Below, piece by piece: positions 1 to 64,000 of a stretch of DNA of 64,000 nucleotides. Numbering within the stretch: position 1 is the first letter of the stretch; the number at the start of each line of letters is the position of its first letter. The notes beneath the pieces were generated by a model, which saw nothing but the letters and a program-made list of their open reading frames with translations, had not been told where the DNA came from and did not search any database. The stretch covers positions 2,816,001 through 2,880,000 of the forward strand of contig CM000207.1 in the NCBI GenBank assembly GCA_000002445.1, read 5' to 3'. The stretch comes from Trypanosoma brucei. Its lineage: Eukaryota. A program made the translations under genes and the position numbers.

Positions 1-882
1 ACAGCCAACAAAAAAGACACTAGCGGTCAAAGAGAAGTTTGAAGCTGTAAAACAAGGCAGCGCAGGAATAACAAGCGGCGGAACACACTGCATTATCTTA
101 CATAGCGGAGCCGGTAGCGGCTTCGGAGCGACGCAGGGTGAAATAACGATGATGGCTGGCATACCGGCTCAAGCAATCAGGCGCCGTCGGAACAGCAGAC
201 AGCTGGCAAGGCGGGTATATCAACCTATAAACTGCCGGAAAACCTTTTGGGGACATCGAAACGAAGCTAAGCGGCTTCAAAAGTCAAATAACATACCATG
301 AAGCACTTAACACTTTCATACTGAAAATAATGCTAGACAAAGACGCTGAGACTGAACCATTAGAGATACCAATAGGCTGTCTAGGAGACGCACGACCTAA
401 AAATGCACTAACAATACCAGCAGCAGCGGTAACTTCTATCAAAAAACTCCTGTTTCAGTACCAGGAAAAGCACGAAACTACCCCTTTAGAGAAACAAAGA
501 CTTAATTTCTTTACCAAGCAGCTTGAAATAAACGGAACAGCTTGTGAAATTGGGAGCAAAGCATCTGCAGCGAAGTTTCCAATCCAACAAAGTGACACAA
601 GCAAAATAAACTGCGCGGACTTTGCACAGGAGAACTGCGAAGGCGACTGCGAATGGGACAAAAAGGATGGAAAGTGCCAACTAACAGAAAAGGGTTAAAA
701 AGAGGGAAAAAAAACAAAAAACAGAAGGAACGGTGTCCACTTTCCAAGATAAGAAAAAGGATGACTGTAAATCTCCGGGTCGTAAGTTGGAGGGCGAAAC
801 TTGCAAAGATTCCAGTTTTGTTGTCCATAAGAAATTGGCTCTCAGTATGGTTTCTGCTTTTGTGAGTTTGGTGGTATTTTAG
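1..882 (+). pseudogene. VSG: VSG pseudogene, 3' portion (5' end outside window). The N-domain-like sequence is spread over at least three reading frames. It ends with …CEGDCEWDKKDGKCQ… and the GPI tail KDSSFVVHKKLALSMVSAFVSLVVF* in another frame.
   Basis: ORF track pieces 330..698 and 653..865 are in different frames. Frame-2 translation of 2..299 is VSG N-domain-like and ends in a stop. A canonical C-terminal Cys-rich block and hydrophobic GPI signal are present. A 16-mer 3'UTR motif follows. Confidence 0.8.
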
Positions 883-945
883 AATGCTAAGGATCTTCTC
901 TTACATTTTGTGAAATCCACTAAAATTTCCAAAATACGAGATATT

Positions 946-961
946 TGATATATTATAACAC
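946..961 (+). promoter_or_regulatory. VSG 3'UTR conserved 16-mer (TGATATATTATAACAC)
   Basis: Near-exact match to the conserved VSG 3'UTR 16-mer TGATATATTTTAACAC, about 65 nt after the VSG stop. Confidence 0.7.
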
Positions 962-1149
962 TTTTTGATGAAAATATGCAAATGAGTGAAAATTTTTAAA
1001 AAATTTAAAAAATATAAGGTTATTTAAAAAATGTGTATGATAGCGGCATGTGTGTCAGAAGTAAAAGGATAATAGAGTAAGAAAAGGGGTGATCTTCTTA
1101 TTTGGTATGTTTCATTCAATGTTATTTATTTCAGGTATATTTTATAGGG

Positions 1150-1245
1150 TTGTAATAATGATGACAACAATGATTACGATTATTATGATTATGATAAGAG
1201 AGTGTGTTGTGAGTGTGTATATACCAATTTTGTAATGAGATATAT
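1150..1245 (+). repeat. 70-bp VSG-upstream repeat (1 copy, sense orientation)
   Basis: Sequence …aataatgatgacaacaatgattacgattattatgattatgataagagagtgtgttgtgagtgtgtatataccaatttt… carries a TRR-rich tract, the GAGAGTGTTGTGAGTGTGT core and an ATA…AAT tail. Confidence 0.8.
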
Positions 1246-2843
1246 GATAACCGGGCGCAAACCTAAAAAAAAAAGAAACACTTGAAATAATGGAAAAGCT
1301 ATAATGAAGTAAGGTATAGCTCGAGTCATATGATGAAAAGAAATACATAAATATGAGAAGAGAGGAAGATGGAAGAAACACAATTTCAATTGCAAAAATT
1401 ATTGTACCATAATCATAAACAAGCATGTGATAGAGGGAACAATGTGGGAGACCAAAAGAGCATTGGACAGGTATGATGGAGTCGACAAAACTAGAACGAA
1501 GAAGCAGTTAAAGTGGAAGACATTTAACGTTACCTCTTTCGATATTCTCTTTAAAAATATATGAAGAATACATTTTTAATATTCAAATTAATGGAATGTA
1601 TATAAGACTGTAACGGCCGAAAGGCAGCACAAGTTCATTGCGGCAGCTCTAAGTTCTTCTTCTTTCAGATAAAATAACGGCATTAAGACAGGTGAGCGAG
1701 CGCAATCAGCTGATAAATCAAACTAACCTCAAATAAGCCCCACCCGCCAACACCAACATACCTAAGGAAAAACACTAATACAACACCTACTGCACCACCA
1801 GATAGTAGAGGAATTGTGAATCTTAGTGGACGCTACACGCAGCTAACCTTCCAAAGTTATTATATCGAGAAAATTGTTTTATTGTTTTTTATAAGAAAAC
1901 AGGTGCATGTGTAATAAGTGAGTTTAAATATAATATTTAGTAAGTGTGAGGTGAGACGGTTTACTGGAATGCAATTTAATCCATTTTAAAGAGAGAAATA
2001 AGCAACGGTGAAGCATTTCCAATTATTTTATCGGCACTTTACAGCTTGTTGTATCGTTAACCTTAAAATAATACACCAAATATAAGACAGTAGTACAAAT
2101 AAATAAATAATACATATAGAACAGGCGCGGGCGTTTAATTTATAAATGGAGAAAGTCTCTGGGAAGAGTATCAGTCCTACATTAATGCTCACAGTATGCC
2201 CGCGCAGGGTACAGGATGACACGCATCGATTATGAAAATTAATTGAATGAACAATTAGGAGCCTGGATCCTGAAAGAATTTAGTATTTGGAGCCGTAATA
2301 CACTAGAAAGATCAGGAGGAAGACATACTTTTTTTTTAAAAAAAGGTAATTTCTACTACCGAGCTGATGGTGACTGTGGTGTGCGACATAAAAGCGTGGT
2401 TGAATGTTAAGTAGTAAGTTTAAGAGCGGATGCCGGTTCATTGAGTGAATATGCTGCTTTTACTATAGCTCTATTCGCTGTGGAACACCGTATAATCTTC
2501 CGGCAAACGCGGCACTTTTTTAAATTACAAAAATGATCATAGAGTCTAAACATTTACAAAAACTAGGGATTACTGATAAGAAAAGCCCATTATAGTAATG
2601 AAAATACAATATAATAGGGTAAAAGTAGATACACGGCCCCTAATGTAATTCACCGTCAAACGTTTATATGTAAATAGATATTCTTACAGCTACAAGTCTT
2701 TTATTTTAAATAAAAAAATTATGCACAAACATCTGCCATAGGCTTTCGGATTACAATCCGATATCTCCGTTTTCCTACATCGTTTTAACCAATGTTCACA
2801 GCCCGTTGAAGACTCCATAAGTTAAAAGTAGTGGTCCTGCAAA

Positions 2844-4388
2844 ATGCAACGAATTCTCCTAGCAGCGATGTGTCTGGTTTTCTGGCACAGCAACAACGCG
2901 GAGGGCAACGGACCAGCGATAAAACAAGCGGAATATTTAAAGGTCTGCAAACTAGCACAAAGCTTGAGAAAAATGCCTGGAGCAGCAAAATTCAAATTAG
3001 GACAGCGGCAGAGAGCAGCTAAAGAGATGTCGAAGGCGATTTTAAAACTAAGAGTCGCAGAAGCAGCAACACTCGAGCGCAATGCATCGATCACATATGG
3101 AGCAATGGCAAATGCTATTAGCAACGCGATGCAAGCCCACCTTGACAATGACGATCAGAGCTCTGCAGCAGCCATAGACGCAGCGACGGCAGCGGCGGCT
3201 GCAGCCGGACGCATAGCTGAGATGGCGGAACTTCTAACAAAAGCAGCAAAAGGCGGGAGTAACACGGGCCACTGCATTGCCGCAACTAGCGGCAGCACAA
3301 ACATAGCAAACGATGCAGGCTATACAGACGGCTGCTATATGAATGAATATACAAGCGCAGCAGCAGACTACAACTTTGAAGACGGCGCGCTTACTGCGAC
3401 GGGCTTTAATGACCTAAATGATGCGGACGCTAAGGACAGCACGGCCACGGCTAGATGCATACTAACACAGCGAGGCGCCGTACCAGCAGCAACAGACGTC
3501 TTCCAAAGCGATGGCCCACACGCAGTGGCGGCCGCAACAATAGTAATAAACGCCAACAACGGTAACCCAAGCATCAAACTGGCCAATGCTCAGGACAACA
3601 TAGCGAAGGCGTGGCAGGTAACAGGCGACGGCGACAGCGGTCTAAAGAAACTCTACAAAGAAGCAGTCAAACTGCGACAGATAACGGCTCCACCTAACAC
3701 GGGAACGGCCGACGACATAATAAAAGCAACCGTTGACCCGGCCGAAATAAAAAAATATATAGCAGCGGCGCTGCGAGCAACAAACTCAAAACTAAACAAC
3801 GATAAAGCAGAAACAGAAGCTGAAGCACTTGCAAATAATGTGTTTACAATGGACAGTGCTAAAACGGACAAAGTATTCAATACAATACAAAAAATAAACA
3901 CAGTCAAGGTAGAAGCAGAACAAATCAAGCCTTTACGACTTGAAGCGCTAACAGACGAAGTAGATCTGCTCAACGCACTCAGTTACCACACCGCTACCAA
4001 CAGAAACAAGATGTCAGCAAAAGCACCCGCTTGCCCTGAACAGGATAAAACTGAAGAAGTGTCAGCAGATAAAAAGATCAAAGAATGCAGTGGCAAAAAA
4101 GGAGATGAATGCAAAGGAGAATGCGAACTGGTAGAGGGAATTTGTAAACCGGCAAACAAAGAAGAGGAAGAAAACAAAGAAAAAGATGGGAAAGCAGCTT
4201 CAACTTGTGCAGGAAAAAAACAAGGGGAATGCGAGAAAGAAAATGGTTGCAAATGGGATGGAAAAGAATGCAAAGATTCCTCTATACTAGTAAACAAGAA
4301 ATTCGCCCTCAGCATGGTTTATGCTGCATTTGTGGCCTTTCTGTTTTACAACTTTAAAACTTACAGGAGTTTTTGTTTAGTTTTGTGA
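2844..4388 (+). CDS. VSG: Variant surface glycoprotein, apparently intact (514 aa). Signal peptide MQRILLAAMCLVFWHSNNAEG, C-terminal domain with CKWDGKECKDSSILVNKKFALSMVYAAFVAFLF, then a 13-aa extension (YNFKTYRSFCLVL).
   Basis: Single uninterrupted ORF with an N-terminal signal peptide and an Ala-rich N-domain. Cys spacing CSGKKGDECKGECE…CAGKKQGECEKENGCKWDGKEC matches the KDSS-type GPI signal. The 70-bp repeat lies 1.6 kb upstream and the 16-mer lies downstream. Confidence 0.85.
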   Translation: MQRILLAAMCLVFWHSNNAEGNGPAIKQAEYLKVCKLAQSLRKMPGAAKFKLGQRQRAAKEMSKAILKLRVAEAATLERNASITYGAMANAISNAMQAHLDNDDQSSAAAIDAATAAAAAAGRIAEMAELLTKAAKGGSNTGHCIAATSGSTNIANDAGYTDGCYMNEYTSAAADYNFEDGALTATGFNDLNDADAKDSTATARCILTQRGAVPAATDVFQSDGPHAVAAATIVINANNGNPSIKLANAQDNIAKAWQVTGDGDSGLKKLYKEAVKLRQITAPPNTGTADDIIKATVDPAEIKKYIAAALRATNSKLNNDKAETEAEALANNVFTMDSAKTDKVFNTIQKINTVKVEAEQIKPLRLEALTDEVDLLNALSYHTATNRNKMSAKAPACPEQDKTEEVSADKKIKECSGKKGDECKGECELVEGICKPANKEEEENKEKDGKAASTCAGKKQGECEKENGCKWDGKECKDSSILVNKKFALSMVYAAFVAFLFYNFKTYRSFCLVL

Positions 4389-4410
4389 AACTTATGTTAC
4401 TTTTTAAAAT

Positions 4411-4427
4411 TTAACATATTTTAACAC
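4411..4427 (+). promoter_or_regulatory. VSG 3'UTR 16-mer-like element (TTAACATATTTTAACAC)
   Basis: Match to the 16-mer consensus about 25 nt after the stop of the 2844..4388 VSG. Confidence 0.6.
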
Positions 4428-4584
4428 TTTTTGTCAAAATTTTGCAAATTATTGTGTCTTTTAGAAAATATGAAAAAATTTTATAAACGTTTCCAATAGA
4501 CATAAAGTAGTATGGTGATAGGGTATAAAATGGGTGCTATTATAATTTGTTTATTCAGTTATTTTTTAAATGTGTATTTGCTAT

Positions 4585-4650
4585 TGTTATAATAATAATA
4601 ATGGAAGAGTGTTGTGAGTGTGTACATACGAATATTATAATTAGACAGTA
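4585..4650 (+). repeat. 70-bp VSG-upstream repeat (1 copy)
   Basis: Sequence ataataataataatggaagagtgttgtgagtgtgtacatacgaatattataattag. Confidence 0.85.
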
Positions 4651-6029
4651 GGAAAAGAACGAGTGAAAGCAAAAAAATGAAAGTACGTTAAACAATTGCA
4701 AGGGGAGTTGAGAGTTTGTGACTGAAAGGAAATGGGACGGATAGTTAGTGGTGGTGGAAGAGCACGAGCATTATTACTCAGGTAAATGCAGAATGTAATG
4801 AAGAGATAAGGATCTGGTGTCATTGCACTTTCATCGAAAGAAATGGCGATGAAAATTATTATCATAGACAAGGATATGACTATGATTTATATGATGGAGT
4901 TGCAGAGTCTAGTGTAAAGGGTAGGTGCAGACACTATGGCACCCACTGAGGCAGTGGTAACAACGAAAGGAAAAGAAAAAAATATGGAGAGCGATAACAG
5001 AATACAAAACAGCACAGTACTGAAGAAAATTATACATCAAGAGTTCTAGATGGTATCCAGTCTTTTTTTCAAAAATGTATCGATGCTAAGGCGGAGATGA
5101 TGTTGGAGACCATTATTTTTAATCTGATGGTGTATCGTAAAATGCGGTTAAGAAGAGGAAAAAGAAAAAATCATGAGTAGGAGAAAACTATTAAACGGCT
5201 TAGGTAAGTGTGAAGCAATGTTATAGTCTTATACCATGATATATAGTAATAATGTCCAACATTTGTGGAAAATATATAACATTTTTGGAAGGCAACTTTT
5301 GACACTATGAAAACTAACAGTTTTCTGGTACAAAAAAATGATAAAAACGTAAAAGTTTCTGAACAAAGCGAATGTATAACACTGTAGTGGAACTTTATGA
5401 AACCGAAAGAATTATCAGAAACACTTTCCCTCCTCCGTTCTGGTTGAAGGAAGAGCCACTAACACGATTTGAACACAAAGTAATTTATTTAAAAGTCGTC
5501 GGCGACACGCAGATAAAGGAACGTATTTACAGAGAATGACCAGAAAGGAAGATAGTTCGCGGCATAAATTATTCAGTCTTAGCTGAGACAAAATAACACA
5601 AAATGAATGAAATACACAAAACTTTACTTATTTTCTGTAAAAGAAGAGACAGTACTTGGGTATTTCTCAAGTCGTATCTATAAAAGTCTAGTTAGCAGTA
5701 ATTAAAGAAGTTTATAAATCATACGATTTGAATTTTCAGGCATATTTCGAAGCGCAGTATTATAAATGATAGAAGGGGTGAATTTAGAAGTTAATGTATG
5801 CAATTAGAGAGAAATGTAGTAAACTCTAACTTGAAATTTTGAGTGGAAAATCTGTAGCCTAACTGCGTACTTTTTTTTCAAACTTCGTAAGCACAGAAAA
5901 GTAAACTGCAGCACATTACACAAATCGAAAAATTAAACGGGTAGCGAACCTGTTTGCGACAGAAAAAAAGCAGACTGACAGATAATACGATCGTAATTAT
6001 AGAAGAAAAGATTTAATGTAAACATAACA

Positions 6030-6036
6030 CACATAT

Positions 6037-6076
<40 letters not shown>

Positions 6077-6085
6077 CAAGGATAC
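6030..6085. repeat. (CA)n/(TA)n compound microsatellite
   Basis: Sequence acacacatatacacacacacacacatatatatatatatatatatatat. Confidence 0.9.
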
Positions 6086-6629
6086 CATTCTTAGAAGCTT
6101 TAAGTGTCTAATAAATCTAAAAACAAGCTTCTCACGACCAAAAAAAAACAATACTAAATAATAGCCGGTCAGCAAAAACAAGTATCAACACAAAAAACGA
6201 AGCACACCACACGCATGGTTCTAAAGAAATACCTTCGTTAAGTGCGGAAGCGGAAAAGGTTGCTCGTTTGCAGCACAATACACAGACAGCGTTGCTATGC
6301 TGCATATACAGAAGCCACCAGCATCTGCGCAGATTCCCTCACTTCTATTTTATTGATCCTTCATGAAAAACTATGTTTCCAACAACAGAAATAAAGAACG
6401 ACTATAAAAAACTGGGTATAACAACAAGCGTCCGCACCAAATGCGCAAAATATACTTTTGACTGCCCAATGAAGGCGTGCCGAAGCTTCCGATGATAGCG
6501 ACCACCAATAGCTTAGTGTTTTGTGATAGCATTAAAACAATGAAAAATTCAATAACAGGCATATCATTTACTTACAAACACTAGAGACGCTTTCTTTAAG
6601 TTTACCTCAGCAGGCAAGTAACTGAAGAC

Positions 6630-8163
6630 ATGGTTAATTTCATACTGGCGCTAGCTTTGTCGTTACGCCGTAGTATGTTTCGCTGCGAGGCCGCACGAGC
6701 GGACGGCATCAACGTGGCGGATTTTGCAACACTGTGTGTTCTTGAACGGCAGTCATCCGGCAAAATCAGCGAAGCATATCCAAAAATAGCGGTTCCAAGC
6801 ACAGTAATCAACGAAATATGAGAAATTGTAGCGGCAACGACAAATGCGAAAAATATCACCATCGTACCTGCAGACGACATTGCGTACGAGGCGGCCGCCG
6901 CTCAAAAAACATGCAGCCAACAAAAAGACAAACATAATGAGTGCAAAGGACACTGGGAAAAATGACAAGCCATAAAAAAGCGGCGAAACAAGGTCAAGAT
7001 TTAAAATTCAAGTCACTATCAGAAAGCCAACGTAGGAACCAAGCAGCATCAGTGTTCAGCGCGACACTACAAGACATCGAAGCGGATGCAACAGAAACCT
7101 ACAACCAACTCAATCAGCAATCCGATAACGTCGCGAAGCCGACAAATCCCTAGCGACGCAAAAGCTAACTAAAGCCAAGTTTGGCGGTAGCAAAACCAAG
7201 GAAGAAGGCGGACCAAATACTGGCCACGGCAAGGACAGTGACAAAGCTGGCAGCTGCAAACATTCACACGCAGGCATGAGTTTGGTACACGACTTCTTTT
7301 GTTTGTGTGTAACAGATTCGACAAGCCAAGCTGCCAAGCCGTGTGGCTTCACAGTTGCTAGCTGAAACGGTGGCAGCTGGCAAGACTGCACCGAAAACAA
7401 CAAGCATTCAGCCTGGAAAACAGTGAAAACCAAATGCAAGGAAATATATAAGGGCAAAACCACAGCACAGCACATAAGGGCAGGGCTCGCGGCGTTCGCA
7501 AGACTACTACAAATGGATGCGACGGCCGATATAGAATCCGCAGCTGCAGTCTACCTTAGAGCCAGCGGCAGCAAAAAATGCACAGCACATGCGACAAAGC
7601 ATTGCGTAGACTACAGCGCCGCCTTCAGAGACACGACCCGGACAGCCGGCATATACTGGTACAAACAACTCGAGGTAGCTGCAGACGACCTAGACACACT
7701 CGCAAGAGAACAAGCAGACATCAAAAACAAAATAAGAAGTCTAGACAGTCTTAACATTCAAGTCCGTCAGATGTACAAGATTATCGCGAACGCACCAGCA
7801 GCAACTGCAGTAGCGCCCTCAACAAGCACCAATTCACAAAACGCCAACACAGAAGAGAAACAAAAAACGTGCGAAATATTAGAAAAAAAGTGATTACAAA
7901 AACAATAGGGAGTGAAAATGGGACAGTGTTGATAAATACGAAGGAGACCACTGTAAATTAAATGAAACAAAAGTAGAACAAGCAAACAAAGCAACAACAG
8001 GAACCGAGCGAACCCAAACTGGTAAAAGGTGCTCCGAAAAGTAGGGAAGTGTATACTTCGAGATTGCAAATGGGAAGGCGAAACTTGTAAGGATTCCAGT
8101 TTACTCGTCAATAAGAAATTGAATTTCATTGCTTCTGCCTCTATAAGTTTGGGAACATTTTAA
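6630..8163 (+). pseudogene. VSG: VSG pseudogene (B-type-like). Signal peptide MVNFILALALSL…, HCVDYS motif and C-terminal KCKWEGETCKDSSLLVNKKLNFIASASISLGTF*. Several frameshifts.
   Basis: ORFs 6630..6821, 6941..7153 and 7423..7893 fall in two frames, with stop-containing VSG-like translation between them. The C-terminal GPI tail is in a further frame. Confidence 0.8.
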
Positions 8164-8424
8164 CATTCTAAAGTTTTTAAGGATTTTATCACCATTTGTT
8201 GAAGTTTTAGAAAATTCATTTTTCTAAGAATTTGCTATAATTTGACGTGTTCTAACCATTTTTTGATAAAAATGTAAAATTAGTAAAAATTAAAAAAATA
8301 CTAGTAAAATGTACATTATGTAGGTCCATAAATTAAAGTAGTATAGTGATAAATATAAAAACTGACCAGTATTCCTATTTAGTTTGTTTTGTGCGTACTA
8401 TGAATATTAGGCGCAACTTAAAGT

Positions 8425-8595
8425 TATCATAATAACAATAACAATAATAATAATAATGATAATAATAATAGAAGAGTGTTGTGAGTGTGTGTATATACGA
8501 ATATTATAATAAGAACAGTAATAATAATAATAATAGTAATAATGATGGGAGAGTGTTGTGAGTGTGTGCATACGAAAATAATATGAAGATTGGTG
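8425..8595 (+). repeat. 70-bp repeats, 2 tandem copies
   Basis: Two units: …ataataatagaagagtgttgtgagtgtgtgtatatacgaatattataataagaac… and …aatgatgggagagtgttgtgagtgtgtgcatacgaaaataatatgaag…. Confidence 0.9.
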
Positions 8596-9854
8596 GTACG
8601 AAACGACCAGTAACCCAGACCAAAGGAAAACGTAGACAGTAACAAGGGTCCAATGGTATTTAGAGGCGTGGTGGCTGTGAAAGGTATCCTAGCAGCGCTA
8701 TGACTTGGCAGTGTGGCAAACTGAGAGTTTTACAATGGCGATATCAAATGGTAGAGAGAATGAGTATAGGGGTTGCTGAGTGGTAAATTTTCTCAAGCTG
8801 TGCAGTCACCTTTGAAAGCAGCTTCAGCCGCCAACATGCATCCAGAAAGAGAGGAAAAAACAGCAAAAGAGTGCTATTGTATCACAAGGTAGTGTAGGGA
8901 CTGCGACGCATAGTATACCCTACACATAGACGGGTTAAAAAAGTTATGAGACTGAACGAATGTTTCTGCGGTTTCTATAATACTGCACGCAAAGGTGTGG
9001 AAAGACAATTTAAATGTAAATTTTAGTACGCGGTGGCCAAAGAGACTTAAAAGAGTATATTACAGTCTACGTTCGTGCGTAGGACCTTGCAAAACTGAGT
9101 ATTTCTCTTATTAATTTTAACCTTCTTACAGCTTTCTGTTTTGTAAAATATAGAAAGAGACAAAAATAGTAAAGAGGAAAAAAAGAAACAAAAGCATTTA
9201 TATATCACATCCTGCGAAAATAAATAACAAAGAAGTGCAAGGGATTGCCAGCAGACGTTAGCGTAACGGTTAGCTAGGTACTAAGAGCGTGAAGAAAGAT
9301 CCACGTCAACTATCGCCCATTTCAGCGGTTAGAGCGGAGCCAAAAACAAGGAACTTTTGATAAAAATACAGGACAAGCAACAGCCAAGAGGTGGATACAG
9401 CAGGCAGAAATAAGAAAGTACAGGCAAAAGTGTGCTTATCGTAGCAACCCACAAAAATTGACGAGACTATTATAACGATATTTGTTTATGAAACTATGAT
9501 GTAACAAAGAAGCGGTAAGAAACGATTTAGAAGGCAATGGCTGACAAGAAATGTAGCACAAAAACTCTAAAACTACTTTAACTAGCACAGCTTGTATAAT
9601 AAAGAAGCCAAGACGACATATTTTAGGAACAAACAAGTCGGGAAAGAAAATCAAGGGGGGTGTTCGGTAATTTTTCGCGCTCTGATGCCTTACAATTTTA
9701 TAAATGGCACTTCTTTTTCCCATCCCGTTCACATCCTTAAACTCAACCTAACAAAGCAAACCGGCCTGTCACATAGGCACAAAAATTGGAAACTTAACGG
9801 AACAGGGACGGCAATTCGTAGCCAAAAGTACCAAGCGGCATATCAGCCAAGCCG

Positions 9855-11390
9855 TTGGCAGCAGAAACAATGCTACAGCCGCAACAGCAACACTGGAGGT
9901 CCACACTAATAGTGCATGCGCTCATTCTTTTAATTGCAATCTGTGGTAGCGCGAAGAGCGCTTCTGACCCCAGCAAGGTCTCAACCTTTTGCACAGAAAC
10001 ATGGTACGTCAATAAGCTGATAAAGAATCTGAGGACTACAATGGAAGACTCACATCAGCTCGTGCCGTCGAAAAGGCCAGTCAAAATGTCAAACTGTTTC
10101 AGCTTGCGGCGAACAGACACGCCGATGACAAAAAGGGAAATGGGTACGCGGCGCTAGCGGTGATAGCGGAAGTTGACAATCAAAAAGTAGCGCAACAAGC
10201 GGTACTTTTTGAACAGGCACATTTCGATGCGCTTCATAAGCTAGCGCACAGAGCAGGGGCGGCTGCGCTAAGCATTGCAATTTCAACCACGACAAAAGCA
10301 CAAATAACCGGCAAGGGCACAGTCGAAGAAATCGGGGGGAAGACAATACTAGCAGAAACGGAACCCAAGCACTGCAAAGTCACACAGGAGATAACTCTAG
10401 CAACAAAGCTAAACTGCTAAGAACAAAAAACGAACCAGGTGGACGCAACAAAAGAGGCGGACAAAACCGCCACATGGGACAAAATATTATTGCGGCAACG
10501 ATCCGAGTTAACGAAGATAGCGGTCGACACCCGGATATTAGTGAAAGGCGCAGGAGCGGACATAGGGGGAAACCCAGGGGCACTAAGCAACGAGCCAGGC
10601 TGCAGCGATAACTCGGGACATACAACAATAGCTGCGGCCATAAACGCCGTAGTAGCAAGCGTCAAGAGCTTTGCGGCCACATTCAAAGCAACGCCAATAA
10701 ACTTACCAGCAACAGGAGAAGGAAGGGAGGCACCACAGGCGCCCAATGATGGAGGCGACGAAATCGAGCTACTAGTTCCAGACGAAGAGTTAGAAAAAGC
10801 CTTGAAAACAGCGTTTAAGCAACCCATACCCGTTGCAACCGACATTTCAACCCTAAAAACTACACAAGTGCTCAGCAACCCCGCTGTACAAGCGTTTGCT
10901 AAAGCATTAGCCGCCAAAAATAAGGGTAAAGCAACTGCTTCTTTATCCGACGAAGATGACGCAGCAGTTGTGTTTGGAGGCAAAAAGGTTGACATTCAAA
11001 CGACGCACATCAAGCATCTGGAATATGACGAGATTACCATCAGTAGTGAACCTGAAATTAAAGGCACCACTAAGAAATTAAGCGAAAACAACTTTGCCGA
11101 TGCAATGGGTTATTTCAATAGCCAAAACATGAAAAAACATACAGCCAATACAGCAGAAACAAAGCCTGAAGTAGGGGGAGAAAAAGCAAATACAGCAGAC
11201 AAAGCCGAAGAAAAGAAAGACGAGGATAATAAAGGAACCGCAGCTGATTGTAAAGCCACTGAGGAGGGTAAATGTGTCAAAGAGAAATGCACTTGTAATA
11301 AAGAAAAGAAAGGTGCAAAGACAAGGAGGGAGATGCTATTATTTCCGCTGTGATTAAGGTCTCTCTTTTGCTGGCAGTTTTGCTTATAGG
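9855..11390 (+). pseudogene. VSG: VSG pseudogene. Signal peptide …LIVHALILLIAICGSAKS, B-type N-domain (TWDKILL, HFDALHKLAH). The C-terminus is degenerate, with the tail frameshifted.
   Basis: ORFs 9855..10157, 10160..10420 and 10439..11353 are separated by a frameshift and an in-frame stop. The Cys/Lys-rich C-terminal region is followed by an out-of-frame hydrophobic tail and a 16-mer. Confidence 0.8.
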
Positions 11391-11466
11391 ATGAGAAGTT
11401 TAAGGATTTTAGACCAATTTTTTTAGATTTGTGAAACTCATAATTTTTTTCTATTTTGAGAGAATT

Positions 11467-11482
11467 TGATATATTTAACACT
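11467..11482 (+). promoter_or_regulatory. VSG 3'UTR 16-mer (TGATATATTTAACAC)
   Basis: Consensus match about 100 nt after the degenerate VSG C-terminus. Confidence 0.65.
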
Positions 11483-11659
11483 TTTTGTCAACCATTTGCG
11501 AAATGAAAATTTTTTGAGGATTTAGTAAAATGTGCATGACAGTGTCCTATGGGAGTAAGTTAATAGCACGATAGGGTATGGCAAGTAAGTTTCATTGTGA
11601 AACTTCATTAATTGATTTTTTTTGTCTATTTTATGGATACTAATAGTTAGGGTTGTGAT

Positions 11660-11720
11660 GGCCATATTAAGAATGACAGGAGAGTGTTGTGGGTGTGTAT
11701 ATACGAATATTATAATGACA
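11660..11720 (+). repeat. 70-bp repeat (1 copy) with no cognate downstream VSG
   Basis: Sequence gaatgacaggagagtgttgtgggtgtgtatatacgaatattataatgacag. The next 1.1 kb has no VSG-like coding sequence and then runs into the ingi. Confidence 0.8.
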
Positions 11721-13663
11721 GTTGTGCGGAACGAAATTTGAAGATGACGTGAAGCACTTAAAACAATGGCGCGGCTGCAGTGGCAGTAAATGAGTAATTA
11801 AGAGTGAATGTACGAGAGAAAAAAGTTACGTTATAACAGATAATGAACTCTTGGAAACAGCTTATGTGCAGTATCCAGCGGATATCCAAAGAATAGTATC
11901 ATTATTATACGGAAAAAGCAGAAGATATAAAGTATAAGTACACGGGGGCCATTGAACGGGACAACTGTAATTACTTCGTTACTCGATGAAAAAGAAGTAT
12001 CAGAATCTGGTTACCAAGGCATAGATAAAACAGGCGCTAAAAGAATAAGGGAGCGCATATATTAAGCGATGGAGGAACTTAATAAAGTGGAGAAGAACGA
12101 TGATAATACCCCCCCCCATTTACGTATTGGTATACTTTTCAGACACAAAGGCATTTTTAAAAAAAGGATATCCATATAAAAGTGTTTGATGATGCGCAAC
12201 TAACGAAGCTCATTAACAGAGATAAATCAGATAGGAAGGTACATGTGGATCCCATGATACCAGATATAAAGCGCTATATGTTTAAAAACGACAGAAATGC
12301 AGAAGAAACAAACAGATGTGTAGACTATTCCTTGAAAAACAGAGACACTAGTTGTTTATTTCTTCAGCAAGTAATAGAGATTTGCCGTCAGGTGGAAGAA
12401 AAAATGAACATAAGATTAGAATTTTATGGCGTAGATATGTGTGTTGTATTTGGAATATATTGAGAAGTGAATTAGATGTATAACTTAGATACAAAAACCA
12501 ACAGGAATACAATGACACGAATAAGAGATAAAACCCATAATCTTCGGCTAAACGAACTGTTTTGACAAACTTCCCATACCGGATGAGCCAATAGAAATCG
12601 ACATAAAAACGGGATTTATAAAGTAACATAGACTCATATAGTCGAAACAAGAGCAGAACGTAAAAACTTCTGAGTCCAATTGAAGCATATTAGAACAAAG
12701 AAGAGTCTTTCACAAGAACATACTAAGGATATAGTTAATAGAAGTGGTGTGGATATGAAAAATCCCCATGAAGCTGTAAGAGCCGAAGCCAACTACATAC
12801 AGCAAGTAGCCGTAACAGAGGTGAGCAGCCACAAGCATGCGTAACAATAGATATAAAATTTTCTGCCCAGAAAAAAAAGACTAAGAATTATTTTTTTTAT
12901 ATTTTCTTCGTGCCTTCGTGAGAGTTTCCCCCCACTGGCGCGGCCATCAGCCATCACCGTAGAGCCCTGAAATGCTATCGGTCTGGCGACTGTGGCAGAG
13001 TCTCCATTTTTTTTTCAGCCTAACACACTCTCTATAATTTTTGTTGTAGCTCCGCAGTTGAACGGAATACAGCAGATGGGGCGAGAAGCCACCCAACCCG
13101 GACTCTCCCAAAGATGTCAATTAGCAATCCTTTTGTTTTGATTTTTGTTATTCGTTTATTATTCTCTCCCCTCTTTCTGTTTCTGTTGCTTGTTGATTGC
13201 ATACCCCCTCTGTCTCTGAGGGTGTCTGGACTATTCCTGCGTCCGGTGCTTTTCCTGCTAGCTCCACACTCGGCAATAAGGGGGGAAGTTGCAGAATGGA
13301 GAGTGGGTTGTATGACTGATACATTAGGGGAGGACTTCACCTGCGGCCGGCTTCGTTCAACCGCAATGAGAAACTGCGCCAGCCTTTTAGAGAAACATAT
13401 ATCCTGCACACATACACACCTTCCACCGCAAACCTAACACGTAACTCCTTCAAATCGGGACAGTTCATCAGGTGCAGCGCCGTTTCTTCGCAGTCGCCGC
13501 GTTGGCTGGTAACAGCGCGCTCTACCTTCATATTGTGCATCTTATTTTGATGTAAGGTGAGGCCAGTTCTGCTAGCACACTGCCTTCAGCATGTCGATCA
13601 CACCAACATGGATGTGTTTGTATGTGGGGAATCAGTGACACACAATTTTGTGCTTTTGCTGCA

Positions 13664-14458
13664 TTAAAGCTCGACTCTCTCACCTTTATGGAAAGCCTTA
13701 CAGTGTCGGATGGGAGAGTCCCTGCAACTGAGCACTTTTTGGCACACACCACACTGCTCCTCGCCTTTCCCCGGGACGTCAACGTTTCCTTCACGGGCAC
13801 GCTTACGAGGGAATTGCACCACCACCACGGTACCGTCCTCCGTCACTATGCTCTTATGTTTGAATTTCTTGTGTAGTGACCGGGAAGAGCGTGTACCGAA
13901 GCTCGCCTCACACAGGTCACATTGAAACGGCAGCTTCCGTGTATCCTGAGAGGCTGGCGCTGCTGGAGCGCTACCATCTCTTTGCAATGAGTCCTCGTTC
14001 TCCCGCCCCCTTTTCACGCGGCAACTACCGCTGCCTATGCCATGTATTGTTCTAAGGTGGTGTAATAGTCGGCCTGGCACTGCGAATTTGGAGGCACAGA
14101 GGGTACAATGAAGCACCTGCGGTCTCATCGAGACTCGTGTGCTCGATGGTAGAGGAACGATCGCCACCACTGGAGGGGGCTCCGGGGAGATGTCCACTGC
14201 AGGTGTTGCATCGCCGTATTTGATCCTCCGGAAGGCATAAGCTCGCACAAAGCCATGTTTGTTTACCCTGTGCGTTACAGCACTCGAGTGGGATTGGTAT
14301 TTGGCATCACATTCCGTACATTTGGTCGGTTCGGAGGTTCTCTGAAGAGTGCGTGTCGCAACAGTTGGGGCTGTTTGTATTGTTGGCCCTATCGCTGCAT
14401 GTTGTGGGTTGCACCATCGGCACTGTGGAGGCACACTCGGGTTGATCTTTCGCAACAT
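13664..14458 (-). pseudogene. ingi C-terminal C2H2 zinc-finger segment (264 aa ORF)
   Basis: Repeated CxxC…HxxxH units (CTECDAKYQSHSSAVTHRVNKHG, CTLCASKFAVPGRLLHHLRTIHG, CDLCEASFGTRSSRSLHKKFKH, CGVCQKVLSCRDSPIRHCKAFH). Confidence 0.75.
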
Positions 14459-14520
14459 CCATCCATAGTGTCTTGAAGACCCAACCCGAAAGCGTGCCAG
14501 TGCCGTTTCTTCTTCCCTCG

Positions 14521-16866
14521 TCAGTTCTTCCTTATGTTTTGTTGGAAAGTGGTTGCCGTGATACCAAACCTATGAGTGTTATCATGGACTTCTTCCGACC
14601 TAAGCACTCGCTTCGCATAAGCAATGATGTCGGGGATCCATGTATCTCGCAACTGTGGTAAATCTGCGGACTTTTTGGCCATTTCATCACAAACCTCATT
14701 CCGTTTCACGCCACAATGGCCAAACACAAATTGCAGTTGGATACGCACCTTCCTTCTCTGAACTTGAAGCAGAAGCCTCCATAGTCGTCTTATAATTGGG
14801 TCAGTTACGGCTAGGGGGCCTGTCTGCAGTGCTGTTAACATTGACAGCGAGTCAGAGAAGATGGACAACCTGCTCGGTGTGCTTCTGTATGCCGGAAGCC
14901 ATTTCAGCAGCCGTTGCAGTCCTATCTCTAATGCTACGCATTCCGCTCTGTAACTGCATGAGAGTTCCCCTGCTCCGGTCTTGGGTGCACAAATCAGCGT
15001 GTTTTTTCTATAGAGCAGGGCAGCTGCCCCGGACTTCTCACCGAGGGACACGGATCCATCAGTACACAATTCGTAGTGCTCTCGCCGCGGTGGCTCCTTC
15101 CCCCTCCGTGCAAAATGCCGTTCAATCCACTTTTCGGAAACCTCCCTTTTGACATCGTCAGGGTCATCAGCGCACACAGGCTTTATCTGCGTGTGAAATA
15201 TCGGTCGGCAGCTGTGGCGGAGCGTCGCTGTCTCTAGTGGGTGCTCGCGTGGCTCAATGCGGAGGTGGGGATAAGACCGCATGATGCGGGAATGTAAGAC
15301 TCTGACTGGATGTTTGCTGTGGTATACTTCCTCATCACTGCGCCGCAAACATCCGCCTCGTGACTCACACATCAGCATGAATTTTATGCTGTGCACAAGA
15401 GTGGCCGTCTTGAGTGGCAGGAGGTTTGCTTCCAGCAGAGAGTTCTCTTTGCGCGTCCCATGCGGTATGCCGGCTATGATGCGACTGGCTTTGTGTTGTG
15501 CTGCTGCAAGGAGGTCTAGACTTCGTTTTGAAGCGTCCCAGTACCATACCTCAATGCCATACATGGTGTGTGCCTGTACGAGTGCTAGATAAAAAGCTCT
15601 CAGTACTTGTCGTCTTGGCCTCCATGTAGAAGCTGAGATGGATGCTATCTGCAGTAGTCTCAAGTCCATCTTGCGTCTCGTTTCGGCCGCATGTGTTGCC
15701 ATCCCTTGCAGACACTGGAATGTTACTCCTAGAAGCTTCGGTGTCCTGTCAGCTCCTATTCTTTCGCCGTCTAGTTGTAATGTAAGGGGATGGCGCTCTA
15801 TACACCCGAAGAGTGTGCACTTTGTTTTCGCTATATTGACAGACATGAAGTACTCTTGTGACCACTGTAACACCACGTTGAGGCCGCATTGTAGTGTGTG
15901 GTTGATGGCATCCCTCTCTGTGTGTCTCGCAAGTAGCGTTAGGTCGTTTGCAAAGAATCCGTGCTGCAGTAACGGCACTTCTGCAAGGCGCTGGCTCAAC
16001 GAGTTCATGACAATAATGAACATGATTGGGCCAAGGACAGTTCCTTTTGACACTCCTCGCTCAAATGTTCTGCTTCTGGAAAGCCTCTCCTTGAATCTCA
16101 CTCTGCCAGTTCGGTTACTCAGAAATGATACGCACCACTTCACAATGTGGGGTGATACCTTCATTCTGTGCATTTTCCTCGCAATTTTGTCGTGATCTAC
16201 TGTATCGAATGCCTTCTCGTAGTCAACGAATACAGCACCTGTACGATATTGGTGCGTGGGACGGCAGAGGGCAGCGCGGACGTGCAGCAGTTGTTCGAGC
16301 GTTGAGCATCCGGGGCGAAAGCCTGATTGCTGCGGCGTCAGCTGGGACTCAACAGTGTCTCTAAGCCTCGCGGCAATTATGCGCTCCATGACTTTGCAGA
16401 GACAGCTTGTGAGCGTCACAGGCCTGTAAGAATCGAGGTCCTCCGCCTTTTTTCCGGCCTTCAGGATGGGGATGATAACACCAATCTTCCATGCAGGCAG
16501 CACGACTCCCGTTCGTAGGCTCTCATTGAATAGCCTCAGCACAACATTCAGCGCTGTTCTACCGAGATGTTGCAGTGCCTCGTTGTATAGGCAATCAGGT
16601 CCTGCTGCGGATCCACTCGGAAGTAGTTTGATCGATCTCCGTAGTTCAGCCATCGTGATGGGACTGAACTCACTCGCTATCGTCTTTATTGGTGCCGGTG
16701 GGTGTGAGTCGGGTTGCCTTCTTGCGCGGGACGAGTACAGTTTACTGAACCTCTCAGCTTGACGGTAGTCCGTGATGGCCGCGTTATCAACAAGTACAGC
16801 CAGTGTGGTTAGTGGTCGTGGCGCATATACCTTCTTGACAATGTGCCAACTGCAGCGGTCTGACAC
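14521..16866 (-). pseudogene. ingi reverse transcriptase / RNase H segment (781 aa ORF), separated from the other ORF pieces by frameshifts and stops
   Basis: RT motifs present (…FVDYEKAFDTV…, …GVSKGTVLGPIMFIIVM…, …FFANDLTLLA…). RNase H-like …CTDGSVSLGEKSGAAALLY…. Confidence 0.85.
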
Positions 16867-17490
16867 CGCAAGTCTGGAGCATAGTGTGCTTCACCTCTTT
16901 TTTGTGGTACGGTCCAGGATCTGCTTACGCGTGGCTACCAACATTTCCCTTCGGTGGGAGGATCCGCATCCAGCGATCTCTTCATCGAGTTTCGCGAGCT
17001 CAGGTGTCCAATGTGGTGGCGTTGCTCTGCAGCTACGGGGGACGGAGACCTTCGTCGCAATGCGGATGGCGGAGCTCAATTTCTGTTCCAGGGTGTTGAC
17101 ATTCTTCTCTCTACCAATTTTCCTGCAGAGCTCGTCAACCTTGAGATGGAAATTCCTTCAGTTAGCTTTTAGCCATGCGTACATGGGCTTTCGAGGCCGC
17201 GTGCAACTCAGTGCATCTGTGTCGTCTCCAACGATAACGTCGAAAAATATGTGATGGTGATCGCTATCTGGAGAATACAGCGATATCCACGTGTACACTG
17301 TGCAATTCCTTGACAGTGTCACATCAGGGGTGGACTCCCCGTGGTGGCGCGCGTACCTGGTGCACTGACCAGTGTTGCAGACCAGAAACTGGTTGTCAAT
17401 GCACCACTGTGTGAGGGTTTCACCCTTGGTATTTGGTGGGCTCGCGCGATCCCATGCCAACGAGTGTGCGTTAGCATCTGCACCGATGAG

Positions 17491-17916
17491 CTAAGCACTG
17501 TCAGTTGTCAGAAGCGTATCTAGGTCAGTTGCCGTGAAGGTGTGTTTTGGTGGGATGTATGCCGACGTGACAGTCAGCGCCTTTCCACGTGCAAGGTGAA
17601 TTGTTGCATGCACTTGTTCAATGCGACCAATAACGGCCATACAGGTCTCGACTGGTAGGTCTTTCCTCACTAGTATTGATACACCACCTCCTCTGCAGTT
17701 ACGAGCTATTCCGTTATGTTGGTAGCCAGCAACGCTAAAGCAAGCCGCCTCTCCAGGCGTCATTCTTGTCTCACTCAACAGACAAAAGGCGATCCGCTCA
17801 TCAACAAGGGTTTTGTGGAGTGCTAATCTCTTTCCTTGAGATAGCCCGGCGCAGTTCCACTGCATCCCGCGCAACGACGGGCCGGGATTCTCTTCCATGT
17901 CACCGAACAGCAGCAT
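17491..17916 (-). pseudogene. ingi ORF fragment: N-terminal 2A-like peptide (DMEENPGP) followed by an AP-endonuclease-like region
   Basis: Sequence MLLFGDMEENPGPSLRGMQWNCAGL….ILVRKDLPVE… is an N-terminal endonuclease domain of the L1Tc/ingi clade. The D-x-E-x-NPGP motif lies at 17878..17901. Confidence 0.75.
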
Positions 17917-18642
17917 CTTAGTGCGGATGATACTGCTGATGGCACGCTGGCACGTGCCCAGGGACCGACAAATGAAGAACGGTGTCCCAGCAAGACGCTG
18001 CTGATCCCTGTGCTGTATGATGCCGTAGCCGGAGCACAGCAGTGTTCCCCATGAAAGGAACGCTGCTGCCTCTTGGCTTCCCCAGATGATACGGGGTACT
18101 GGACCCTGGCACCACGTTGAGGTGGCCGTAATCGCCAGGTGTTTGGCTTGTCTCTGCCTGTTCCGAGAATTAGTTACCTATGGTGGAGGACGAATTTTTA
18201 GGTGAATTAAGAAAAACCATACCAGCTGTATTTTTTGTGCCAGATTGCCGTGTATCCATGATAGAGTCATGAGTCGAAACTATGAACTTTTCAAAGAATA
18301 TATGAGAGCATATAAACAGTGCGGCGGTTAGTTGCCTTCCACTCCAAATCCTTATTTGCGTCAGTTTCAAAGACTGTATTTCCCCTGTGTATACTCGACT
18401 GTTCCTCTATATCATTTCATCTCCATCATATCCTTGTGTACGATTGTGCACACAATCATAACGTTAGTGTTTGAACCTGGAAAACTTCTATACTCTATCT
18501 TTCTTCTCCTTTTTCCATTTTATTTAGCAATATTCCACATCATCACTTCAAATCCATTATGCATACGATTACTCTCGTTGCACACATACCATTGTCTTAA
18601 CTGCATTTTTTGTGTTTTTCATTCATTTTTATAGTTACTACT

Positions 18643-18750
18643 CTTATTATAATATTCGTATATACACACTCACAAAACTATCCAATAATAATTATTACTG
18701 CTACTATATTACTATTACTATCCTTACTATCACTGTTATAACCGTAACTG
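18643..18750 (-). repeat. 70-bp repeat (antisense orientation on plus strand, about 1.5 copies)
   Basis: Sequence cttattataatattcgtatatacacactcacaaaactatccaataataattattactgctactatattactattac is the reverse complement of the consensus. Confidence 0.85.
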
Positions 18751-18959
18751 ATATACATAAAATATATAAAGAAAATAAAAATATTACTCATTTCCATACT
18801 TTACTACTACACTACGTTATACCTGTATGTTATAGTAATACGCTTCTTTTTAAAACTTTTAATTTTGTGACCTGTTTTCATATTTTTACTAGAAAGCATT
18901 AGAGTTCATCGAATGTTATCAATTTTAGCAAACTATCTCAAAATAGAGAATTTCATAAC

Positions 18960-20290
18960 ATTCTTAAAATTGGGCAAGTTTTCTTTTAAGTTTTATGCTA
19001 TAATCAAAAAAGCAAGCAAAAATAGGGGCCTTGTTAATGACAACAGAATTGCTTCCTGTGGTGTTTGTGGCTTTTCTATCATCTTCTGATTTCATTCCTT
19101 CTTAAAGTTTGCACTTTTCACCTTTGTGCTCGCAATCTTTGTCTGCTGTACATTTACTTTCTTCTGTATCTTCCTTGCATTTTTTGATTTCTTCGAATCC
19201 ACTGCTTTTGTTTGTTGAGCCGCCGCTATCTGCGCGCGATCGGCTAGCAATATGCTTATTGCATTTAGTGCCTTGCCTTCGGTGCTGACGTCCCCAATAT
19301 CCACAGCTTGCACCTCTCCCCCTTTATAAATTTTAACCTTGTGGCCTGGTTTTAGAGTAGTGAATTTTGCGTTAAAGGCGTCGTTGTCTTTTCCATATGC
19401 GTCTTTTAAAAATTTAGTTAGTTGTTTGCTCTTCCTCTGAAAGTTTTGCCTTCCTCTGCACCCCTGTAGGTGGGTGCTGGCGGCTTGGACGACCAGCATT
19501 TCCGCAGCTAGTGCTTCCACGTTTAATGTCATTTTCTGGAATGTTGCTGGTTATGTTCGCAAGGCGTTACAGATAACTTTTGTGGCGTATTCTGCTGGCT
19601 TTCCTTCCTCTGTTGCATCGTTGTGCGTTGGGTTGCAGTCACGGACACTGTCTTGGTTCCTGTAAATTTGTAGTTTTTTGATCGGCTCAGTTCTCGGGGT
19701 CGCTTGTATTCCCGTCTGAATTATGGTTGGCGACAGAGTTGTTATTGTATCTTGTACGCAGTTAGCTGCAGCGTCTGCCCAGGTGCCGTAGCTTTGCGGA
19801 CTTTGGTTGCATCTTCCGCTCATGGCCAGTTGTATGACAGTCCAGCGGTTCCTTTTGTCTTTTTACTGCTGTCTGCTACGCGTAAACTTAGCAGCTTGCT
19901 TGGCTGCGTGTCTAGACTGATAATTTTGCTCTCGCCTGCTCATTGTGCGCGGTGCACCCTATTGCTGGTCAATCTTTCCTTGCTTTGCGAGACTTGTCAA
20001 AACCGTTATCAGCGCCAGTTCTTTAAGATACTATGTCAGGTGCGCTGCTGTGTTCGCTGCCTCGGTTGCAGGCTGTGTCACTTGTGCTTTTGACTTCTCC
20101 TCGTCGGCTGCCCCGACGATAGTACACAGAAATCCAAATATCTTTTTTTTTCTCCCTTGGCTGAGCACGCTGCTTTGCACCCCATTTGCAGCAGGGATAT
20201 TGCCAGTGTTGCCGCTACTATGAGCATTGGTTGCTTTACTCGTTTGGTGCCGTTCCGCGGCACCAACGTATTTAGCTGCTGCCTCTTCAT
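18960..20290 (-). pseudogene. VSG: VSG pseudogene (short and degenerate). The C-terminal domain KCKEDTEESKCTADKDCEHKGEKCKL and the tail …TNTTGSNSVVINKAPIFACFF… are in shifted frames.
   Basis: ORFs 20078..20290, 19551..19823 and 19092..19532 are VSG-like but fall in different frames. The conserved 3' end ccttgttaatgacaacagaattgcttcctgtggtgtttg is shared with other VSGs in the window. Confidence 0.65.
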
Positions 20291-22169
20291 TAAGCCGCTA
20301 GTGGTTGTGGCTTCTAGCGTTGTCCTGTTGTGGTGTTGGTGAACAGAAAATGTGGACCCTGTTTGAGTCGTTAACTAGAGTGCTCGTCGCAGATAGTGCC
20401 GGCATCGATCCCCGCGGACGGCAAGTATTTAGCTTACACCAAGGATGGATCTGCCTCAACGTGGCGCTATGGTCTAGTACCAGAAGAGAAATAGGCTGGG
20501 AAGCCAAATGTTCCATCCAAACGGCGGCCGCAACACCAGATATGGTGCGACCGCTCCGTGGGGAGAGAACCATTACTTAGTGTTCCACCACGGTTCAGCA
20601 CCCTGATCAGGTGGGGGAACGAAAATCCCTGATACAACCTCTGTCCGAGGAGGCAGATAGATATGGTAAACATGGTTCAGACGCAACGTGTCGGGGATCA
20701 AATGGGCGTCAAATGGAAGACCGTACCCCTTGACACGCACACATGCGGTCGCCCACATGTTGGTGTCAATTCTCAAAAAAAAACAGGGTCTTTTAGTGTG
20801 TAGGAATGACAATCTCCAGTGTGGAGTCTCACACTACCACGTTCTAGTGGCGTGGTGTGCGTAAATGCATTTCCTTTTTACCCTCTGGTGGACTGGCTGC
20901 GTGGTCCTGACGGTTGCACGAGGGAAAAAAAAAATTTTTACTGCCGCTTTTTCTTTTTGTTTTAGGTTTGTTGTTAATTCTCTAATTTCGGAAATTATTG
21001 CTTCCTTTCTTGGATGCCGCCTCTTATGTGTTGCGTTTGACTTGTTTTTTTCTAGATAGAGGTCTGCTTTGGGTTTCAACTTAATAAGCTTATTAATGTT
21101 GCCGGTCCGGTCGGTCAGTAGTTTGACTGCGCGTGCTGGCGCTTTTACTGGAGCTTCGAATAACTTCGCTAGTGCGGTCATTTTCCCTTGAGAGGCGTCC
21201 ACCATCGTCTGCACAAACCGGCGGGATAACATTGATTTCCAGTATACTGATCACGAGTATTATGCAGTGTGCCTTCATAGTCTGCTGTGTTGCTTTAGGT
21301 AAACTATAGATAGTTACTGAAAGAGCCTAAGTTCCTCTGCTTTCTGTTTGTTTTAAAGCTCGCCGATTTCTTGGTTGTTCTGGTGGTCAAGAGTGGCTAT
21401 GAGGGCGAAAACTTTTATGTTTAACACCTGTATGTAGTTGGAAACCCGAAGCCTGATGCCAGCTACGCAAACCACATGTTGTTGGTTTTTTTTGAAATCT
21501 TCCGATTATTTATTTGGGGTTACGGTTGGCTAGAATTCTGAGTGCATGCCGTTTATCCTGCGCTGCTACGCAGAAAAAATTAGAACTCTTTGTAGAATTC
21601 AAAACCGTCTTTACTATCTTCAATAAAATTCCCTCTGCATCATGGTTATACTCCTTCAAAAGTGAAAGCACAAAAACGCCCTATAAAGAATCAGTTAACT
21701 TTTGTCAAACAGCACGTTAGTTTTAGCTTTAAAATTAAAAGGTGGAGCCGCTACCATAACCACTGCTATAGGGTCTACCCCTTTTTGAGTAAAAACGGGG
21801 TATCATCGGCTGAAGATGTATTATTTTTCACTTTTCTGATGTGTATATCGTTTTTTACTCTATGTTTCCTTATTTTCTTCTTTTTCTGCTTCCATCACTC
21901 CGGACAACATACAAAGTTCGTTTGGCCAACATAATGCACTCTGTCCCTCCATCATTGACATTCTCCATCACCTTGTGTATAATAATGACCATATTCGTGT
22001 TAGTGCTTAAAAAATTTAGCATGCTCTATTTCCGTTTCTCTTTTTGTTTTTCTACTTTTCCTTTAATTATATTCCTCCTACTTTCCCACCCAACTCACTC
22101 ACTTACATTGCACACTCGCTATTTTTAAGTCTTTCTGTATTACCTGGACGGAGTTTCTTCACTACTATT

Positions 22170-22250
22170 GCTCTTATTATAATATACATAATTATATACT
22201 ATTCCATTTATATCGTTTTATCCGCTGCTTCGATTACCATTATTATAAAA
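22170..22250 (-). repeat. Degenerate 70-bp repeat remnant
   Basis: Sequence ctcttattataatatacataattatatactattcc… has partial similarity to the reverse-complemented consensus. It is preceded by the cccacccaactcactcacttac motif seen next to other repeats. Confidence 0.4.
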
Positions 22251-22499
22251 AGCCCAAATACTATCCATTATATATACAAAATAAACTAAATTAGAATGGC
22301 ACTCATTTTTCATACTTCATCACTATACTGCTTTGTAACAATTGTATACCATCACGTACGTTTTAGCAAATTTTGAAACTTTCAAATTTTTACATTTTCA
22401 ATGTAAAGTGCCAAAATATGTTAAATATCAGCAAACGTTTTCAACAAAATTAATAAAATTGAGCAAAAATCTTCTTAAATGTAAAATGATACCAAAATC

Positions 22500-24030
22500 A
22501 TCAAAGCAGCATCCGTACTCATAGAAAATTTCTTATTGAGGAGAAAACAGCCATTTCTGTACTTTTCTCTTTCTTTGTAATCTCCACCCTCTTTTCCCTT
22601 CCTCCATGCACAATTTTTCTCGTCTCCTGTTTTGTCTTTTTCACAAGCGGTCTTATCATTTCCGTGTCTTGCACATCCAGCTGGAGCTGCTCCCTCTTTT
22701 TCTGTCTCTCCTGTTCCTGCTGCTGTGGTTTCTGTTCCTGGTTTAGGCTTGCATTCCTTTTTAGTTTTTTCATATTCGCAAGAATCTGTTGGGCAATGGG
22801 TTTCATTGTTGTTAAAACTTTCACAGACTATCTCCTTTCTGGCGGTGGCCGTTGTCGATTGTACTGGTATTGTTTATGCTGCTGCTTGTCCTTTAGTGTT
22901 TTACTCGTATTCTGCTGCTTTTTAAGCGCTGCCAACTGTTCCTTTAGTCGTATCCGCTTTTGTTTATCTGCTTCGTACAGTTTGTAGGCGCCTGCCGCTT
23001 CTTTTAACTTTTTGATCCATGGCACTTTGTTTAGTCCTCCGTCCGGTCCACTGAAATAGGTGTGGTAGTCAACACAGTTGGCGTCGCTGTCAGTGGAGCT
23101 TACAGAGGTTTCTTTTCCGAGGACGGTTTTTCTATTGAACGGGTCCTGCTGTGCCATTGGTGCGCCTATTTGGGCGATGGCGGCGGATATTTTAGAGTCT
23201 AATTGTTGAACTGGTGCTTTCTCGGGGCATGTGCCGGCAGTCCCTTCTATTCTGTCGTTGGTGCTGTCGCCTTTGGCATATGTGTTGGCGTTCCTTGCTC
23301 CGCAGGCGTTGTCTGTGCCGTCCGCGCAAACACATACTAGGTCATTGCCGATACTCTTGCCGTTTTCTGCGATCGCACAGTCGGTTGCCTTGGTTATTGC
23401 GGTTGCCACCTTTTTGCATGTCTTTGTGGATGCCTCAAATTTGTATTTTGTTTCGGCTCCACACATAGCCTCCTGTAGCGCCGAATTGATTTTTTCTATT
23501 AATCTACGCCGTCCTTTGTAGGAGGTGCTTTTAGCTGTTCATTGATCTGCTGGGAGATGTGAGGTGTTGGATTTATTGCCCGTGCCGCACGCGCCCTCTC
23601 CTCTTTTGATATTGGCCGAGGATTTTCCTTTGCCCAGTTGTTGTCTTTCGCACCTGGTTTTGTGTGTTGTCGCTGTCTTTGCCATTCTTTACATTTTACT
23701 GTCCAATCAAAGTGCTTTTTCTGAGCATCTAGCGTTACCTTCATTTTATCCCACGTTCCTGCTTGTGCTGCAGTGCCAAGCAAGGCGTGTCATTTGTCGT
23801 CTGCTGCACTCATATTATAGTATAGTATATCTATGTAGTCTGTTTCGTCCGGCGGCGTCGTGAAAGCCGAAATGCTGCCGCTCTTGGCTATCTGCCAGAC
23901 GTTGCACAATGCCAGGAAAACATTCTGTGCGTCGCCTGCCGTTCCATGTGCACGCTGTAGCGACTTCGCTGCGATAAGCAATAATATTAATTAAATTCTG
24001 CTTTTTCCCATGTTCAGTGTTGTTAAACAC
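22500..24030 (-). pseudogene. VSG: VSG pseudogene (B-type: …NCVDYHTYFSGPDGG…, …GTWDKM…). C-terminal Cys-rich domain and KDSS-like tail are frameshifted and there is an in-frame stop near the N-terminus.
   Basis: ORFs 23790..23981, 23499..23783, 22828..23466 and 22519..22824 are consecutive VSG segments separated by stops and frameshifts. Confidence 0.75.
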
Positions 24031-24405
24031 TACCTTTCCCTTTCTGATTGTGCTGTTGTTTTATTATTTAACTACCAATAATTGATATGATTGGCTAGAA
24101 AGCCTTTTGAAAATTATAGTCATTGAATCTTGTGCTGTTTTAGGTACGAAATTTGTCGTCTAATCATCATTCGGTGGTTGGACGCGTCTGCATCTGCTTT
24201 TTGGTGGTTGTGAAGCCGTCCCAGCTTGGCGGAGTGGGGTGGTGTGCTTTTATCTTTCTGTGTTTCGTTGAAGTACTTCATTGGCTCTTGTTTGGAGGTA
24301 ATTTGGTAGTGGTGTCGAGGAACCGGAAGATAGATCTTCAAGCTTCTTAGCTATAAACAAATCCCCTTCTTTAAATGTACCATCACAATCAGCCCATAAT
24401 ATATA

Positions 24406-26668
24406 TCACACTTCTCTCCGTCTATTGCATAACTTAAAATTTCCCCCCAGATCATTCAAATTGAAATCCCTTCTTTCTCCCTTCTTGAAGCAAGTAAGGT
24501 TGGATACGATCTTTTTAGAATTTGCCTCCCAGGTTAACTCATGTCCTAGAAAGTGAAGAAACGCAGGTTTTCTGAGCGAAGTTTCGTAAGGAACTGAGAA
24601 AAACTGCTCTTTATAATCCAGACCTATCAGCCCTCCTTGCAAAACGAATCTACTGCTGACATTCTCTTCACGTTCCACACTTCACAACAACAAGGGAATA
24701 TAAATGCTTTTTTGGACCACCATTCGTCAGCCACTGCAAGAACTTTATCGAAGGCGGCTTTAAACCTCTTAAATGCCCGAACTCGTGCTATTAAATTACC
24801 GCTCCAGAGGTATGGCTTCCCTGTGTCGTGAAATTTTAGTAGAGGCGGTAGGACTTTCTCTTCTTCTGTCTTGCTTGTCATCTCAAAAAACCACCGACAA
24901 CGTTCTTTATGTTCTTTGTGATCAGAATAAACTATCAAGTGCAAGCGAGGTTCATAATACTCAGCTGTCGTCATGAATAGAATCGGAGAAATTTGTTTGT
25001 CTTTAACGACACCCTCCTCACTAAATTTATCTTCATTATCATCAGTATTTTGTATAAAATATTTACTGCACTCTCATACTTCTCTTTCCATCAGAAACAA
25101 TAACATAAGATCCGTCAACAGTCATTACAATATTATCATCACTTACATTCTGTCTTTCCAAAAACTCCATAACCCATATAAGCCTTTTTACATGACTATA
25201 CAAACCTCCCATAGCAATTGTAATAATTTCAACATGGCTTAGTTTGGCACTCAATATGAGCCTACACCATTCTTGAGTAACATGAGTTTCAACGACAACG
25301 ACAAACACTCTGAGTTTTCCGTTTAGTCTTTGGAGTTTATGTGTTAGAAGAACTACTAGTAATGTTGAAATGGCGGTAGTATCCTTGGTGATCCTTTTAG
25401 AGGCGGATAAATAAATTCGGAAGGAATGTTGGCGTAGTCAAAGCTGGTACGTCGATAGTTGCATCGTTTTTACGCAGATATCAGTGGCTGATTGTCCATC
25501 TGTTTTTATAAATTTCTCTTTCTTTCTCTCTCTCTCTTATTTTACATTAAGAACGTCCGCGTTAGCATCGAAACTCTGCCCAGCGTCCGTCAATTTTTGT
25601 AAGCTTTTCGGTTGGACGCTTAACTATAGAATTATATTTGTAGCGGCTTTTGAGGTGCTTATGGTCTTCTTCCCTAATCTGATGCAAAACAATAGTTTGT
25701 TCGCTCGTTAAATTAGTTTTGTCTGTAGTGTCTTTCTTCGCATGCATTACATGACGACAATCTTGCATATCCACTGTTAATAAACATTTAAAATATAATT
25801 TTTCCTTATAACTTCTCCAACAATAATATCTTCATTGAGAGCACTAAAATCAATATATGTTGCGAAATTCCTGAATTTAATTTCTGACGTTACTAATTGT
25901 TTCAGAGGTTTATAATCAACAACTTCCCTGACAATATCCCTAGATAGTGTCGATGCATAACCAATGGTGGAAACGTAATTTTATCACTAAAATCTTTAGG
26001 ATAACCAAGAGCTCTCCCCATATTCAACTTCTCTCGTGGAAGTATTTCAAAGTATTGCAGATACAATGGCACCCTCATAAATATATCGTCATTTGCTTTC
26101 ATTATATAGGGATTAGACGGTTTAAATATTTCAACTGCGAATTTGAACCACAAATATGTTTTTCTACTCACAGTGAGTTCTGCTTCCCGTCCCCAATTAC
26201 CAGCATCTCCAATTTTTTATTTGTTGTTGGATTGACATCACATAAAGGTAAAATAATAACATCCTGATTTACATAACCCTCTTTTCCAATAACCTCTCTG
26301 AGTTAAAAATTACTATTTGTATGAGGGGAATGAGCATATACTATAAGCAACTTCCCAGTAAAATTATTTGACTTACGTGCCAATTCATGGTAACTCTAAC
26401 AAGTTTCCCTCTGTAGATTCCTTCTTCTAAATCTCTCATCATTATCTATAGAAGGTATTCCGGCCACAACTAAATAGTCTTCACTTTCCCAAAACTTCCT
26501 CACATCATTCAAGACAAATCTCATACACTCATCTTTAAAAATATCTAGTGAAATAGGATCTCTTTCAAATTTCCTAAACAAGCTGTATAGCGAAACAAAT
26601 AAATTAATCCCCATAATAATAAAAGGTAAACAACTCATTGTTGCAGATATCCTTCTGATATACTTCAT
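24406..26668 (-). pseudogene. Glycosyltransferase pseudogene (trypanosomatid UDP-Gal/UDP-GlcNAc-dependent GT family, beta-1,3-GT-like). N-terminal TM anchor, …IPSIDNDERFRRRNLQRETC… and a DDIF motif, fragmented into at least five ORFs.
   Basis: ORF 26396..26668 shows a signal-anchor MSCLPFIIMGINLFVSLYSLF plus a Galactosyl_T-like block. ORFs 25902..26171, 25063..25308 and 24627..24974 continue in other frames. Confidence 0.6.
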
Positions 26669-27524
26669 AAGATACTTTTACCATACTAATTAAATGTTTT
26701 AATACCTTATACAATCTTAGAAACCATTAAGGAAAGAATTCAGTTGGCACACTACGGTTTTTAGTGTAGCCGTGCTTACATATGTAAACAGTTTCTCGAT
26801 ATTTTTATGATGCTGTTTTTGAAGGATGTCCGTCCAGTGTCTGCAACTTATATTCGGGCGTATACCTGTAGTTTCTGCTAAAGAAGTTCGCTTTAGTGAT
26901 ATATGCTGCCTTACACTATGTGATTACCATTGTACTCACATTATTCAATTTGCATTGTGTAAATTTCTGTTCTGCTAGCAGGCGTTTGGTGCGCCAACAC
27001 ATTTAGAAATTCTAGTAACTTAACTATTTTTCTGTGATATGTAGTCCAATCATCTGAATCATTATGATACTATCATCACCATACTTTTATGAATTACTGC
27101 TACTCTTGTTTCTATCACTATCTATGCTATAGAATCTAGTATTATTTGAGTAAAATATGGAGCACGATTTCTGTTGATGCACTATATTCGTCTGACACGC
27201 GCTCCTGCGTCTCCCATTACTTTACTATCTGCTTTATCTCCTTGTTTTTTTCTGCTGCTTCTACCACAGCAATTGATGTAATAATTTGATATGGCCATAC
27301 ACTTTGCTGTGCCTCTACATGATAATCCCCTCCACCCTTCGTATATGATAATTCCCATCATCATTCTTATATCTGAAACTATGCATGTTCCATTTCCTTT
27401 TTTCTCTGTGGGTTTGTCGTTCTGAAGCTCTTTTCACAACATTCATCCTTCTCTCCCGTTGCCATGGCCCCCTTGCTATTGTATTAGCTAATTCTTTTTT
27501 GACAGGGTATTTACTTCTCACTAT

Positions 27525-27595
27525 CACCCTTATCATAATATTCGTATGCACACACTCACAACAGTCTTCTATCATTATTATCATCATTATTATCA
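27525..27595 (-). repeat. 70-bp repeat (1 copy)
   Basis: Sequence cataatattcgtatgcacacactcacaacagtcttctatcattattatcatcattattatc. Confidence 0.85.
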
Positions 27596-27868
27596 GACAC
27601 CTTAATAATATGCATTAAACATATAAATTAAACAAAAAATTAAATTTTATCACTTTATCACTATGTTAATTTACAACCATAGGCCACTATCATACACTTT
27701 CAATTTTTAAATTTCTAAAAAGTTTTGCAATTTTCAACAATTCGCACATTTTCATAATAAAGTGCTGAAGTATAAAAAACACTAGTAGGTTTTTAAAATT
27801 CTCTCAAAAAAAGAAAGGTTTCACACAGTTTTTATCCCATAGGCAAAAATGCAAGCAAAAGAGGAGCC

Positions 27869-29233
27869 TTGTTAATGACAAATGAATTGCTTCCTGTGGT
27901 GTTTGCAGTTTTAAATTCATTCTCCGCTTTCACTCCGTCTTCCCAACCTTTAGCTTTGCACTCTCCTTTTTCATCAGTGCCCTTCTATTTGCACCCGCCA
28001 CTGCAGTTCTTTTTCTCCTTACCTTTACATGCCGATGCTGTTTCAATTTGTGGTTTGCATTCAGAGGTACTAGCACTGATCCTCTCGTTTTGCTTTATCG
28101 CAGCTGAAGCCTCTATGAATGCTTCAATCTGCTGCAAATAATTCAGTGTTGAGATACTGTCTAGTTTGCTGTTTGAAGGTCTGCCAGAGTTGGCCTTTGT
28201 TAGGGGCGTTGCCTTCACTCCTTTCCGTATTGGTTCTCCATACGTGCTTGGGTCCTTGCCATAGCTTCTTTCAACCATGTTTTTAATATTGTTCCGTTCT
28301 TGTTGCGGTATCTCCGTCATTGTGTCGTCCCCTTTGGCAATTTTGTAGACTCAGAGGATAAAGTTATCGTCACTTAGTTTGTTATACGGTTCGCAGCTGT
28401 CGGTTGCTGTTGTGTATGTCTTCGGCGCATCTGAGAGTTCGGTGTCGAGTTGGGCTGCTTGATCCGCGATGTTGTCCGAATGGAACACCCATTCCTTTGG
28501 TGTCGCGGTTGGTTTCACCTTTCCTGATGCTTGCTTAGTCGCGTCGGTAGTCGAGTACAGCGTGCCTGACGAAATCCCGGCCCTATTGCCGTTGCTGCTA
28601 CTGCTGCATTGGCCGTTGTATGTTTCGTATACCATTGCTTGAGTTGCAGCTTGAGCTGCTGCTGTGGTGTCAGGCTTGACTACTTCAAGACTAAGTTGCC
28701 AGGTGGTGAGCGCCTTCTCTGCGCCTTGTGGCGATTCGCCGTTTATGTAAGAGTGAATTGTGCATTTGCCTGTGCGTATGCCGGACTCTGTGCCGTCCAC
28801 CTCAATCCTCTTCCTGGCCGCCGACTCTGTGTTCGTTGTGAACGCGTTTGAGTCCGCTTTTGTTTTCAATTTCGCTACCTTATTTAGTGCTGCAGAGTTT
28901 CCCGCCATATGAGCCAGTGCCGCCGCCTTAGAAGCCAGACCGATCACCGTTTGTAATGCTCGGTCGTCATCAGCTTGCACCTTAGGTGTAAGTCGGACAG
29001 AGCTTGAAGAAAGACAGCTTTTTTGCTGTCAGTGGTTAGTAATGCGGCTATTTTTAGTTGTTTTGATTTTTTTACGGTTAACGCTTGGCAGTATTGCCGC
29101 TATCTTGAGTTACTTGACGAGCTCTCCGATGTAGACTTCGTTGTGGTCTTCGATGGAGCAGTTGGGGTTTGGCTCGGCTGCCGCCATGCTTAAGAGTGGC
29201 AAGGCTATAAGAAAAGCTTTGTACATTGTCGAA
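27869..29233 (-). pseudogene. VSG: VSG pseudogene (A-type). Signal peptide MYKAFLIALPLLSMAAAEP, two in-frame stops in the N-terminal 50 codons, and the tail …TNTTGSNSFVINKAPLLLAFL out of frame.
   Basis: ORFs 28351..28980 and 27985..28320 plus the translated upstream region show an N-terminal signal followed by stops. The conserved 3' end matches other VSGs. Confidence 0.8.
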
Positions 29234-30660
29234 AACCTGTTTGGTTCCGTAGACTTGAAACTGGTTTGTTTTTTAGTCCCAAGCCGCTGCCGGCGGAGTG
29301 TCTAGCAGTTGCTGAATGTCCTGCGTTATTTAGATATTGTTGCTGTTCATGGTCAATTGTGTTGTCGAGTTTACGTGGAAAAACGGGTATTTATAGGAAT
29401 CTACTATGTTTTTGGCCAGTTGTTACAGAATAAACGTTTCAAAACACTGCTCATTGCCAGTATTCCTGGATTAGGTAGAAAAGCATTCAGTTTAGCCAAA
29501 GAAACTCCATCTTTCAAACCTAAGCTATAGAATTCTATATCTAAAAAATTTATATTCATGGCCGTCGTGTGCTTCTATTTCAGTTTAATACCAGTTGGAT
29601 TGTGAGTTTTCAATGTCGATATAACGGTTCGACTTCTGCTTTACGCATCATCGTGAGTATTTTGCACATCTCTCCTGGTTTTATTACTACTCTCTTTCGT
29701 CTCATATTCGGTAATTGCGGTCCTATCTGCACCCTCTTTCTTTAAAATTTCCTGATACACTCCATCGCAGCCGAATCAGAGTGTATTATTATTTAAATTA
29801 GCCATTCCTTGAAGGAAAGTAATGTCTGATCAGCACACCAATATGGAATTTGTGGAGTATTACTACCAACTTTTTGGACATCCAAGAAAACCCCTCTAAT
29901 TGTTCATGTATACTCCATTTTAAGAAATTTACATGGTTCTATGTCTTCTATTCCTGTCTAAAGTAATCCATTGGTAGTACTTGTTTTGAAATACTATAAA
30001 TAATATCATATTGTTTTCCAAATATGTTGGTCATTATTAGTATATCTGATTAGAATAAGACTTCGACGTAATTTCATGTTTATCCAATCTCTCAGTTTTT
30101 CTCTAAGTTTTCACCACAGAAGACGAGAAGACACCATTATGTTGGAATCAAAAAAAGCCACTATTACTTCTGTTTAAGGTACCTATTTATGTGTAAATTT
30201 TGAAGTAAAATACCCACTCGTATCATTTTATTCTGAACTATTACGCACCAGTTGTTTTACTCTGTACTTTGGTTCTATCTTTTTCATCCTTTGTAGCTGC
30301 TTCTACGTATTCGTTAGTATCTCCATTTTCACTTTTTTTGCGGTTGCTCCTGGTAGTTTCCGTCCCATACATTACATCCTAGCGTGTGATGGCGTCTATG
30401 GCCATCTGTGTGTTTCAAAACAAGCATATTTCTTCTTTATTTTTCTCCTTTTGCGTTTTCTTAAAAAATATTGCTCCTGATCTCTGTCTCTCTGACTCAT
30501 TTTCCTACCCACCCACTCACTCTCATTAAACCATTTCCATTCGCATTTTGGGTGCTTTTCTCTGCATTGTGCTGCTTTCGTTATTCCTTTGCATTTTTTT
30601 TGTTTCTCGTCGTTTTTTTTTTGGAACTTGGGCAGTGACTGTAGTTGTTGTCATCAGTGC

Positions 30661-31848
30661 TCAGGTCAAATCCTGTAATGCTAGTGTTTCGTTCGATATC
30701 AGCCATGCTGCTTCAACTTCGCTTTTAATGGCTTCCAATGCCGTGTGGGCTCTTTTGCTTTCATCCTCTCGTCGTTCTATGGTGTCTGCTACGTGCAGCA
30801 TGTTCGCGACGTATGTTAGTTTGCCAAATTTGTCTGCATTTGAGGTGATCTTGTTGATGTATTTAATACAGAGACCTTTAGCGACACCTGCTTGGCAGCC
30901 CGTGGCTGTGTATGCTTCCAGGTACCCTACGCCGCCGATCATTTTTATAGAGCTGTGGATTCTGTTTACGGCGCTGTGGATTGCCGGCGCTGTCACCTTT
31001 TTGCTTGCTCCGGGGATGCATATTGTTCTTACTTCTGTGAACGCCGTTTTGAGATTCGGTGCCGTTGTGTCCCAGCCTTGGGTATTTGCTCTGTCTTTTC
31101 GGCAAGCCTTCGTCCCTGTGCTCTGCGTCGCGTCAAAGAATAGGCACTGCATCGCGTATGATAGAGATTGTTTACCGTCTACGGTGCGATCGGTGTTGCA
31201 TTGAGCGACGACGCCGTTGCCTTCTCTTACTGCCACGCTGGTGTCGAACGTGCCCTTTCCTGTCTCAACGCCGTAGGCGGCTTCGTTCATTTTTTTTCTT
31301 CAGCTCATCGTTTGAGAGTGTTTTCAGAGTGTTTTGAGTGTCTTTTACAGCCTTTTGGTGCCGCCGCGCCTTGCCTAGGATTTTCTCTATACGGACCTGT
31401 GCCAGCCTGGCAGCTTGCCCGGTTAGCTTTGGGAAACCCGAGGCTGCTATGGATTTGCCTGGCTCATGCTCGTGATTTGTGTTTAATACAGCTGCTTGCC
31501 ATTCGTCCCAGTTGTCCTTCCACTTTTCGTCTGGTTTTAATCCCGCCGACTTTGCTTCGTCCCACGACTGTGGCTTGAAGGTACATTTTGTGAACATGCC
31601 AGACCACGTCTTGGGTGCTAAAGACATGTTGATTGCCTGCAATTTTTAATCTCTATTGTTCCGTCTTCTGAGCTGACATCGTCCGGCAGTTTGCCTTCTG
31701 CTAGCTGAAAGAGGTCACAGACCGCTTCAAACACCTCGGCGTTGTCTGCTTCCGCCACATCTCCGGTGGCTGGCCGCCCGAGTACTAAACCCATCAAAAG
31801 TATAATTGTCGCTTGGGCTTTTGTCTTGAGTGCAGCGCATGTATTCAT
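30661..31848 (-). pseudogene. VSG: VSG fragment: N-terminal domain only. Signal peptide MNTCAALKTKAQATIILLMGLVLG…, one frameshift, then the ORF ends at 30661 with no C-terminal domain, GPI signal, 3'UTR 16-mer or 70-bp repeat.
   Basis: ORFs 31618..31848, 31265..31642 and 30661..31290 are present. Downstream 30400-30660 lacks Cys-rich coding and shows the CTR-type cactcactc motif instead. Confidence 0.7.
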
Positions 31849-32803
31849 GGTTATTGTCGTGGTTTGCAGTTGACCTAAGAGGCATGTGGCACCAAGAAAA
31901 AGAGTTGGGTGAGTTATATCCCCAATTTCGTGACAACCAAAATAAAAAATTGTCGTTTATTGCAGGAAGTTCTTGTGCTTTGGTATCTAGTGGTGGATAC
32001 CTGTCTGTGTCCACGGTATGAAACTTTGTGTGTTTATGAATAAAAGTGGTTCGTTATGTTTATGGCAGTCGTCTTGTTTCTAGCTTGGTTCCTGTCTTCC
32101 TTCCAAAAAAAAACAAACATAGAAACACCGCTTTGTTGATGTTTTGTTATATCACCACGGAGAGCAGACAGACATCATTAAACATGAGCTTTGTTGCGCA
32201 TATGCAAACATATTTAACTCATGTAAATGTCGATTTCACGATAGAACTATACGGTTACCTTGACAAAATTTTAATGGAAACTTTTTTGTGCAAGTTTCCA
32301 AAAAAGTTAAAAACTTTTCAGCCCATATCCTCCTGCATGTATTTCTTCTATTTTGACGTTTAAAACTTCGGATCATTTCTTCTTTAACCACAACTTACTT
32401 CTATCCGGTAAATTCAAACAGTATGTTTTGTTATTACTCTTATTTGGTTGTAATTCACTTTACAGACTGGAAATATTACCAGGTGGCATTGCTGCTTTTC
32501 ACGGGTGCAGCTGCTTCCTTTTATTTGTCATGCATCCTGAATGCTTTTAGGTCGGTTGCAATTAACCCTCAGTAATTTTGTCCAACTTGTAATCTTTGCT
32601 TCGCCTTTAAATCCTTTGTTCGCTGCAGTAAAGTTTTTTCGTCTCTGGTCCTTATATTAATTGTTAATTCTTTGAATGCAGTTGATTTCTCACCCGCATA
32701 GAAGTATGGAATATGTAGATTACTATTAGAAACTTCTTCCACCTTATATAAAGCTCTGATAAAGGTTTATATTTGTGCTACTATAAGCATTTTTCTAGAG
32801 TTT

Positions 32804-32830
32804 TTTCTCTCTCTCTCTCTCTCTCTGCTT
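32804..32830. repeat. (CT)n microsatellite
   Basis: Sequence tctctctctctctctctctctctctc. Confidence 0.9.
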
Positions 32831-33457
32831 TTCCTGTTCACAGTAATTCATTAGTAGTCCTTATTTTAAATTTCTTACAAATAATAACATATTGGCGCAC
32901 AATAGTGCTAGAAATTATAACTAATTCTGATAAAGAAAAGAGTTTGACATTATTTCGTACTTACTCAATCCTTTCTAATATTTATGCTTTTTCTTCTTAT
33001 TGCTTACAGCTTGATATTAGAAGCCGAAAACAGATTTAAAAATACAGTCTCAACCATCATCTGCACAGAACCTTATATCCAGACCTTAGTGAAATGCTGA
33101 GTATCATCAGCAACTTCTCTTGATGCGTCATTATATTATGCAAGGTTATGATGCGTACCCAGTTGTTTAATTCCATATTTTCTCTCTTTTTTGGCCATTT
33201 ATTGTGCTTTTTAAAAATTCCATAGCAATTTCATATGCATTTTACACTGCATATGTCTCTCCCTTATTGTTTCTTCAGAATATTCTCGTGTATGATGATA
33301 CCCATCTTATGTTTCTTGAAACTGTGCGTATTCAATTTAGTTTTTTTTCTGTTCATATCTCATACACTCCTTCAAGCACAATAATTTAATTACATTGCAC
33401 CATTGACGTATATTTCAGAGCCTTAGCTCTCATATTCATTTAGTCTTCACCAAACGT

Positions 33458-33530
33458 ATTATATTAATGTATGCACAGACTCACAACACTCTCCTATCAA
33501 AATCATTATTATCATAATTATTATTAATAT
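33458..33530 (-). repeat. 70-bp repeat (1 copy)
   Basis: Sequence ttatattaatgtatgcacagactcacaacactctcctatcaaaatcattattatcataattattatta. Confidence 0.8.
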
Positions 33531-33701
33531 TGCCTTAACTATTATCTATAAAATAAACAAAGTAAAACAAAATTAGAATATCACTTACTTGTCATACCTT
33601 CTGATCATACTGCTTTACATCATTAAGAAAACTAAAAAAATTCAGTTTGTAAAACATTTCGAATTTCCAAAGTTTGCACATCTCGCAAAGGTTTCACAAA
33701 A

Positions 33702-33716
33702 TGTTAAAATATATCA
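33702..33716 (-). promoter_or_regulatory. VSG 3'UTR 16-mer (reverse complement tgttaaaatatatca)
   Basis: Consensus match about 60 nt 3' of the VSG pseudogene tail. Confidence 0.6.
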
Positions 33717-33769
33717 AAATAGAAAATTTTCATAATGTTTATAAACTTTATAAAGTTGAACAAAGTCCT

Positions 33770-35324
33770 TATGGTGCTAGAATTATACCGAACTCACGAA
33801 AAAAGCAGCCAAACTCAGAGCAAATCTATTATTGACAAAAAACTGGAATCGTTGCATTCTTTTCCTTCCAATTTACAATCAGAAGATTTGCAGTCGCCTT
33901 GCTTTTTTCTTATCTTTGCATTTCTCTGTTGTTTTCTCTTTTGTGCCTCCTGATTGTTTTTCTGCTTGTTTGGTTGCTTCTTCATCCAATTTGCACTTCT
34001 TTTTGCCACCTTCTTCGTCAAACAATTTGCATGGGGGTTTACATTCAGCTCCTGCTCATTTGGCTGCGCAAGTTGCTTCTGTTTCAGTTATTTTTGGGGG
34101 TGGCGTGTTTAAATTTTTTTGTTTTTCTGTGGCAAGCTCCTGTTCAAGTTCCGCAAGTCGACTGGCTCTTCGGATGTATTGCAGCAATAAGCTTGCTCTC
34201 AGATCGTCGCCGCCACCTACTTCCTTCAGTGTCTTTTCCTCCGTTTTGTCCGCCAACACTTTCGTTGCCGGTATTGTTTTCAGCTTGTTTAATATGGCCT
34301 CTGCTTGACCTGTTGTTTTTCCTGATACTTCTTCCAGTAGCTTCTCTGTGCCGTAGTCTTCTTTGCTTCCTTTTTCGTACAGCTTTGCGTTCTTACGGAT
34401 GGCTTTGAGCGTAGCAACCGCTGTTGATGTATCTAATGCGTATTTGATTACCTCGTCTTTGCTTTCTCCGCAATTGCTGGTGTCAGCCGCGATCAGCCCC
34501 TTCAGTTTGTTAAACACCTTTGCCGGCCTCCTGGATTCGTCGGGCGCCTGCCAATTTCCCCCTATTTGTTGCAATTTGGGTATCCGGATGTCCGTTCTTG
34601 CTGGCGTCGAATGCGGTGTTACTTCTATGAAGCCGGCTATGACTGGGATGGCGCCTTGCGTGGCGTCCTGCCACACGTGGGCTGTTGAACTTGCACCGCC
34701 GGTTGCTAGCAGGTGGCACTTTGTTGAGCCGGCGCCGCTTGTCTGTTTCGCAGCCGTCGCCGCCAGCTCATCGAACCCTGTGTGCTTCAGCGCCCCGCTT
34801 TCTTGATAGTCCGCCGCGTCGATGTTGTCGGTGACGGCTTCCGGGCACCCAAGGCGCGTCTGCTTATTGCTCCCTGTGGGAGCGCCTCCGCTTGCCGCTA
34901 GGCACGGCCCTGTGCTTCCGCCTGTTGAAGCTGATATTTAAAAATCTACGAATTCGTTGATTGCTCCTACGCTCTTGGCGGCATTTGTGGTCGCCAGAAG
35001 AGCTGGTTTGATCAGCTGTTCTAAGCGTGCAGCTTGTAACTCTGCACATTTGTGTGCTTCCAGAGCCGCCGCTTGATAAAGGCTTGATGCATTGGTGTTT
35101 GTTTCTCTGCTCGCCGCTGAAAGTAGTTCAAGTTGGGCACTTTGTGCCGCTTTTATGGCATTTATTTCCTTATTCTGCTTGTGAAGATCTACAGCCGGTA
35201 TCTTGTCTAACTCTCTGGTCGCTTTGCACACCTTAGTTACGGCGGCTTCGTCAAAAGCATGGCCAGTCGTTTCAGCTCTATGTGTGAGCCCCGCTAAGAC
35301 GGTTATAGTTAAGACAAGAAGCAT
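33770..35324 (-). pseudogene. VSG: VSG pseudogene (B-type). Signal peptide MLLVLTITVLAGLTHRAET. Stops and frameshifts after the N-terminal 128 codons. The KDSS-type tail (DSSFLVNNRFALSLAAFFVSSV) is out of frame.
   Basis: ORFs 34938..35324, 34056..34676 and 33815..34021 are VSG segments in different frames. Confidence 0.8.
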
Positions 35325-37249
35325 TTTTTTTTCTTATGCCTACGAAGATCAGCTGTGTGGGCGCAGCGCAGTTGCTTGACAGTGCGGTCTTGGCAAACAA
35401 AAAAAGGATATTTTGGTTTGGCCTATTGGAAGTTGCTGAAGTATGGCTATTGCTGCTGCGACTACCGAGCTAACAGATACACATGATCGCTTTTCTGCTG
35501 TTGCTGACCAAAATAACACAAAGTATCCCACAGTTTTCATGATCTTTCTGTACTGTTCTATTTCCTCCTCTACTATAAATTATACCGGGAAACTATATTA
35601 TTTGTTGTATGTCGAACTTACTGGTTAACACTATGTTTCTTCTTCCGATTATAAACCACAGTTAAAAACATCCACACATTAGCATCTATCCATTTTATAA
35701 TGCCTTGTAGATCACAATCCGTCTTTTTTCTTTGCATCACGTATTTTTTCCTTCTAATCTTTGATGTACAGTAGCTTATTCGGTCTTTTATAGTGTTTTT
35801 TTCATACTTCTTTATCTATAATAATTTGTACTTCTGCTGATAATGTAGCAGGTCCATTAATAATGTACACTGCACTGTTTTTACATAATTTTCTCTCCAC
35901 TTCCTTGCGAATCATGATCCCCATCATCACATTTGTGTTTGCGGATGCAAATTTTCCATTTCCATTTCTAAATCTTCAAACTAATTACAATATAAAAATT
36001 ATCACTTTGTTTCGTTGAGGTTTTCATATGTTCAACTTGAGTAAGTGTTGTATTTAGTGTAGAAAAAACATGTGCAAAATGACAAATGTATGGTCTAAAA
36101 TTATCGCATACGACTGTACATTAAATTATAAGTTTCTTGTCTATTTATATCTATCAGATCTATCTCGTTCATCCGAAATTTTAATTCTATAAATCTTGAA
36201 AATACAGCAGATATTTTACTCCTTAAAATTCAAATTTTATGGCTTACAATCTGTGCTATATGGCGGTTCCTTTGTAGTGGTGCATCCAGCTTCTGAAATT
36301 ATATAACTTTTTTCTTTTTTATTCTTATGCTCGACCTTACGCCAATTTTCTTCACAATCTACCTCATTTTAGGTTGTTTGCACTTCAGAGACTGTGCTTT
36401 TGGATTCCATTAAAGTTTTTTCAACTTTTCTGTCGAATTATTTGCCACGTTAGCACTGTACGATTGAAAGCACTTATATGAAATGTGCGTTCTTCAAATG
36501 TACTTATTTTTTCCTCTTGGCGAGTTTTGAATTAATGTAGTTTTGCTACTATTGCTCCCTGCTTCAATAAAGCTGCTATAATGTTTCACATATATTTTAT
36601 TTTAAGCATCCTTTACCAATATATCTTTTTTCTGTCTACGGTTATCAAATAGTAGTCCTCATTTTAATATCTATCTCTCAATAATATTATATCGTTTGCG
36701 ACAAATGTAGGTGGTTGTTACTATATGTGATGGGGCAGTTTCGACATTACTTTATTCCTATTCGATCACCTCCACTGTCTCCTACTTCTTCTTGGCATTG
36801 TAATCCACCACAATATTGAAAACCGCATTCTACCATCTCTACAGTGGAGTCTATCCACATCTCTGTCTAATACGGAGCGCAACTTCTCCTCCTAATGTAT
36901 CGTTTTCTCCTATGTTGTGCTATTGTGCATCCAGTTGTTTTCTTCTTAGTTTTCTTTCCTTCTTTTTACTCTTATATCGGTTTCTTCTGCAGATGATATA
37001 GGGAATCTATTAGACCTTTAAAATAGATACTGTCACCTCCATCATCTTTTAATTTTGATTTCCATCATTAAGTTTATCTTTTAGATCTGCGCATTACATC
37101 CCTCACCCCTTCTCCATCTCTTTCCTTTAATAACAAACCCCCTTTCTGTATAATACTCACTTTTCAACTGACTCCCTTAGCTCTATTGTTCTCCTTTCAT
37201 TTATTTAAGTTCTTCTACTTGGTCATTCTATTTAGTCCTCACTACAACC

Positions 37250-37340
37250 TCTGTCATAATATTCGTATATGCACACACTCACAACACTCTTCTATCATCA
37301 TTATTATCATTATTATCATTACTATTATTATTATTGCTGC
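37250..37340 (-). repeat. 70-bp repeat (about 1.3 copies)
   Basis: Sequence cataatattcgtatatgcacacactcacaacactcttctatcatcattattatcattattatcattactattattattattg. Confidence 0.85.
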
Positions 37341-37482
37341 AACTCATATACATAATATGAACGAAATAAACCTTGTTAGAATAGCACCAATGTTTCATAC
37401 CTTTTCACCCTACTATTGTACACATTTTTAATATTTCACAAAAAATCAGAATTATTCAAAATTTCATATTTTTATCAATAAG

Positions 37483-37498
37483 TGTTAAAATATATCAT
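37483..37498 (-). promoter_or_regulatory. VSG 3'UTR 16-mer (reverse complement gtgttaaaatatatca)
   Basis: Exact reverse complement of TGATATATTTTAACAC. Confidence 0.7.
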
Positions 37499-37578
37499 AG
37501 TATATCAATTTGTAGAAAACTTTCTTGAAACAGTAAATTCTATAATTTTTATAAGATTGGGTAAACATCGTTATAATG

Positions 37579-39157
37579 CTAAAATGCTACAAAACTCATA
37601 AAAGCAGCAGCATTCACCAGAGAAATTTTCTTAATAACGAGAAAACTGGAATCTTTGAAAGCGTTATTTTCCCATTTGCGTTCTGGAACCTTGGTGCATT
37701 ATTCTTGTAGCTTTCCCTTGCAATTCCCTGTTGTTGTTTCGGTTCCTCCAGTTTGAGATTGTGTCACAGTGACACCTTTTACCTTCGCTTTTTCCGCATC
37801 AAATTGCACTTTTTGCTGCTGTCTTCAGAGTCGTCATAACTGCATTGTTTTTCCTTGTTACACTTGTCTTTGTTAGCGTCTCCAATTGCGTTACAATATT
37901 CCTCCTGTGCCTGGTTGGTGGCGACTGGTTGCTTGCAGCTTTCAGTGCTGACCACAGGTTACACCCGTTTTTTAACTCTTGGATTGCTGCGAGTGTGCTT
38001 TTCTGTATCTCTCCCGGGTAAGTCAAAGTGCTTAATTTCACTTGGGTTTTTGATCCTTCCGCAAGCTTGGGGACCATGGTGCTTAGAATTTTCTCCTTTA
38101 GCTTTTGTGCCTGTGTAGTGGTCGCCGGCTCCACACTGTTGATTAGCGCGGTGGCTATTTCATCTTCTGTTGGTTTGGCTGGAGCTCCTTTTGGTTTATT
38201 TATGACTGCAAGTAGTGCTGCCTTGAGGTTTTCAGTCGCTAGGATGCTATCGAGTACTTCGTCGGCTGTCTCGCCGGAGCTGTTGTGCATGTGCTTTTCT
38301 AGTTGTCCTATTTTGTTGTAAAGTTTTGCTGCGGCTGTTGTCGCCTCTGGTGTTGCCCAAGAATTGCCTAGTGCGTTTAGGGCCGGGGTTTGTGCTGTTG
38401 CGCTTGCTGCCGTGTCGTGCGGTTTAATGGTTATGAAACCTTGGGCTATGTTTACGTCGTCGCCGGCTCCGCCGTTTGCCTTCCATAGCTTTGCTGCGTT
38501 GTCGTTTGCACCTACTAGAAAAATACATGTTTGTTGGGCGTTGCCGCTGTGCAGGTCTGTTTTCGCCGACAATGTTTTGAAGCCTTTGTTGTCCATTACA
38601 CTGGCATCGACTGTTGCTCGTGGTTCCGGTGGCTCTAGTATTTCTGCCGGGCAGCCGTACGCCGTTACAGTCGAGGCTAACGTGGCTGTGCTGTCCCCTT
38701 TTTGAACGATGCACTTGCTCGTGCTTCGGTCTTTAGAAGCCTGTCGGAGAATGTCGATTACCTCTGAAATGTGCCCACTGGTTTTGGCGCCGTTAGTGGC
38801 TGCATTTAATGCTATTGGGGCTAGAGTGGCCAGAGCGGTGGCAGCATCGGTCGAACACCTTGAAGCTCTGGCGCCCGCTGCCGCATAAAGCGTTGAGGTG
38901 TTGCTGTCTGTCGCTGCGGCCGCAGCCAGGTTTGCTTTAGCCGCCGCCTCATTTGCCGCCGATACCTGGTTTATTAGGCTTTGTATCTTTGCTAAAGCGA
39001 CACCTTCGATATCCGTTAAAGTTTTGGCTACTTTGCAAACCTTTTTGACGGGCTCTTCGTCAAAGGCGGGGCCACTGGGCGATACAGGCACTGCCAGCAG
39101 CTTTAGGGCCAGCGCGAGCGCCAAGGTACTTGTTGTCCGGCCCGAATTTCGGGGCAT
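37579..39157 (-). pseudogene. VSG: Near-intact VSG. The 452-aa N-domain ORF (signal MPRNSGRTTSTLALALALKLLAVPVSP…) is uninterrupted. The C-terminal domain and GPI tail (…ENNAFKDSSFLVIKKISLVNAAAFMSFVAF*) are in a different frame, with a single apparent frameshift near 37800.
   Basis: ORF 37799..39157 is intact. Translating the minus strand of 37579..37800 gives a Cys-containing C-terminal domain plus a KDSS-type tail in another frame. Confidence 0.8.
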
Positions 39158-40811
39158 TGCTGTTACGTTAACTGTGCTTCGCTTTCGGTTCGCCTTGCTA
39201 TTGTGATTCTTAGAGGTGTGTCTTCTAGGAGAAAAAATAAATCCGCAGTTGTGTTTATACGGTGACAGTTTCCTGTTTACTCGACCTTTTTATTGCTTTT
39301 GAGTTTTTAGATTCTGTTCTCCCCTGTTAATGTAGCTTTTGCTTTTATTGGCCACCACTCCGCACGGCCAATATCATTTCAACGGCGTAAACATAATGAG
39401 AAGGCAGTAGGAATTCAAGTCTTAATTTTTTTTTGAGAAAATTTCTGTCAATTACCTTTAGTAGAAAAAAACATAACCAAGTTTTTGTCACAGGTATGGA
39501 TGGTGTCCTTTTCCTGCCAATCCCAGTCGCTGTCATGATCATGTCCGGCTTGTTGGTTCAACCCGTTGGTCCTGCTGTTGCTTTATGCGACTTTCAGCGG
39601 CTTCAAGTCTATCCTGTTAGCGCCTCACTTTCATGCACTCATGGACAAATTTTGCCATAAGCCTTCCGTTTACATTCACCCACTACAGTGTGAAATACAT
39701 ATTTACTGCTGTCGTTTTTCTGGACGTTTGTCGTCTCATTTGACTTTTGATTTCTGATATGTGGCTTTTTAGGTGTCATTGTTTCACTACATCTACTATC
39801 CTAGCAGTGAGTTGTTTTTAATAAGCTTCTGGTGACGTTGATGTCTTAAGTCGTTATTTTTTCTTTTTTTCTCTACTTTGTTGTTTTTCGCGCCCTCACG
39901 TTGTGACCTGAAGGTGGTTGGATCGGTCATTCTGTTGCAATATTATCGTTTTTTTCAAACTCAACGATACAGAAACCTGTTTGTATTCCAACCACCGTTC
40001 AGAGCTACTGCCTCAACTCTCTCTACCTGATAAGGTAAGTTTAGTTGCACTCTTTTAAGTCCTTTTACTTTAAGCTCCAAAATCTTACATTTAAGCTGCT
40101 TTTTTACAATTTTACATGGTTGTATCTAGAGAAGAACAAAGATATAATTTAATCTAATACAACTATCAATTCATATAAGTAAATGGAAAACAAAGGATAG
40201 CTGTTTCTACACTATCTTGTGGTGTAAAAGCTTCTTAATGCTTGTTTTATGCATTCTTTCCTTCGTTGTTTGTCTTTCAAATACTTTCTTCGGTTTTCTG
40301 CCTGTGATAAAAGATTTGAGGAAATCGCAAGCTTTATTGTTCGGAACAGCAGTTTTTTTGATTTTAATTCATTTGAGAGACGAACTTTTAAATAAAAATT
40401 CGGCCTTTATCAGATTTGCTCTTTTTCCTAGACCACTGTGTATATATGATAGAGCTTTGATTGGAGACAATGCATACTTCAACGAGGCCTCAGGGCACAT
40501 AGGCAGTGGTGCTTATAGATGTCCTCCGCTTGCACCACATCCTTTTGTGTTTTGTTAGGACTCAATTCGTTCTTTACACGGGACTATTTCTCTCCCTCAT
40601 CGTTCAATCCATTATAAAATTGTGTATAATGATGCACGTAGTCATTTTTATGAAACTGAGTGTCTTTTCTTTCCTTCGCTCATTATCTTCATGCATTTTC
40701 TTTCATAAAATTTTGCTTTTTCTCACACACTCACTCACATACTTCCTTTGCTGACTTTTCCTTTTAACGTTTACTTTGGCATTGCATTTAGTTTGCACAA
40801 ACAACCTCAAC

Positions 40812-40880
40812 TATTATTATAATATTCGTATATACACACTCACAACACTGTCCTATCAATATTATTACTATTGCAACCCT
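40812..40880 (-). repeat. 70-bp repeat (1 copy)
   Basis: Sequence ctattattataatattcgtatatacacactcacaacactgtcctatcaatattattactattg. Confidence 0.85.
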
Positions 40881-41145
40881 AATTAATATCTATAAAATAA
40901 ACCATGTAACAAATTAGTAAATATTAGAATAATACTCAATGTGAGTACCCTATAAACTTAGTACATTTTATCTACATGCCAAATTTATATGAAAATCACA
41001 TATATTTCAATTTTTGATATTACTTTATTTTCAGTTTTTTTTGCAAATTTTGAGGAGATTTTGCAAAAGTGTTAAAAAACATCAAAAAAATTTATAAATT
41101 TCATAAGTATTCACAAAATTGAGCAAACCCCTTCCTGAAACATTA

Positions 41146-42459
41146 TTATAGAAGCAAAAATGCATGCACAACAGACTCCTTATGAATGACAAAAGAATTG
41201 CTTCCTGTGGTGTTTGTGTTTTTTGTTTCTGCCATAGATTCAGCTGTGTCTTTTTCACATTTGCTCTCTTTTTCATTATATTTGCACCCATCCTTTTTGT
41301 CACATTGATTTTTGTCATTTATTCCGCCGCGGTCGGTTGTTTCTTTTTTAGAGAGGCATTTCTTGACTACAGTTGGAGCAGCTTTCTTTTGTGCCATGTA
41401 GTAAGCTAGCGCCGAGCCCAGTTTGTCTAGGTCATTTATTTCACTTAATTTTTCACCCTGATCTGCGCTTGTCGCTTGGGGTTCGAGTGTTACACTATTG
41501 ACTGTTGTCCATATCTTGTTATCGAAACTGTTGTCCGCTTTGCCGTACACAGACTTCTTGATTCGTTCGATTTCATCTGTATGTTTCCCTTTCGCTGATT
41601 CCTTAGCTTGCCCGTCTATCGTAGCTAATATCGTCAGTTCGAATGGTTGGTCTTCTACTATTGCTGCTGAAAGTAGGTCATCTGGTTTAAAACTAAGCTT
41701 GGCGATAAGGGTTTCCGTTGTTTTCAGGCCTTTGAGAGCATCTGAAATATAGTCCTTGCTTGGTAGCAGGTCCGCTGGTTTCATTGTTGTTTGTTTATAG
41801 TCATTGTCGTCTGCTGTTTGTCTCTCAAGCTGTTCAAGTTTCTCGTTTAGCATGGCTCCCGTCGACATCCCAAATTGTGTTGCTGTCGTGTCTGCGCCGC
41901 CGCAGTTGTTGTCTGTGAGGCTGGCTCCTACGCAACACCGCAGTCCTGCTGTCTTGGTGCTCGCGTCTGGTTTGTTCCTTTGTAGCACGACAATCGCTAT
42001 TTTCGGCCCGCGTTTCTCTGGTACAATGGGACTGTCTGCCCCTCTTGGTGTTGCTGCCGATTTACCGCAGGCTTCTTTACCGGTGCCAAAGGCGACATCT
42101 TGTATTGGTTTGCCGTTTGCGGTTATTGTTGCCGCTGTGTTGCCGGCGTCGACACTTTCTACTTTCAGTTTGGCTACGTCGGCGATTAAGTGTTGCATCC
42201 CGTGTATTCTGCTGAGACTCGCTATGCTCGCCATTAGTGTCTCTAGCGCTCCGTTTAGGTTTTTTTGAGCCGCCGCTGTGCGTGCTGTTCCTGCTGAAAT
42301 TACCGGGGCAAGCAATTGTGTCAGTCGCCCATTGTTTACTGCCGCGGCTACTGATAGCCGCGCCAATATAATGTTCGCTTTGTGCAGCTGAGACTGCTGT
42401 GCCTGTACGGCGCCTGATATTTTTTGTGTCATTTTCTCAAATTTTTCGCTGCGTCGCAC
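41146..42459 (-). pseudogene. VSG: VSG lacking a signal peptide (N-terminally degenerate). The 437-aa ORF has an A-type N-domain (…LRCCVGASLTDNNCGGADTT…), a Cys-rich C-terminal domain and the tail …NTNTTGSNSFVIHKESVVHAFLLL*.
   Basis: The ORF begins with MRRSEKFEKMTQ…, which has no hydrophobic leader. Upstream translation contains stops, so the 5' end is damaged while the 3' two-thirds is an open VSG. Confidence 0.75.
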
Positions 42460-43969
42460 GCATTTCTCGTGTTTTTTTCAGTTTCGTGAAAGGCGTTGAC
42501 TGATAGTGTTACGAGCACCGCTGAAAACACCCGTTGTTGATATCGTCTTCAACATCTTTGGTCCGCTGCGAAACCATACCCATGAGGCATAAAGAAGGGT
42601 TAATTAGTTTTAAGTGTACAGGTTTGACCGTAACCACTCTTTGTTGTTTTTGTGTTCTAGTCGGGTATGGACCGGATTTTATAACAATGACATATGGCTC
42701 TTGGTTAAAAGCAAACTCCCTTATAAAGATTTTGACAATTTTATCGTTGTTGATTTATTTGGCTACTTTCTGGAACAGTTTTATTAGATCTTTATTTGCT
42801 CCAGTCTGCTGGCGGTATATAATAGGATCTACGGTCGTTTCCTCATTTATTATATTTTAGTAAAAATGACGAAGTCTACTTTCAAAAACTACCACTTTTA
42901 AATCACAATCTTTATCAGTGTACATCTAAAACAATTAAAATTTATGATCGTTTTCCGCTTTTATCTTTGCACAAGCCTCTGTCTGTGGGAGTACTTCAGT
43001 GACGATACAACTCCACCGCCTCTGCTGTACGCATAGCCTTGATCAATTCATGGTATTGTACTGTGTGCACTTCCTTTCTTATGTTTTCATCAGGCAAGTG
43101 GAGCTCTGACTACACTCTTTTGTTTTGAAGTTTCTTGAGACGGTCCATCAAAGCCTCATCATCGTATATTCTTATATGAGTTATCCGGTATTTTGAGGCT
43201 GCTATGATTATACAGTGAGTCAGTAGTGGAGAGTCGGAGCATTATTTGAATCTTTCTGTACTTCATAAAGGTCTCTATTGTCCACATATATACTATTTTA
43301 AGAACCTACCGTCTTTATTGTTCTTTTTTGATCCATAGTATTCCGTTAGTACTCCTCGTTTTTAAATCTTTATCCAAGCAATATTATATTGTGGTACAAT
43401 AAATGTTGATTATTATTCTTATATCTTGTGAGAAGATTGCAACATCATTTTGAAGCTAAATACTCTCTTCTTTCTCCTGCTTACATTTTTTACTCATCTT
43501 TTTAACAGGTGGATATTAGGATCTACTATCAGATTTTAAACAACAGTTTTCTCGAACTTCACTGCTGCACCCATTGGTTTATGAGTAAAGCAGAGAGCAT
43601 CATCTCCTGATGTATTATTTTTTTTAGTGATGTACTGTCTTGCATCCTGTCACCACATTCTGTATTTTTTGTTCCTTGTCTTTACTTTTCTGCCACTTTT
43701 TTTGGATAACGTAGACAACTTATTTCGCCTGTAAACTGCATTGTGTCCCTTTATTATTGTCCCATCCCTCATATTAACCTATATGATGATTTCCCTTTTT
43801 ATGTATTAATTCGAAAACGCGAACATTTAATCTCCGTCTTTCTCTTCTTTTTTGCGCCCCCTTTAATAATAATATTACTCGTCCACTCTTTCACAGACTT
43901 CTTTACTTACTCCTTGTGTGCCCTTACCATATCTTTACTTCTTCTTTTCTGTACATTCATTTAGTATTT

Positions 43970-44040
43970 ACCACCATAATAATAATATTAGTATACACAC
44001 ACTCACAACATTATTCATTACCGTTACTACTATTACTTTT
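43970..44040 (-). repeat. 70-bp repeat (1 copy)
   Basis: Sequence ataataataatattagtatacacacactcacaacattattcattaccgttactactattac. Confidence 0.8.
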
Positions 44041-44749
44041 ATGACATCAACTAATATCCATTAAATAGACCAAATAAAAAGAATAAACCAATTTATTATA
44101 TGATCTATTTTTACACACTATCACCATAATATTTCACAGCCAGAAGTCACTATCATACCAAATTTTCATTTGTTCAGGATTTTACAATATGTGAATTTTC
44201 CAAATTTTATAAAATTGTTCAAAAATTCCTTAAAATGCTAAAATGCTATCATACTCACAAAAACAGCAGCCATAATAAGAGCCAATTTTTGATTGAGAAA
44301 AATACTGAAATCTTTGCAGGTTCCGCCATCCCATTTGCAGTTGCTGTTCTTTTTACAAGCTTTTTGGTTAGTTCCATGTTAGGCACACCTATCTTTCTTC
44401 CCATGTTTCCTTCTTGGTATTCTTCTCCTTCCCCTTTTGTGTTTTATGTTCCTCATTTAGATTTTCATTCCTTTTTTGGTGGCATCATAGACGTAATGTT
44501 GACTTGGGCATTCTTCTGCTGTTTTTTTAGTTTTCATTTATTCTGGCATGGTATTGTGAGCGAAGCTGCATAATGTCTGCTGGCCTTCTAATATTGGTCG
44601 CCTCATCGCTCTAGTCAGGCCGCGTGGCGTTTAATAAAAATTCCATAAAAAGAAAAAAAGCGAAGATAAAAAATCTCTGGTAAAAAAACAAAAAAATAAA
44701 AAAGGTAAAAAATTTAAGCGATGCTTCATTGCTAGTAAAAACTAATTTA

Positions 44750-44835
44750 TTAGTAAGGGGAGAAATAACCCTAACCCAAATAACCTTAACCTTGACTCTA
44801 AGCATAACCGGAAGCCGGATAACCCTCTCTAGCCT
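44750..44835 (-). repeat. Degenerate telomere-like (TTAGGG-like) tract. The G-strand is on the minus strand.
   Basis: The plus strand reads gggagaaataaccctaacccaaataaccttaaccttgactctaagcataaccggaagccggataaccctctc, which is CCCTAA/TAACC-rich. Confidence 0.6.
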
Positions 44836-44984
44836 AACGTCCATAACCTCTCTGCCTCCTTCCTACTTTATTGGGTTTCTGGAGAAAAATTCAACAGGAA
44901 AAAAGAGTGAATTTTTTTTAGCTATTAGAAAATTCAAAGAATCAGAGAGCCGAAAAAAATTATAATTTCTCGGCTAATTTTTAC

Positions 44985-44999
44985 GTGTTAAAATATATA
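44985..44999 (-). promoter_or_regulatory. VSG 3'UTR 16-mer (reverse complement gtgttaaaatatata)
   Basis: Match about 60 nt 3' of the stop of the 45060..46523 VSG. Confidence 0.6.
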
Positions 45000-45059
45000 A
45001 AGTAGCAAAAATTTTAGCAAGGAAACATTTTTTCATAAAATTGAGGAGGAAAAATTGTT

Positions 45060-46523
45060 TTAAAAAAGCAAGGCAGCAAATGCAGCAAACACGTGAGGAA
45101 CAGACACTCTCACATTGCTAGAAAATGACTTGTCATCTTTCTTTTCAGTTTCAGGTTTTGGAAAGCATCTTTCACCCTCAGGTTTTTTATCATCAAAATC
45201 ACAACCAGCTTCCTTTTTACAATCTTTGGCTGTTGTATGCTTTTTGCATTCGTCTGCTGATTTGGCTGGTTCTGTTGTTTTATCTGTATTTGTGGGACAT
45301 GATCGATTTGCTTGGTTTTTCTTCTTTTGTTCTTGTTCGTCGACGAATTTTTTGACTGTGTAATAGGTTGCTGCATTTGCGAGCTCTTTGGGGTCATTTA
45401 TTGTCTCAAGCTTATTTTCCCCATTTCCACCTACTGCGGATTTTGGGGGCTTTAGGTCCTTGAGGTCTTTGACTATGGTGTTTTTTACTATTGTTGGCTC
45501 TTTGCCAAATGTTTCTGCCATAAACGAGTCGACTTTCGCTTTCGTTGCAGAGTTGGCATATGTCGCTTTGTCTCCATCTAGAGCTTTGGCTATGGCCTCC
45601 TTCAGTTCCGGTCGCGCCGCTACGTCTTCTGGGCTTGAGACATCTGATATGGCGTCTAATGCCTCTACCGCCGTTTCTAGTTTTCTTATTGCTGTAACCG
45701 CCTTGTTTAAAGTCTTGTCATTGGGTATCGTTGTTGTGCTGGTAATTGCTGGATATGTTTTGCCTGCTGAGCTAGCCAGTCGTGTGGTTGTTACGGCCGC
45801 TGTTTTAAGGAAGTCCCCGCCTTTGATCCCGATAAAGGTTGCTTCGTTTTGACATCCGGTTGATGGCGCCGTCCCAGTGGAGCCGTGTCCCCAAATTGTC
45901 AACAATTCGTTGTGCGTTGTGCCAGGGGTATTTGCACTGACGACGAAAAACTTTAATGTGGGCTCGCCCTGATTGGGTTGGGCTGCTTCTGCGTCGCTTA
46001 CTGGTGACCCGTCGTCATTAAAGCACGCCGCTGTTGCTGCTGGTGCTAGGGTCGGTTTGACTTGGATTATGCCGGGCGTCGTGACGGCTTGAGCCGCCGT
46101 TAGCGTATTGACGTCCTGTACTTGCGCTGACTTAATTTCTGAAACGATTGTTTGCTGGCCTGCTAGCTCGGCCGCGGCCGTGAAGCCTTCTAGAAAATTG
46201 GACGTTTCGGTTTTTATCGTTTCAAGTGCCTTGGCAGTTTCCGAAGCTAGGTTGGCTGCTAATATGCTGGCTGCTGTTGCCGCCCCGCCTGTTTTATAAG
46301 CTGCTACAACGCGTAGTTTGTTTGATTTTTCTAGAGCGCCTTTTGCGTTTGTTAGTCCTCTCTCCAATGCGCTCTCCGCTTGCCGCGTTAAGTGACGCAT
46401 GTAATGACTTGCCCCGCATGTGGTCGTTACTTGAGCTTTGGGATTGTGTAGCAAAGTGGTGCCTTGTGCAGTAATGGCCGCTGCTAGTGCTAGCGCACCG
46501 GTTGCCGCTATCCAGTAATTCAT
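45060..46523 (-). CDS. VSG: Variant surface glycoprotein, apparently intact (487 aa). Signal peptide MNYWIAATGALALAAAITAQG. C-terminal domain …CPTNTDKTTEPAKSADECKKHTTAKDCKKEAGCDFDDKKPEGERC… with tail …SFSSNVRVSVPHVFAAFAALLF*.
   Basis: Single uninterrupted ORF with a signal peptide, a VSG N-domain, a Cys-rich C-terminal domain and a hydrophobic C-terminus. A 16-mer and a 70-bp repeat (47648..47710) flank it. Confidence 0.85.
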   Translation of the reverse strand: MNYWIAATGALALAAAITAQGTTLLHNPKAQVTTTCGASHYMRHLTRQAESALERGLTNAKGALEKSNKLRVVAAYKTGGAATAASILAANLASETAKALETIKTETSNFLEGFTAAAELAGQQTIVSEIKSAQVQDVNTLTAAQAVTTPGIIQVKPTLAPAATAACFNDDGSPVSDAEAAQPNQGEPTLKFFVVSANTPGTTHNELLTIWGHGSTGTAPSTGCQNEATFIGIKGGDFLKTAAVTTTRLASSAGKTYPAITSTTTIPNDKTLNKAVTAIRKLETAVEALDAISDVSSPEDVAARPELKEAIAKALDGDKATYANSATKAKVDSFMAETFGKEPTIVKNTIVKDLKDLKPPKSAVGGNGENKLETINDPKELANAATYYTVKKFVDEQEQKKKNQANRSCPTNTDKTTEPAKSADECKKHTTAKDCKKEAGCDFDDKKPEGERCFPKPETEKKDDKSFSSNVRVSVPHVFAAFAALLF

Positions 46524-47647
46524 CGCAGTCGCTTCACTGAGTTAGTGAGGATTCCGTTCTTCGTTTGTCTGGGTTGGAACTCTAGTTGTCCTCAGGTTGA
46601 CCTTTGACGGTTATATTTGCATAAAAATTGCGGTGATTGAAGTTTTAATCTTGTAAAGGATCTCACATACCTGGTTTTTAGAGTTTGTTCAGCCTCAGTG
46701 CTTTGGTTTTTGGGTTTCGCGCTGCAACCTGCACATTAAACTCGTAGTGTAAGGTTTTGGAACTGTGTCATCTTTTAGGGCATAAACGGATTAAACGAGT
46801 TTATAACATCATAAACATAATGAGAAGGGGGAAGGATTTCAATAAACGACTTTTTTGTTCAAATTTTCCATCTATAATTCCAATATATATCGGATTATAT
46901 CTATGTCCATCATCTAGTTTCGTTCCATTCAAGTGACGTACTTCTTTAAGATACATCGAATATTTTTATACCTTAAAATTAGAAGCTTATGTCTTGTCTT
47001 TGCATATAATTAGCGACAATTCTCCAGTCCACGCCGCTGTAGTAACCAGAAAACTTCTTTTTTGTCATGGAAGCAATTGAAATTTGCTTTGGTTTTGCAT
47101 TATGAGTTCTTTCGTTTTTTGTCTAAGTTCAATGCTCTGAAAATTTGGTCCTGAAACTTCTTTTACCTTTGCGTTTGTTTTTTAGAAACATAACTATATT
47201 TCACCATTTGTAACCGCTTTCATATACATCACTCGTTTCCTGAAAACTATTAGCTTCAGTCTAGCATACCAATATGGAATTGGAGGCATATTCCCATTGA
47301 TTCTTTACGCTTCATAGAGATCCTTCATTTGGCCGTATAGAATGTTTATTTTTCTGTTAACTGTATGTTTCCATTGTGCTTTGTTCATAAGCTTATCCTT
47401 TCTGTATCGCTGTATAGAACATATTATATACATTTTTCAGTTGTTTGCGTTGTGCATCTTCATGATGAGTGTTTGTTCATTACTTAGTTTGATACCGCGT
47501 GTAATCCATCTCTATTCGTAAAATTTCTTTTATAATAGTATTTCTTGTTGCTCCTGCAAATTTTTCTTCAAACGCTTAATTTCATTGCATCCTTGCAATT
47601 GTTTTAAGTAAATCTATTATCGCAGTGTATCTATTGTTCAACGTCAC

Positions 47648-47710
47648 TTATATTATAATATTATTATATACTCACAACAAGTTCCTCTACTACTATTTCT
47701 ATCGTACCCA
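47648..47710 (-). repeat. Degenerate 70-bp repeat
   Basis: Sequence tattataatattattatatactcacaacaagttcctctactactatttc. Confidence 0.55.
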
Positions 47711-48019
47711 TAGCTAATATTTCTAAGATAACAAAAAATAAAGAATAAATAAAATAAGAATAGTAATCATTTTTCATAATTACCATTAGTTTTAACCCAC
47801 ATGCCGCCATCATACTAATTTTTACTAAAGTTCGATATTTTCAAATTTTCTCAAAATTATCAACAAATTTGCATATTTTATCTAAAAAGTGTTATAATAT
47901 CATAAATATAGCAAATCCTCCTAAAATAGTAAACATCATAAAATTCACTGAGTTGAGAAAAATTCTTTTACCAATAGTTCTCTAAATTGTTCTCATAGAA
48001 GTAGAAATGCATGCACAAC

Positions 48020-49250
48020 AGACTCCTTGTTAATGACAAAAGAATTGCTCTCTGTGATGTTTGTGGTTTTTGACATCATTTTTGAGTGTCATATCCTCCT
48101 TTTCTACGCATTTATCACCTTTTAATTCACAGGTGTCGCTGTTACAATCATTCTTCTCCATTGTTGCTCATTGTTTTTTGCCGTTGGTTTCAGAATCAGT
48201 TTGACCCTTTGTGGACTTCTGTTTGTCAATCTGCTGTCCAAAGGTTATCGAGAGGCCTTTACCTACATCCGCCGCTGTGCCGAGTGAAGTCACAGTTAGT
48301 TCTTTTTTGGCCCCTGACATTTCGTAATTTAATTTGTTTTGTGACAGTGGTTGCATTAAAGATGTCTGTAGGTTTGTGTGTTCTTTTCCAATAAGCGTGG
48401 TAACTGCGGCTTTCCGCGAATTTTCATCAGCTACGGCTTTCACATCAATGTGTACTATTAACTGCGCGTATGTTTTGTTTGTGGCATCGTTTATTAGCTC
48501 CTCTGTGCTTAGTTGTGTGGAGTGCTGTCCCTGTATGAGCTCAGCTTTCCCGTCCTCGCGCGCTGCGTGTCCAAAGCCCTCTGGCGTTATGATGAGGTGT
48601 GAGCCTGCTGCTTTGCCAACACATTTTCCACCCACATTGTCATCCTGTGTTATTGACGGTTATGTGGGTGCTATTATTGGGTCGTTTACAGGGGTAGTGG
48701 GGATACCGACGCCGTTTCTTGCGGTGCCAAATTATGATGCGCTGTTTATGCAAGTTCCTTTGCCAGTTACGGCACCGCTATTGCCCCCGCCTGCATTGTC
48801 TGCGAAGTGGACCACAACCGGTATTGGCTTGGTCGTGAACGCAGCTGTTGCAGTCGTCTTGAGTTTTTTTAGCTAGCCGATTTTTTAGCCTCCCTTGCCT
48901 AGGTTGCTGTTTGCAATGGCCGTTTTGTCGCATTTCTCTCTTTCGTCGGCGGCTGGTGTTAGAGTGACCGTGCAAGTCTTGTCTGCTGCTTTTGAAATTA
49001 GGTCTGAATCAGCGTTGCTGTTGAAAACTGTGCTGCCTACAGCTTGGGTTTTTATTATAGACTGCTTGACTGCCTTGAGTTGACCAGCTCTCTCACTGAG
49101 CACCTTGTTGGCGTGTTACAGTTTCGCCTGCTTAGTTTGCAGCTGGTGCCGTTGCCTTGAGGCTGAGTTAGCTTTGAGTGCCGCTAGCAACGCATAGCTG
49201 CCAGCCTTTGGTGTTCATGATGTTTTGGCGTAAGCTACTGTTAGCATGAT
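48020..49250 (-). pseudogene. VSG: VSG pseudogene fragment. No recognisable signal peptide, several frameshifts, tail …TNITESNSFVINKESVVHAFL.
   Basis: ORFs 48885..49103 and 48168..48635 are VSG-like. The C-terminal Cys-rich block (…DTCELKGDKC…) and tail are in other frames. The 3' end is near-identical to the 41146 VSG. Confidence 0.65.
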
Positions 49251-51159
49251 AAAAAAATCGGTAGTCCCGGATAGCCCCTGGATGCTGTCTCTTATCTGCC
49301 TGGAGAAATAAGATGCTATGTTGGCGTCGTAGACTATTTCATCGCATAGACTTGATATCGCCGTTGTTGACTCCTTCTGCTTGGAGTTGGTTCTCGACTG
49401 CGGTGTGACTGATATTACAAACGATCGAGCCAGGTGTCTTGATGGAAATTCACCTTTGTCGTCCTTTATCTGCGTCCTTGTAAATCGCCTAAGTTAGCTC
49501 TGCTTTATCCTGAACCACTTGATATGTGCCAGAGGAAAACTGTTTTCCATTGAAACAAAAACAAAGCCCATGTGAGAGCTCTTTTATGCTAATAACAAGC
49601 CTGTCGCATTCGGATTATGTGTACCTTGATGAAGCAGTTTACACCGGCTTTTGTCAGGTGAATGAGCAATCAATGGCCATAGTTACAACTTTCTTTGTTT
49701 TCTTTTTTTGACTCTGTTTTTTCGCCAGTTTCTCCTTTGTGTGTTGATTGTATTTGGCAGTTCGCTTTCTTAACTTTGCCGTTGCTTCTTGTTAGATGTA
49801 TGGTGCTAAAGCTCCTCTTATATCCGCTGTTATTTGCGGAATTGCTCTAGATCCTCCTTCACCCTGTGTTTCTCTTTTAATTTTTTTAAATAACCCACCG
49901 TCACTCAACTAATATCCATAATCTGCACTTAGCCCTTAACATTAGGAGCAGAAATAGGTTTAAAAGTCAGTTTCGCGAGTTGCTATTGGCTTTCATTTAC
50001 CCATTGTTGTGTAAATTACGGCTTCTTTTAGTTTTCTTCTGCTCTTAATGCTGAACCCGCAAGGGTCTATCAGTTAGTGCGCCTAGCCGCGCAGATCTTT
50101 CAGCTTGGCTGTCTATGTGGTTTGGTTTTTTTTGTGTATCGACGTATTGTTCACCGGGGAGGAGCTGCTTCTGCGCTTTATCTAGAAAGGAACTCACTTT
50201 GGAACTTAAATATTAAGTTTCGTTCCGTTTGAGTCATTAACCCCTATGCTTGCATGCTGCTTATCGCTTTCTTTTAAACCTGAAAACACAGAAATCTGTA
50301 ACGGCAATTGAAATCTCATGAAACATGGCTGCATTTTTCTAGTTTATGTTTTCTAAGATAAATTCAATTGCACGCCTGTAATTTACCTTGTTTAGTATCT
50401 TCTAAATATTACATTTAGTCTGTATTTTCACACATTTACATGGCTGATCATTGAACTCAAAGAAAGGCTTGTTTCTATGCTACATCCTGTACAATTCGCA
50501 TGACTCGAGTTGGCTGTAAGGCTCATTGTTTAGACATTATCTTTTGATGCAATAACAAGTTAACTAGCGCTTTACGTGTCTGTTGTGTTGCGTCATTCTT
50601 CTTTTCTGTGTAAGTTCGTCTAATTTTGCTGCTTTTTTCTGAACTTTCTAAAATGTTGGATACAATCCTCAGTTGATTGGATTATGTTTTTGTCTTTCTC
50701 CGTTTCATTATAGAGATAAACATAATTTCAGAAAATTTGTACGGATCATATCAGCTACATTCTTTCTGTTTAGTTATTGTATAACAATCAAAGTACTTTT
50801 AGTGTAAAAAATGCATTATTAAACGAGATATTGTGACCATATAGACAATATTCCCCTTGGTATCTCTACACATGTAGTCTCACATTTCTATAGTTACATC
50901 GACTGCGTTTGGCATATACAATGCACTTTCTTTCTCACGCCGTTCGCTCCACAATCTTTTTTGTGTATGATTGTGTTAATCGTTATGTTTGTGTATTAAG
51001 CTACAAAAAATTCCATCTCCTTCGCTTATCCACTGCTTTTCTGTATTTTATTAAACTATATTCATCGCACACCGCCTTTCACTCATATACTTCTATTGGA
51101 TTTCCACTGTTTTTTTAAATGGGTCTACTTTTGTCATCCGTTTGGTATCTACCACAGTT

Positions 51160-51240
51160 CTTACAATGTTAACACACTCAAACATTTACAACAATCTCCT
51201 TTCATTGTTATCATTATTACTATCATTATTATCATAGTCT
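51160..51240 (-). repeat. Degenerate 70-bp repeat
   Basis: Sequence acacactcaaacatttacaacaatctcctttcattgttatcattattactatcattattatcat. Confidence 0.5.
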
Positions 51241-51495
51241 TAACTGATATAAATAATGTAAACAAAATTAGAATTTCACTCAATTTTCATACCATACACA
51301 ACACTAATTTTCACCTATAAGATATGTCCAGACTATATTTCATATTTGTAGATTTCCAAATTTCATAAAAAAACGTTAAAATATATGCAATATTAGCAAT
51401 TTTAGAAAATTATCTCAAAATAACAAATTTTAAATAAATTTCATAAAATGGAGAAAATATCTTTATAAGTTTAAAGTGCTAAAATAACACAAATC

Positions 51496-53140
51496 TCACA
51501 AAAGCAGCAGCCATACCCAGAGAAAATTTTTTATTGGCAAGAAAGCTGGAATTCTTGTACTTGCCTTCAATCCAACTACAAACGGCATTTTTGCCTTCAG
51601 GTTTCGTGCCTTGTACTTTTTCGTAGTCCTCAGGAGTTTTGTTAGGCCACACTTATTTGTTTGTTGTCTCTCCATTTCCTCCAGTTGCATCTGCTTGAGT
51701 TGCTTGTTGTTCTGCATGTGCCGTATTCAATTTGCAGTGTTTTCCGTTGTTACACGCTGTCTTCTTTTAAAAGCTGCTGCACAAAGTTTTTAAAGTATCC
51801 CCGTCTTTCTTATCTCCTGATTTGTCTTCTGGGTTCGTTTTCTTCGTGGGTTGGTCTTCCATTGTCCTGGTTTAAATTTTACCTGCTTGCTTGTCATCCG
51901 CAGTCTTACCGTCGAAATATGCAATTTCTGTTTCGTAGTCGTTATTTGCCGCGGCTTCTGTAATGCTGGTCTTGTTTGTTATGCTTCCACTCGTGATTTT
52001 TAGATCTTTTTTTGACAGTTCTGTGAAAAACTTGTCTTTTATTTTCGCTCCTTTGCCTTCCAAAAGCTCTTCTGCTACTGCTTTCTCTGCAGCGTCTTGA
52101 AGTGTTTTTTTTAGTTTCTTGCCTAACAACAGGAGTGCCACCGTCTGTACTGTGCCATCTTGCGCTAAATTATCAACTGTTTCGTCTTATAGTTTTGTAG
52201 GTTGCGTAATAATTATGTTGCGGGTGTTACATACTTCAGTGGCTATTTGTCCAAGTGTTACTATATAGTGGTCTGTGTCGTCGGTGTGCGCCTTGCAGTT
52301 GCTGCCGCCCTCTAGCAGCGTGGTTTCGGCCGGCGTGACCATGCCTGTGACTTTGTTTATTGCTGCTATTCCTATGCCGTTGTTCGCCGATGCCTTGGCT
52401 TCTGCGTTGTCGGCGCACGTCTCCTTTTTTGCGTCGCTGTTGTGGCCGCTAGCAGGGGTCCCTTTTGTTTCTATTGCAACCTGCAAGTCTGGGAAGTTGA
52501 AGTCCGCTGTTTTTACTCCCTTAACCTTTGTTATCTTTGGTAAGTGTTCTGCAGCATGGTTTATTTTAGGCTCACTCAGTGCCGTTCGCTTGCAGGCCTC
52601 CGTATGCTGTGCTGCCACTGTGGCCTCTATTGTGCACTTCGCTGTGCTTGTCGGGAAGTAGACGTCCGTACCTACGGCTGGCGTTGCACCGGTGTAAGTT
52701 GCAGTTTTTATTTTTGTAGCGCGTAGCAGATCCTGCAGGTTGTCTGATCGCCGCTGCATTAGCTGTGCTGCTGACCTGAGTTTTTGACCAGCGCCGGCCA
52801 ATGTTGACTGAGCTGATGCAAGCCTTGAAGCAGAAAGAAAGCTTAACAGCTTATAGGCTGCTGCTCTTTCCCCCTTTCCAAGTTTTGCACTCGCTAATGC
52901 ATCATGCGTTGCTCCTTTGAAAGCTCTGCTGCTCGAGCTTCTAAGTTGTCTGTGAGCTGCTTATAGGCTGCCCCTACTTTTTCAAGTCACGTAAGTCGTC
53001 ACATGGTGTCTGTACCGCGTCTACCGACTGGTCGTCGGCGCTAGCGTCGCACATCGTTGTAACACATGCTACGAAAGCCGTTAGAGCTGACACAATAACC
53101 GCATACGGCTTTCGAAACGGTAAGGGTCTTCTCATTCTTT
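51496..53140 (-). pseudogene. VSG: VSG pseudogene. Signal peptide MRRPLPFRKPYAVIVSALTAFVACVTT followed by stops. N-domain pieces lie in different frames. KDSS-type tail …NSSFLANKKFSLGMAAAFVRFVLF.
   Basis: ORFs 52187..52801, 51872..52141 and 51496..51717 are present. Translation of 52800-53140 shows a signal peptide then in-frame stops. Confidence 0.75.
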
Positions 53141-54699
53141 TGATTTACTAGTGGAACTGTTAGGTAACCTTTGTTGTTATAGCATAAAGAAGATTTAAAA
53201 TTTCAGCTGTACGGGTTAATTAGTGACAAAGATTATTCCCTTCAATTCGGCTTTGTACCGTCGGCTGTTCCTGTGAATTGACCATTGAGTGAACACAATG
53301 CTAAAGTCTTTGTGAAGCACCACACTCATAGTCTACTTATTAAATTTTATTTCTTCTTAATACAAAGTCTGAGATAGAGACCTCTTTCCTTTTTTCGTTC
53401 GTTCAATGCCATCTTGAGTCGGATGTTGTCTGTTTTGCTTTCATTTATTGAGAGTATCACTAGTTTGGACCGCTAAGAATTTAGATTGGTCGTAAGTGTT
53501 TGTGGTTGTGTTGTCACGTTAGTGACACAAAAAGCACTTAAGTTAACAGGAAAATATCCACTTTCAGTTCCATGTTAATTCTCTATATATCTATATCCAA
53601 GAAAAAGTTTAACATCTTTTTTTCTTACACTCTGTTATGATCTACTATTCCGCAGGATACTCTTTTACTTGGAATTACTAGATAACGTTGGTGCTTCTCT
53701 CGGACACGATTGGTTGTCTGTTGCTTGCCTGCAGCACTTGTCAGTGTATTTCGCCATTATTTAAGGCTGCACAATTTGGAGGCCGAATATAGGTTGCTTG
53801 CCGACATTACGTTGTTAATATGCTCTGCTGCCCCTTTTTCAGAGACCACTTTTATATGGAGTACACGTTACTTGAAAGGTCTTGAATCCTGTACGGTATA
53901 TCCTTACGAAATTGTAGGAGAATTACAATTTATTATCTCTATTTCATAGAGATTACCTGCTTGCTCATATACGCACCATTTAAAGAAGTACGCCTATTTT
54001 TATTCATCTCTTTCTTTCTATGCTAATCCATTAGTGGTTCTGGTAGTAAAATGTTCCCTCCCATATTATTATATTGTTGCCAACAGATATTGGCCACTGT
54101 TAATATATCTTATGATAAAAATGTTGCATCATCATTTCACTTTTAATCAATCCATTCATCCTGCTTTTGTTCGCACTCTTTCTTCTGCTTTTTCGCCTTG
54201 TTTATAGCTGTATATTACGGTTTGCCGTCCAATAAACAAACGAAATCAGCCTCTTCATCTCTGTAGTGGCATCTATGAATTTAAAATCAAATACTGGGCA
54301 CAATTGGATCCTTTTGACTGTGTTATCTACTTTTCACTGTCATTTCACGGCTATTTTATTGTTTCATTTTGCATTTTTTTTCTTCGTCTTTATCTTCTGT
54401 CACTGCTTTTGTAGATGATATAGCACTCCACTTCCATTGTACACTAGACTCTTTGTCTCTCTCATATACACTCCATAATTTCCTTGTTTATGATTAGTTC
54501 AGTCTTCATGTTTGTATTTGAAACCGTACATATTCGATTTTTCTTTCTTTAATTCTTTTTCTCTCTCATATTTTTTGTTTTTCCTCGTATATTGTTCCTC
54601 TTACTCTCTTACACCCGCCGCCACTAACTCATTCACTTACTAGCTTTCCAACCTTAGAATTAGAGAAAATGCCTATATTTTGACTCCATACTCTCTCCT

Positions 54700-54775
54700 C
54701 ACAACTTATATTATAATATTAGTATAAACTAACACTCACAACACTCTCCTATCATCATCATTGCTACTATTGTAA
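54700..54775 (-). repeat. 70-bp repeat (1 copy)
   Basis: Sequence cttatattataatattagtataaactaacactcacaacactctcctatcatcatcattgctactattg. Confidence 0.8.
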
Positions 54776-55059
54776 TGCAAACAAATATTCATAAAATAAA
54801 CAAAATATAAAATGAACCAAATTAGAATATCACTTATTTTTTTACCATATCTCCATGTTACTTTGCACCCATGATCCACTATCATTCAAAGTTTACTATA
54901 TTTTTTAACGTTTTTGCCACAAAGTACTAAAGTATATCAAATTGTAGCAAAGCTTAGCAAATTATTTTAAAATATAAAATTTCATAAATTTTTAAAACTG
55001 AAAAAACCCATTAAAGTGCTAGAAATTTAAAATAACAAGCGCACAAAAGACAGCAACAA

Positions 55060-56254
55060 TCACAGAATTTTTCTTATTTACAATAAAATGGAATCTTTGC
55101 ACTATTCTCCTTCCCATTTGCATTCTGTAGTTTTTTTCAGGCATATTTCTCTTTTTTTTCCTGCACAGTATCCTCTTTCTCCCTGTCTTTCCCAGCTTGG
55201 TTATCAACTTCTTTTTCTACTTTTTTTTCGCTATCTTCACTCAATGTGCACTTTTGCCTTCCACATTACTTTCATTGTAAGTGCAACCCTTACCTTCTAG
55301 TTTTTACAGGCTTCTTTGTCGTCTTTTGCTTCATTGCAAACTTTCTCCCTTTCTTCTGCTGATTTAGGATCTTTCTTCTTGTTTGCAGTATCTAATTGTG
55401 TCCTCAGATCCTGGATTGTTTGCGCAGTTTTCCTGTCGTAGTATGAAAGAATACTGTACAGTTCGTCGATGTCTGATATATCCCCCAGGTGGATCTGACT
55501 TTGTCGCTGTGCTACGTCTTTAGGGATCTGCACGTTGTCTATTGCCTCTGTTAGCACTGTTACCTTCGCCGCCTCTTTTCCTCCGAAGTACGAGGTTAGC
55601 GTTGCTCTAGGTCGGGGTCTTTGCCTTGCTCGTTTTGTCGCGCTAGCTTCATTACAGCGTCTTTAATGGTCGGGCGCTCGTCCAGGGGTGCTGTTTCGTT
55701 GTTTGCCTCCATTCTCTGGGAGTTTGGAACTTGGTTCGCTGCCTCGAACGCATGCTTCCAGGCTTTGATATGGTCGGTTGATGCGGTTTTTAGATCGTTC
55801 AGAGCTGCCAGTACTATGTTGCCGCCTCCTGTTGTCACCGTAATGTATCCCGCAAACGGTGTGTGGCTGTTTGTAAACTGTTCTGTGTAAGCTAGTTTAG
55901 CTTGTGTCCCGCCTAGTAAATGGAACTTGTGGGTTCCGGCGGTTGGCGTATATGTGCTGCCGCTCTCCGTCCCTGACAGCAGTTTCTTGTAGCCTGTGCT
56001 ATCGATATAGTCCGTTTGCCGCTTTAAAGACGTTAACGGCTTCAGCTCCAGTGGGCAGTCGACGCCATCAATTTGTTTGGCCGAATAAGTTTTGCCTTGC
56101 TCGGCCGTCGTGCCGACCAAACAGCCGTTGTTGGTGGAGCTGCTGCTTTGAGCTAGTAACATCATTGTTTCGTCGATCCTGCCTTTTAGGTAGGAGGCTG
56201 CCCTGGTGGCGTCGATTGCCGCGTGCATGCGGGTCCTCATTAAGTTGTCTATAG
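55060..56254 (-). pseudogene. VSG: VSG pseudogene, 3' portion only. It starts mid N-domain with no signal peptide. The C-terminal domain is present and the KDSS-type tail is frameshifted.
   Basis: ORFs 55596..56240 and 55297..55557 are present. The CKWEGE…KDSILL… tail at about 55060-55130 is out of frame. Upstream translation lacks an N-terminal signal. Confidence 0.7.
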
Positions 56255-57459
56255 CCTTGAATGCCCGGCGGTAGAAGTATTCTGCTAGCAGAATTGCTGC
56301 TGTCTACTCCTTCGTAGTGGGTTTAATTCGAGAAAAAATGCGACTGCGGACTGCCTGTTATTTGAGCGTTGTATAATCCGATAATATCGTGGTCGTGTCG
56401 TGATAAACTTGATTTCTTATTGTCCCCAGCTCCGCTGTTAGGCCAGAGATGGGCACCCACGCTGTCTTCAGCAAGCCGTGTCCTACTTTTCCGTGCACCC
56501 GCCTACTCTGCATCGCTGCTGCTGTTAGAATTGCTGCTAGCAGCGTCGCTTGTGGTGTCGAAACAATTATATTTTTTCTTGTCCTGCTTCTTCGGTAATC
56601 CTCGGAGTTTTCAATGTTTCAATGGATAAGGTTAGGAACCATTTGTATTGGAATTAGTGCGTTTATCAGTTGGATATATAGAAGGCGTAATTAAAGTCCG
56701 GTGCCGAAATTACAGAGGTTAGGCGGAAATGTTTCTGGGGGTGCCGTTTCTTTTGCATAAGTAGCGAGCACATCACTTTGGTATGAACAACGTTCCTTGC
56801 GCCGCCGCATAGTGCTAGATTAAAGCACAGGTTTTACATTGCAATACGTAAAATCGCTACTTCTGTTGCTATCCTTACATTTTTCGGCAGTATCCCTGTA
56901 ACATCTCGTTATATTCCAGGATATATCCATGAAAGGAAATATCGTTGGGTGTATGCCTGATGAGGTTTCCTCTTCTCTCAATGAAAAATGTTTTAAAGGT
57001 ATTATTTACATAAGGCATATCTTTAGTCTGTTTAATATTCATATATATGCCAAATATATGGCTTTTTGGTGAAGTTACAACTGGAACTGTTTTCAAACCG
57101 TATATTGCTCGTCATTGTTTTTCTTAATATCAGATCGGTCACTAGAGATTCTGTATTTCTTTTCTAGCTTTGGGTACGAATTACTTTGTTCGGTTTTCTT
57201 CCATATTTGGTTACAGCTTCTTCTCGAGTTCCTCTTTTGTTGATCTTTCAAACCTTGCTGCTGCATTAGTGTATAGAATTGCTGTTTTTCTCTCTGAACT
57301 CTGTGGCGACGTATGTTTTCTCCATACAGGAGTTTATTCCGATTCAATTCTTGTGTATTTTTATTACGGATCGCTTTTTAAGTACATTATAAATGCTTTT
57401 GTTTTTCGACCTCTTCCAGTCCTTCTGGAGTTTCAATTACTTTTCCAAAAAAAAATATA

Positions 57460-57520
57460 GGTACACACCGGAAACACACTCATCTAGTTATTATTATTAC
57501 TAACTAGGATAATATCTATG
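57460..57520 (-). repeat. Degenerate partial 70-bp repeat
   Basis: Sequence acacaccggaaacacactcatctagttattattattactaactagg shows a weak consensus match. Confidence 0.35.
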
Positions 57521-57859
57521 AAATAAACAAAGTAAACTGAATTGGAATATTACTCATCTTTCATACCCTCTCACTATAACCCGAGCCTACATTTCACTTT
57601 CGTAAAAAATATCATAATAACATATTTTCAAATTTCCATATTTTTTATTTCGCAAAGATTTTATAAAAGTGTAAAAAAGTATCAATTTTTGAAATTTTAT
57701 AAATTTAACAAATCCTCTCAAAATAAAAAATTTAATAATTTTTCATTAAATTCAGAAATGTCATTTGAAAATATAATTATAGGAACAAAACTGCAAGAAA
57801 ATGTAATGCTTTTAATCACAACGAAATTGCTTTCTCTCTCTGCTGTAGACAAGTTCTCT

Positions 57860-59323
57860 TTAAGAAAGTATTTCGGGGTTGTTTCTCATCAAAATCACAA
57901 CCTTTTTCATCTTTGCAGGGTTTCTCTGTAGTATGCTTTTTTTATTCGCCTGCTGATTTGGGTTGCTCTTCTGGTTTGTCTGTTTTTGTGGGACATGAAG
58001 GGTTTTATTGGTTTTTCTTCTTTTGTTCTTCCTCGTCGACGAATTTTTTGATGGTGTAATAGGTTTCTGCTTTGTAAAGTTCATCAGGGTCGCTTATTGA
58101 ATCGAGCTTTTTATCGGCGTCGTCGATTGCTGCTTTTCCTGGCTTAAAATTTATGTGGGCTTGTTTAACGGCAGTTTTACCTTTTTTCCATCTGTGCCGT
58201 AAAGCTGGTTAGCTAACTCTTTTGTTGATGGGTGGTCCTCTTGAGCGGTTTCAAGTTTGCCCGCCCCCTTTAGTACGTTTGCTAAAATTTTAGTGTCGAC
58301 TTTTTGTCCCGCTTTTGTTAGCCAGTCGCTCGGGTCCGGTACTGCTTCCAAACTTCGTGCAGCGTCGAGCCCTAATGCGATCGCCGCAAGCTGCTGTTTG
58401 TATGTTTCGACGTGTGGAATGGCTGCGCTGCCGGTGCCTGGGTCGTTATACTCACTGCCTGCATTTTTGTGCTTTCGGTTTATTTTTATTAGCTGCGTTT
58501 CGAAGACTTTTCCGCCCTTGAGTCCAACGTTGGTGCCGTCGCCGGTACAGGCTTGGCCGCTGCCGAATACCGCTGTTGAACTTGAGGCGCAGAGGAAAAG
58601 GTCTCCTGTTTTGTCCCCGTCAGATTTGCGAAGTTCGGCAGTTACTAGAGTTATTCGGTCGTATTCGCTGCTTCCTTTGGCGTTTCCTTCTGCTGGGGCG
58701 ACTCGTTTGTTTTGTGCCTCCATGCGCGCTCAGTTTTCATTGGCTAATGTAAATGACAGCGGCCTGTTGCTTTGAGTCTTGTAGCCGGTTGCAGTTGACA
58801 TCGCCTTGTCGGCTAAGGCTAACCCTTTTAGTACTGAAAGTAGCTCCGCCGCTGTTGCACTGGCGCGGAGGGCGGAAGCAGCTTCGTTAATTGTCGGAGT
58901 TTGCTCAGCTACCTTTGTTAGAATTTCCAGTGCCGTTTTTGATGCCTCAGCTGCAGCTGTGTACGCTGTCGCCGCCATTGAAGCGGTTTGGGTCGCTGCC
59001 ATTATCCGCAATTTTGCCGCTGCCCTTGTGAATTCAGCTGCTCTTGACGTTGCGGTTGCCACCGTGGCTTCCATGTTTTTTGCTAGTTCTGTTGCCTGAC
59101 TGCTTGCTGTGCATTCGTCTCCTGCGTCCTTCGCTGCTGTTTCCAATGCGTGCACGCGAATTTGGATGCTTGCTAATAGTATTGTCGTAGCTATTGTTGC
59201 GTACATACGGTTGTGTACCAGGTTGTTGCTAGTATTTGAGTTGCTTTCTTTTTTAGTTGCTTGCTTGTGTGTCGCTTTATTGATGGTTTGGTCCCTGTGT
59301 AGCTGTTCAGTGTTTCTGGGCAC
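57860..59323 (-). pseudogene. VSG: VSG pseudogene. Signal-like MYATIATTILLASIQIRVHA. Frameshifts and stops. The C-terminal domain is closely related to that of the 45060..46523 VSG.
   Basis: ORFs 58730..59323 and 58151..58723 are present. The C-terminal domain at about 57860-58150 reads …YYTIKKFVDEEEQKKKNQ*NPSCPTKTDKPEEQPKSAGE*KKHTTEKPCKDEKGCDFDENNPE… with stops. Confidence 0.75.
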
Positions 59324-61159
59324 TGTGAGTTTGTGTCGGAAAGAAAGGTCGCCAAGAACGTTATGTGATGTTACGTCGAGCTGTGTTGCTTGGCCGCGGT
59401 CTTTTTGGTCTTTTGGAGGTCATATTATTGCAATTCGAGTGGTCGACTTCTGAAAATTCAGGCTTGGTTTCTTAAAAATATGGTGACCATAAATCATTGG
59501 TGAATTTATAGAATTAAACCCAAAACAACATTGTTTCCTTTACTGATTTTCCTCTCCACTCCCTCTATCGGCTTTTATTTCAAGCATTTTTGATTTACAG
59601 CAGTTCCAGTTAACACCACGATGGAGAAAGGTTCTACAGTCACCATTGCTCTCAGTACAAGTTTTGAAACTATTTTGTCTGCTTCTGTCACCTATCGCTG
59701 ACTAAAGTTCAGTTTTTATCAATTAACTGCGTCACCAATTTCTTATTGGCATGGAATTAATGCGCTACTGCCGGTTCCAATATCGCCGTTAGTTTTACTT
59801 CATAGATTGTTTTGGTTTTTGAATTTCCTTTGTCTGCATATAATCTTGTTGTCATGAGTGAAAATTCCGCTTGAATCTTTTTGATAAGCTGCGCCATCTT
59901 ATGGTAGAAATGATTATTGGAATGTAACAGCTTACTTTCTAGTAAGAACAACGCTAGCTCCATTTATAAATTCCAAGCCGCTCTTTTTTCATCATCATTA
60001 AAAATTCTACCTATGCCCCAACATTCCAGTCCCGTTGCTGCAACTCATTGAAAAACTTTCCACATATAAATTTCAATGGTTATAGCTGTTAGTGTGTTCT
60101 ATTTTATACAGTTTTGTTCTTGTGTTGACACTGCTGGCGTAACGATTTAACGACGATCTCTTTCAGGGAAGAGATTCTTTATTTGTTTCTGTTTCAGATT
60201 AAGCTGCTCTTTGTTTCACCGACGCTTAAGACAAGGTAATGTTGGAAACAAATATGCTTTTCTCGCCCATTTTGTTTTGTTAAAACTGGTGTTGGTTTTA
60301 AATCAGAGACAAATCTTATGTTAATTACTCTCTCATTTAGAAGTCTGAACGTCTCGCTAGTGCACCAAGCCAACGTTAGTGATCTTTCTTTGTTAACTCC
60401 TCTCCACTTCATATATTTTCTCCACAGCTTCATATGTGTTTTATTTCAAGTACTTTCCTTGTATTCATTGTCCTTGTGCTGTTTATAGAAATCAATTAGA
60501 AGTTTTCATTCTATTCATTCCCCCGATAAATATTATATTGTTTCCTACAAATACTGGTCATTATTACTATGTCCAATGAGAAGACTTCATAGTTACTTGA
60601 AACTTGCACAACACCTCTTACGCCTGTTTCTATTCCTTCCAATTCTTCTTCACAGCTATATATTAGGACTCTGCATCAGATAAAAGGCCCAAGTCAGAAC
60701 CATCGGTGTTGCATACACCCGTTTTTCAGGAAAAATTGGGCCATCATTGACTCTTTATCTTCTTATTACTCCTGGTTTATCATTCTCCCCTGTCCTTTGC
60801 TATTGTGCATCCAGTTGGTTAGTTCCGTATCTTCTTTGCTTCATCTGCCGCCGCTTCTCCAGACAACAATACGAGGGTATTTGGTCTGTGGACAACGTTC
60901 TTCCCCTCGATAATTGTTCTCCTCCACCATCTTCATATGTAAAATGATTCCCATCGTAATATTTTTGGGTTGGAACTGCGCATATCTCCTCCCCTTGTGT
61001 TTCTCTGTCTCCTTATTTATGTTCTTTCTTTAATAATATTTTTCTTTTTTTTCTTTCCTCTTTCTTCATGTCTTACTTACTTACTCCCATAACGTCCTTA
61101 TCATTACTTCAAATAGTTATATATATGGATAAATCAGTAAGACTTCGTTACAATTTCTA

Positions 61160-61265
61160 TAATAATATTAGTATATACACACTCACAACACTCCACTATC
61201 ATTACCATTATTATTACTATTATTACTGCTCTAATTATAATATTCGTATATACACACAACGCTTT
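61160..61265 (-). repeat. 70-bp repeats (about 1.5 tandem copies)
   Basis: Units …ctataataatattagtatatacacactcacaacactccactatcattaccattattattactattattac… and …ctaattataatattcgtatatacacacaacgc…. Confidence 0.85.
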
Positions 61266-61339
61266 CATATCATAATTATCATAACATTGAGCAAAAATGC
61301 TTTGTGTTTTGAAATACTAAAAGCTTCCAAAATGATAAA

Positions 61340-62728
61340 AGCAGCAGCAAAAAGATAAAAAATTTTATTTGGAAATAAACGTGGCTTCCTGAAAGCGTCA
61401 CTTTCCTATTTATAATCTTTTTTAGGTTATGTCTTCCATTTTTCTATTGTTGTTTCAGCCCCTCCATTTTGAGTTTGTGATATAGGGACGTTGTTTTCTT
61501 TTGCTTTTGCGGCATTATATTTGCATTTTTTATCGCCCTCAACTGCGTTTTTGTTATAGCTACAGTAAGGCTTGTTGTTGTATCAATATTATTTTGTGAT
61601 TTGATTGCATATCTCCTGGATTTTCTCTGGCTGGCATTTTGTTTGCTGAGCTACTGCGGTTGTAACCAGTTTAGGGCTTATTGCGTCAAAGAATTGATGT
61701 ATCCTCTGTTTGACTCGCTTGTCGTGCCTGCCGCACGGCCACTATTGCCTTGTTGGCTTTTAGTAGGGTGTCTTTTGATATCGTGAGCTCTGTCTGGTCC
61801 TTGCTCCGTCCGACTTCAGCCTCAGTAGTCGCTATGTTTTCGTAGTCCATCTTGTCGGTGGCTTCGCCCAATGTTATTACATTCTTTAGGGCCGCTATCG
61901 CTGGTGTCAGTGAAGCTGCTTTGGTGCTCGCCAGTAATTGTATTTGTGCTAATATGGTGTCGGTGTCGATGGTGCTGGTGGTTTTCCATGCTGTGTCGGT
62001 CGAATCTCTGCTAGTTATTTTCAGTAAGTCACAGACAAAAAAGTTCCACTGTTTCTTCCACCGCTTAAATCTATAAAGCCGTCGGTTGTGTCGAGCCGCG
62101 TTAGCTTACAGCCTTTGTCGGCATCGGCGCCTTTCATTGTTTCGGTTGCTGCCGCTTCTGTAAGTTCAGTAGTGTAGTCCGGTTCCGCGTTTTTCTGGTT
62201 GATGGGCCACTGCGTTGCAAGCTTACCGCTAACGGCGCACGCTCCCATGTGTTCAATTTTGGCCCGATCTGAGCCACTGTTGTCTGCGACCACGCAGTAG
62301 TTCGCGCTGCCGTTATGTGCCGAGAAAAAAAGGTTGACGGTTTCCATTATCGCGCCTGCCGCCTCTGCTGCCACGAGGCCCTTGTGGATCGTGGACTTTA
62401 ATTTTGCTTTGGCTTCCGCTTGCAGTTTCTGCTGGCGCTCCCGGACTAGCATTAGTAGGTCAATGCTTTCCGGAGGTTCCAGCATCTCTTTCTTTTTTAT
62501 GCACTCCGTCATATCGTCCACCACACTTTTTGCCTTTTCGAGCGTTGAATCAACGCTCATCGCTATTGTCGCTGCGAATTCTCCATGAGCGCGCAGCTTA
62601 GTTGCCAGCGTGCACGCGTCGATGAAGCCTTTGGCAGCTAGAGCAGGCCTTACGGAGTGTACAGGACGAGCTACAACTGCGATCACAACGGCTACGCAAG
62701 CGGCCCGGAAGTTGTTGTTTAAGAACAT
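61340..62728 (-). pseudogene. VSG: VSG pseudogene. Signal peptide MFLNNNFRAACVAVVIAVVARPVHS. The 235-aa N-terminal ORF is intact, then frameshifts follow. Degenerate KDSS-type tail (…NKIFYLFAAAFIILEAF…).
   Basis: ORFs 62021..62728 and 61686..61871 are present. C-terminal Cys/Lys-rich translation sits in another frame at about 61380-61560. Confidence 0.75.
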
Positions 62729-64000
62729 TAAAAACTCTTTTCTTTGTTTCGATTTACTACTTGTTGATGTTGTATTTGAAGGTGTTTTTGGTAAAGTTGC
62801 AAAAAATCATCTGTAAGCGGTGTCAGCTATCGACTGTCTTCAATGTTGAAGTTAAGCTTGGGTGCGTTGTTGACGGACGAGTGATTGTCCTACCTGTGCT
62901 TTGTTTCCTTATTTTGCTTTGTGTGGTGGATAAGTTTCTGTGCTTTTTTTTCGGATTATGGCATTGAAGGGGTAGAACCTCATAACACCAGAACCTTCGT
63001 TCTTGGGTCTGCATCTATTTTAACTTTCACCAGCCTATTTAGTAAGTGCTTCTCGATCTTACGGGGCTACAGTATGACGTTCAAGGATTTCTCATGCTTT
63101 TAAAAAAGACAAGTTCCTCCGTCACAGCGCTTTCATCCCTAACCTTTCTTCCTTCTTTTCTATTTTCTTTAACGGATTATCAAAAACCATACTCATTTAC
63201 TGCTGTTGTTAATGTCTCTCCAGTGATTTTATCTTTGCTATTTTTCCGCACTTGTGAAAATACATTACAACTTGCAGCGGTGTATTAACGATACATCCCA
63301 AAAAACTGGCTTTCACTCTTATATCCCATCACCACAGGTTTATTAATTACCATTTTCATTGGCATCACAGTTTTCTCCGATGGATGCACTCATTTTGAAG
63401 CCAAATGCGGACCATTTTTATTCTTCATGCATTTTAATTTTAAGAAAATCCCATGTCCTTGGGAAACAATGGTTTATATCGGCGTAGAGAGCTCAGTTTT
63501 ATATTTTAAGCGTTTTATTTTTCTCTTTTCGTGTTGACATTCTGGGCGCTAATGAGAAGGTTTTGCTTCTCATTTTTCTAAACTCATTCCGTTTGGAACT
63601 TGGATTTTCGTATTTCTTCCATGTTTATTTTTGTGTTTCTACCGCTTTTTTAGTGCTTGTTACTCTCTTTTAAACGTATAAATAGATGAAAATTTAGGAA
63701 AAATAAATACTTATGTAAAATGGATGTAATTTTCTGGTGTTTGGCCGCTGGGTTGCATCTACTTAAGCTATTCTATGTCATCTCATTTATAATCTATTGA
63801 TTCTTCGATTTGAGTTATATTTTCACACTTTCAGCTGACTTCAAACTCGAAAATGTTGAAATGATTTGTTCTATCGGATAACTTGTTCAATTTACTTAAA
63901 TGCAAGGCCCTATAAGCGTCAGTGCCTCTACACTATTTTTTGATGCCATAACAGTTTTATTCATCGCTTCACTTCGATGTTTTTGTGCTTTCTTTTGGTT

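Follow-up and report, generated by a model that had tools for sequence, protein, structure and literature searches.

The window analysed here, a 64,000-nucleotide stretch of Trypanosoma brucei DNA, contains a point at which two sub-arrays of VSG cassettes meet head-on, and this point is occupied by a full-length but inactivated ingi retroposon. We argue that this junction most likely records a past rearrangement, a scar left in a silent VSG array of the T. brucei group, and is neither a functional device nor a new type of element. On balance it is probable that an ingi inserted in the normal way into an intact plus-strand cassette and that its 5′ side was afterwards swapped, most likely when it recombined with another copy of ingi. 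A contig of T. equiperdum keeps the pre-insertion state, and from it one half of the event can be worked out at single-base precision.

The convergent strand switch

The features across the junction are listed in Table 1. A 24-nt core of the 70-bp repeat, used as an exact probe on both strands of the whole window, matched the plus strand at 1213, 4618, 8487 and 11693 and the minus strand at 18646, 27532, 37253, 40816, 43979, 47652, 61159 and 61234; a shuffled-sequence control gave no match. With an nhmmer profile made from the window's own repeat copies, five copies were found on the plus strand, all left of the ingi, the rightmost being the left orphan repeat of Table 1, and 11 on the minus strand, all right of it, the leftmost at 18636-18708. 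The orientation flips exactly at the ingi for 16 of the 16 repeats, with no exception. VSG-like coding matches likewise lie on the plus strand up to 8196 and in the pseudogene that follows at 9855-11353, and on the minus strand from 19006 on. The convergent strand switch that a sequence-only reading of this DNA had proposed is borne out by both sets of orientations.

Table 1. Features across the junction, in positions of the window
Feature	Positions	Strand	Evidence
Innermost plus-strand VSG pseudogene, frameshifted; last complete cassette of the plus sub-array	9855..11353	+	ORF pieces, protein identities, tblastn
Orphan 70-bp repeat of the plus sub-array, pointing right	11653..11726	+	nhmmer E=1.5e-17; exact 24-nt core at 11693-11716
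Left flank: upstream (co-transposed) region of a VSG cassette, cut before its VSG	11727..12878	+	Colinear with L001 15226-16384
12-nt target-site copy beside the ingi poly(A), TAATTCTTAGTC in ingi orientation	12879..12890	-	Aligns to L001 16385-16396
ingi non-LTR retroposon, full-length, inactivated	12891..18139	-	5,249 bp; domains; A8 tail; left edge is the end of L001 homology
First 79 nt of the ingi, expected place of the conserved 5′ signature	18061..18139	-	
Right flank (496 bp, ingi 5′ end to minus-strand 70-bp repeat), presumed truncated cassette upstream region	18140..18635	-	Position and composition
Orphan 70-bp repeat of the minus sub-array, pointing left	18636..18750	-	nhmmer E=1.1e-14; exact 24-nt core at 18646-18669
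Innermost minus-strand VSG pseudogene	19006..20600	-	Only the C-terminal domain and GPI-signal end confirmed (19006-19314); N-terminal extent approximate

A canonical silent VSG cassette consists of a 70-bp repeat, an upstream region, the VSG and a 3′ UTR. Both innermost units begin with a good 70-bp repeat at their upstream end (in the right one, the core at 18636-18708 is followed by a TAA/TGA-rich stretch up to ~18750), and the left upstream region has its homologue in an intact cassette of T. equiperdum, but both units differ from the canonical form in being without a VSG. The two repeats point at each other, as the sequence-only reading had noticed, and VSG coding sequence is absent between each of them and the ingi. 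The distance from repeat to ingi is 1,164 bp on the left and 496 bp on the right; in intact cassettes the start codon lies 1.1-1.9 kb from the repeat, and no VSG coding sequence is encountered at 1.1-1.9 kb downstream of the repeat in either innermost unit.

The genes that flank the junction are mostly VSG pseudogenes, with a few full-length ORFs. On the plus side, a 304-aa piece of the innermost pseudogene (10439-11353) shares 96% identity with T. equiperdum TEOVI_000483400 and 42-52% with named VSGs of T. brucei and T. evansi, and a VSG panel reaches 10055-11329 by tblastn. The innermost minus-strand pseudogene has numerous frameshifts; its end was matched by tblastn with the window's own VSG at 41146-42459 (19314-19006, E=1e-4) and, in the panel, with T. 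evansi VSG P0006 (19000-19092, E=5e-6). A palindromic duplication was considered and rejected: the minus array does not repeat the plus array in inverted form, the cross-matches between them being only 70-bp repeats and 3′ UTR motifs. An Rfam scan of 11000-19500 gave one sub-threshold chance match and nothing else.

Gene runs that point at each other are also found at the convergent strand-switch regions of RNA polymerase II in trypanosomatids; at these regions the transcription of expressed units terminates, and base J and H3.V mark them (PMC4721609). The junction in the window differs from them in lying inside a silent array, and a role in termination is not implied.

The ingi element and its ends

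The element resembles Tbingi, a member of the ingi4 subclade with RIME as its partner, in its 5.25-kb size (reference length 5.25 kb; PMC2323293), in its 3′ A-tail, here an A8 at 12891-12898, and in the order of its domains, from APE endonuclease through reverse transcriptase to RNase H. By Pfam, Exo_endo_phos (the APE endonuclease) was matched at 17494-17916 and 17161-17460, together with Exo_endo_phos_2, and RVT_1 (3e-40) and RNase_H (2e-9) were matched within 14521-16863. The ORF is interrupted by at least three in-frame stops and at least one frameshift, and these disruptions are scattered over the whole element with no cluster at one point. No second ingi or RIME was found within the window.

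The 5′ end, at 18139, reads CCTGGCGATTACGG... and begins CCTGGCG, a probable likeness to Tbingi; beyond CCTGGC, the rest of the match at the start is presumably a likeness to RIME. The opening bases, CCTGGCGATTACGGCC, have CCTGGC in common with positions 2-7 of L1Tc (primer, PMC1874656). The sequence-only reading had described a full-length but broken ingi on the minus strand at 12860-18140. Its 5′ end, full-length state and breakage stand, and its left terminus is to be moved by 31 bp, to 12891, since 12860-12890 aligns to the T. equiperdum contig and therefore belongs to the flank.

The flanks and the empty site in T. equiperdum

The contig in question is CZPT02000045.1, here called L001. 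It is 89% identical to the window over 8517-11312, and its positions 14949-16381 are 91% identical to 11451-12878. The alignment with the left flank runs to 12890, the base adjoining the ingi A-tail, with identities that range from 83 to 98% and are ~83-87% right beside the ingi. L001 is gap-free over 14881-18213, holds no ingi and has 70-bp repeats on the plus strand only; beyond the insertion point it continues for 219 bp and then into an intact 490-aa VSG at 16616-18088 (VSG_B, E=2e-50; Trypan_glycop_C, E=3e-21), which has no counterpart in the window. As it comes from another taxon, is 83-98% identical and has an extra cassette (adjoining a 10-N gap), L001 is to be regarded as a paralogue or diverged allele and not as a proven orthologue.

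What had been called 1.1 kb of non-VSG sequence gave no VSG match and is, by its homology to L001, the upstream region (CTR) of a cassette; it resembles nothing else in the window. The right flank is T-rich on the plus strand and unrelated to the continuation of L001 past the insertion point, while the left flank is traced to that VSG cassette. The label 'CTR-like' attached earlier to 18140-18635 agrees with its position and base composition and not with homology, of which none was found anywhere: similar DNA was found neither in the window nor in L001, and its ORFs gave no protein relatives. The flank ORFs of at least 45 aa, pooled from both sides as one composite protein query, had no match, and a query assembled from the pieces of the right-hand VSG pseudogene, used to seek a syntenic contig, gave none at E<=1e-8 among the matches listed. 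A VSG match was absent from both flanks with Pfam and with the tblastn VSG panel, and no VSG remnant was found in 11720-12860 or 18140-18640, a result that does not refute the earlier claim about the VSG-less cassettes. Since Pfam, negative in all six frames of both flanks, also missed adjacent true VSG pseudogenes, including that at 9855-11353, the absence of VSG from the flanks rests on the colinearity with L001 and on the distances given above.

Tbingi usually creates a 12-bp target-site duplication, and its target signature is AxxxxxxxTxxxGTxGGxTxxx^xTxTxxTxxxxx (PMC3820030). The empty site in L001 agrees with this signature at 7/10 informative positions in the sole register predicted by the window junction, and the background chance of a score of at least 7/10 is 0.006 per position. 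The 5′ flank in the window scores 2/10, and the upstream half-signature of L001, GTGGGGCAGT, is absent from it. At the exact termini there is no 12-bp duplication: the 12-mer on the 3′ side, TAATTCTTAGTC, which in L001 (16385-16396) reads TAATTTTCAGTA in ingi orientation, agrees with that on the 5′ side, ACAAGCCAAACA, at only 3/12 positions. An offset candidate, TAATTCTCGGAA, 21 bp upstream of the ingi 5′ end, agrees at 8/12 and was rejected, since four such matches occur in 110 positions, a frequency at chance level, and past it no relation to L001 is seen. Judged by sequence, a canonical ingi target site is present at the 3′ junction, and the other half of that site shows no relation to the 5′ flank; the ingi4 endonuclease signature would fit the original insertion and not the present 5′ flank. 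The window element would share with Tbingi an empty-site form that bears the signature, and differs from it in having no 12-bp duplication, a 5′ flank without the signature and a broken ORF.

These comparisons bear on the proposal, also made in the sequence-only reading, that the two sub-arrays already stood tail to tail with two VSG-less cassettes and that the ingi was added later to this existing meeting point. Such an order of events is close to refuted, and we regard it as very improbable. Ingi elements do insert in the non-coding parts of VSG arrays (PMC3553974), and the element is old enough for mutations to have accumulated, but the adjoining 12-mers agree so poorly, in a flank that is still ~83-87% identical to L001, that decay cannot account for a lost duplication. 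Moreover, homology to L001 stops exactly at the ingi while L001 goes on uninterrupted into its intact VSG, so an old junction would need to sit at the exact base of insertion, and the GTGGGGCAGT half of the site would still be expected in the 5′ flank.

Origin of the junction

The element evidently integrated by endonuclease-dependent target-primed reverse transcription, antisense, in the upstream region of a plus-strand cassette, ~1.16 kb downstream of its 70-bp repeat and ~220 bp upstream of the VSG start codon, and has evidently decayed since, acquiring stop codons and frameshifts. We suggest that the 5.25-kb ingi then became a substrate for homologous recombination with a second ingi, which would have lain in another cassette, 0.5 kb downstream of its 70-bp repeat, and that everything on the ingi 5′ side was replaced. 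A partner inverted on the same chromosome would give an inversion of at least 45 kb, and one on another subtelomere a translocation or break-induced copy. Against this model, neither the second ingi nor a reciprocal junction is present in the window. The outcome would be a hybrid full-length ingi with mismatched flanks, VSG-less 70-bp repeats facing each other, and a plus sub-array that abuts a minus one.

Dispersed elements are known to recombine to give inversions or translocations, as with Ty in yeast and L1/Alu in primates. Subtelomeric VSG arrays contain ingi elements (PMC3553974), and ingi and RIME have been reported to recombine and cause rearrangements in T. brucei (PMC2854126). The junction resembles such cases in its complete element, its flanks that probably come from two loci, its lack of a duplication and the position of the element exactly at the change of orientation. 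Recombination inside the element would leave both of its ends complete, as is seen (5,249 bp against 5.25 kb). That ingi-mediated recombination or inversion made the meeting point, the other option of the sequence-only reading, fits the canonical 3′ junction and the unrelated 5′ flank. A 5′ flank with neither signature nor duplication counts against such an exchange, since some trace of the signature, if only a weak one, would be expected from a canonical second insertion. The loss of VSG suggested earlier is shown for the left cassette only, as an absence from the window; under an inversion, that VSG would have moved to the other breakpoint and not been lost.

The same 5′ flank is what one would expect if retrotransposition itself had built the junction and eliminated the VSG or moved it elsewhere, with reverse transcription primed at the left site and the 5′ end joined to a distant or inverted broken end. 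Outcomes of this type are known for mammalian L1. The canonical 3′ junction, the full length of the element, and a 5′ join without duplication and with a 2/10 signature, as expected away from a nicked target, all agree with this history. However, we found no report of it for ingi, it requires a coincident break in another cassette, and an exchange across 5 kb of homology is likelier than a full-length copy that ends within one base of its first nucleotide at an unrelated break; we consider this history unlikely. Its narrower form, in which the array inversion or junction was created when the 5′ end was captured by a break in an oppositely oriented cassette, appears slightly more doubtful, and if true would make ingi an active architect of the VSG archive and not a passive patch of homology.

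A misjoin through a multi-copy element of 5.25 kb would likewise yield a complete repeat whose flanks do not match and that lacks a duplication, unrelated subtelomeric contigs having been merged via a collapsed ingi so that no such junction occurs in the parasite, and an exact-match look-up of six window ORFs found none on record elsewhere. On the other hand, the window has no runs of N, the ingi holds no sequence discontinuity and its frame disruptions are spread along it and not clustered, and genuine strand switches at retroelements are expected in VSG arrays. We judge an assembly artefact to be improbable.

Insertion followed by exchange, which we favour, belongs to a class of events already known, and no new mechanism comes to light here. 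The locus shows reshuffling of the silent VSG archive: one insertion and one exchange would be enough to strand two recombination-competent 70-bp repeats without a gene and to flip tens of kilobases. It is of use for the annotation of subtelomeres and for dating rearrangements among the T. brucei subspecies.

A strand switch in a silent VSG array

ORFs across the window match the Pfam VSG families Trypan_glycop, VSG_B and Trypan_glycop_C, and the ORF at 10439-11353 shares 96% identity with a Trypanosoma equiperdum protein and 42-52% with named T. brucei/T. evansi VSGs. Taken together, these matches indicate that the window is a silent VSG array of the T. brucei group. That the array switches strand, with the innermost 70-bp repeats of its two sides facing each other, had been proposed in a sequence-only reading. 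The switch is real. When the 24-nt core of the repeat was searched with up to three mismatches allowed, 12 copies were found in the window and none in shuffled sequence; the plus strand carries all four copies found before 11.8 kb, and the minus strand all eight found after 18.6 kb. A profile derived from these copies recovered 16 repeats in the window (five plus, 11 minus), VSG coding similarity is divided between the strands in the same way, and the innermost repeats do face each other.

In the profile search, two cassettes have adjacent double repeat copies (8446-8579 and 61149-61293) and all others a single copy. No repeat was detected by profile in 18709-27521 (8.8 kb), yet this interval contains two minus-strand VSG pseudogenes; only an extra, degenerate minus-strand copy can be seen by eye, at ~22170-22260. 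No 70-bp repeat was detected in 27597-33469 (~5.9 kb), where two GC-rich ORF-bearing blocks lie at about 28.0-29.0 and 30.5-32.0 kb. This may be a fused cassette, or two VSG fragments in one shared cassette.

Features around the strand switch (window positions)
Feature	Position	Strand	Remark
70-bp repeats	1168, 4579, 8446, 8522, 11653	+	profile search
70-bp repeats (n=11)	18636 through 61224	-	profile search
Innermost + repeat	11653-11726	+	faces innermost - repeat
Innermost - repeat	18636-18708	-	faces innermost + repeat
ingi	12891-18139	-	5' end 18139 (CCTGGCGATTACGG...), A8 tail 12891-12898
VSG pseudogenes within 18709-27521	about 19006-20600; about 22478-24060	-	

The retroelement between the innermost repeats has endonuclease, reverse transcriptase and RNase H domains, and is the only ingi-type element in the window. 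Its size of 5,249 bp is in line with the published 5.25 kb (PMC2323293), and its reading frame is interrupted by three or more in-frame stops and one or more frameshifts. The element had been described as a full-length but broken ingi on the minus strand, which holds, except that its left terminus is at 12891 instead of 12860.

Flanks of the ingi and an unoccupied site

At the DNA level, neither the left flank (11727-12890) nor the right flank (18140-18635) resembles the rest of the window, so that the comparison with other cassettes suggested earlier gave no similarity. The flanks had been thought to be free of VSG remnants, and none was found: tblastn with a panel of 15 VSGs gave only noise in both flanks while controls were detected, and a six-frame Pfam scan gave no match. 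The Pfam result is a weak negative because the same approach missed genuine neighbouring VSG pseudogenes. The innermost ones (9855-11353 and 19006-20600) escaped the Pfam VSG models even in frame-wise translation and were recovered by direct comparison with VSG proteins; degenerate VSGs are under-called by Pfam alone. Independently of these searches, repeat and start codon are 1.1-1.9 kb apart in the intact cassettes of both the window and the T. equiperdum contig, whereas the ingi is reached after 1,164 bp on the left side and after 496 bp on the right, and coding remnants are therefore not expected in the flanks.

This contig (CZPT02000045.1, hereafter L001) encodes the 96%-identical protein. 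It is 89% identical to the window over 8517-11312 and 91% over 11451-12878, and by local alignment the second block reaches 12890, the base adjoining the ingi A-tail. Between window 11451-12890 and L001 14949-16397, identity declines steadily from 98% immediately upstream of the 70-bp repeat to about 83% beside the ingi, which could reflect a gene-conversion tract begun at the repeat. No ingi is present in L001, whose six 70-bp repeats all lie on the plus strand. Past the point where the window becomes ingi, L001 continues for 219 bp before an intact 490-aa VSG opens (VSG_B, E=2e-50; Trypan_glycop_C, E=3e-21), to which nothing similar was found in the window; the stretch 14881-18213 is gap-free. 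Since L001 runs on into an intact VSG, the left flank is the upstream region of a once-complete plus-strand cassette, whose pre-ingi state L001 preserves.

L001 belongs to another taxon, differs by 2-17% and includes one more cassette, beside a 10-N gap. It is a paralogue or diverged allele of unproven orthology, but can still serve as a copy of the unoccupied site. Its four 10-N gaps (3069-3078, 11253-11262, 14871-14880, 18214-18223) are all intercassette, near 70-bp repeats or 3' UTRs. The extra cassette (about 11263-14870), absent from the window, has such a gap at each end and may be a scaffolding choice instead of a real difference.

The two junctions and their origin

Tbingi is flanked by a 12-bp target-site duplication, preceded by the signature AxxxxxxxTxxxGTxGGxTxxx^xTxTxxTxxxxx (PMC3820030). 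In the single register set by the window's 3' junction, L001 reads ATCTTTTCATTTGTGGGGCAGT|TAATTTTCAGTA and matches 7/10 informative positions. In the window or L001, just 0.6% of positions reach such a score, and the 3' junction is thus a normal site of ingi integration.

The 5' junction does not complete that site. Between the 12 nt upstream of the 5' end (ACAAGCCAAACA) and the 3' copy (TAATTCTTAGTC), 3/12 positions agree, and the 34 nt upstream score 2/10 for the signature. Mutational decay cannot account for the 3/12, because the neighbouring flank retains about 85% identity to L001. Another candidate, 21 bp farther upstream and matching at 8/12 positions, was dismissed as chance: matches as good occur four times in 110 positions, and past this one the sequence bears no relation to L001. 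The first alternative of the sequence-only reading, simple insertion of the ingi into an older meeting point of the two arrays, is close to refuted, since the target-site duplication which that reading had proposed to look for is absent and L001 passes uninterrupted through the site.

A complete element with one canonical junction and the other flank from elsewhere would be the hallmark of an exchange inside the element. The second alternative, recombination or inversion mediated by the ingi, is the better of the two. In the simplest model, this ingi would have recombined homologously with a second ingi in another cassette, 0.5 kb downstream of the 70-bp repeat there. Had the two lain in opposite orientations on one chromosome, an inversion would have resulted, and the sequence to the right of the hybrid ingi would be expected to run through the upstream region and then the 70-bp repeat of the partner, followed by the 3' UTR and VSG of the cassette before it, all inverted. 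The order at 18140-20600 agrees with this prediction. The other breakpoint, with the missing VSG, would lie beyond the 64 kb. Translocation between a plus-oriented and a minus-oriented subtelomere would give an identical local picture. Rearrangement coupled to the insertion itself may be the cause instead; it would account for a 5' flank without any target signature. The same sequence features are predicted if the junction is an assembly misjoin through the ingi repeat, as it may be.

ingi and RHS elements have been described at VSG array boundaries. ingi occurs within subtelomeric VSG arrays (PMC3553974), ingi and RIME are reported to undergo recombination and to bring about rearrangements (PMC2854126), and subtelomeres are highly heterozygous (PMC6784898). 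The junction most likely exemplifies retroelement-mediated rearrangement of subtelomeric arrays, a process already known, and no function of its own is evident; what makes the locus valuable is that, with the unoccupied T. equiperdum site, it can be reconstructed at base level.

Follow-up and report, generated by a model that had tools for sequence, protein, structure and literature searches.

A probable relic of the ingi 2A ribosome-skipping sequence in a degenerate Trypanosoma brucei retrotransposon

The ingi copy and its genomic setting

Apart from one retrotransposon, the 64-kb stretch of DNA analyzed here (the window) consists of a VSG array, and it is therefore attributed to a T. brucei-group subtelomere. 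The features to which the argument refers are as follows.

12891-18140, minus strand: full-length degenerate ingi non-LTR retrotransposon of 5,250 bp, running from its 5' end, (A)CCTGGCG..., to an A8 tail; both ends were read directly
18064-18140, minus strand: Pr77 hallmark, the first 77 nt of the element, with 5 substitutions relative to the consensus (nt 1, 11, 12, 57, and 72) in a base-level alignment to four other copies
17248-17865, minus strand: APE-type endonuclease domain, beginning 5 residues past NPGP (MQWN...) and broken by the nonsense codon Q214* (Pfam and homologue alignment)
15718-16446, minus strand: reverse transcriptase domain (Pfam RVT_1, E = 3e-40)
14665-15078, minus strand: RNase H domain (Pfam RNase_H, E = 2e-9)
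13688-14320, minus strand: four C2H2-type zinc-finger motifs in the C-terminal region (regular expression on translations)
2844-4388, plus strand: A-type VSG ORF
37799-39157, 41146-42459, 45060-46523, and 62021-62728, minus strand: A-type VSG ORFs
22828-23466, minus strand: VSG_B fragment

Among the ORFs of the window, genes to the left of the ingi copy are on the plus strand and those to its right are on the minus strand, the latter including the VSGs from 37799-39157 to 62021-62728, and the AT skew changes sign at approximately 13 to 14 kb. The dead ingi element therefore sits where two VSG sub-arrays meet in a convergent strand switch. No second ingi, RIME, or Pr77 copy was found within the 64-kb window.

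Read from 18140 to 12891, the element is approximately 95% identical from end to end to three full-length ingi copies of T. b. equiperdum (L001, L002, and L003); it also matches a T. b. gambiense copy (L004) over approximately 4.3 kb, and it is 97.0% identical to the majority consensus of these reference copies. Database proteins related to its N-terminal part carry the names Tbingi, BES15S03c, or endonuclease-reverse transcriptase; those of T. brucei subspecies are 86 to 96% identical, and others belong to T. grayi and T. theileri. An ingi element is recognized by a length of approximately 5.2 kb with high nucleotide identity over that whole length, by a Pr77 5' end and a poly(A) 3' end, and by a single long ORF. 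The copy in the window is 5,250 bp long with 95% pairwise identity, its first 77 nt align with 5 substitutions, and it ends in an A8 tail; the domain order APE, reverse transcriptase, RNase H, and C2H2 is present, but the ORF that encoded these domains is destroyed. Judged on these characters, the element is a degenerate member of the ingi family and not a potentially active one. In L001, a 675-bp ingi/RIME 3'-end fragment (6314-6987, minus strand) is inverted and abuts the 5' end of the full-length ingi (6994-12249, plus strand) in a head-to-head arrangement.

The 5' sequence of the copy is of the Pr77 type, (A)CCTGGCGAT…GTGCCAGGGTCCAGTACCCCGTATCATC…. In elements of the L1Tc/ingi clade, Pr77 is described as an internal promoter and an HDV-like ribozyme (PMC4035085, PMC1874656); the Pr77 region of this copy matched no Rfam family at an E value of 1 or below, and it is the literature, together with sequence homology, that suggests a ribozyme and promoter role for it. 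No direct repeat abuts the element. The heptamer TAATTCT directly follows the A-tail (12890-12884) and is found again at 18172-18166, 25 nt before the 5' end of the element; this pair could be a real target-site duplication with 25 extra 5' bases, acquired by 5' transduction or untemplated addition, or alternatively it could have arisen by chance (roughly 0.3 to 1%).

The extent of the damage becomes apparent when the copy is compared with a consensus ORF, which was built as the majority of four other genomic copies (three full-length and one partial) that are themselves degenerate. Relative to this consensus, the start codon has been lost and the frame carries six nonsense codons and two or three frameshifts. 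The lesions downstream of the start codon are listed here.

17491-17493, minus strand: nonsense codon Q214* (CAG>TAG)
17158-17160, minus strand: nonsense codon W325* (TGG>TGA)
16891-16893, minus strand: nonsense codon W414* (TGG>TGA)
14555-14557, minus strand: 1-nt deletion (frameshift) between the 781-aa and 264-aa ORFs; the base is present in 4 of 4 reference copies
13586-13666, minus strand: nonsense codons K1490* (13664-13666), C1512* (13598-13600), and G1516* (13586-13588)
13168-13414, minus strand: two more indels, +2 near 13414 (common to L001) and -1 near 13168

The polarity of the +2 and the last -1 indels is less certain because only three reference copies cover that part, the last ~1 kb of the consensus. 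Two Pfam matches to the endonuclease, Exo_endo_phos (17557-17865) and Exo_endo_phos_2 (17248-17454), fell under the curated cut-offs because the APE domain is split, and the fifth C2H2 finger of the consensus is gone from this copy through C1512*.

The preliminary description of this sequence had reported ORFs of 141, 781, and 264 aa and concluded that the element is incompetent for retrotransposition. All three ORFs were found on the minus strand, the 781-aa ORF (14521-16866) and the 264-aa ORF (13664-14458) lying downstream of the 141-aa ORF (17491-17916), and the conclusion stands: from the lesions in its ORF, the element is judged unable to encode its own retrotransposition proteins. The statement that the ORF is broken into at least three pieces, however, understated the damage, which extends to the lost start, the six nonsense codons, and the two or three frameshifts. 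A count of frameshifts against the intact ORF had been proposed; two or three were found, but the 141-aa and 781-aa pieces are separated by nonsense mutations instead. The ORFs of 141, 100, 62, and 781 aa all lie in one frame that is split by point nonsense mutations and not by frameshifts.

The NPGP motif, its reading frame, and the lost start codon

The feature of interest is a D-x-E-x-NPGP motif at the head of the 141-aa ORF. Its surroundings in the element are as follows, with residues numbered on the consensus ORF.

18130-18132, minus strand: lost initiation codon, consensus ATG (Met1 of MPATSTWCQGPVPRI...) changed to ATT, with the next codon changed from CCG to ACG; element nt 9 to 11, inside Pr77
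17881-18132, minus strand: coding region of the 84-residue leader (residues 1 to 84) that the 2A would release in an intact element (consensus ORF reconstruction)
17878-17937, minus strand: 2A relic of 20 residues, SSIIRTKMLLFGDMEENPGP (residues 66 to 85; the skipped bond would be Gly84/Pro85); the T. brucei-group consensus is SSIIRTKMLLSGDVEENPGP
17878-17916, minus strand: the 13 codons first reported, equivalent to Met73-Pro85 of the intact ORF
17898-17906, minus strand: private substitutions in the 2A, namely, TCC>TTC at 17906 (S76F, position 10) and GAT GTG>GAC ATG at 17899/17898 (synonymous at D78; V79M, position 13)

The preliminary description had assigned a D-x-E-x-NPGP motif to the 13 codons at 17878-17916, and this proved right once the strand, which had not been given, was supplied: the peptide MLLFGDMEENPGP is encoded by the 39 bases from 17916 to 17878 on the minus strand, where it opens the ATG-delimited 141-aa ORF, and the plus-strand translation is meaningless. 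The motif ends in the N-P-G-P that closes class A 2A sequences (AAT CCC GGC CCG, 17889-17878, minus strand) and has both Asp12 and Glu14 (G-D-M-E-E-NPGP); at position 13, where class A 2As have Val or Ile, it has Met (GTG>ATG at 17898). When the 64-kb window is translated in six frames, the relaxed pattern D-x-E-x-NPGP has a single match, and the strict canonical D[V/I]E.NPGP has none, because the residue after Asp is Met. The earlier statement that the motif is retained is thus borne out for the relaxed pattern, but the copy carries S76F and V79M and does not match the strict D(V/I)ExNPGP.

Chance alone, with no relation to 2A, is an extremely improbable origin for this sequence. Bare NPGP tetrapeptides do arise by chance in non-coding frames of the window, at 28573-28584 on the plus strand and at 38390-38379 on the minus strand (n = 2), where they lack the D-x-E and lie in stop-ridden frames. 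Against this, D.E.NPGP as a whole is expected 2.2e-4 times per window from the six-frame amino-acid frequencies and was produced in 0 of 300 composition-preserving block shuffles of the window, and the motif corresponds in position and by homology to the 2A found in dozens of related elements and shares the reading frame of the APE domain.

The position of the motif in the intact protein had to be taken from the consensus: the protein database matches included no intact ingi protein of about 1,657 aa, the longest T. brucei entry having 967 aa. The consensus is one uninterrupted ORF of 1,657 aa that starts MPATSTWCQGPVPRIIGGSQEPAAFLSW…, reads …CQRAISSIIRTKMLLSGDVEENPGP up to Pro85, and enters the APE domain (…SLRGMQWNCAGLSQ…) five residues after NPGP. 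NPGP occupies residues 82 to 85 of this ORF, in frame, and the Met at which the 141-aa ORF begins is Met73. The preliminary description had itself proposed that an NPGP lying in another frame in intact ingi copies would reveal a chance motif; the frame is the same, and so that refutation fails.

The N-terminal placement fared differently. The motif had been located at the N terminus, in the first 13 codons of the ORF, whereas the frame of this copy stays open for 88 more codons upstream of Met73 (…ITATSTWCQGPVPRIIWGSQEAAAFLSW…RAISSIIRTKMLLFGDMEENPGP). Relatives begin MPATSTWCQGPVPRI..., 72 residues ahead of Met73, where the window reads ITATSTWCQGPVPRI (ATG>ATT), and there is no other in-frame ATG between 18132 and 17916. 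Since the frame is open upstream and the authentic ATG is now ATT, the "first 13 codons" are therefore an artifact of a restart at the next in-frame Met. Gene callers are known to restart in this way and thereby to create false N-terminal starts, an artifact described in Odon 2013 (PMC3708506).

One might still read MLLFGDMEENPGP as a short leader at the very N terminus of the protein, that is, as a retained and potentially functional skipping signal translated from this ATG. The ATG-delimited ORF does begin there and matches D-x-E-x-NPGP, and the database entries for two other ingi copies (P0006 and P0007) begin at the same Met; however, these two entries are truncated gene calls on degenerate copies, while in 17 other T. 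brucei-group entries, as in the T. grayi and T. theileri ones, the frame continues upstream, in most cases as far as MPATSTW..., and the consensus makes this residue Met73. In addition, the 12-residue chain that would precede the Gly/Pro junction cannot supply the 15 to 19 upstream residues that skipping needs, and Odon 2013, which warns of this very annotation artifact, places the ingi 2A 40 to 80 aa from the N terminus (PMC3708506). The alignment largely refutes this short-leader interpretation, which we consider very unlikely.

The 84-residue leader is conserved among T. brucei, T. grayi, and T. theileri proteins. In the window, the open frame carries the homologous upstream context, …SSIIRTKMLLF, but the sole in-frame ATG leaves 12 residues before Gly/Pro; by its sequence, then, the copy has the upstream part of the 2A with no evident way to translate it. 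Over roughly the first 225 nt of the element (18145-17921), all three minus-strand frames are free of stop codons, and one alternative frame is open for approximately 111 codons in 5 of the 5 copies compared (the window copy and L001 to L004). These stop-free 5' frames could reflect composition, an RNA- or DNA-level constraint on Pr77, or an unrecognized overlapping frame.

Erosion of the 2A core and its predicted consequences

Based on its frame, position, and homology, we conclude, with a probability of about 0.92, that the motif is a relic of the known 2A (StopGo, or ribosome-skipping) sequence of the T. brucei ingi element, in a copy that no longer encodes its proteins. The 2A of the window copy is identical to the T. 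brucei consensus SSIIRTKMLLSGDVEENPGP at 18 of 20 residues. Of the 18 T. brucei-group protein entries covering this site, 15 contain the 13-residue consensus, LLSGDVEENPGP, as do 2 of the 4 genomic reference copies and the consensus derived from them; relative to LLSGDVEENPGP, the window copy has S76F and V79M, neither of which is present in any other ingi-clade site examined. V79M is part of an adjacent dinucleotide difference, TG>CA (17898-17899), and an ancestral CG, deaminated on one strand or on the other, could account for both states.

A profile search against 1.8 billion representatives yielded relatives with 76 NPGP sites, from which the natural variation at these positions was taken. 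At position 13, the residue is Val at 58 sites, Ile at 14, Ala at 3, Asn at 1, and Met at none, so that 72 of the 76 sites have Val or Ile. Small residues dominate position 10 (Ser at 42 sites, Cys at 15, Gly at 7, Ala at 6, Arg at 3, and Phe, Ile, and Asp at 1 each). Two of the three copies with Ala at position 13 are otherwise degenerate; the third, P0059 (DAEENPGP), is without other change in the 2A. Position 13 is not absolutely fixed, given Ala at 3 of the 76 sites. In other degenerate ingi copies, the 2A core has decayed independently and in different ways, to ENPRP in L002 and to EKNTGP in L003 and P0006, and these varied lesions across dead copies are consistent with neutral erosion of the motif after the death of a copy.

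Two further observations were made among the relatives. The ingi-like copies of T. grayi (P0008, P0009, P0018, P0027, P0028, and others) consistently read G-N-V-E-E-NPGP, with Asn for Asp at position 12; from these sequences, the core appears to be non-canonical but fixed in the lineage, and not decayed, and it fits within the "(D/G/C/N)(V/I)ExNPGP expanded core" to which a 2026 preprint refers. The protein P0057 (Schistosoma mansoni Smp_186480, on a 13-kb contig and labeled "LOW QUALITY PROTEIN") clusters at 90% identity with the ingi endonuclease of T. brucei, and its N terminus corresponds to the ingi 2A region read in a shifted frame; it is probably T. brucei DNA contaminating the S. mansoni assembly.

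In an intact ingi element, as the literature describes it, ribosomes would initiate within Pr77, at an ATG located 9 nt from the 5' end, and make an 84-residue leader ending ...SSIIRTKMLLSGDVEENPG. With the nascent 2A in the exit tunnel, the peptidyl-tRNA(Gly) would be hydrolyzed without a stop codon, and elongation would restart at Pro85 to produce the APE endonuclease/reverse transcriptase/RNase H/zinc-finger protein. In the window copy, the motif is predicted to be inert because there is no start codon, because of a damaging substitution, and because of an early stop. Initiation at Met73 would give a nascent chain of only 12 residues before the Gly/Pro junction, too short for 2A, and any translation product would end at Q214*. 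P2A activity collapses once at least 10 N-terminal residues are deleted; 15 to 19 upstream residues are required for skipping, and a truncated P2A keeps approximately 8% activity (PMC12338488).

V79M, at position 13, may matter even by itself. According to a preprint on saturation mutagenesis of F2A and P2A, which used these viral 2As in mammalian cells and lysates and not trypanosome ribosomes, V13 tolerates Ile only (bioRxiv 10.64898/2026.09.24.754024), and positions 7 to 19 of the FMDV 2A are generally intolerant to change (PMC3326317). By analogy, V79M alone is expected to abolish or strongly reduce skipping, and we think it likely that this substitution, taken by itself, inactivates the motif.

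It can also be envisioned that the DMEENPGP/Phe10 variant is still an active 2A on trypanosome ribosomes, although the copy is dead in other respects. D12, E14, NPGP, and the upstream Leu-Leu are all intact, Met is hydrophobic and near Ile in size, and substitution tolerance in 2A depends on context, according to the same preprint (bioRxiv 10.64898/2026.09.24.754024); non-canonical cores of the form (D/G/C/N)(V/I)ExNPGP can be active, and the GNVEENPGP of T. grayi is consistent across copies. However, position 13 of F2A and P2A accepted only the beta-branched Ile, Met occurs at 0 of the 76 natural sites, and both substitutions are private to a single copy that has also lost its start codon and acquired six stops, the pattern that marks neutral decay. 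Continued activity therefore seems unlikely to us. If DMEENPGP did work, it would be a naturally occurring case that widens the accepted core, D(V/I)ExNPGP.

Read as a relic, the feature is already known, being the published ingi 2A in a decayed state, and it is nothing new in kind. The ingi/L1Tc 2A has been known and functionally tested since 2006, and the value of the present analysis lies chiefly in correct annotation. The copy illustrates how a false N-terminal 2A arises when ORFs are called on a decayed retrotransposon and the call restarts at the next Met. In addition, with S76F and V79M the copy is a naturally occurring double mutant that could be used beside the consensus, as a control with a predicted loss of function, in trypanosome 2A expression tools.

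Comparison with known 2A systems

Several relatives have in common a Leu-rich stretch, G-D-V/I-E-x-NPGP, 2 to 5 further residues, and then the QWN of the APE domain. The arrangements in four of them are given here.

T. congolense: LLLVSGDVERNPGP
T. vivax: LLLISGDVERNPGP
T. grayi: LLLSGNVEENPGP
L1Tc-type sequence: KLLLSGDIEQNPGP

In T. theileri proteins as well, the 2A lies 2 to 5 residues upstream of QWN. Alignment identifies the motif in the window as homologous to the 2A already known from ingi and L1Tc, and its reading frame is that of the APE domain downstream. The preliminary description had likewise taken it for the 2A of an ingi-clade element, and its homology to the ingi, Tcoingi, Tvingi, and L1Tc-type 2As bears this out; it had also stated that 2A-like leaders are described in the L1Tc/ingi clade, and such leaders are indeed published and shown to be active, as summarized by Odon 2013 (PMC3708506). 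The peptide strings SSIIRTK and GDVEENPGP had no literal match in the literature searched. Recent surveys name Trypanosoma among the main eukaryotic sources of class A 2A peptides: more than 15% of the predicted peptides belong to Excavata, and approximately 90% of those are in Trypanosoma.

The viral class A 2As, such as those of FMDV (F2A) and porcine teschovirus (P2A), with the form D(V/I)ExNPG|P, share with the window copy the core G-D-x-E-x-N-P-G-P and an upstream Leu-rich segment, and their mechanism is presumably that of intact ingi. Their hosts are RNA viruses, whereas here the host is a cellular retrotransposon, and the window copy has Met where Val or Ile is required.

The 2A of the T. 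cruzi element L1Tc (canonical -DIEQNPGP-; via PMC3708506) belongs to the same clade as that of ingi, likewise lies N-terminally, ahead of the APE domain, and shares the LLLSGD-x-E-x-NPGP architecture; an L1Tc-type sequence (P0117, ...QKLLLSGDIEQNPGP) was recovered by the profile search. L1Tc is an element of another species and has Ile at position 13 and Gln at position 15; its natural low-activity variant is N>H (DIEQHPGP) and not V>M (PMC3708506). Both the ingi and L1Tc 2As lie 40 to 80 aa from the N terminus of the ORF, directly upstream of the APE domain (PMC3708506), and both were active in recoding assays (Heras et al. 2006, as related by Odon et al. 2013, PMC3708506); Heras et al., as cited there, suggested that the 2A may also downregulate the downstream product.

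The tested T. brucei ingi 2A (Heras 2006, via PMC3708506) and the window copy are alike in family (95% nucleotide identity), in their position at residues 66 to 85, and in frame. Unlike the tested sequence, as it is described in that secondary source, the window copy carries S76F and V79M, has lost its start codon, and lies in a broken ORF, and it is not expected to be translated or active.

What the first reader, a model, noticed from the sequence alone, without database searches (positions are those of the whole stretch)
29960..30070. Conserved roughly 100-bp motif recurring inside the co-transposed regions, about 0.6-0.7 kb VSG-side of the 70-bp repeats
A related sequence recurs at seven sites: 29960-30070, 32840-32960, 36650-36720, 43330-43440, 54020-54110 and 60540-60600 in minus-cassette orientation, and as its reverse complement at 5221-5290 in a plus-strand cassette. 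The core is TCCATTAGTAGTCCT…TTTTAAAT…AATAATATTATATTGTTT(C/G)C.ACAAAT.(T/C)TGG(T/C)CATTATTA(C/G)TAT…AGAAGACTTC. Orientation tracks the cassette orientation, so it is part of the cassette rather than a random AT-rich repeat. A second short motif (C/A-rich, cccacccactcactc / cactaactcattcacttac / cacacactcactcacatac) sits immediately on the VSG side of many 70-bp repeats: 22080-22110, 30490-30530, 40720-40750, 54610-54640 and 61060-61090. These could be recombination or processing signals, such as polypyrimidine or splice-acceptor context on the coding strand, or remnants of a common ancestral CTR.
Basis: seen in the sequence. Interest (0 to 1): 0.5.

Follow-up and report, generated by a model that had tools for sequence, protein, structure and literature searches.

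The report
Conserved core of VSG upstream flanks
The recurring ~150-bp motif is real: it is the best-preserved stretch of an old, ~1.1-kb family of related sequences between the 70-bp repeat and the surface-antigen (VSG) gene in about a third of Trypanosoma brucei VSG cassettes, and it gives a modest new handle on a flank usually called "unique", with no function shown.

Summary
The window is a Trypanosoma brucei TREU927 subtelomeric VSG array. All seven reported sites are real. A profile built only from seven copies in other trypanosome assemblies finds exactly these seven sites (E 5e-13 to 1e-26) and nothing else.

The motif is not a free-standing element. It sits at positions ~494-647 of a ~1.1-kb homologous co-transposed region (CTR) family, present in full in 7 of 16 recognisable CTRs here. 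It starts 460-540 bp after the 70-bp repeat and lies 0.87-1.3 kb before the VSG start codon. Two length-variable purine tracts bracket it.

It is the most conserved block of that family: pairwise identity 0.61 against 0.49 in the flanks, with no permutation reaching the observed peak. All copies are about equally distant, and exact shared runs are at most 15 nt.

It is not a 70-bp repeat, an ingi/RIME piece, an Rfam RNA, a structured RNA or an ORF.

"Remnant of a common ancestral CTR" is supported. A homology-based recombination signal is not. A processing signal remains untested; the only hint is a short polypyrimidine tract plus AG at the motif's 5' edge.

The second, C/A-rich motif is an averagely conserved low-complexity stretch of the proximal CTR.

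Interest is modest.

The parts
5192..5338 (+). Motif copy 1 (conserved CTR core), in a plus-strand cassette
   Evidence: nhmmer E 6e-29. An independent profile gives E 7e-16.
29948..30094 (-). Motif copy 2 (the site named in the finding)
   Evidence: nhmmer E 3e-32. An independent profile gives E 1.4e-26.
32828..32976 (-). Motif copy 3
   Evidence: E 1.2e-15 with the independent profile.
36627..36775 (-). Motif copy 4
   Evidence: E 5e-19 with the independent profile.
43324..43472 (-). Motif copy 5
   Evidence: E 5e-13 with the independent profile.
54008..54160 (-). Motif copy 6
   Evidence: E 2e-19 with the independent profile.
60473..60620 (-). Motif copy 7
   Evidence: E 2e-16 with the independent profile.
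4674..5798 (+). Full-length CTR-family copy containing motif 1. Its 70-bp repeat is at 4575-4652 and the VSG ATG at 6630.
   Evidence: CTR profile positions 4-1125, E 1e-204. 70-bp repeat. ATG.
29488..30544 (-). Full-length CTR-family copy containing motif 2. No recognisable 70-bp repeat lies upstream.
   Evidence: CTR profile positions 21-1125, E 4e-197. No 70-bp profile hit.
32350..33427 (-). Full-length CTR-family copy containing motif 3. Its 70-bp repeat is at 33440-33525. The B-type VSG pseudogene starts at ~31848.
36146..37222 (-). Full-length CTR-family copy containing motif 4. Its 70-bp repeat is at 37235-37324. The A-type VSG pseudogene has its ATG at 35324.
42872..43942 (-). Full-length CTR-family copy containing motif 5. 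Its 70-bp repeat is at 43962-44048. The A-type VSG ORF is at 41146-42459.
53538..54682 (-). Full-length CTR-family copy containing motif 6. Its 70-bp repeat is at 54693-54779 and the VSG ATG at ~53135.
59990..61121 (-). Full-length CTR-family copy containing motif 7. Its 70-bp repeats are at 61141-61229 and 61224-61292, and the VSG ATG at 59206.
21731..22112 (-). Example of a partial CTR copy holding the proximal modules only (profile positions 35-441) and lacking the motif. Similar partial copies lie at 1323-1483(+), 18370-18614, 27115-27458, 35618-35968, 40558-40741 and 50900-51041.
   Evidence: Partial copies end at profile position ~250 or ~420-470.
46944..47338 (-). Example of a partial CTR copy holding the distal module only (profile positions 685-1082) and lacking the motif. 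It lies upstream of the intact VSG at 45060-46523. A similar copy is at 12052-12448(+).
54610..54640 (-). Second (C/A-rich on the window + strand) motif, one of the five sites named. The others are 22080-22110, 30490-30530, 40720-40750 and 61060-61090. It is a G/T-rich (R)AGT-type stretch on the sense strand at CTR profile positions ~41-80.
   Evidence: conservation equals the CTR mean; weak similarity to the 70-bp core; summed z = 2.3.

Best explanation
**What it is.** The motif is the slowest-evolving, ~150-bp island of a ~1.1-kb family of paralogous VSG 5' flanks, the 70-bp-repeat-proximal part of the co-transposed region (CTR). The family descends from one ancestral cassette flank. It spread with cassette duplication and was later re-assorted with both A-type and B-type VSGs.

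**Why it looks discrete.** The island appears as a separate motif because two length-variable purine-rich tracts, (GAA)n / (GA)n-like, bracket it. Truncated CTR variants break just outside it.

**How it probably works.** Its substitution rate is roughly two thirds that of the flanking CTR, and this holds in every pairwise comparison. The most likely cause is weak purifying selection on a cis-acting element, not recent gene conversion. Copies share too little exact sequence to serve as a homologous-recombination substrate, so it does not work as one.

**Shown and inferred.**
- Shown: family membership, position, orientation, excess conservation, and the absence of an ORF, a structured RNA or 70-bp-repeat identity.
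- Inferred: that the excess conservation reflects selection.
- Speculative, roughly 0.15 each: the nature of the element. One option is a DNA-level docking site in the silent-array 5' flank, for example for ORC1/CDC6 or another chromatin factor. The other is a sense-strand polypyrimidine-AG processing site that gives rise to the unstable CTR transcripts.
For: **Source and layout.** The window is a T. b. brucei TREU927 VSG array, shown by Pfam VSG domains, 70-bp repeats and a 100%-identical TREU927 VSG.

**The homology is a whole flank.** Self-BLAST shows 300-1500-bp homology, not 100 bp. The CTR profile matches seven copies over positions ~3-1125 (E 1e-185 to 1e-210), with the motif at positions 494-647.

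**It recurs elsewhere.** Seven more motif copies lie in 80 kb of unrelated arrays from two other assemblies. They are in the same orientation and at similar distance wherever a 70-bp repeat is present.

**It is the conservation peak.**
- In the MAFFT alignment, the best 120-column window has identity 0.60 against a CTR mean of 0.44 (z about 12). None of 5000 column shuffles reaches it.
- The peak falls at the same place in four copies that were not used to define the motif.
- In profile-aligned columns, the motif scores 0.62 and the next best window 0.55. None of 3000 column or block permutations reaches it.

**The pattern fits old divergence with constraint.** Gap-free pairwise identity is 0.61 (range 0.52-0.72) in the motif and 0.49 (0.44-0.54) in the flanks. 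The pattern is star-like, with no near-identical pair.

**Composition does not explain it.** AT content is 71% in the motif and 64% elsewhere.

**Indels.**
- Gap fraction is 2% in the motif, and 23% and 36% in the two bracketing tracts.
- Windows with fewer indels than the motif are nevertheless less conserved.

**The family is independent of VSG type.** It occurs with both A-type and B-type VSGs.
Against: - The excess conservation is modest, about 0.10-0.12 in identity.
- Only 11-15 copies were aligned, at a divergence where alignment error in the flanks can depress their apparent identity.
- The permutation nulls ignore phylogeny.
- Both intact VSG genes in the window (2844-4388 and 45060-46523) have CTRs without the motif. 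About 60% of cassettes lack it. So it is dispensable for a cassette.
- No recognisable signal accounts for the best-conserved AT-rich sub-blocks.
- No expression, binding or genome-wide data could be consulted.
Confidence: 0.6

Rival explanations
1. Neutral relic. The block has no function. It is simply a higher-complexity stretch between two slippage-prone purine tracts. It aligns better and so looks more conserved, or it sits in a local mutational cold spot.
For: - The motif is dispensable. It is absent from about 60% of CTRs and from both intact VSG cassettes in the window.
- Only about one third of substitutions appear to be removed.
- The flanks are indel-rich, with bracket gap fractions of 23% and 36%.
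- No known signal was recognised.
Against: - Windows with fewer indels than the motif, such as alignment columns 1060-1120, are less conserved.
- The peak reappears in independent copies.
- It survives block permutation.
- Composition differs too little to explain it.
Confidence: 0.3
2. Sense-strand RNA-processing signal. A short polypyrimidine tract plus AG at the motif's 5' edge acts as a cryptic trans-splice acceptor and polyadenylation-coupling site when the cassette sits in an active expression site. It would yield the unstable CTR transcripts.
For: - The most pyrimidine-rich conserved 10-mer of the whole CTR sense strand lies at the motif's 5' edge (Y = 0.89 against a mean of 0.38). In six of the seven window copies the tract at this edge is followed by an AG within 0-6 nt, and by eye an AG also follows the tract in the other aligned copies.
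- The pyrimidine tracts upstream of the VSG start codons in this window are also short, 8-21 nt.
- CTR transcripts exist in the active expression site but are unstable (PMC5698767).
Against: - The tract is only 6-14 nt long.
- The best-conserved columns lie downstream of it, in AT-rich blocks.
- An AG within 12 nt is expected by chance in most sequences of this composition.
- No spliced-leader mapping data were available.
Confidence: 0.15
3. DNA-level protein docking site in the silent-array 5' flank, for example for ORC1/CDC6 or another chromatin or silencing factor.
For: Published ChIP-chip data (PMC3607257):
- 51% of ORC1/CDC6 sites lie in VSG arrays at ~7 kb spacing.
- They are over-represented in the VSG 5' flank.
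- ORC1/CDC6 RNAi raises RNA from array intergenic sequence.

Nucleosomes are clearly phased around subtelomeric ORC1 sites (PMC5359979).

The motif lies in the 5' flank, is 71% AT, and recurs every ~6-11 kb.
Against: - The same study found no consensus binding sequence.
- The 5' flank enrichment is only 53% of sites for 40% of sequence.
- No site coordinates were available to overlay.
- The similarity in spacing may be coincidence.
Confidence: 0.12
4. Upstream region or 5' UTR of an extinct small gene that once lay in the ancestral CTR. The family consensus has a 77-codon open frame starting ~35 nt after the motif.
For: - The consensus is open over CTR profile positions 680-910.
- Copies, including independent ones, keep the frame with 0-3 stops.
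- Stop frequency is 3.1% in this frame and 7.7% in the other two.
- Stops are fewer than in a neutral-decay simulation: 35 observed against 48 +/- 6.6 expected, p about 0.02.
Against: - There is no codon periodicity of conservation.
- Indels are not in multiples of three.
- A similar stop depletion occurs elsewhere in the CTR.
- There is no Pfam hit and no homologue in the word-indexed search.
- The two hits in the 1.8-billion-protein profile search are long multi-stretch proteins. The one inspected is a cysteine-rich repeat protein, so the match is spurious.
Confidence: 0.08
5. Recombination signal. The motif would provide homology or microhomology for alternative upstream conversion boundaries.
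For: - Breakpoints of truncated CTR variants cluster just outside the motif, at profile positions ~400-490 and ~680.
- A VSG-to-mid-CTR fusion starts at the motif's 5' edge (L002:3367).
Against: - Pairwise identity is 52-72% and exact runs are at most 15 nt.
- There are no recent conversion tracts.
- The breakpoints coincide with the variable purine tracts, not with the motif itself.
Confidence: 0.05

Closest known systems
VSG co-transposed region (CTR) / VSG 5' flank of T. brucei cassettes
   Same: - It lies between the 70-bp repeat and the VSG ORF, in the same orientation as the VSG, and is carried with the cassette.
- It sits in the sequence class in which ORC1/CDC6 sites are enriched (PMC3607257).
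- CTR manipulation in the active expression site destabilises that site (Davies et al. 1997, as cited in PMC2900300).
   Different: - The literature consulted describes each cassette's CTR as "unique" (PMC2900300).
- Here about 37% of CTRs (14 of 38 examined) share a ~1.1-kb homologous unit with a conserved 150-bp core. Most others share its first 250-450 bp.
- At 50-60% identity these flanks are still effectively unique for homologous recombination.
70-bp (76-bp) repeats upstream of VSGs
   Same: - Both are cassette-associated, orientation-locked and AT-rich with TAATAAT-like runs.
- Both are conserved across cassettes.
   Different: - A 70-bp-repeat profile does not match the motif.
- The motif lacks the GTGTTGTGAGTGTGTG core.
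- It is single-copy per cassette and far less conserved, at ~61% pairwise identity, whereas the 70-bp core is near-identical between cassettes.
Conserved VSG 3' UTR elements (16-mer TGATATATTTTAACAC)
   Same: Both are short conserved non-coding elements of the cassette flank.
   Different: - They lie on opposite sides of the gene.
- The 16-mer search (up to 2 mismatches) found no match within any motif copy.
- The motif is absent from most cassettes, including the intact ones in this window.
ingi/RIME and other dispersed retroposons
   Same: Both are repeated sequences in subtelomeres. An ingi-type RT/RNase H ORF lies at 14521-16866 in the window.
   Different: - There is no BLAST similarity between any CTR and the 13-18 kb retroposon region.
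- CTR translations give no Pfam hit.

Membership tests
VSG co-transposed region (5' flank of a VSG cassette) | Lies between the 70-bp repeat and the VSG ORF, on the VSG-coding strand | tested here: met
   In six of seven copies the motif starts 460-540 bp downstream of a 70-bp repeat. It lies 865-1303 bp upstream of the VSG start in the six cassettes where a start could be placed. Its orientation follows the cassette. The same holds in L001, L003 and L004.
VSG co-transposed region (5' flank of a VSG cassette) | Copied with the VSG during duplicative transposition | not testable with these tools
   This needs switch-clone or expression-site sequences. Only array loci were retrievable.
70-bp repeat | ~76-bp unit with a (TRR)n run, the GT-rich core GTGTTGTGAGTGTGTG and an AT-rich tail | tested here: not met
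   The 70-bp profile finds 16 repeats in the window but gives only E > 40 fragments inside motif copies. For the second, C/A-rich motif, similarity to the core is weak (summed z = 2.3; 2 of 13 copies with p < 0.05).
Structured non-coding RNA | Match to a curated family, or a conserved secondary structure with covariation | tested here: not met
   No Rfam match at gathering score in the whole window. RNAalifold predicts no base pairs on either strand for 12 copies.
Protein-coding sequence | Conserved open frame, codon periodicity and detectable homologues | tested here: not met
   Across the motif the longest open stretch has a median of about 100 nt. For the adjacent ORF-like segment there is no periodicity, no Pfam hit and no homologue.
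Trans-splice acceptor site | Polypyrimidine tract followed by AG on the transcribed strand | tested here: inconclusive
   A 6-14 nt pyrimidine tract with an AG 0-6 nt downstream in six of seven window copies sits at the motif's 5' edge. It is the most pyrimidine-rich conserved spot of the CTR, but it is short.
Trans-splice acceptor site | Spliced-leader addition observed at the AG | not testable with these tools
   No RNA-seq data were available.
ingi/RIME retroposon | Sequence similarity to ingi/RIME, or an RT/endonuclease coding remnant | tested here: not met
   No self-BLAST hit between the CTRs and the ingi-type element at ~13-18 kb. No Pfam domain in six-frame CTR consensus translations.
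ORC1/CDC6-bound site of VSG arrays | ChIP enrichment of ORC1/CDC6 centred on the element | not testable with these tools
   Only summary statistics are available (PMC3607257). No site coordinates are held.

The most novel reading that the evidence does not exclude
The conserved AT-rich core is a sequence-preferred docking site for ORC1/CDC6 or an associated silencing or chromatin factor in silent VSG arrays. This would explain why about half of all mapped ORC1/CDC6 sites lie in the arrays, at ~7 kb spacing, mainly in VSG 5' flanks and with phased nucleosomes around them. It would also give the CTR a defined cis element whose loss could underlie the expression-site instability seen when the CTR is manipulated.
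Probability: 0.1. Interest if true: 0.7.

Novelty: new member of a known kind. Interest (0 to 1): 0.3.

Why it matters
The CTR is the least understood part of the VSG cassette. Manipulating it in the active expression site destabilises that site. The papers consulted call it unique to each cassette and say the reason for this is unknown (PMC2900300).

This analysis shows that many CTRs are diverged copies of one ~1.1-kb unit with a reproducibly better-conserved 150-bp core. That gives a concrete target for three kinds of test:
- deletion or scrambling experiments;
- re-analysis of existing ORC1/CDC6, nucleosome and spliced-leader data;
- a marker for tracing how 5' flanks were re-assorted between A-type and B-type VSGs.

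If the excess conservation proves to be an alignment or mutational artefact, the finding reduces to ordinary paralogy of cassette flanks.

Tried and rejected
1. **Motif as a degenerate 70-bp repeat.** I saw a resemblance by eye, but the 70-bp profile gives no significant hit.
2. **Second motif as a relic second 70-bp repeat.** Only weak support, summed z = 2.3.
3. **Known or structured RNA.** No Rfam match and no consensus structure on either strand.
4. **ORF over the motif.** None.
5. **The 77-codon open frame in the consensus just 3' of the motif.**
   - Mild stop depletion.
   - No codon periodicity, and no multiple-of-three bias in indels.
   - No Pfam hit and no homologues.
   - The profile search of 1.84 billion proteins returned two long multi-stretch proteins. 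The one inspected is a cysteine-rich repeat protein, so the match is spurious.
6. **Link to the ingi element in the window.** No similarity.
7. **Association with VSG type.** None. The family precedes both A-type and B-type VSGs.
8. **Composition as the cause of the higher identity.** The difference is too small.
9. **Recent gene conversion.** No close pairs.
10. **Retrieving the window's own chromosome.** Three look-ups failed: two with the window's VSG ORFs and one with the 100%-identical database entry. Orthologous and expression-site CTRs therefore could not be examined.
11. **Literature.** Marcello & Barry 2007, the paper most likely to have described 5'-flank conservation, is not held. 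None of the papers read describes a conserved CTR block.

Full report
**Source and layout.** The window is a subtelomeric VSG array of Trypanosoma brucei brucei TREU927.
- Long ORFs carry the A-type or B-type VSG domains and the VSG C-terminal domain.
- The ORF at 45060-46523 is 100% identical to a TREU927 VSG.
- The 70-bp-repeat core GTGTTGTGAGTGTGTG and the 3' UTR 16-mer recur throughout.
- Cassettes lie on the + strand up to ~13 kb. An ingi-type RT/RNase H element occupies ~13.6-16.9 kb. Cassettes lie on the - strand from 18 kb onward.

**Check of the observation.**
- All seven sites are real. A profile made from them finds exactly seven copies, at 5192-5338(+), 29948-30094, 32828-32976, 36627-36775, 43324-43472, 54008-54160 and 60473-60620 (all -), with E 1e-28 to 1e-33.
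- That test is circular, so I fetched five unrelated array loci from T. b. equiperdum and T. equiperdum. They hold seven further copies in 80 kb.
- A profile built from those seven alone recovers the same seven window sites (E 5e-13 to 1e-26). The next best hit has E = 1.5.
- Orientation follows the cassette everywhere.
- The motif starts 460-540 bp after the 70-bp repeat and lies 865-1303 bp before the VSG ATG.

**What it belongs to.**
- The similarity is not confined to ~100 bp. BLAST of the surrounding region, and of the window against itself, shows 0.3-1.5-kb alignments at 57-65% identity between cassette flanks.
- A profile of the whole flank matches seven cassettes over positions ~3-1125 (E 1e-185 to 1e-210). 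The motif occupies positions ~494-647.
- Nine other CTRs in the window, and 15 in the extra loci, carry only parts of the unit. They end at positions ~231-264 or ~399-470, or begin at ~678-686. All but one (L002:3367-3748, below) exclude the motif.
- One copy, L002:3367-3748, begins at position 484. It is fused to a truncated B-type VSG.
- The last 0.3-0.8 kb before each VSG is not shared between cassettes.
- The family precedes both A-type and B-type VSGs. The flank has therefore been re-assorted relative to the coding region.
- Both intact VSGs in the window have motif-less CTRs. An apparently intact 494-aa VSG in L004 has a motif-bearing one.

**Is it more conserved than its surroundings?** Yes, moderately.
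- In an 11-copy MAFFT alignment, the best 120-column window sits on the motif. Its identity is 0.60 against a CTR mean of 0.44 (z about 12). None of 5000 column shuffles reaches it.
- The four copies not used to define the motif peak at the same place.
- In profile-aligned match columns, the best 150-position window is 507-656, with identity 0.62. The next best window scores 0.55. None of 3000 column or block permutations reaches the observed value.
- Gap-free pairwise identity is 0.61 (0.52-0.72) in the motif and 0.49 (0.44-0.54) in the flanks. All pairs are about equally distant.
- Composition differs little: 71% against 64% AT.
- Two length-variable purine tracts bracket the motif, with gap fractions of 23% and 36% against 2% inside it. 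This explains why it looks like a discrete element.
- Other windows have fewer indels yet lower identity, so alignment quality alone does not explain the peak.
- Caveat: the alignment holds few copies at high divergence, and the permutation nulls ignore phylogeny.

**What it is not.**
- It is not a 70-bp repeat.
- It is not related to the ingi element in the window.
- It is not an Rfam family.
- It has no consensus RNA structure on either strand.
- It is not an ORF.
- It cannot be a homologous-recombination substrate. The longest exact run shared by two copies has a median of 9 nt and a maximum of 15 nt, and no pair shows a recent conversion.

**Leads on function.**
- *Processing signal.* The most pyrimidine-rich conserved 10-mer of the entire CTR sense strand is at the motif's 5' edge (consensus GTCTTTTCTCATCAG; Y = 0.89 against a mean of 0.38). 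An AG follows the tract at this edge within 0-6 nt in six of the seven window copies. The pyrimidine tracts upstream of the VSG start codons in this window are also short, 8-21 nt. However, the best-conserved columns are the AT-rich blocks downstream: ATATAGTAATAAT, CAACATTTGT, AACAATATAATATTAT, TTTTAAAAC and ACTACTAATGGATTAC.
- *Relic gene.* The family consensus has a 77-codon open frame about 35 nt after the motif. Stops are mildly depleted in that frame. There is no codon periodicity, no codon-preserving indel pattern, no Pfam match and no credible homologue.
- *Chromatin or ORC docking.* Published ChIP-chip places 51% of ORC1/CDC6 sites in VSG arrays at ~7 kb spacing, over-represented in the VSG 5' flank. 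Nucleosomes are phased around subtelomeric ORC1 sites (PMC5359979). The motif recurs every ~6-11 kb in that flank. This agreement in spacing and location is only suggestive, and I could not test it.

**Second motif.**
- The C/A-rich stretch is G/T-rich on the sense strand, for example GAGTGAGTGGGTGGG and AAGTGAATGAGTTAGT.
- It lies about 100-110 nt after the 70-bp core, at CTR profile positions ~41-80.
- Its conservation equals the CTR mean, at the 39th percentile of 40-column windows.
- Its resemblance to the GT-rich core of a 70-bp repeat is weak (summed z = 2.3).
- It is a low-complexity part of the proximal CTR module, which most cassettes share. It is not a separate signal.

**Comparison with what is known.**
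- The papers I could read treat the CTR as unique to each cassette and of unknown purpose (PMC2900300). They also describe it as a source of unstable transcripts (PMC5698767).
- None describes a conserved CTR block.
- The paper most likely to have examined cassette flanks genome-wide, Marcello & Barry 2007, is not held. Prior description therefore cannot be excluded.
- At 50-60% identity, these flanks remain effectively "unique" for recombination, so the two views are compatible.

**Verdict.**
- The best-supported reading is a weakly constrained core of an ancestral, modular CTR family.
- A homology-based recombination role is unlikely.
- Processing-signal and protein-docking roles are open and untested.
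- Interest is modest. This is a previously unremarked conserved element of a known kind of flank, with a concrete set of tests that existing datasets could settle.

Noticed in passing
window 5372-5593(+), 32545-32760(-), 53808-53972(-), 47131-47340(-), 29745-29882(-), 12113-12238(+), 60209-60367(-); L001:2156-2344, L003:6597-6809, L004:807-947: Just 3' of the motif, the CTR consensus has a 77-codon open frame (NIYEPLEELYEVERVNSNTPPIPYWFTEETLRPFKERVIHIRVVDD...). Copies keep this frame with 0-3 stops. Stops are mildly depleted, but there is no codon periodicity and no homologue. It could be the relic of an extinct small gene, or chance.
   Followed up: partly
window CTR profile hits and L001-L005: CTRs are modular and nested. 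Nearly all share the first ~250 bp after the 70-bp repeat, about half extend to ~420-470, and about a third carry the full 1.1 kb. The last 0.3-0.8 kb before the VSG is cassette-specific. The breakpoints coincide with variable purine-rich tracts. This looks like a record of past exchanges whose upstream boundary lay inside the CTR.
   Followed up: partly
L002:2114-3748: A B-type VSG ORF is truncated after its N-terminal domain. It is fused directly to mid-CTR sequence, starting at profile position 484, the 5' edge of the motif. The C-terminal domain, 3' UTR, 70-bp repeat and proximal CTR are missing.
   Followed up: partly
window 13032-17916: An ingi-type retroposon (RT plus RNase H ORF at 14521-16866, minus strand) sits at the point where cassette orientation switches from + to -.
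   Followed up: no
window 11647-11654(+), 40875-40882(-), 44763-44791: Single telomere-like hexamers (TTAGGGTT) lie immediately upstream of two 70-bp repeats. A degenerate AACCCTAACCC run lies downstream of the intact VSG at 45060-46523. These may be traces of a former telomeric location.
   Followed up: no
window 35618-35968: An extra partial CTR copy (profile positions 126-468) lies between the full CTR at 36146-37222 and the VSG start at 35324. It is an internal duplication or insertion within one cassette's flank.
   Followed up: no
window 30544-30700: The cassette holding the site named in the finding has no recognisable 70-bp repeat. The upstream VSG pseudogene ends at ~30661 and the CTR homology begins at 30544.
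   Followed up: partly
window 24000-27100: About 2.8 kb of low-GC, non-VSG sequence lies between the truncated CTR at 27115-27458 and the VSG fragment at ~22.8-24.3 kb. Its content was not examined.
   Followed up: no

Follow-up and report, generated by a model that had tools for sequence, protein, structure and literature searches.

The VSG Cassette and the Sequence Around It

The window, which is the whole 64-kb stretch of Trypanosoma brucei brucei TREU927 DNA analysed here, contains a VSG cassette whose 3'UTR and 3' flank differ from the array type. The features of this cassette and of the sequence that follows it all lie on the minus strand and are listed here in the sense of VSG transcription:

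47645..47712, minus: single degenerate 70-bp repeat forming the 5' border of the cassette, found by direct reading (..GTAGTAGAGGAACTTGTTGTGAGTATATAATAATATTATAATATAAG..)
45060..46523, minus: VSG open reading frame, uninterrupted, 487 aa, with a match to Pfam PF00913
44985..45059, minus: mRNA-type VSG 3'UTR with a CU-rich stretch and both 8-mer and 16-mer
44866..44984, minus: non-generic 3' flank (AACAC followed by GTAAAAATTAGCCGAG...CTCTCTGATT...TTTTTTCCTGTTGAATTTTTCTCCAG)
44766..44848, minus: degenerate telomere-like tract, G-strand in VSG sense
44640..44725, minus: stretch that is T-rich in VSG sense (plus strand A-rich), between the tract and the VSG fragment
44240..44535, minus: VSG pseudogene fragment of the C-terminal domain only, with two in-frame stops (Pfam PF10659)
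44041..44239, minus: degenerate 3'UTR and generic array flank of this fragment, matched in blastn by the corresponding parts of other cassettes
43970..44040, minus: 70-bp repeat of the next cassette (VSG 42459..41146), core at 43997-44013

The VSG is 100% identical to EAN77428.1/XP_827758.1 of T. b. brucei TREU927, annotated as "VSG, atypical". Its nearest relative is MITat 1.21 (VSG 427-21) with 86% identity, which occupies the telomere-proximal position of expression site BES4 in strain Lister 427 (Hertz-Fowler et al., 2008; PMC2567434). When the C-terminal 112 aa alone were used as query, the protein homologue search returned no homologues.

The 70-bp repeat of the cassette lies ≈1.1 kb upstream of the VSG start and is too degenerate to be picked up by a core scan allowing two mismatches. 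Upstream of it, a further array VSG pseudogene with a generic flank comes to its 3' end. Neither ESAGs nor a promoter were found upstream of the VSG, where the context is that of an ordinary array, and further array cassettes follow downstream of the tract. With only one 70-bp repeat and an array pseudogene on one side and cassettes on the other, the locus is therefore not a present-day expression site.

For the T-rich stretch no homologue was found in the window or in any of the fetched loci. The pseudogene fragment covers profile positions 3–103 of 104 in PF10659 (E 9e-15) and has blastn matches to other VSG 3' ends. An inverted 16-mer-like match at 44100-44116, within the generic flank, was dismissed as a chance resemblance. 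The distal side of the tract (the T-rich stretch and then the fragment with its generic flank) is unrelated to the proximal flank, as at a junction of two segments. The junction between the ancestral segments falls somewhere within 44536-44765.

A preliminary description of this DNA had placed an intact 487-aa VSG at 45060..46523 on the minus strand, and both the coordinates and the strand hold. The A-rich stretch that it mentioned past the tract is present at 44640-44725. It also had the 70-bp repeat at 43970-44040 following on; the repeat is there, but the intervening C-terminal-domain pseudogene at 44240-44535 had been overlooked.

A Degenerate Telomere-Like Tract Downstream of the VSG

The first GGTTA is met 212 nt past the VSG stop, and a perfect dimer follows 283–294 nt past it. 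On the plus strand, positions 44765-44850 read ATAACCCTAACCCAAATAACCTTAACC...ATAACC...ATAACCC...CTAACG...ATAACC, which on the minus strand gives the order GGTTAT..CGTTAG..GGGTTAT..GGTTAT..GGTTAAGGTTATTTGGGTTAGGGTTA over 44766..44848. The perfect dimer occupies 44766-44777, so that the 3' end of the tract in VSG sense is a perfect GGGTTAGGGTTA. The sole exact copy of TAACCCTAACCC in the window also falls inside the tract. The hexamers come nearer to TTAGGG toward the 3' side (VSG sense), a gradient that was judged by eye, and the transition into perfect repeats is gradual, with ≈70 nt of degenerate hexamers in front of them.

Seven TAACC cores are packed into ≈85 bp (starting at 44766, 44772, 44781, 44787, 44805, 44820, and 44844), out of 43 in the whole window, while no GGTTA occurs on the plus strand inside 44766-44848. 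Since all cores are on one strand, the G-strand runs in VSG sense. A G-strand tract of about this length, downstream of the VSG stop and pointing in the direction of VSG transcription, had been noted in the preliminary description, and our analysis bears out both its presence and its direction.

The density of cores was compared with two sets of 400 simulations, one from a second-order Markov model of the window and one from the local flank composition, with both strands counted. The maximum among these 800 simulated windows of 64 kb each was 3 cores per 90 bp against the 7 observed, which is far above chance for an AT-rich background. Elsewhere in the window, no stretch of 90 bp contains more than two TAACC or GGTTA cores. 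Local alignment to (TTAGGG)n spans 44848-44766. A permissive alignment extends over 44870-44742 with a score of 106; among 3000 random windows of 160 nt the highest score was 77. Three further hexamer clusters turned out not to be tracts: those at 40874 and 11531 each consist of a single TTAGGGTTG, which precedes every 70-bp repeat, and the one at 56605 lies within VSG-related sequence.

The 3' End Differs From Those of Array VSGs

In the VSG's 3'UTR, the 8-mer, whose sequence we take to be TTGCTACT, is found at 45001-45008, and the 16-mer at 44985-45000 with one substitution. Within the window this arrangement of 8-mer plus 16-mer occurs at this VSG only. A CU-rich stretch, 8-mer and 16-mer together make up the known architecture of an mRNA-type VSG 3'UTR (PMC8051951).

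The departure from the generic flank begins right after the 16-mer, where GTAAAAATTAGCCGAG is found instead of AACACTTTTTG-type sequence. The flank contains a polypyrimidine tract followed by AG at ≈44875-44905, and blastn found no second copy of it in the window. Among the fetched loci its only homologue is the 3' flank of the VSG on contig L003 of T. equiperdum. This contig opens within a 70-bp repeat and stops ≈40 nt short of where the tract would begin; its location is presumed to be telomeric. Motif matches to the flank in metagenomes (120 loci) were put down to chance, as blastn gave only one 37-nt match (E 3e-4).

About 11 VSG 3' ends in the window are marked by a 16-mer, and the tract was found at none of the others. 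The seven array VSG 3' ends of the window that were read fully all have the same layout, in which AACACTTTTTG-type sequence leads from the 16-mer to a 70-bp repeat within ≈150–250 nt. For the VSG at 45060..46523 the corresponding distance from the 16-mer to the next 70-bp repeat is ≈950 nt. The generic layout was also seen in four of six VSG 3' ends from other trypanosome loci (T. equiperdum and T. b. equiperdum). The remaining two are the short flank of L002 and that of L003, both ended by the contig. None of the six shows the tract, the flanks of L002 and L003 being cut by the contig ends. The tract is thus not a generic flank of many array VSGs, as it is absent from the other VSG 3' ends examined.

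A link between the tract and the class of C-terminal domain was rejected, because the VSGs of L004-L006 belong to the same class and have a generic flank. The T. b. equiperdum chromosome locus L001, considered as a syntenic counterpart, is not syntenic with the window. In our literature searches no paper turned up on telomere repeats, whether interstitial, internal or degenerate, within VSG arrays of T. brucei.

Comparison With Known Systems

Normal VSG expression requires a telomere. In 17 BES clones the distance from the VSG to the telomere repeats is 200–1590 nt (PMC2567434), and the offset of 212–294 nt seen here lies inside this range, with only a remnant of the repeats present. The cassette also resembles a BES in having a 70-bp repeat upstream, an mRNA-type 3'UTR and G-strand repeats in VSG sense, and the 86% identity to the VSG of BES4 (VSG 427-21/MITat 1.21) includes the unusual C-terminus. 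It differs from a BES in its ≈14 degenerate hexamers, as opposed to a kilobase-scale TTAGGG array, and in its one degenerate 70-bp repeat, as opposed to an array of 0.2–7.1 kb. It also lacks ESAGs and a promoter, and array sequence continues past the tract, which makes the locus internal. Like a generic cassette of the silent array, it has a 70-bp repeat upstream of the VSG, a 16-mer and similarly oriented neighbours, but the tract, the T-rich stretch and the fragment of a C-terminal domain before the next 70-bp repeat set it apart.

Interstitial telomeric sequences are found in human and other subtelomeres as degenerate TTAGGG islands at the borders of duplicons. Like the tract, these islands are short, degenerate relics in a single orientation, and they mark a former end joined to other subtelomeric sequence, as the tract probably does. 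Apart from the difference in organism and gene family, the relic described here lies at a set distance past a gene for an antigen. Telomere-like repeats inside chromosomes also adjoin the SICAvar and pir/kir genes of Plasmodium knowlesi (summarised in PMC9131526), and there too they lie beside variant-antigen genes away from the chromosome ends. In P. knowlesi, however, they belong to a genome-wide architecture with many repeat families, whereas the tract stands alone among the VSG 3' ends that were examined.

Origin of the Tract

We regard the tract as probably the inert scar of a former VSG-telomere junction. Its former terminal position, the way it was joined and its lack of a present function are what we infer from the arrangement of the parts. 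The cassette would once have ended a chromosome, or would have been copied from such an end, and would have consisted of the 70-bp repeat, the VSG21-like gene, the mRNA-type 3'UTR, a flank of expression-site type ≈120 nt long and the first of the degenerate, telomere-associated hexamers. The repeats improve toward the 3' side, as at a natural boundary between subtelomere and telomere. The conserved polypyrimidine-AG of the flank probably served 3'-end formation of the VSG mRNA when the gene ended its transcription unit. As only two perfect hexamers remain among heavily degenerate ones, the tract could be telomere-associated sequence and not telomere proper. Nor does the kinship with MITat 1.21 tell which way the transfer went, because traffic normally runs from the array to the expression site.

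The terminus, with about two perfect TTAGGG repeats left, would then have become attached to the 3' portion of a different array cassette, made up of the fragment of a C-terminal domain, its generic flank and the 70-bp repeat. T. brucei is not known to have classical end joining, and for this reason the join most likely came about through microhomology, or through break-induced replication or template switching after erosion of the telomere. Homology and microhomology dominate the repair of breaks in T. brucei, as the title of one report states (PMC2377438). The preliminary description had read the locus as a once-telomeric VSG internalised into the array, or as a capture of telomeric sequence. 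This reading gains support from the hexamer enrichment, the non-generic flank, the relation to MITat 1.21, the unique 3'UTR and the offset from the stop. Among the mechanisms it listed (healing, fusion and translocation), telomere healing fits least well, since a healed end passes abruptly into perfect repeats, without any degenerate gradient. Such a sudden change from unique sequence to perfect TTAGGG, the mark of a de novo healing site, was not seen here.

In a different history, the tract would be part of a second VSG 3' flank class, rarer than the generic one and formed by a telomere-associated sequence family that spreads within arrays as cassettes duplicate, and the gene here would never have been terminal. 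In that case the hexamers would still be derived from a telomere in the end, and would now be a generic element of the class. The T. equiperdum VSG on L003 has the same non-generic flank up to ≈40 nt before the position of the tract, as this explanation would have it. There is also a weak 39-nt periodicity over 44640-44890, with two repeat pairs spaced 39 nt, which hints at a structured subtelomeric repeat and not at simple decay of hexamers. Yet the tract is absent from the other VSG 3' ends of the window and from six elsewhere, with the L003 contig stopping short of its position. L003 itself is short, starts in a 70-bp repeat and breaks off in the flank, which is more in keeping with a telomeric cassette than with one from an array. 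We therefore hold a separate flank class to be unlikely.

Gene conversion could also have copied a telomeric donor into an array cassette, reaching the first telomere repeats before returning to the recipient, without any chromosome end being internalised. The upstream boundary at a 70-bp repeat, which is the usual 5' border of conversions, agrees with this, as do the leftover C-terminal domain of a recipient with its own flank downstream and the residence of the nearest VSG relative in a BES. At the 3' junction, however, no homology is visible that could have ended the conversion, and transfer from telomere to array runs opposite to the usual direction, so we consider such a conversion very unlikely. 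It is a variant of mechanism for the fossil junction and not a different identity, and sequence alone cannot separate the two. Least credible of all is a chance cluster in low-complexity sequence or a chimera of assembly or cloning. The flank is indeed AT-rich and repetitive, and subtelomeric arrays are hard to assemble, but the number of cores exceeds that of all simulations, including those with local composition, and the cores keep strictly to one strand and to the hexamer register. The tract is moreover embedded in unique sequence with a partly homologous flank in an independent genome, and a chimera would have needed a clone join exactly inside two hexamers.

If the tract is the scar of a former junction, a VSG resident in or assembled at a telomeric expression site may have been written back into the silent subtelomeric archive. 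Such reverse traffic would carry the 3'UTR and flank of the expression site, together with a telomere stump, into the archive. We offer reverse traffic as a tentative and rather unlikely proposal.

Implications for the VSG Archive

VSG arrays are commonly regarded purely as donors, and the building and renewal of the archive itself are poorly documented. In itself the locus is a single, probably inert relic. With a datable telomere scar behind it and its closest relative in an expression site of a different strain, this uninterrupted VSG would offer one concrete example of passage from telomere to array. The locus also provides a signature that can be counted genome-wide, namely an mRNA-type 3'UTR, a non-generic flank and degenerate G-strand hexamers 200–300 nt past the stop. 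Should reverse traffic be real and recurrent, it would be a storage route for VSGs that were made or tested at telomeres. If it is real, the interstitial G-strand seed could, in addition, let telomerase re-create a telomeric VSG after a break nearby downstream.

VSG Array and the Relatives of the Window VSG

The window is a silent VSG array, and the upstream context of the VSG studied here, which is set out with its neighbours below, is ordinary. The 487 aa protein encoded by this VSG (45060..46523, minus strand) is 100% identical to the T. brucei brucei TREU927 protein EAN77428.1 / XP_827758.1, annotated as "variant surface glycoprotein (VSG, atypical), putative." The nearest relative is MITat 1.21 (PDB 8Q0P, UniProt B3GVH9), with 86% identity from end to end, the C-terminus included. 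VSG 427-21 / MITat 1.21 is the VSG of BES4, located on a 0.25-Mb intermediate chromosome (Hertz-Fowler et al., 2008; PMC2567434).

Features of the array and of the surroundings of the window VSG
1–11.7 kb, plus strand: VSG cassettes
13664–16866, minus strand: ingi-type retroelement ORFs (reverse transcriptase and RNase H), at the convergent strand switch between plus and minus cassettes
~18 kb to 64 kb, minus strand: VSG cassettes
near 47889: 3′ end of another VSG pseudogene with generic flank, upstream of the window VSG
~47712–47645: single degenerate 70-bp repeat, ~1.1 kb before the ATG of the window VSG
44725–44640: T-rich stretch in VSG sense, downstream of the telomere-like tract
between the T-rich stretch and the next feature: ~100 nt without assigned feature
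44535–44240, minus strand: pseudogene fragment holding only a VSG C-terminal domain (Pfam PF10659), the domain complete, with two in-frame stops
running into the 70-bp repeat 44040–43970: degenerate 3′UTR and generic array flank of this fragment

The Telomere-Like Tract

Seven of the 43 TAACC cores on the plus strand of the window fall between 44765 and 44850, where GGTTA is absent from that strand, and nowhere else in the window are there more than two cores per 90 bp. A chance cluster is excluded by 800 simulated 64-kb sequences, half drawn from a Markov model of second order fitted to the window and half from one of first order fitted to the AT-rich flank nearby, which never held more than three cores per 90 bp on either strand; the hexamer enrichment that the preliminary description had proposed to check thus exceeds chance. 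The only exact TAACCCTAACCC of the window lies inside the tract. Local alignment to (TTAGGG)n covers 44848–44766, and a permissive alignment (44870–44742) scores 106, compared with a maximum of 77 for 3000 random 160-nt windows.

Read in VSG sense, the tract is GGTTAT-GGA-CGTTAG-GCTAGAGA-GGGTTAT-CCGGCTTCC-GGTTAT-GCTTAGAGTCAA-GGTTAA-GGTTAT-TT-GGGTTAGGGTTA, with repeats that become increasingly canonical toward the 3′ end, where two perfect repeats close it. The first core lies 212 nt and the perfect dimer 283–294 nt past the stop codon, so that a degenerate G-strand tract in VSG sense does follow the intact VSG, as had been described. This offset is at the short end of the VSG-to-telomere distances in bloodstream expression sites (200–1590 nt; PMC2567434). 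A weak 39-nt periodicity (autocorrelation z ≈4.4) is seen over 44640–44890, with direct repeat pairs at 39-nt spacing in the TAACC tract as well as in the A-rich stretch, and a structured telomere-associated repeat may have left it behind.

The tract, the A-rich stretch and the following 70-bp repeat are all present as first described, but the C-terminal-domain fragment between them had been overlooked. It matches profile positions 3–103 of 104 in PF10659 (E 9e-15). As this fragment has its own 3′ flank, the tract links the window VSG to the 3′ portion of a cassette other than its own.

Comparison With the Generic Array Flank

All seven other VSG 3′ ends read in the window (16-mers near 946, 4412, 11465, 33701, 37482, 41069, and 47889) have the 16-mer, a AACACTTTTTG-like sequence (looser at two) and a 70-bp repeat within ~150–250 nt. 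The same layout is found at four 3′ ends from T. equiperdum OVI and T. b. equiperdum IVM-t1 (L001, L004, L005, and L006). Three of these (L004–L006) share the unusual C-terminal-domain class of the window VSG (...SFSSNLRVSVPQVF...), so that the tract does not come with this class. GGTTA clusters were found in none of the six loci fetched from these trypanosomes. The tract is not part of the generic array flank, the alternative that the preliminary description had proposed to check.

In several cassettes (window ~1140–1150, plus; 11645–11655, plus; 40875–40885, minus; L001 11750–11760), a single telomere-like TTAGGGTTG / ATAGGGTTG directly precedes the 70-bp repeat on its 5′ side, and the single TTAGGGTTG accounts for minor hexamer clusters at 40874 and 11531. 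At L006 11805–11830, a T. b. equiperdum 70-bp repeat passes into a (TA)n tract of ~26 nt.

The 3′UTR and Flank of the Window VSG

The stop codon of the window VSG is followed by a CU-rich stretch, the 8-mer TTGCTACT of the VSG mRNA 3′UTR, and the 16-mer, the sole such arrangement in the window. These three elements together constitute the VSG mRNA architecture (PMC8051951). Directly after the 16-mer the sequence leaves the array consensus (AACAC, then GTAAAAATTAGCCGAG...CTCTCTGATT...TTTTTTCCTGTTGAATTTTTCTCCAG). Just past this point, at 44948–44975 (minus), stands a short inverted repeat able to form a hairpin, AGCCGAGAAA...TTTTTCGGCT.

No other copy of this flank was matched within the window, and a metagenome scan for the flank motif gave chance matches only. 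The sole homolog among the fetched loci is a T. equiperdum VSG 3′ flank on the 3.4-kb contig L003 (AACAC, then CTAAATTAAGCCGAG...CTCTCTGATT...TTTTCCTGTTTT), which keeps only the first arm of the inverted repeat. L003 starts within a 70-bp repeat and stops ~40 nt short of the expected tract start, ends that would fit a short-read contig of a cassette flanked by an extended 70-bp array on one side and telomere-associated repeats on the other. The polypyrimidine-AG conserved in both flanks could plausibly serve as a signal for VSG mRNA 3′-end formation when no gene follows. In L003 the UTR carries the usual spacer TTGCTACTTGAAAAACTTTCTGATATATTTTAACAC; in the window sequence (44985–45025, minus), by comparison, the 16-mer is changed at its first two bases, a difference of possible relevance to the "atypical" annotation or to expressibility.

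Origin of the Tract

The tract is probably a fossil VSG–telomere junction. The cassette would formerly have stood at a chromosome end, or been copied from such an end, and the surviving part would be the natural boundary where telomere-associated degenerate hexamers give way to the first true repeats. The terminus would have been cut to about two perfect repeats and afterward attached to the 3′ portion of a different array cassette. Possibly the tract instead belongs to a rarer array-flank class that happens to hold telomere-derived sequence, and both the L003 flank homology and the 39-nt periodicity fit this. Unique sequence surrounds the tract and the flank is found again in an independent genome, which makes an assembly chimera unlikely. 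Former residence at a chromosome end, or copying from such an end, is the simplest account of the cassette.

The fossil junction agrees with the initial proposal of a once-telomeric VSG that was internalised. Of the mechanisms then listed, de novo telomere healing has the least in its favour, since the transition is graded and not abrupt. More likely routes are microhomology joining of an eroded end, break-induced replication from such an end, or conversion into a donor telomere with template switch, which the sequence of one strain does not separate. There is no evident present function; much binding of telomere protein is not to be expected from two perfect repeats, and a role as telomerase seed after a nearby break would be speculation.

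For the VSG arrays of T. brucei, no description of telomere repeats at interstitial positions was found in the full texts searched, which cover older work on telomeric VSG flanks only thinly. Read as a fossil junction, the tract is an instance of an already known feature, the interstitial telomeric relic in a subtelomere. The locus would then document VSG movement from telomere to archive, and it gives a searchable signature.
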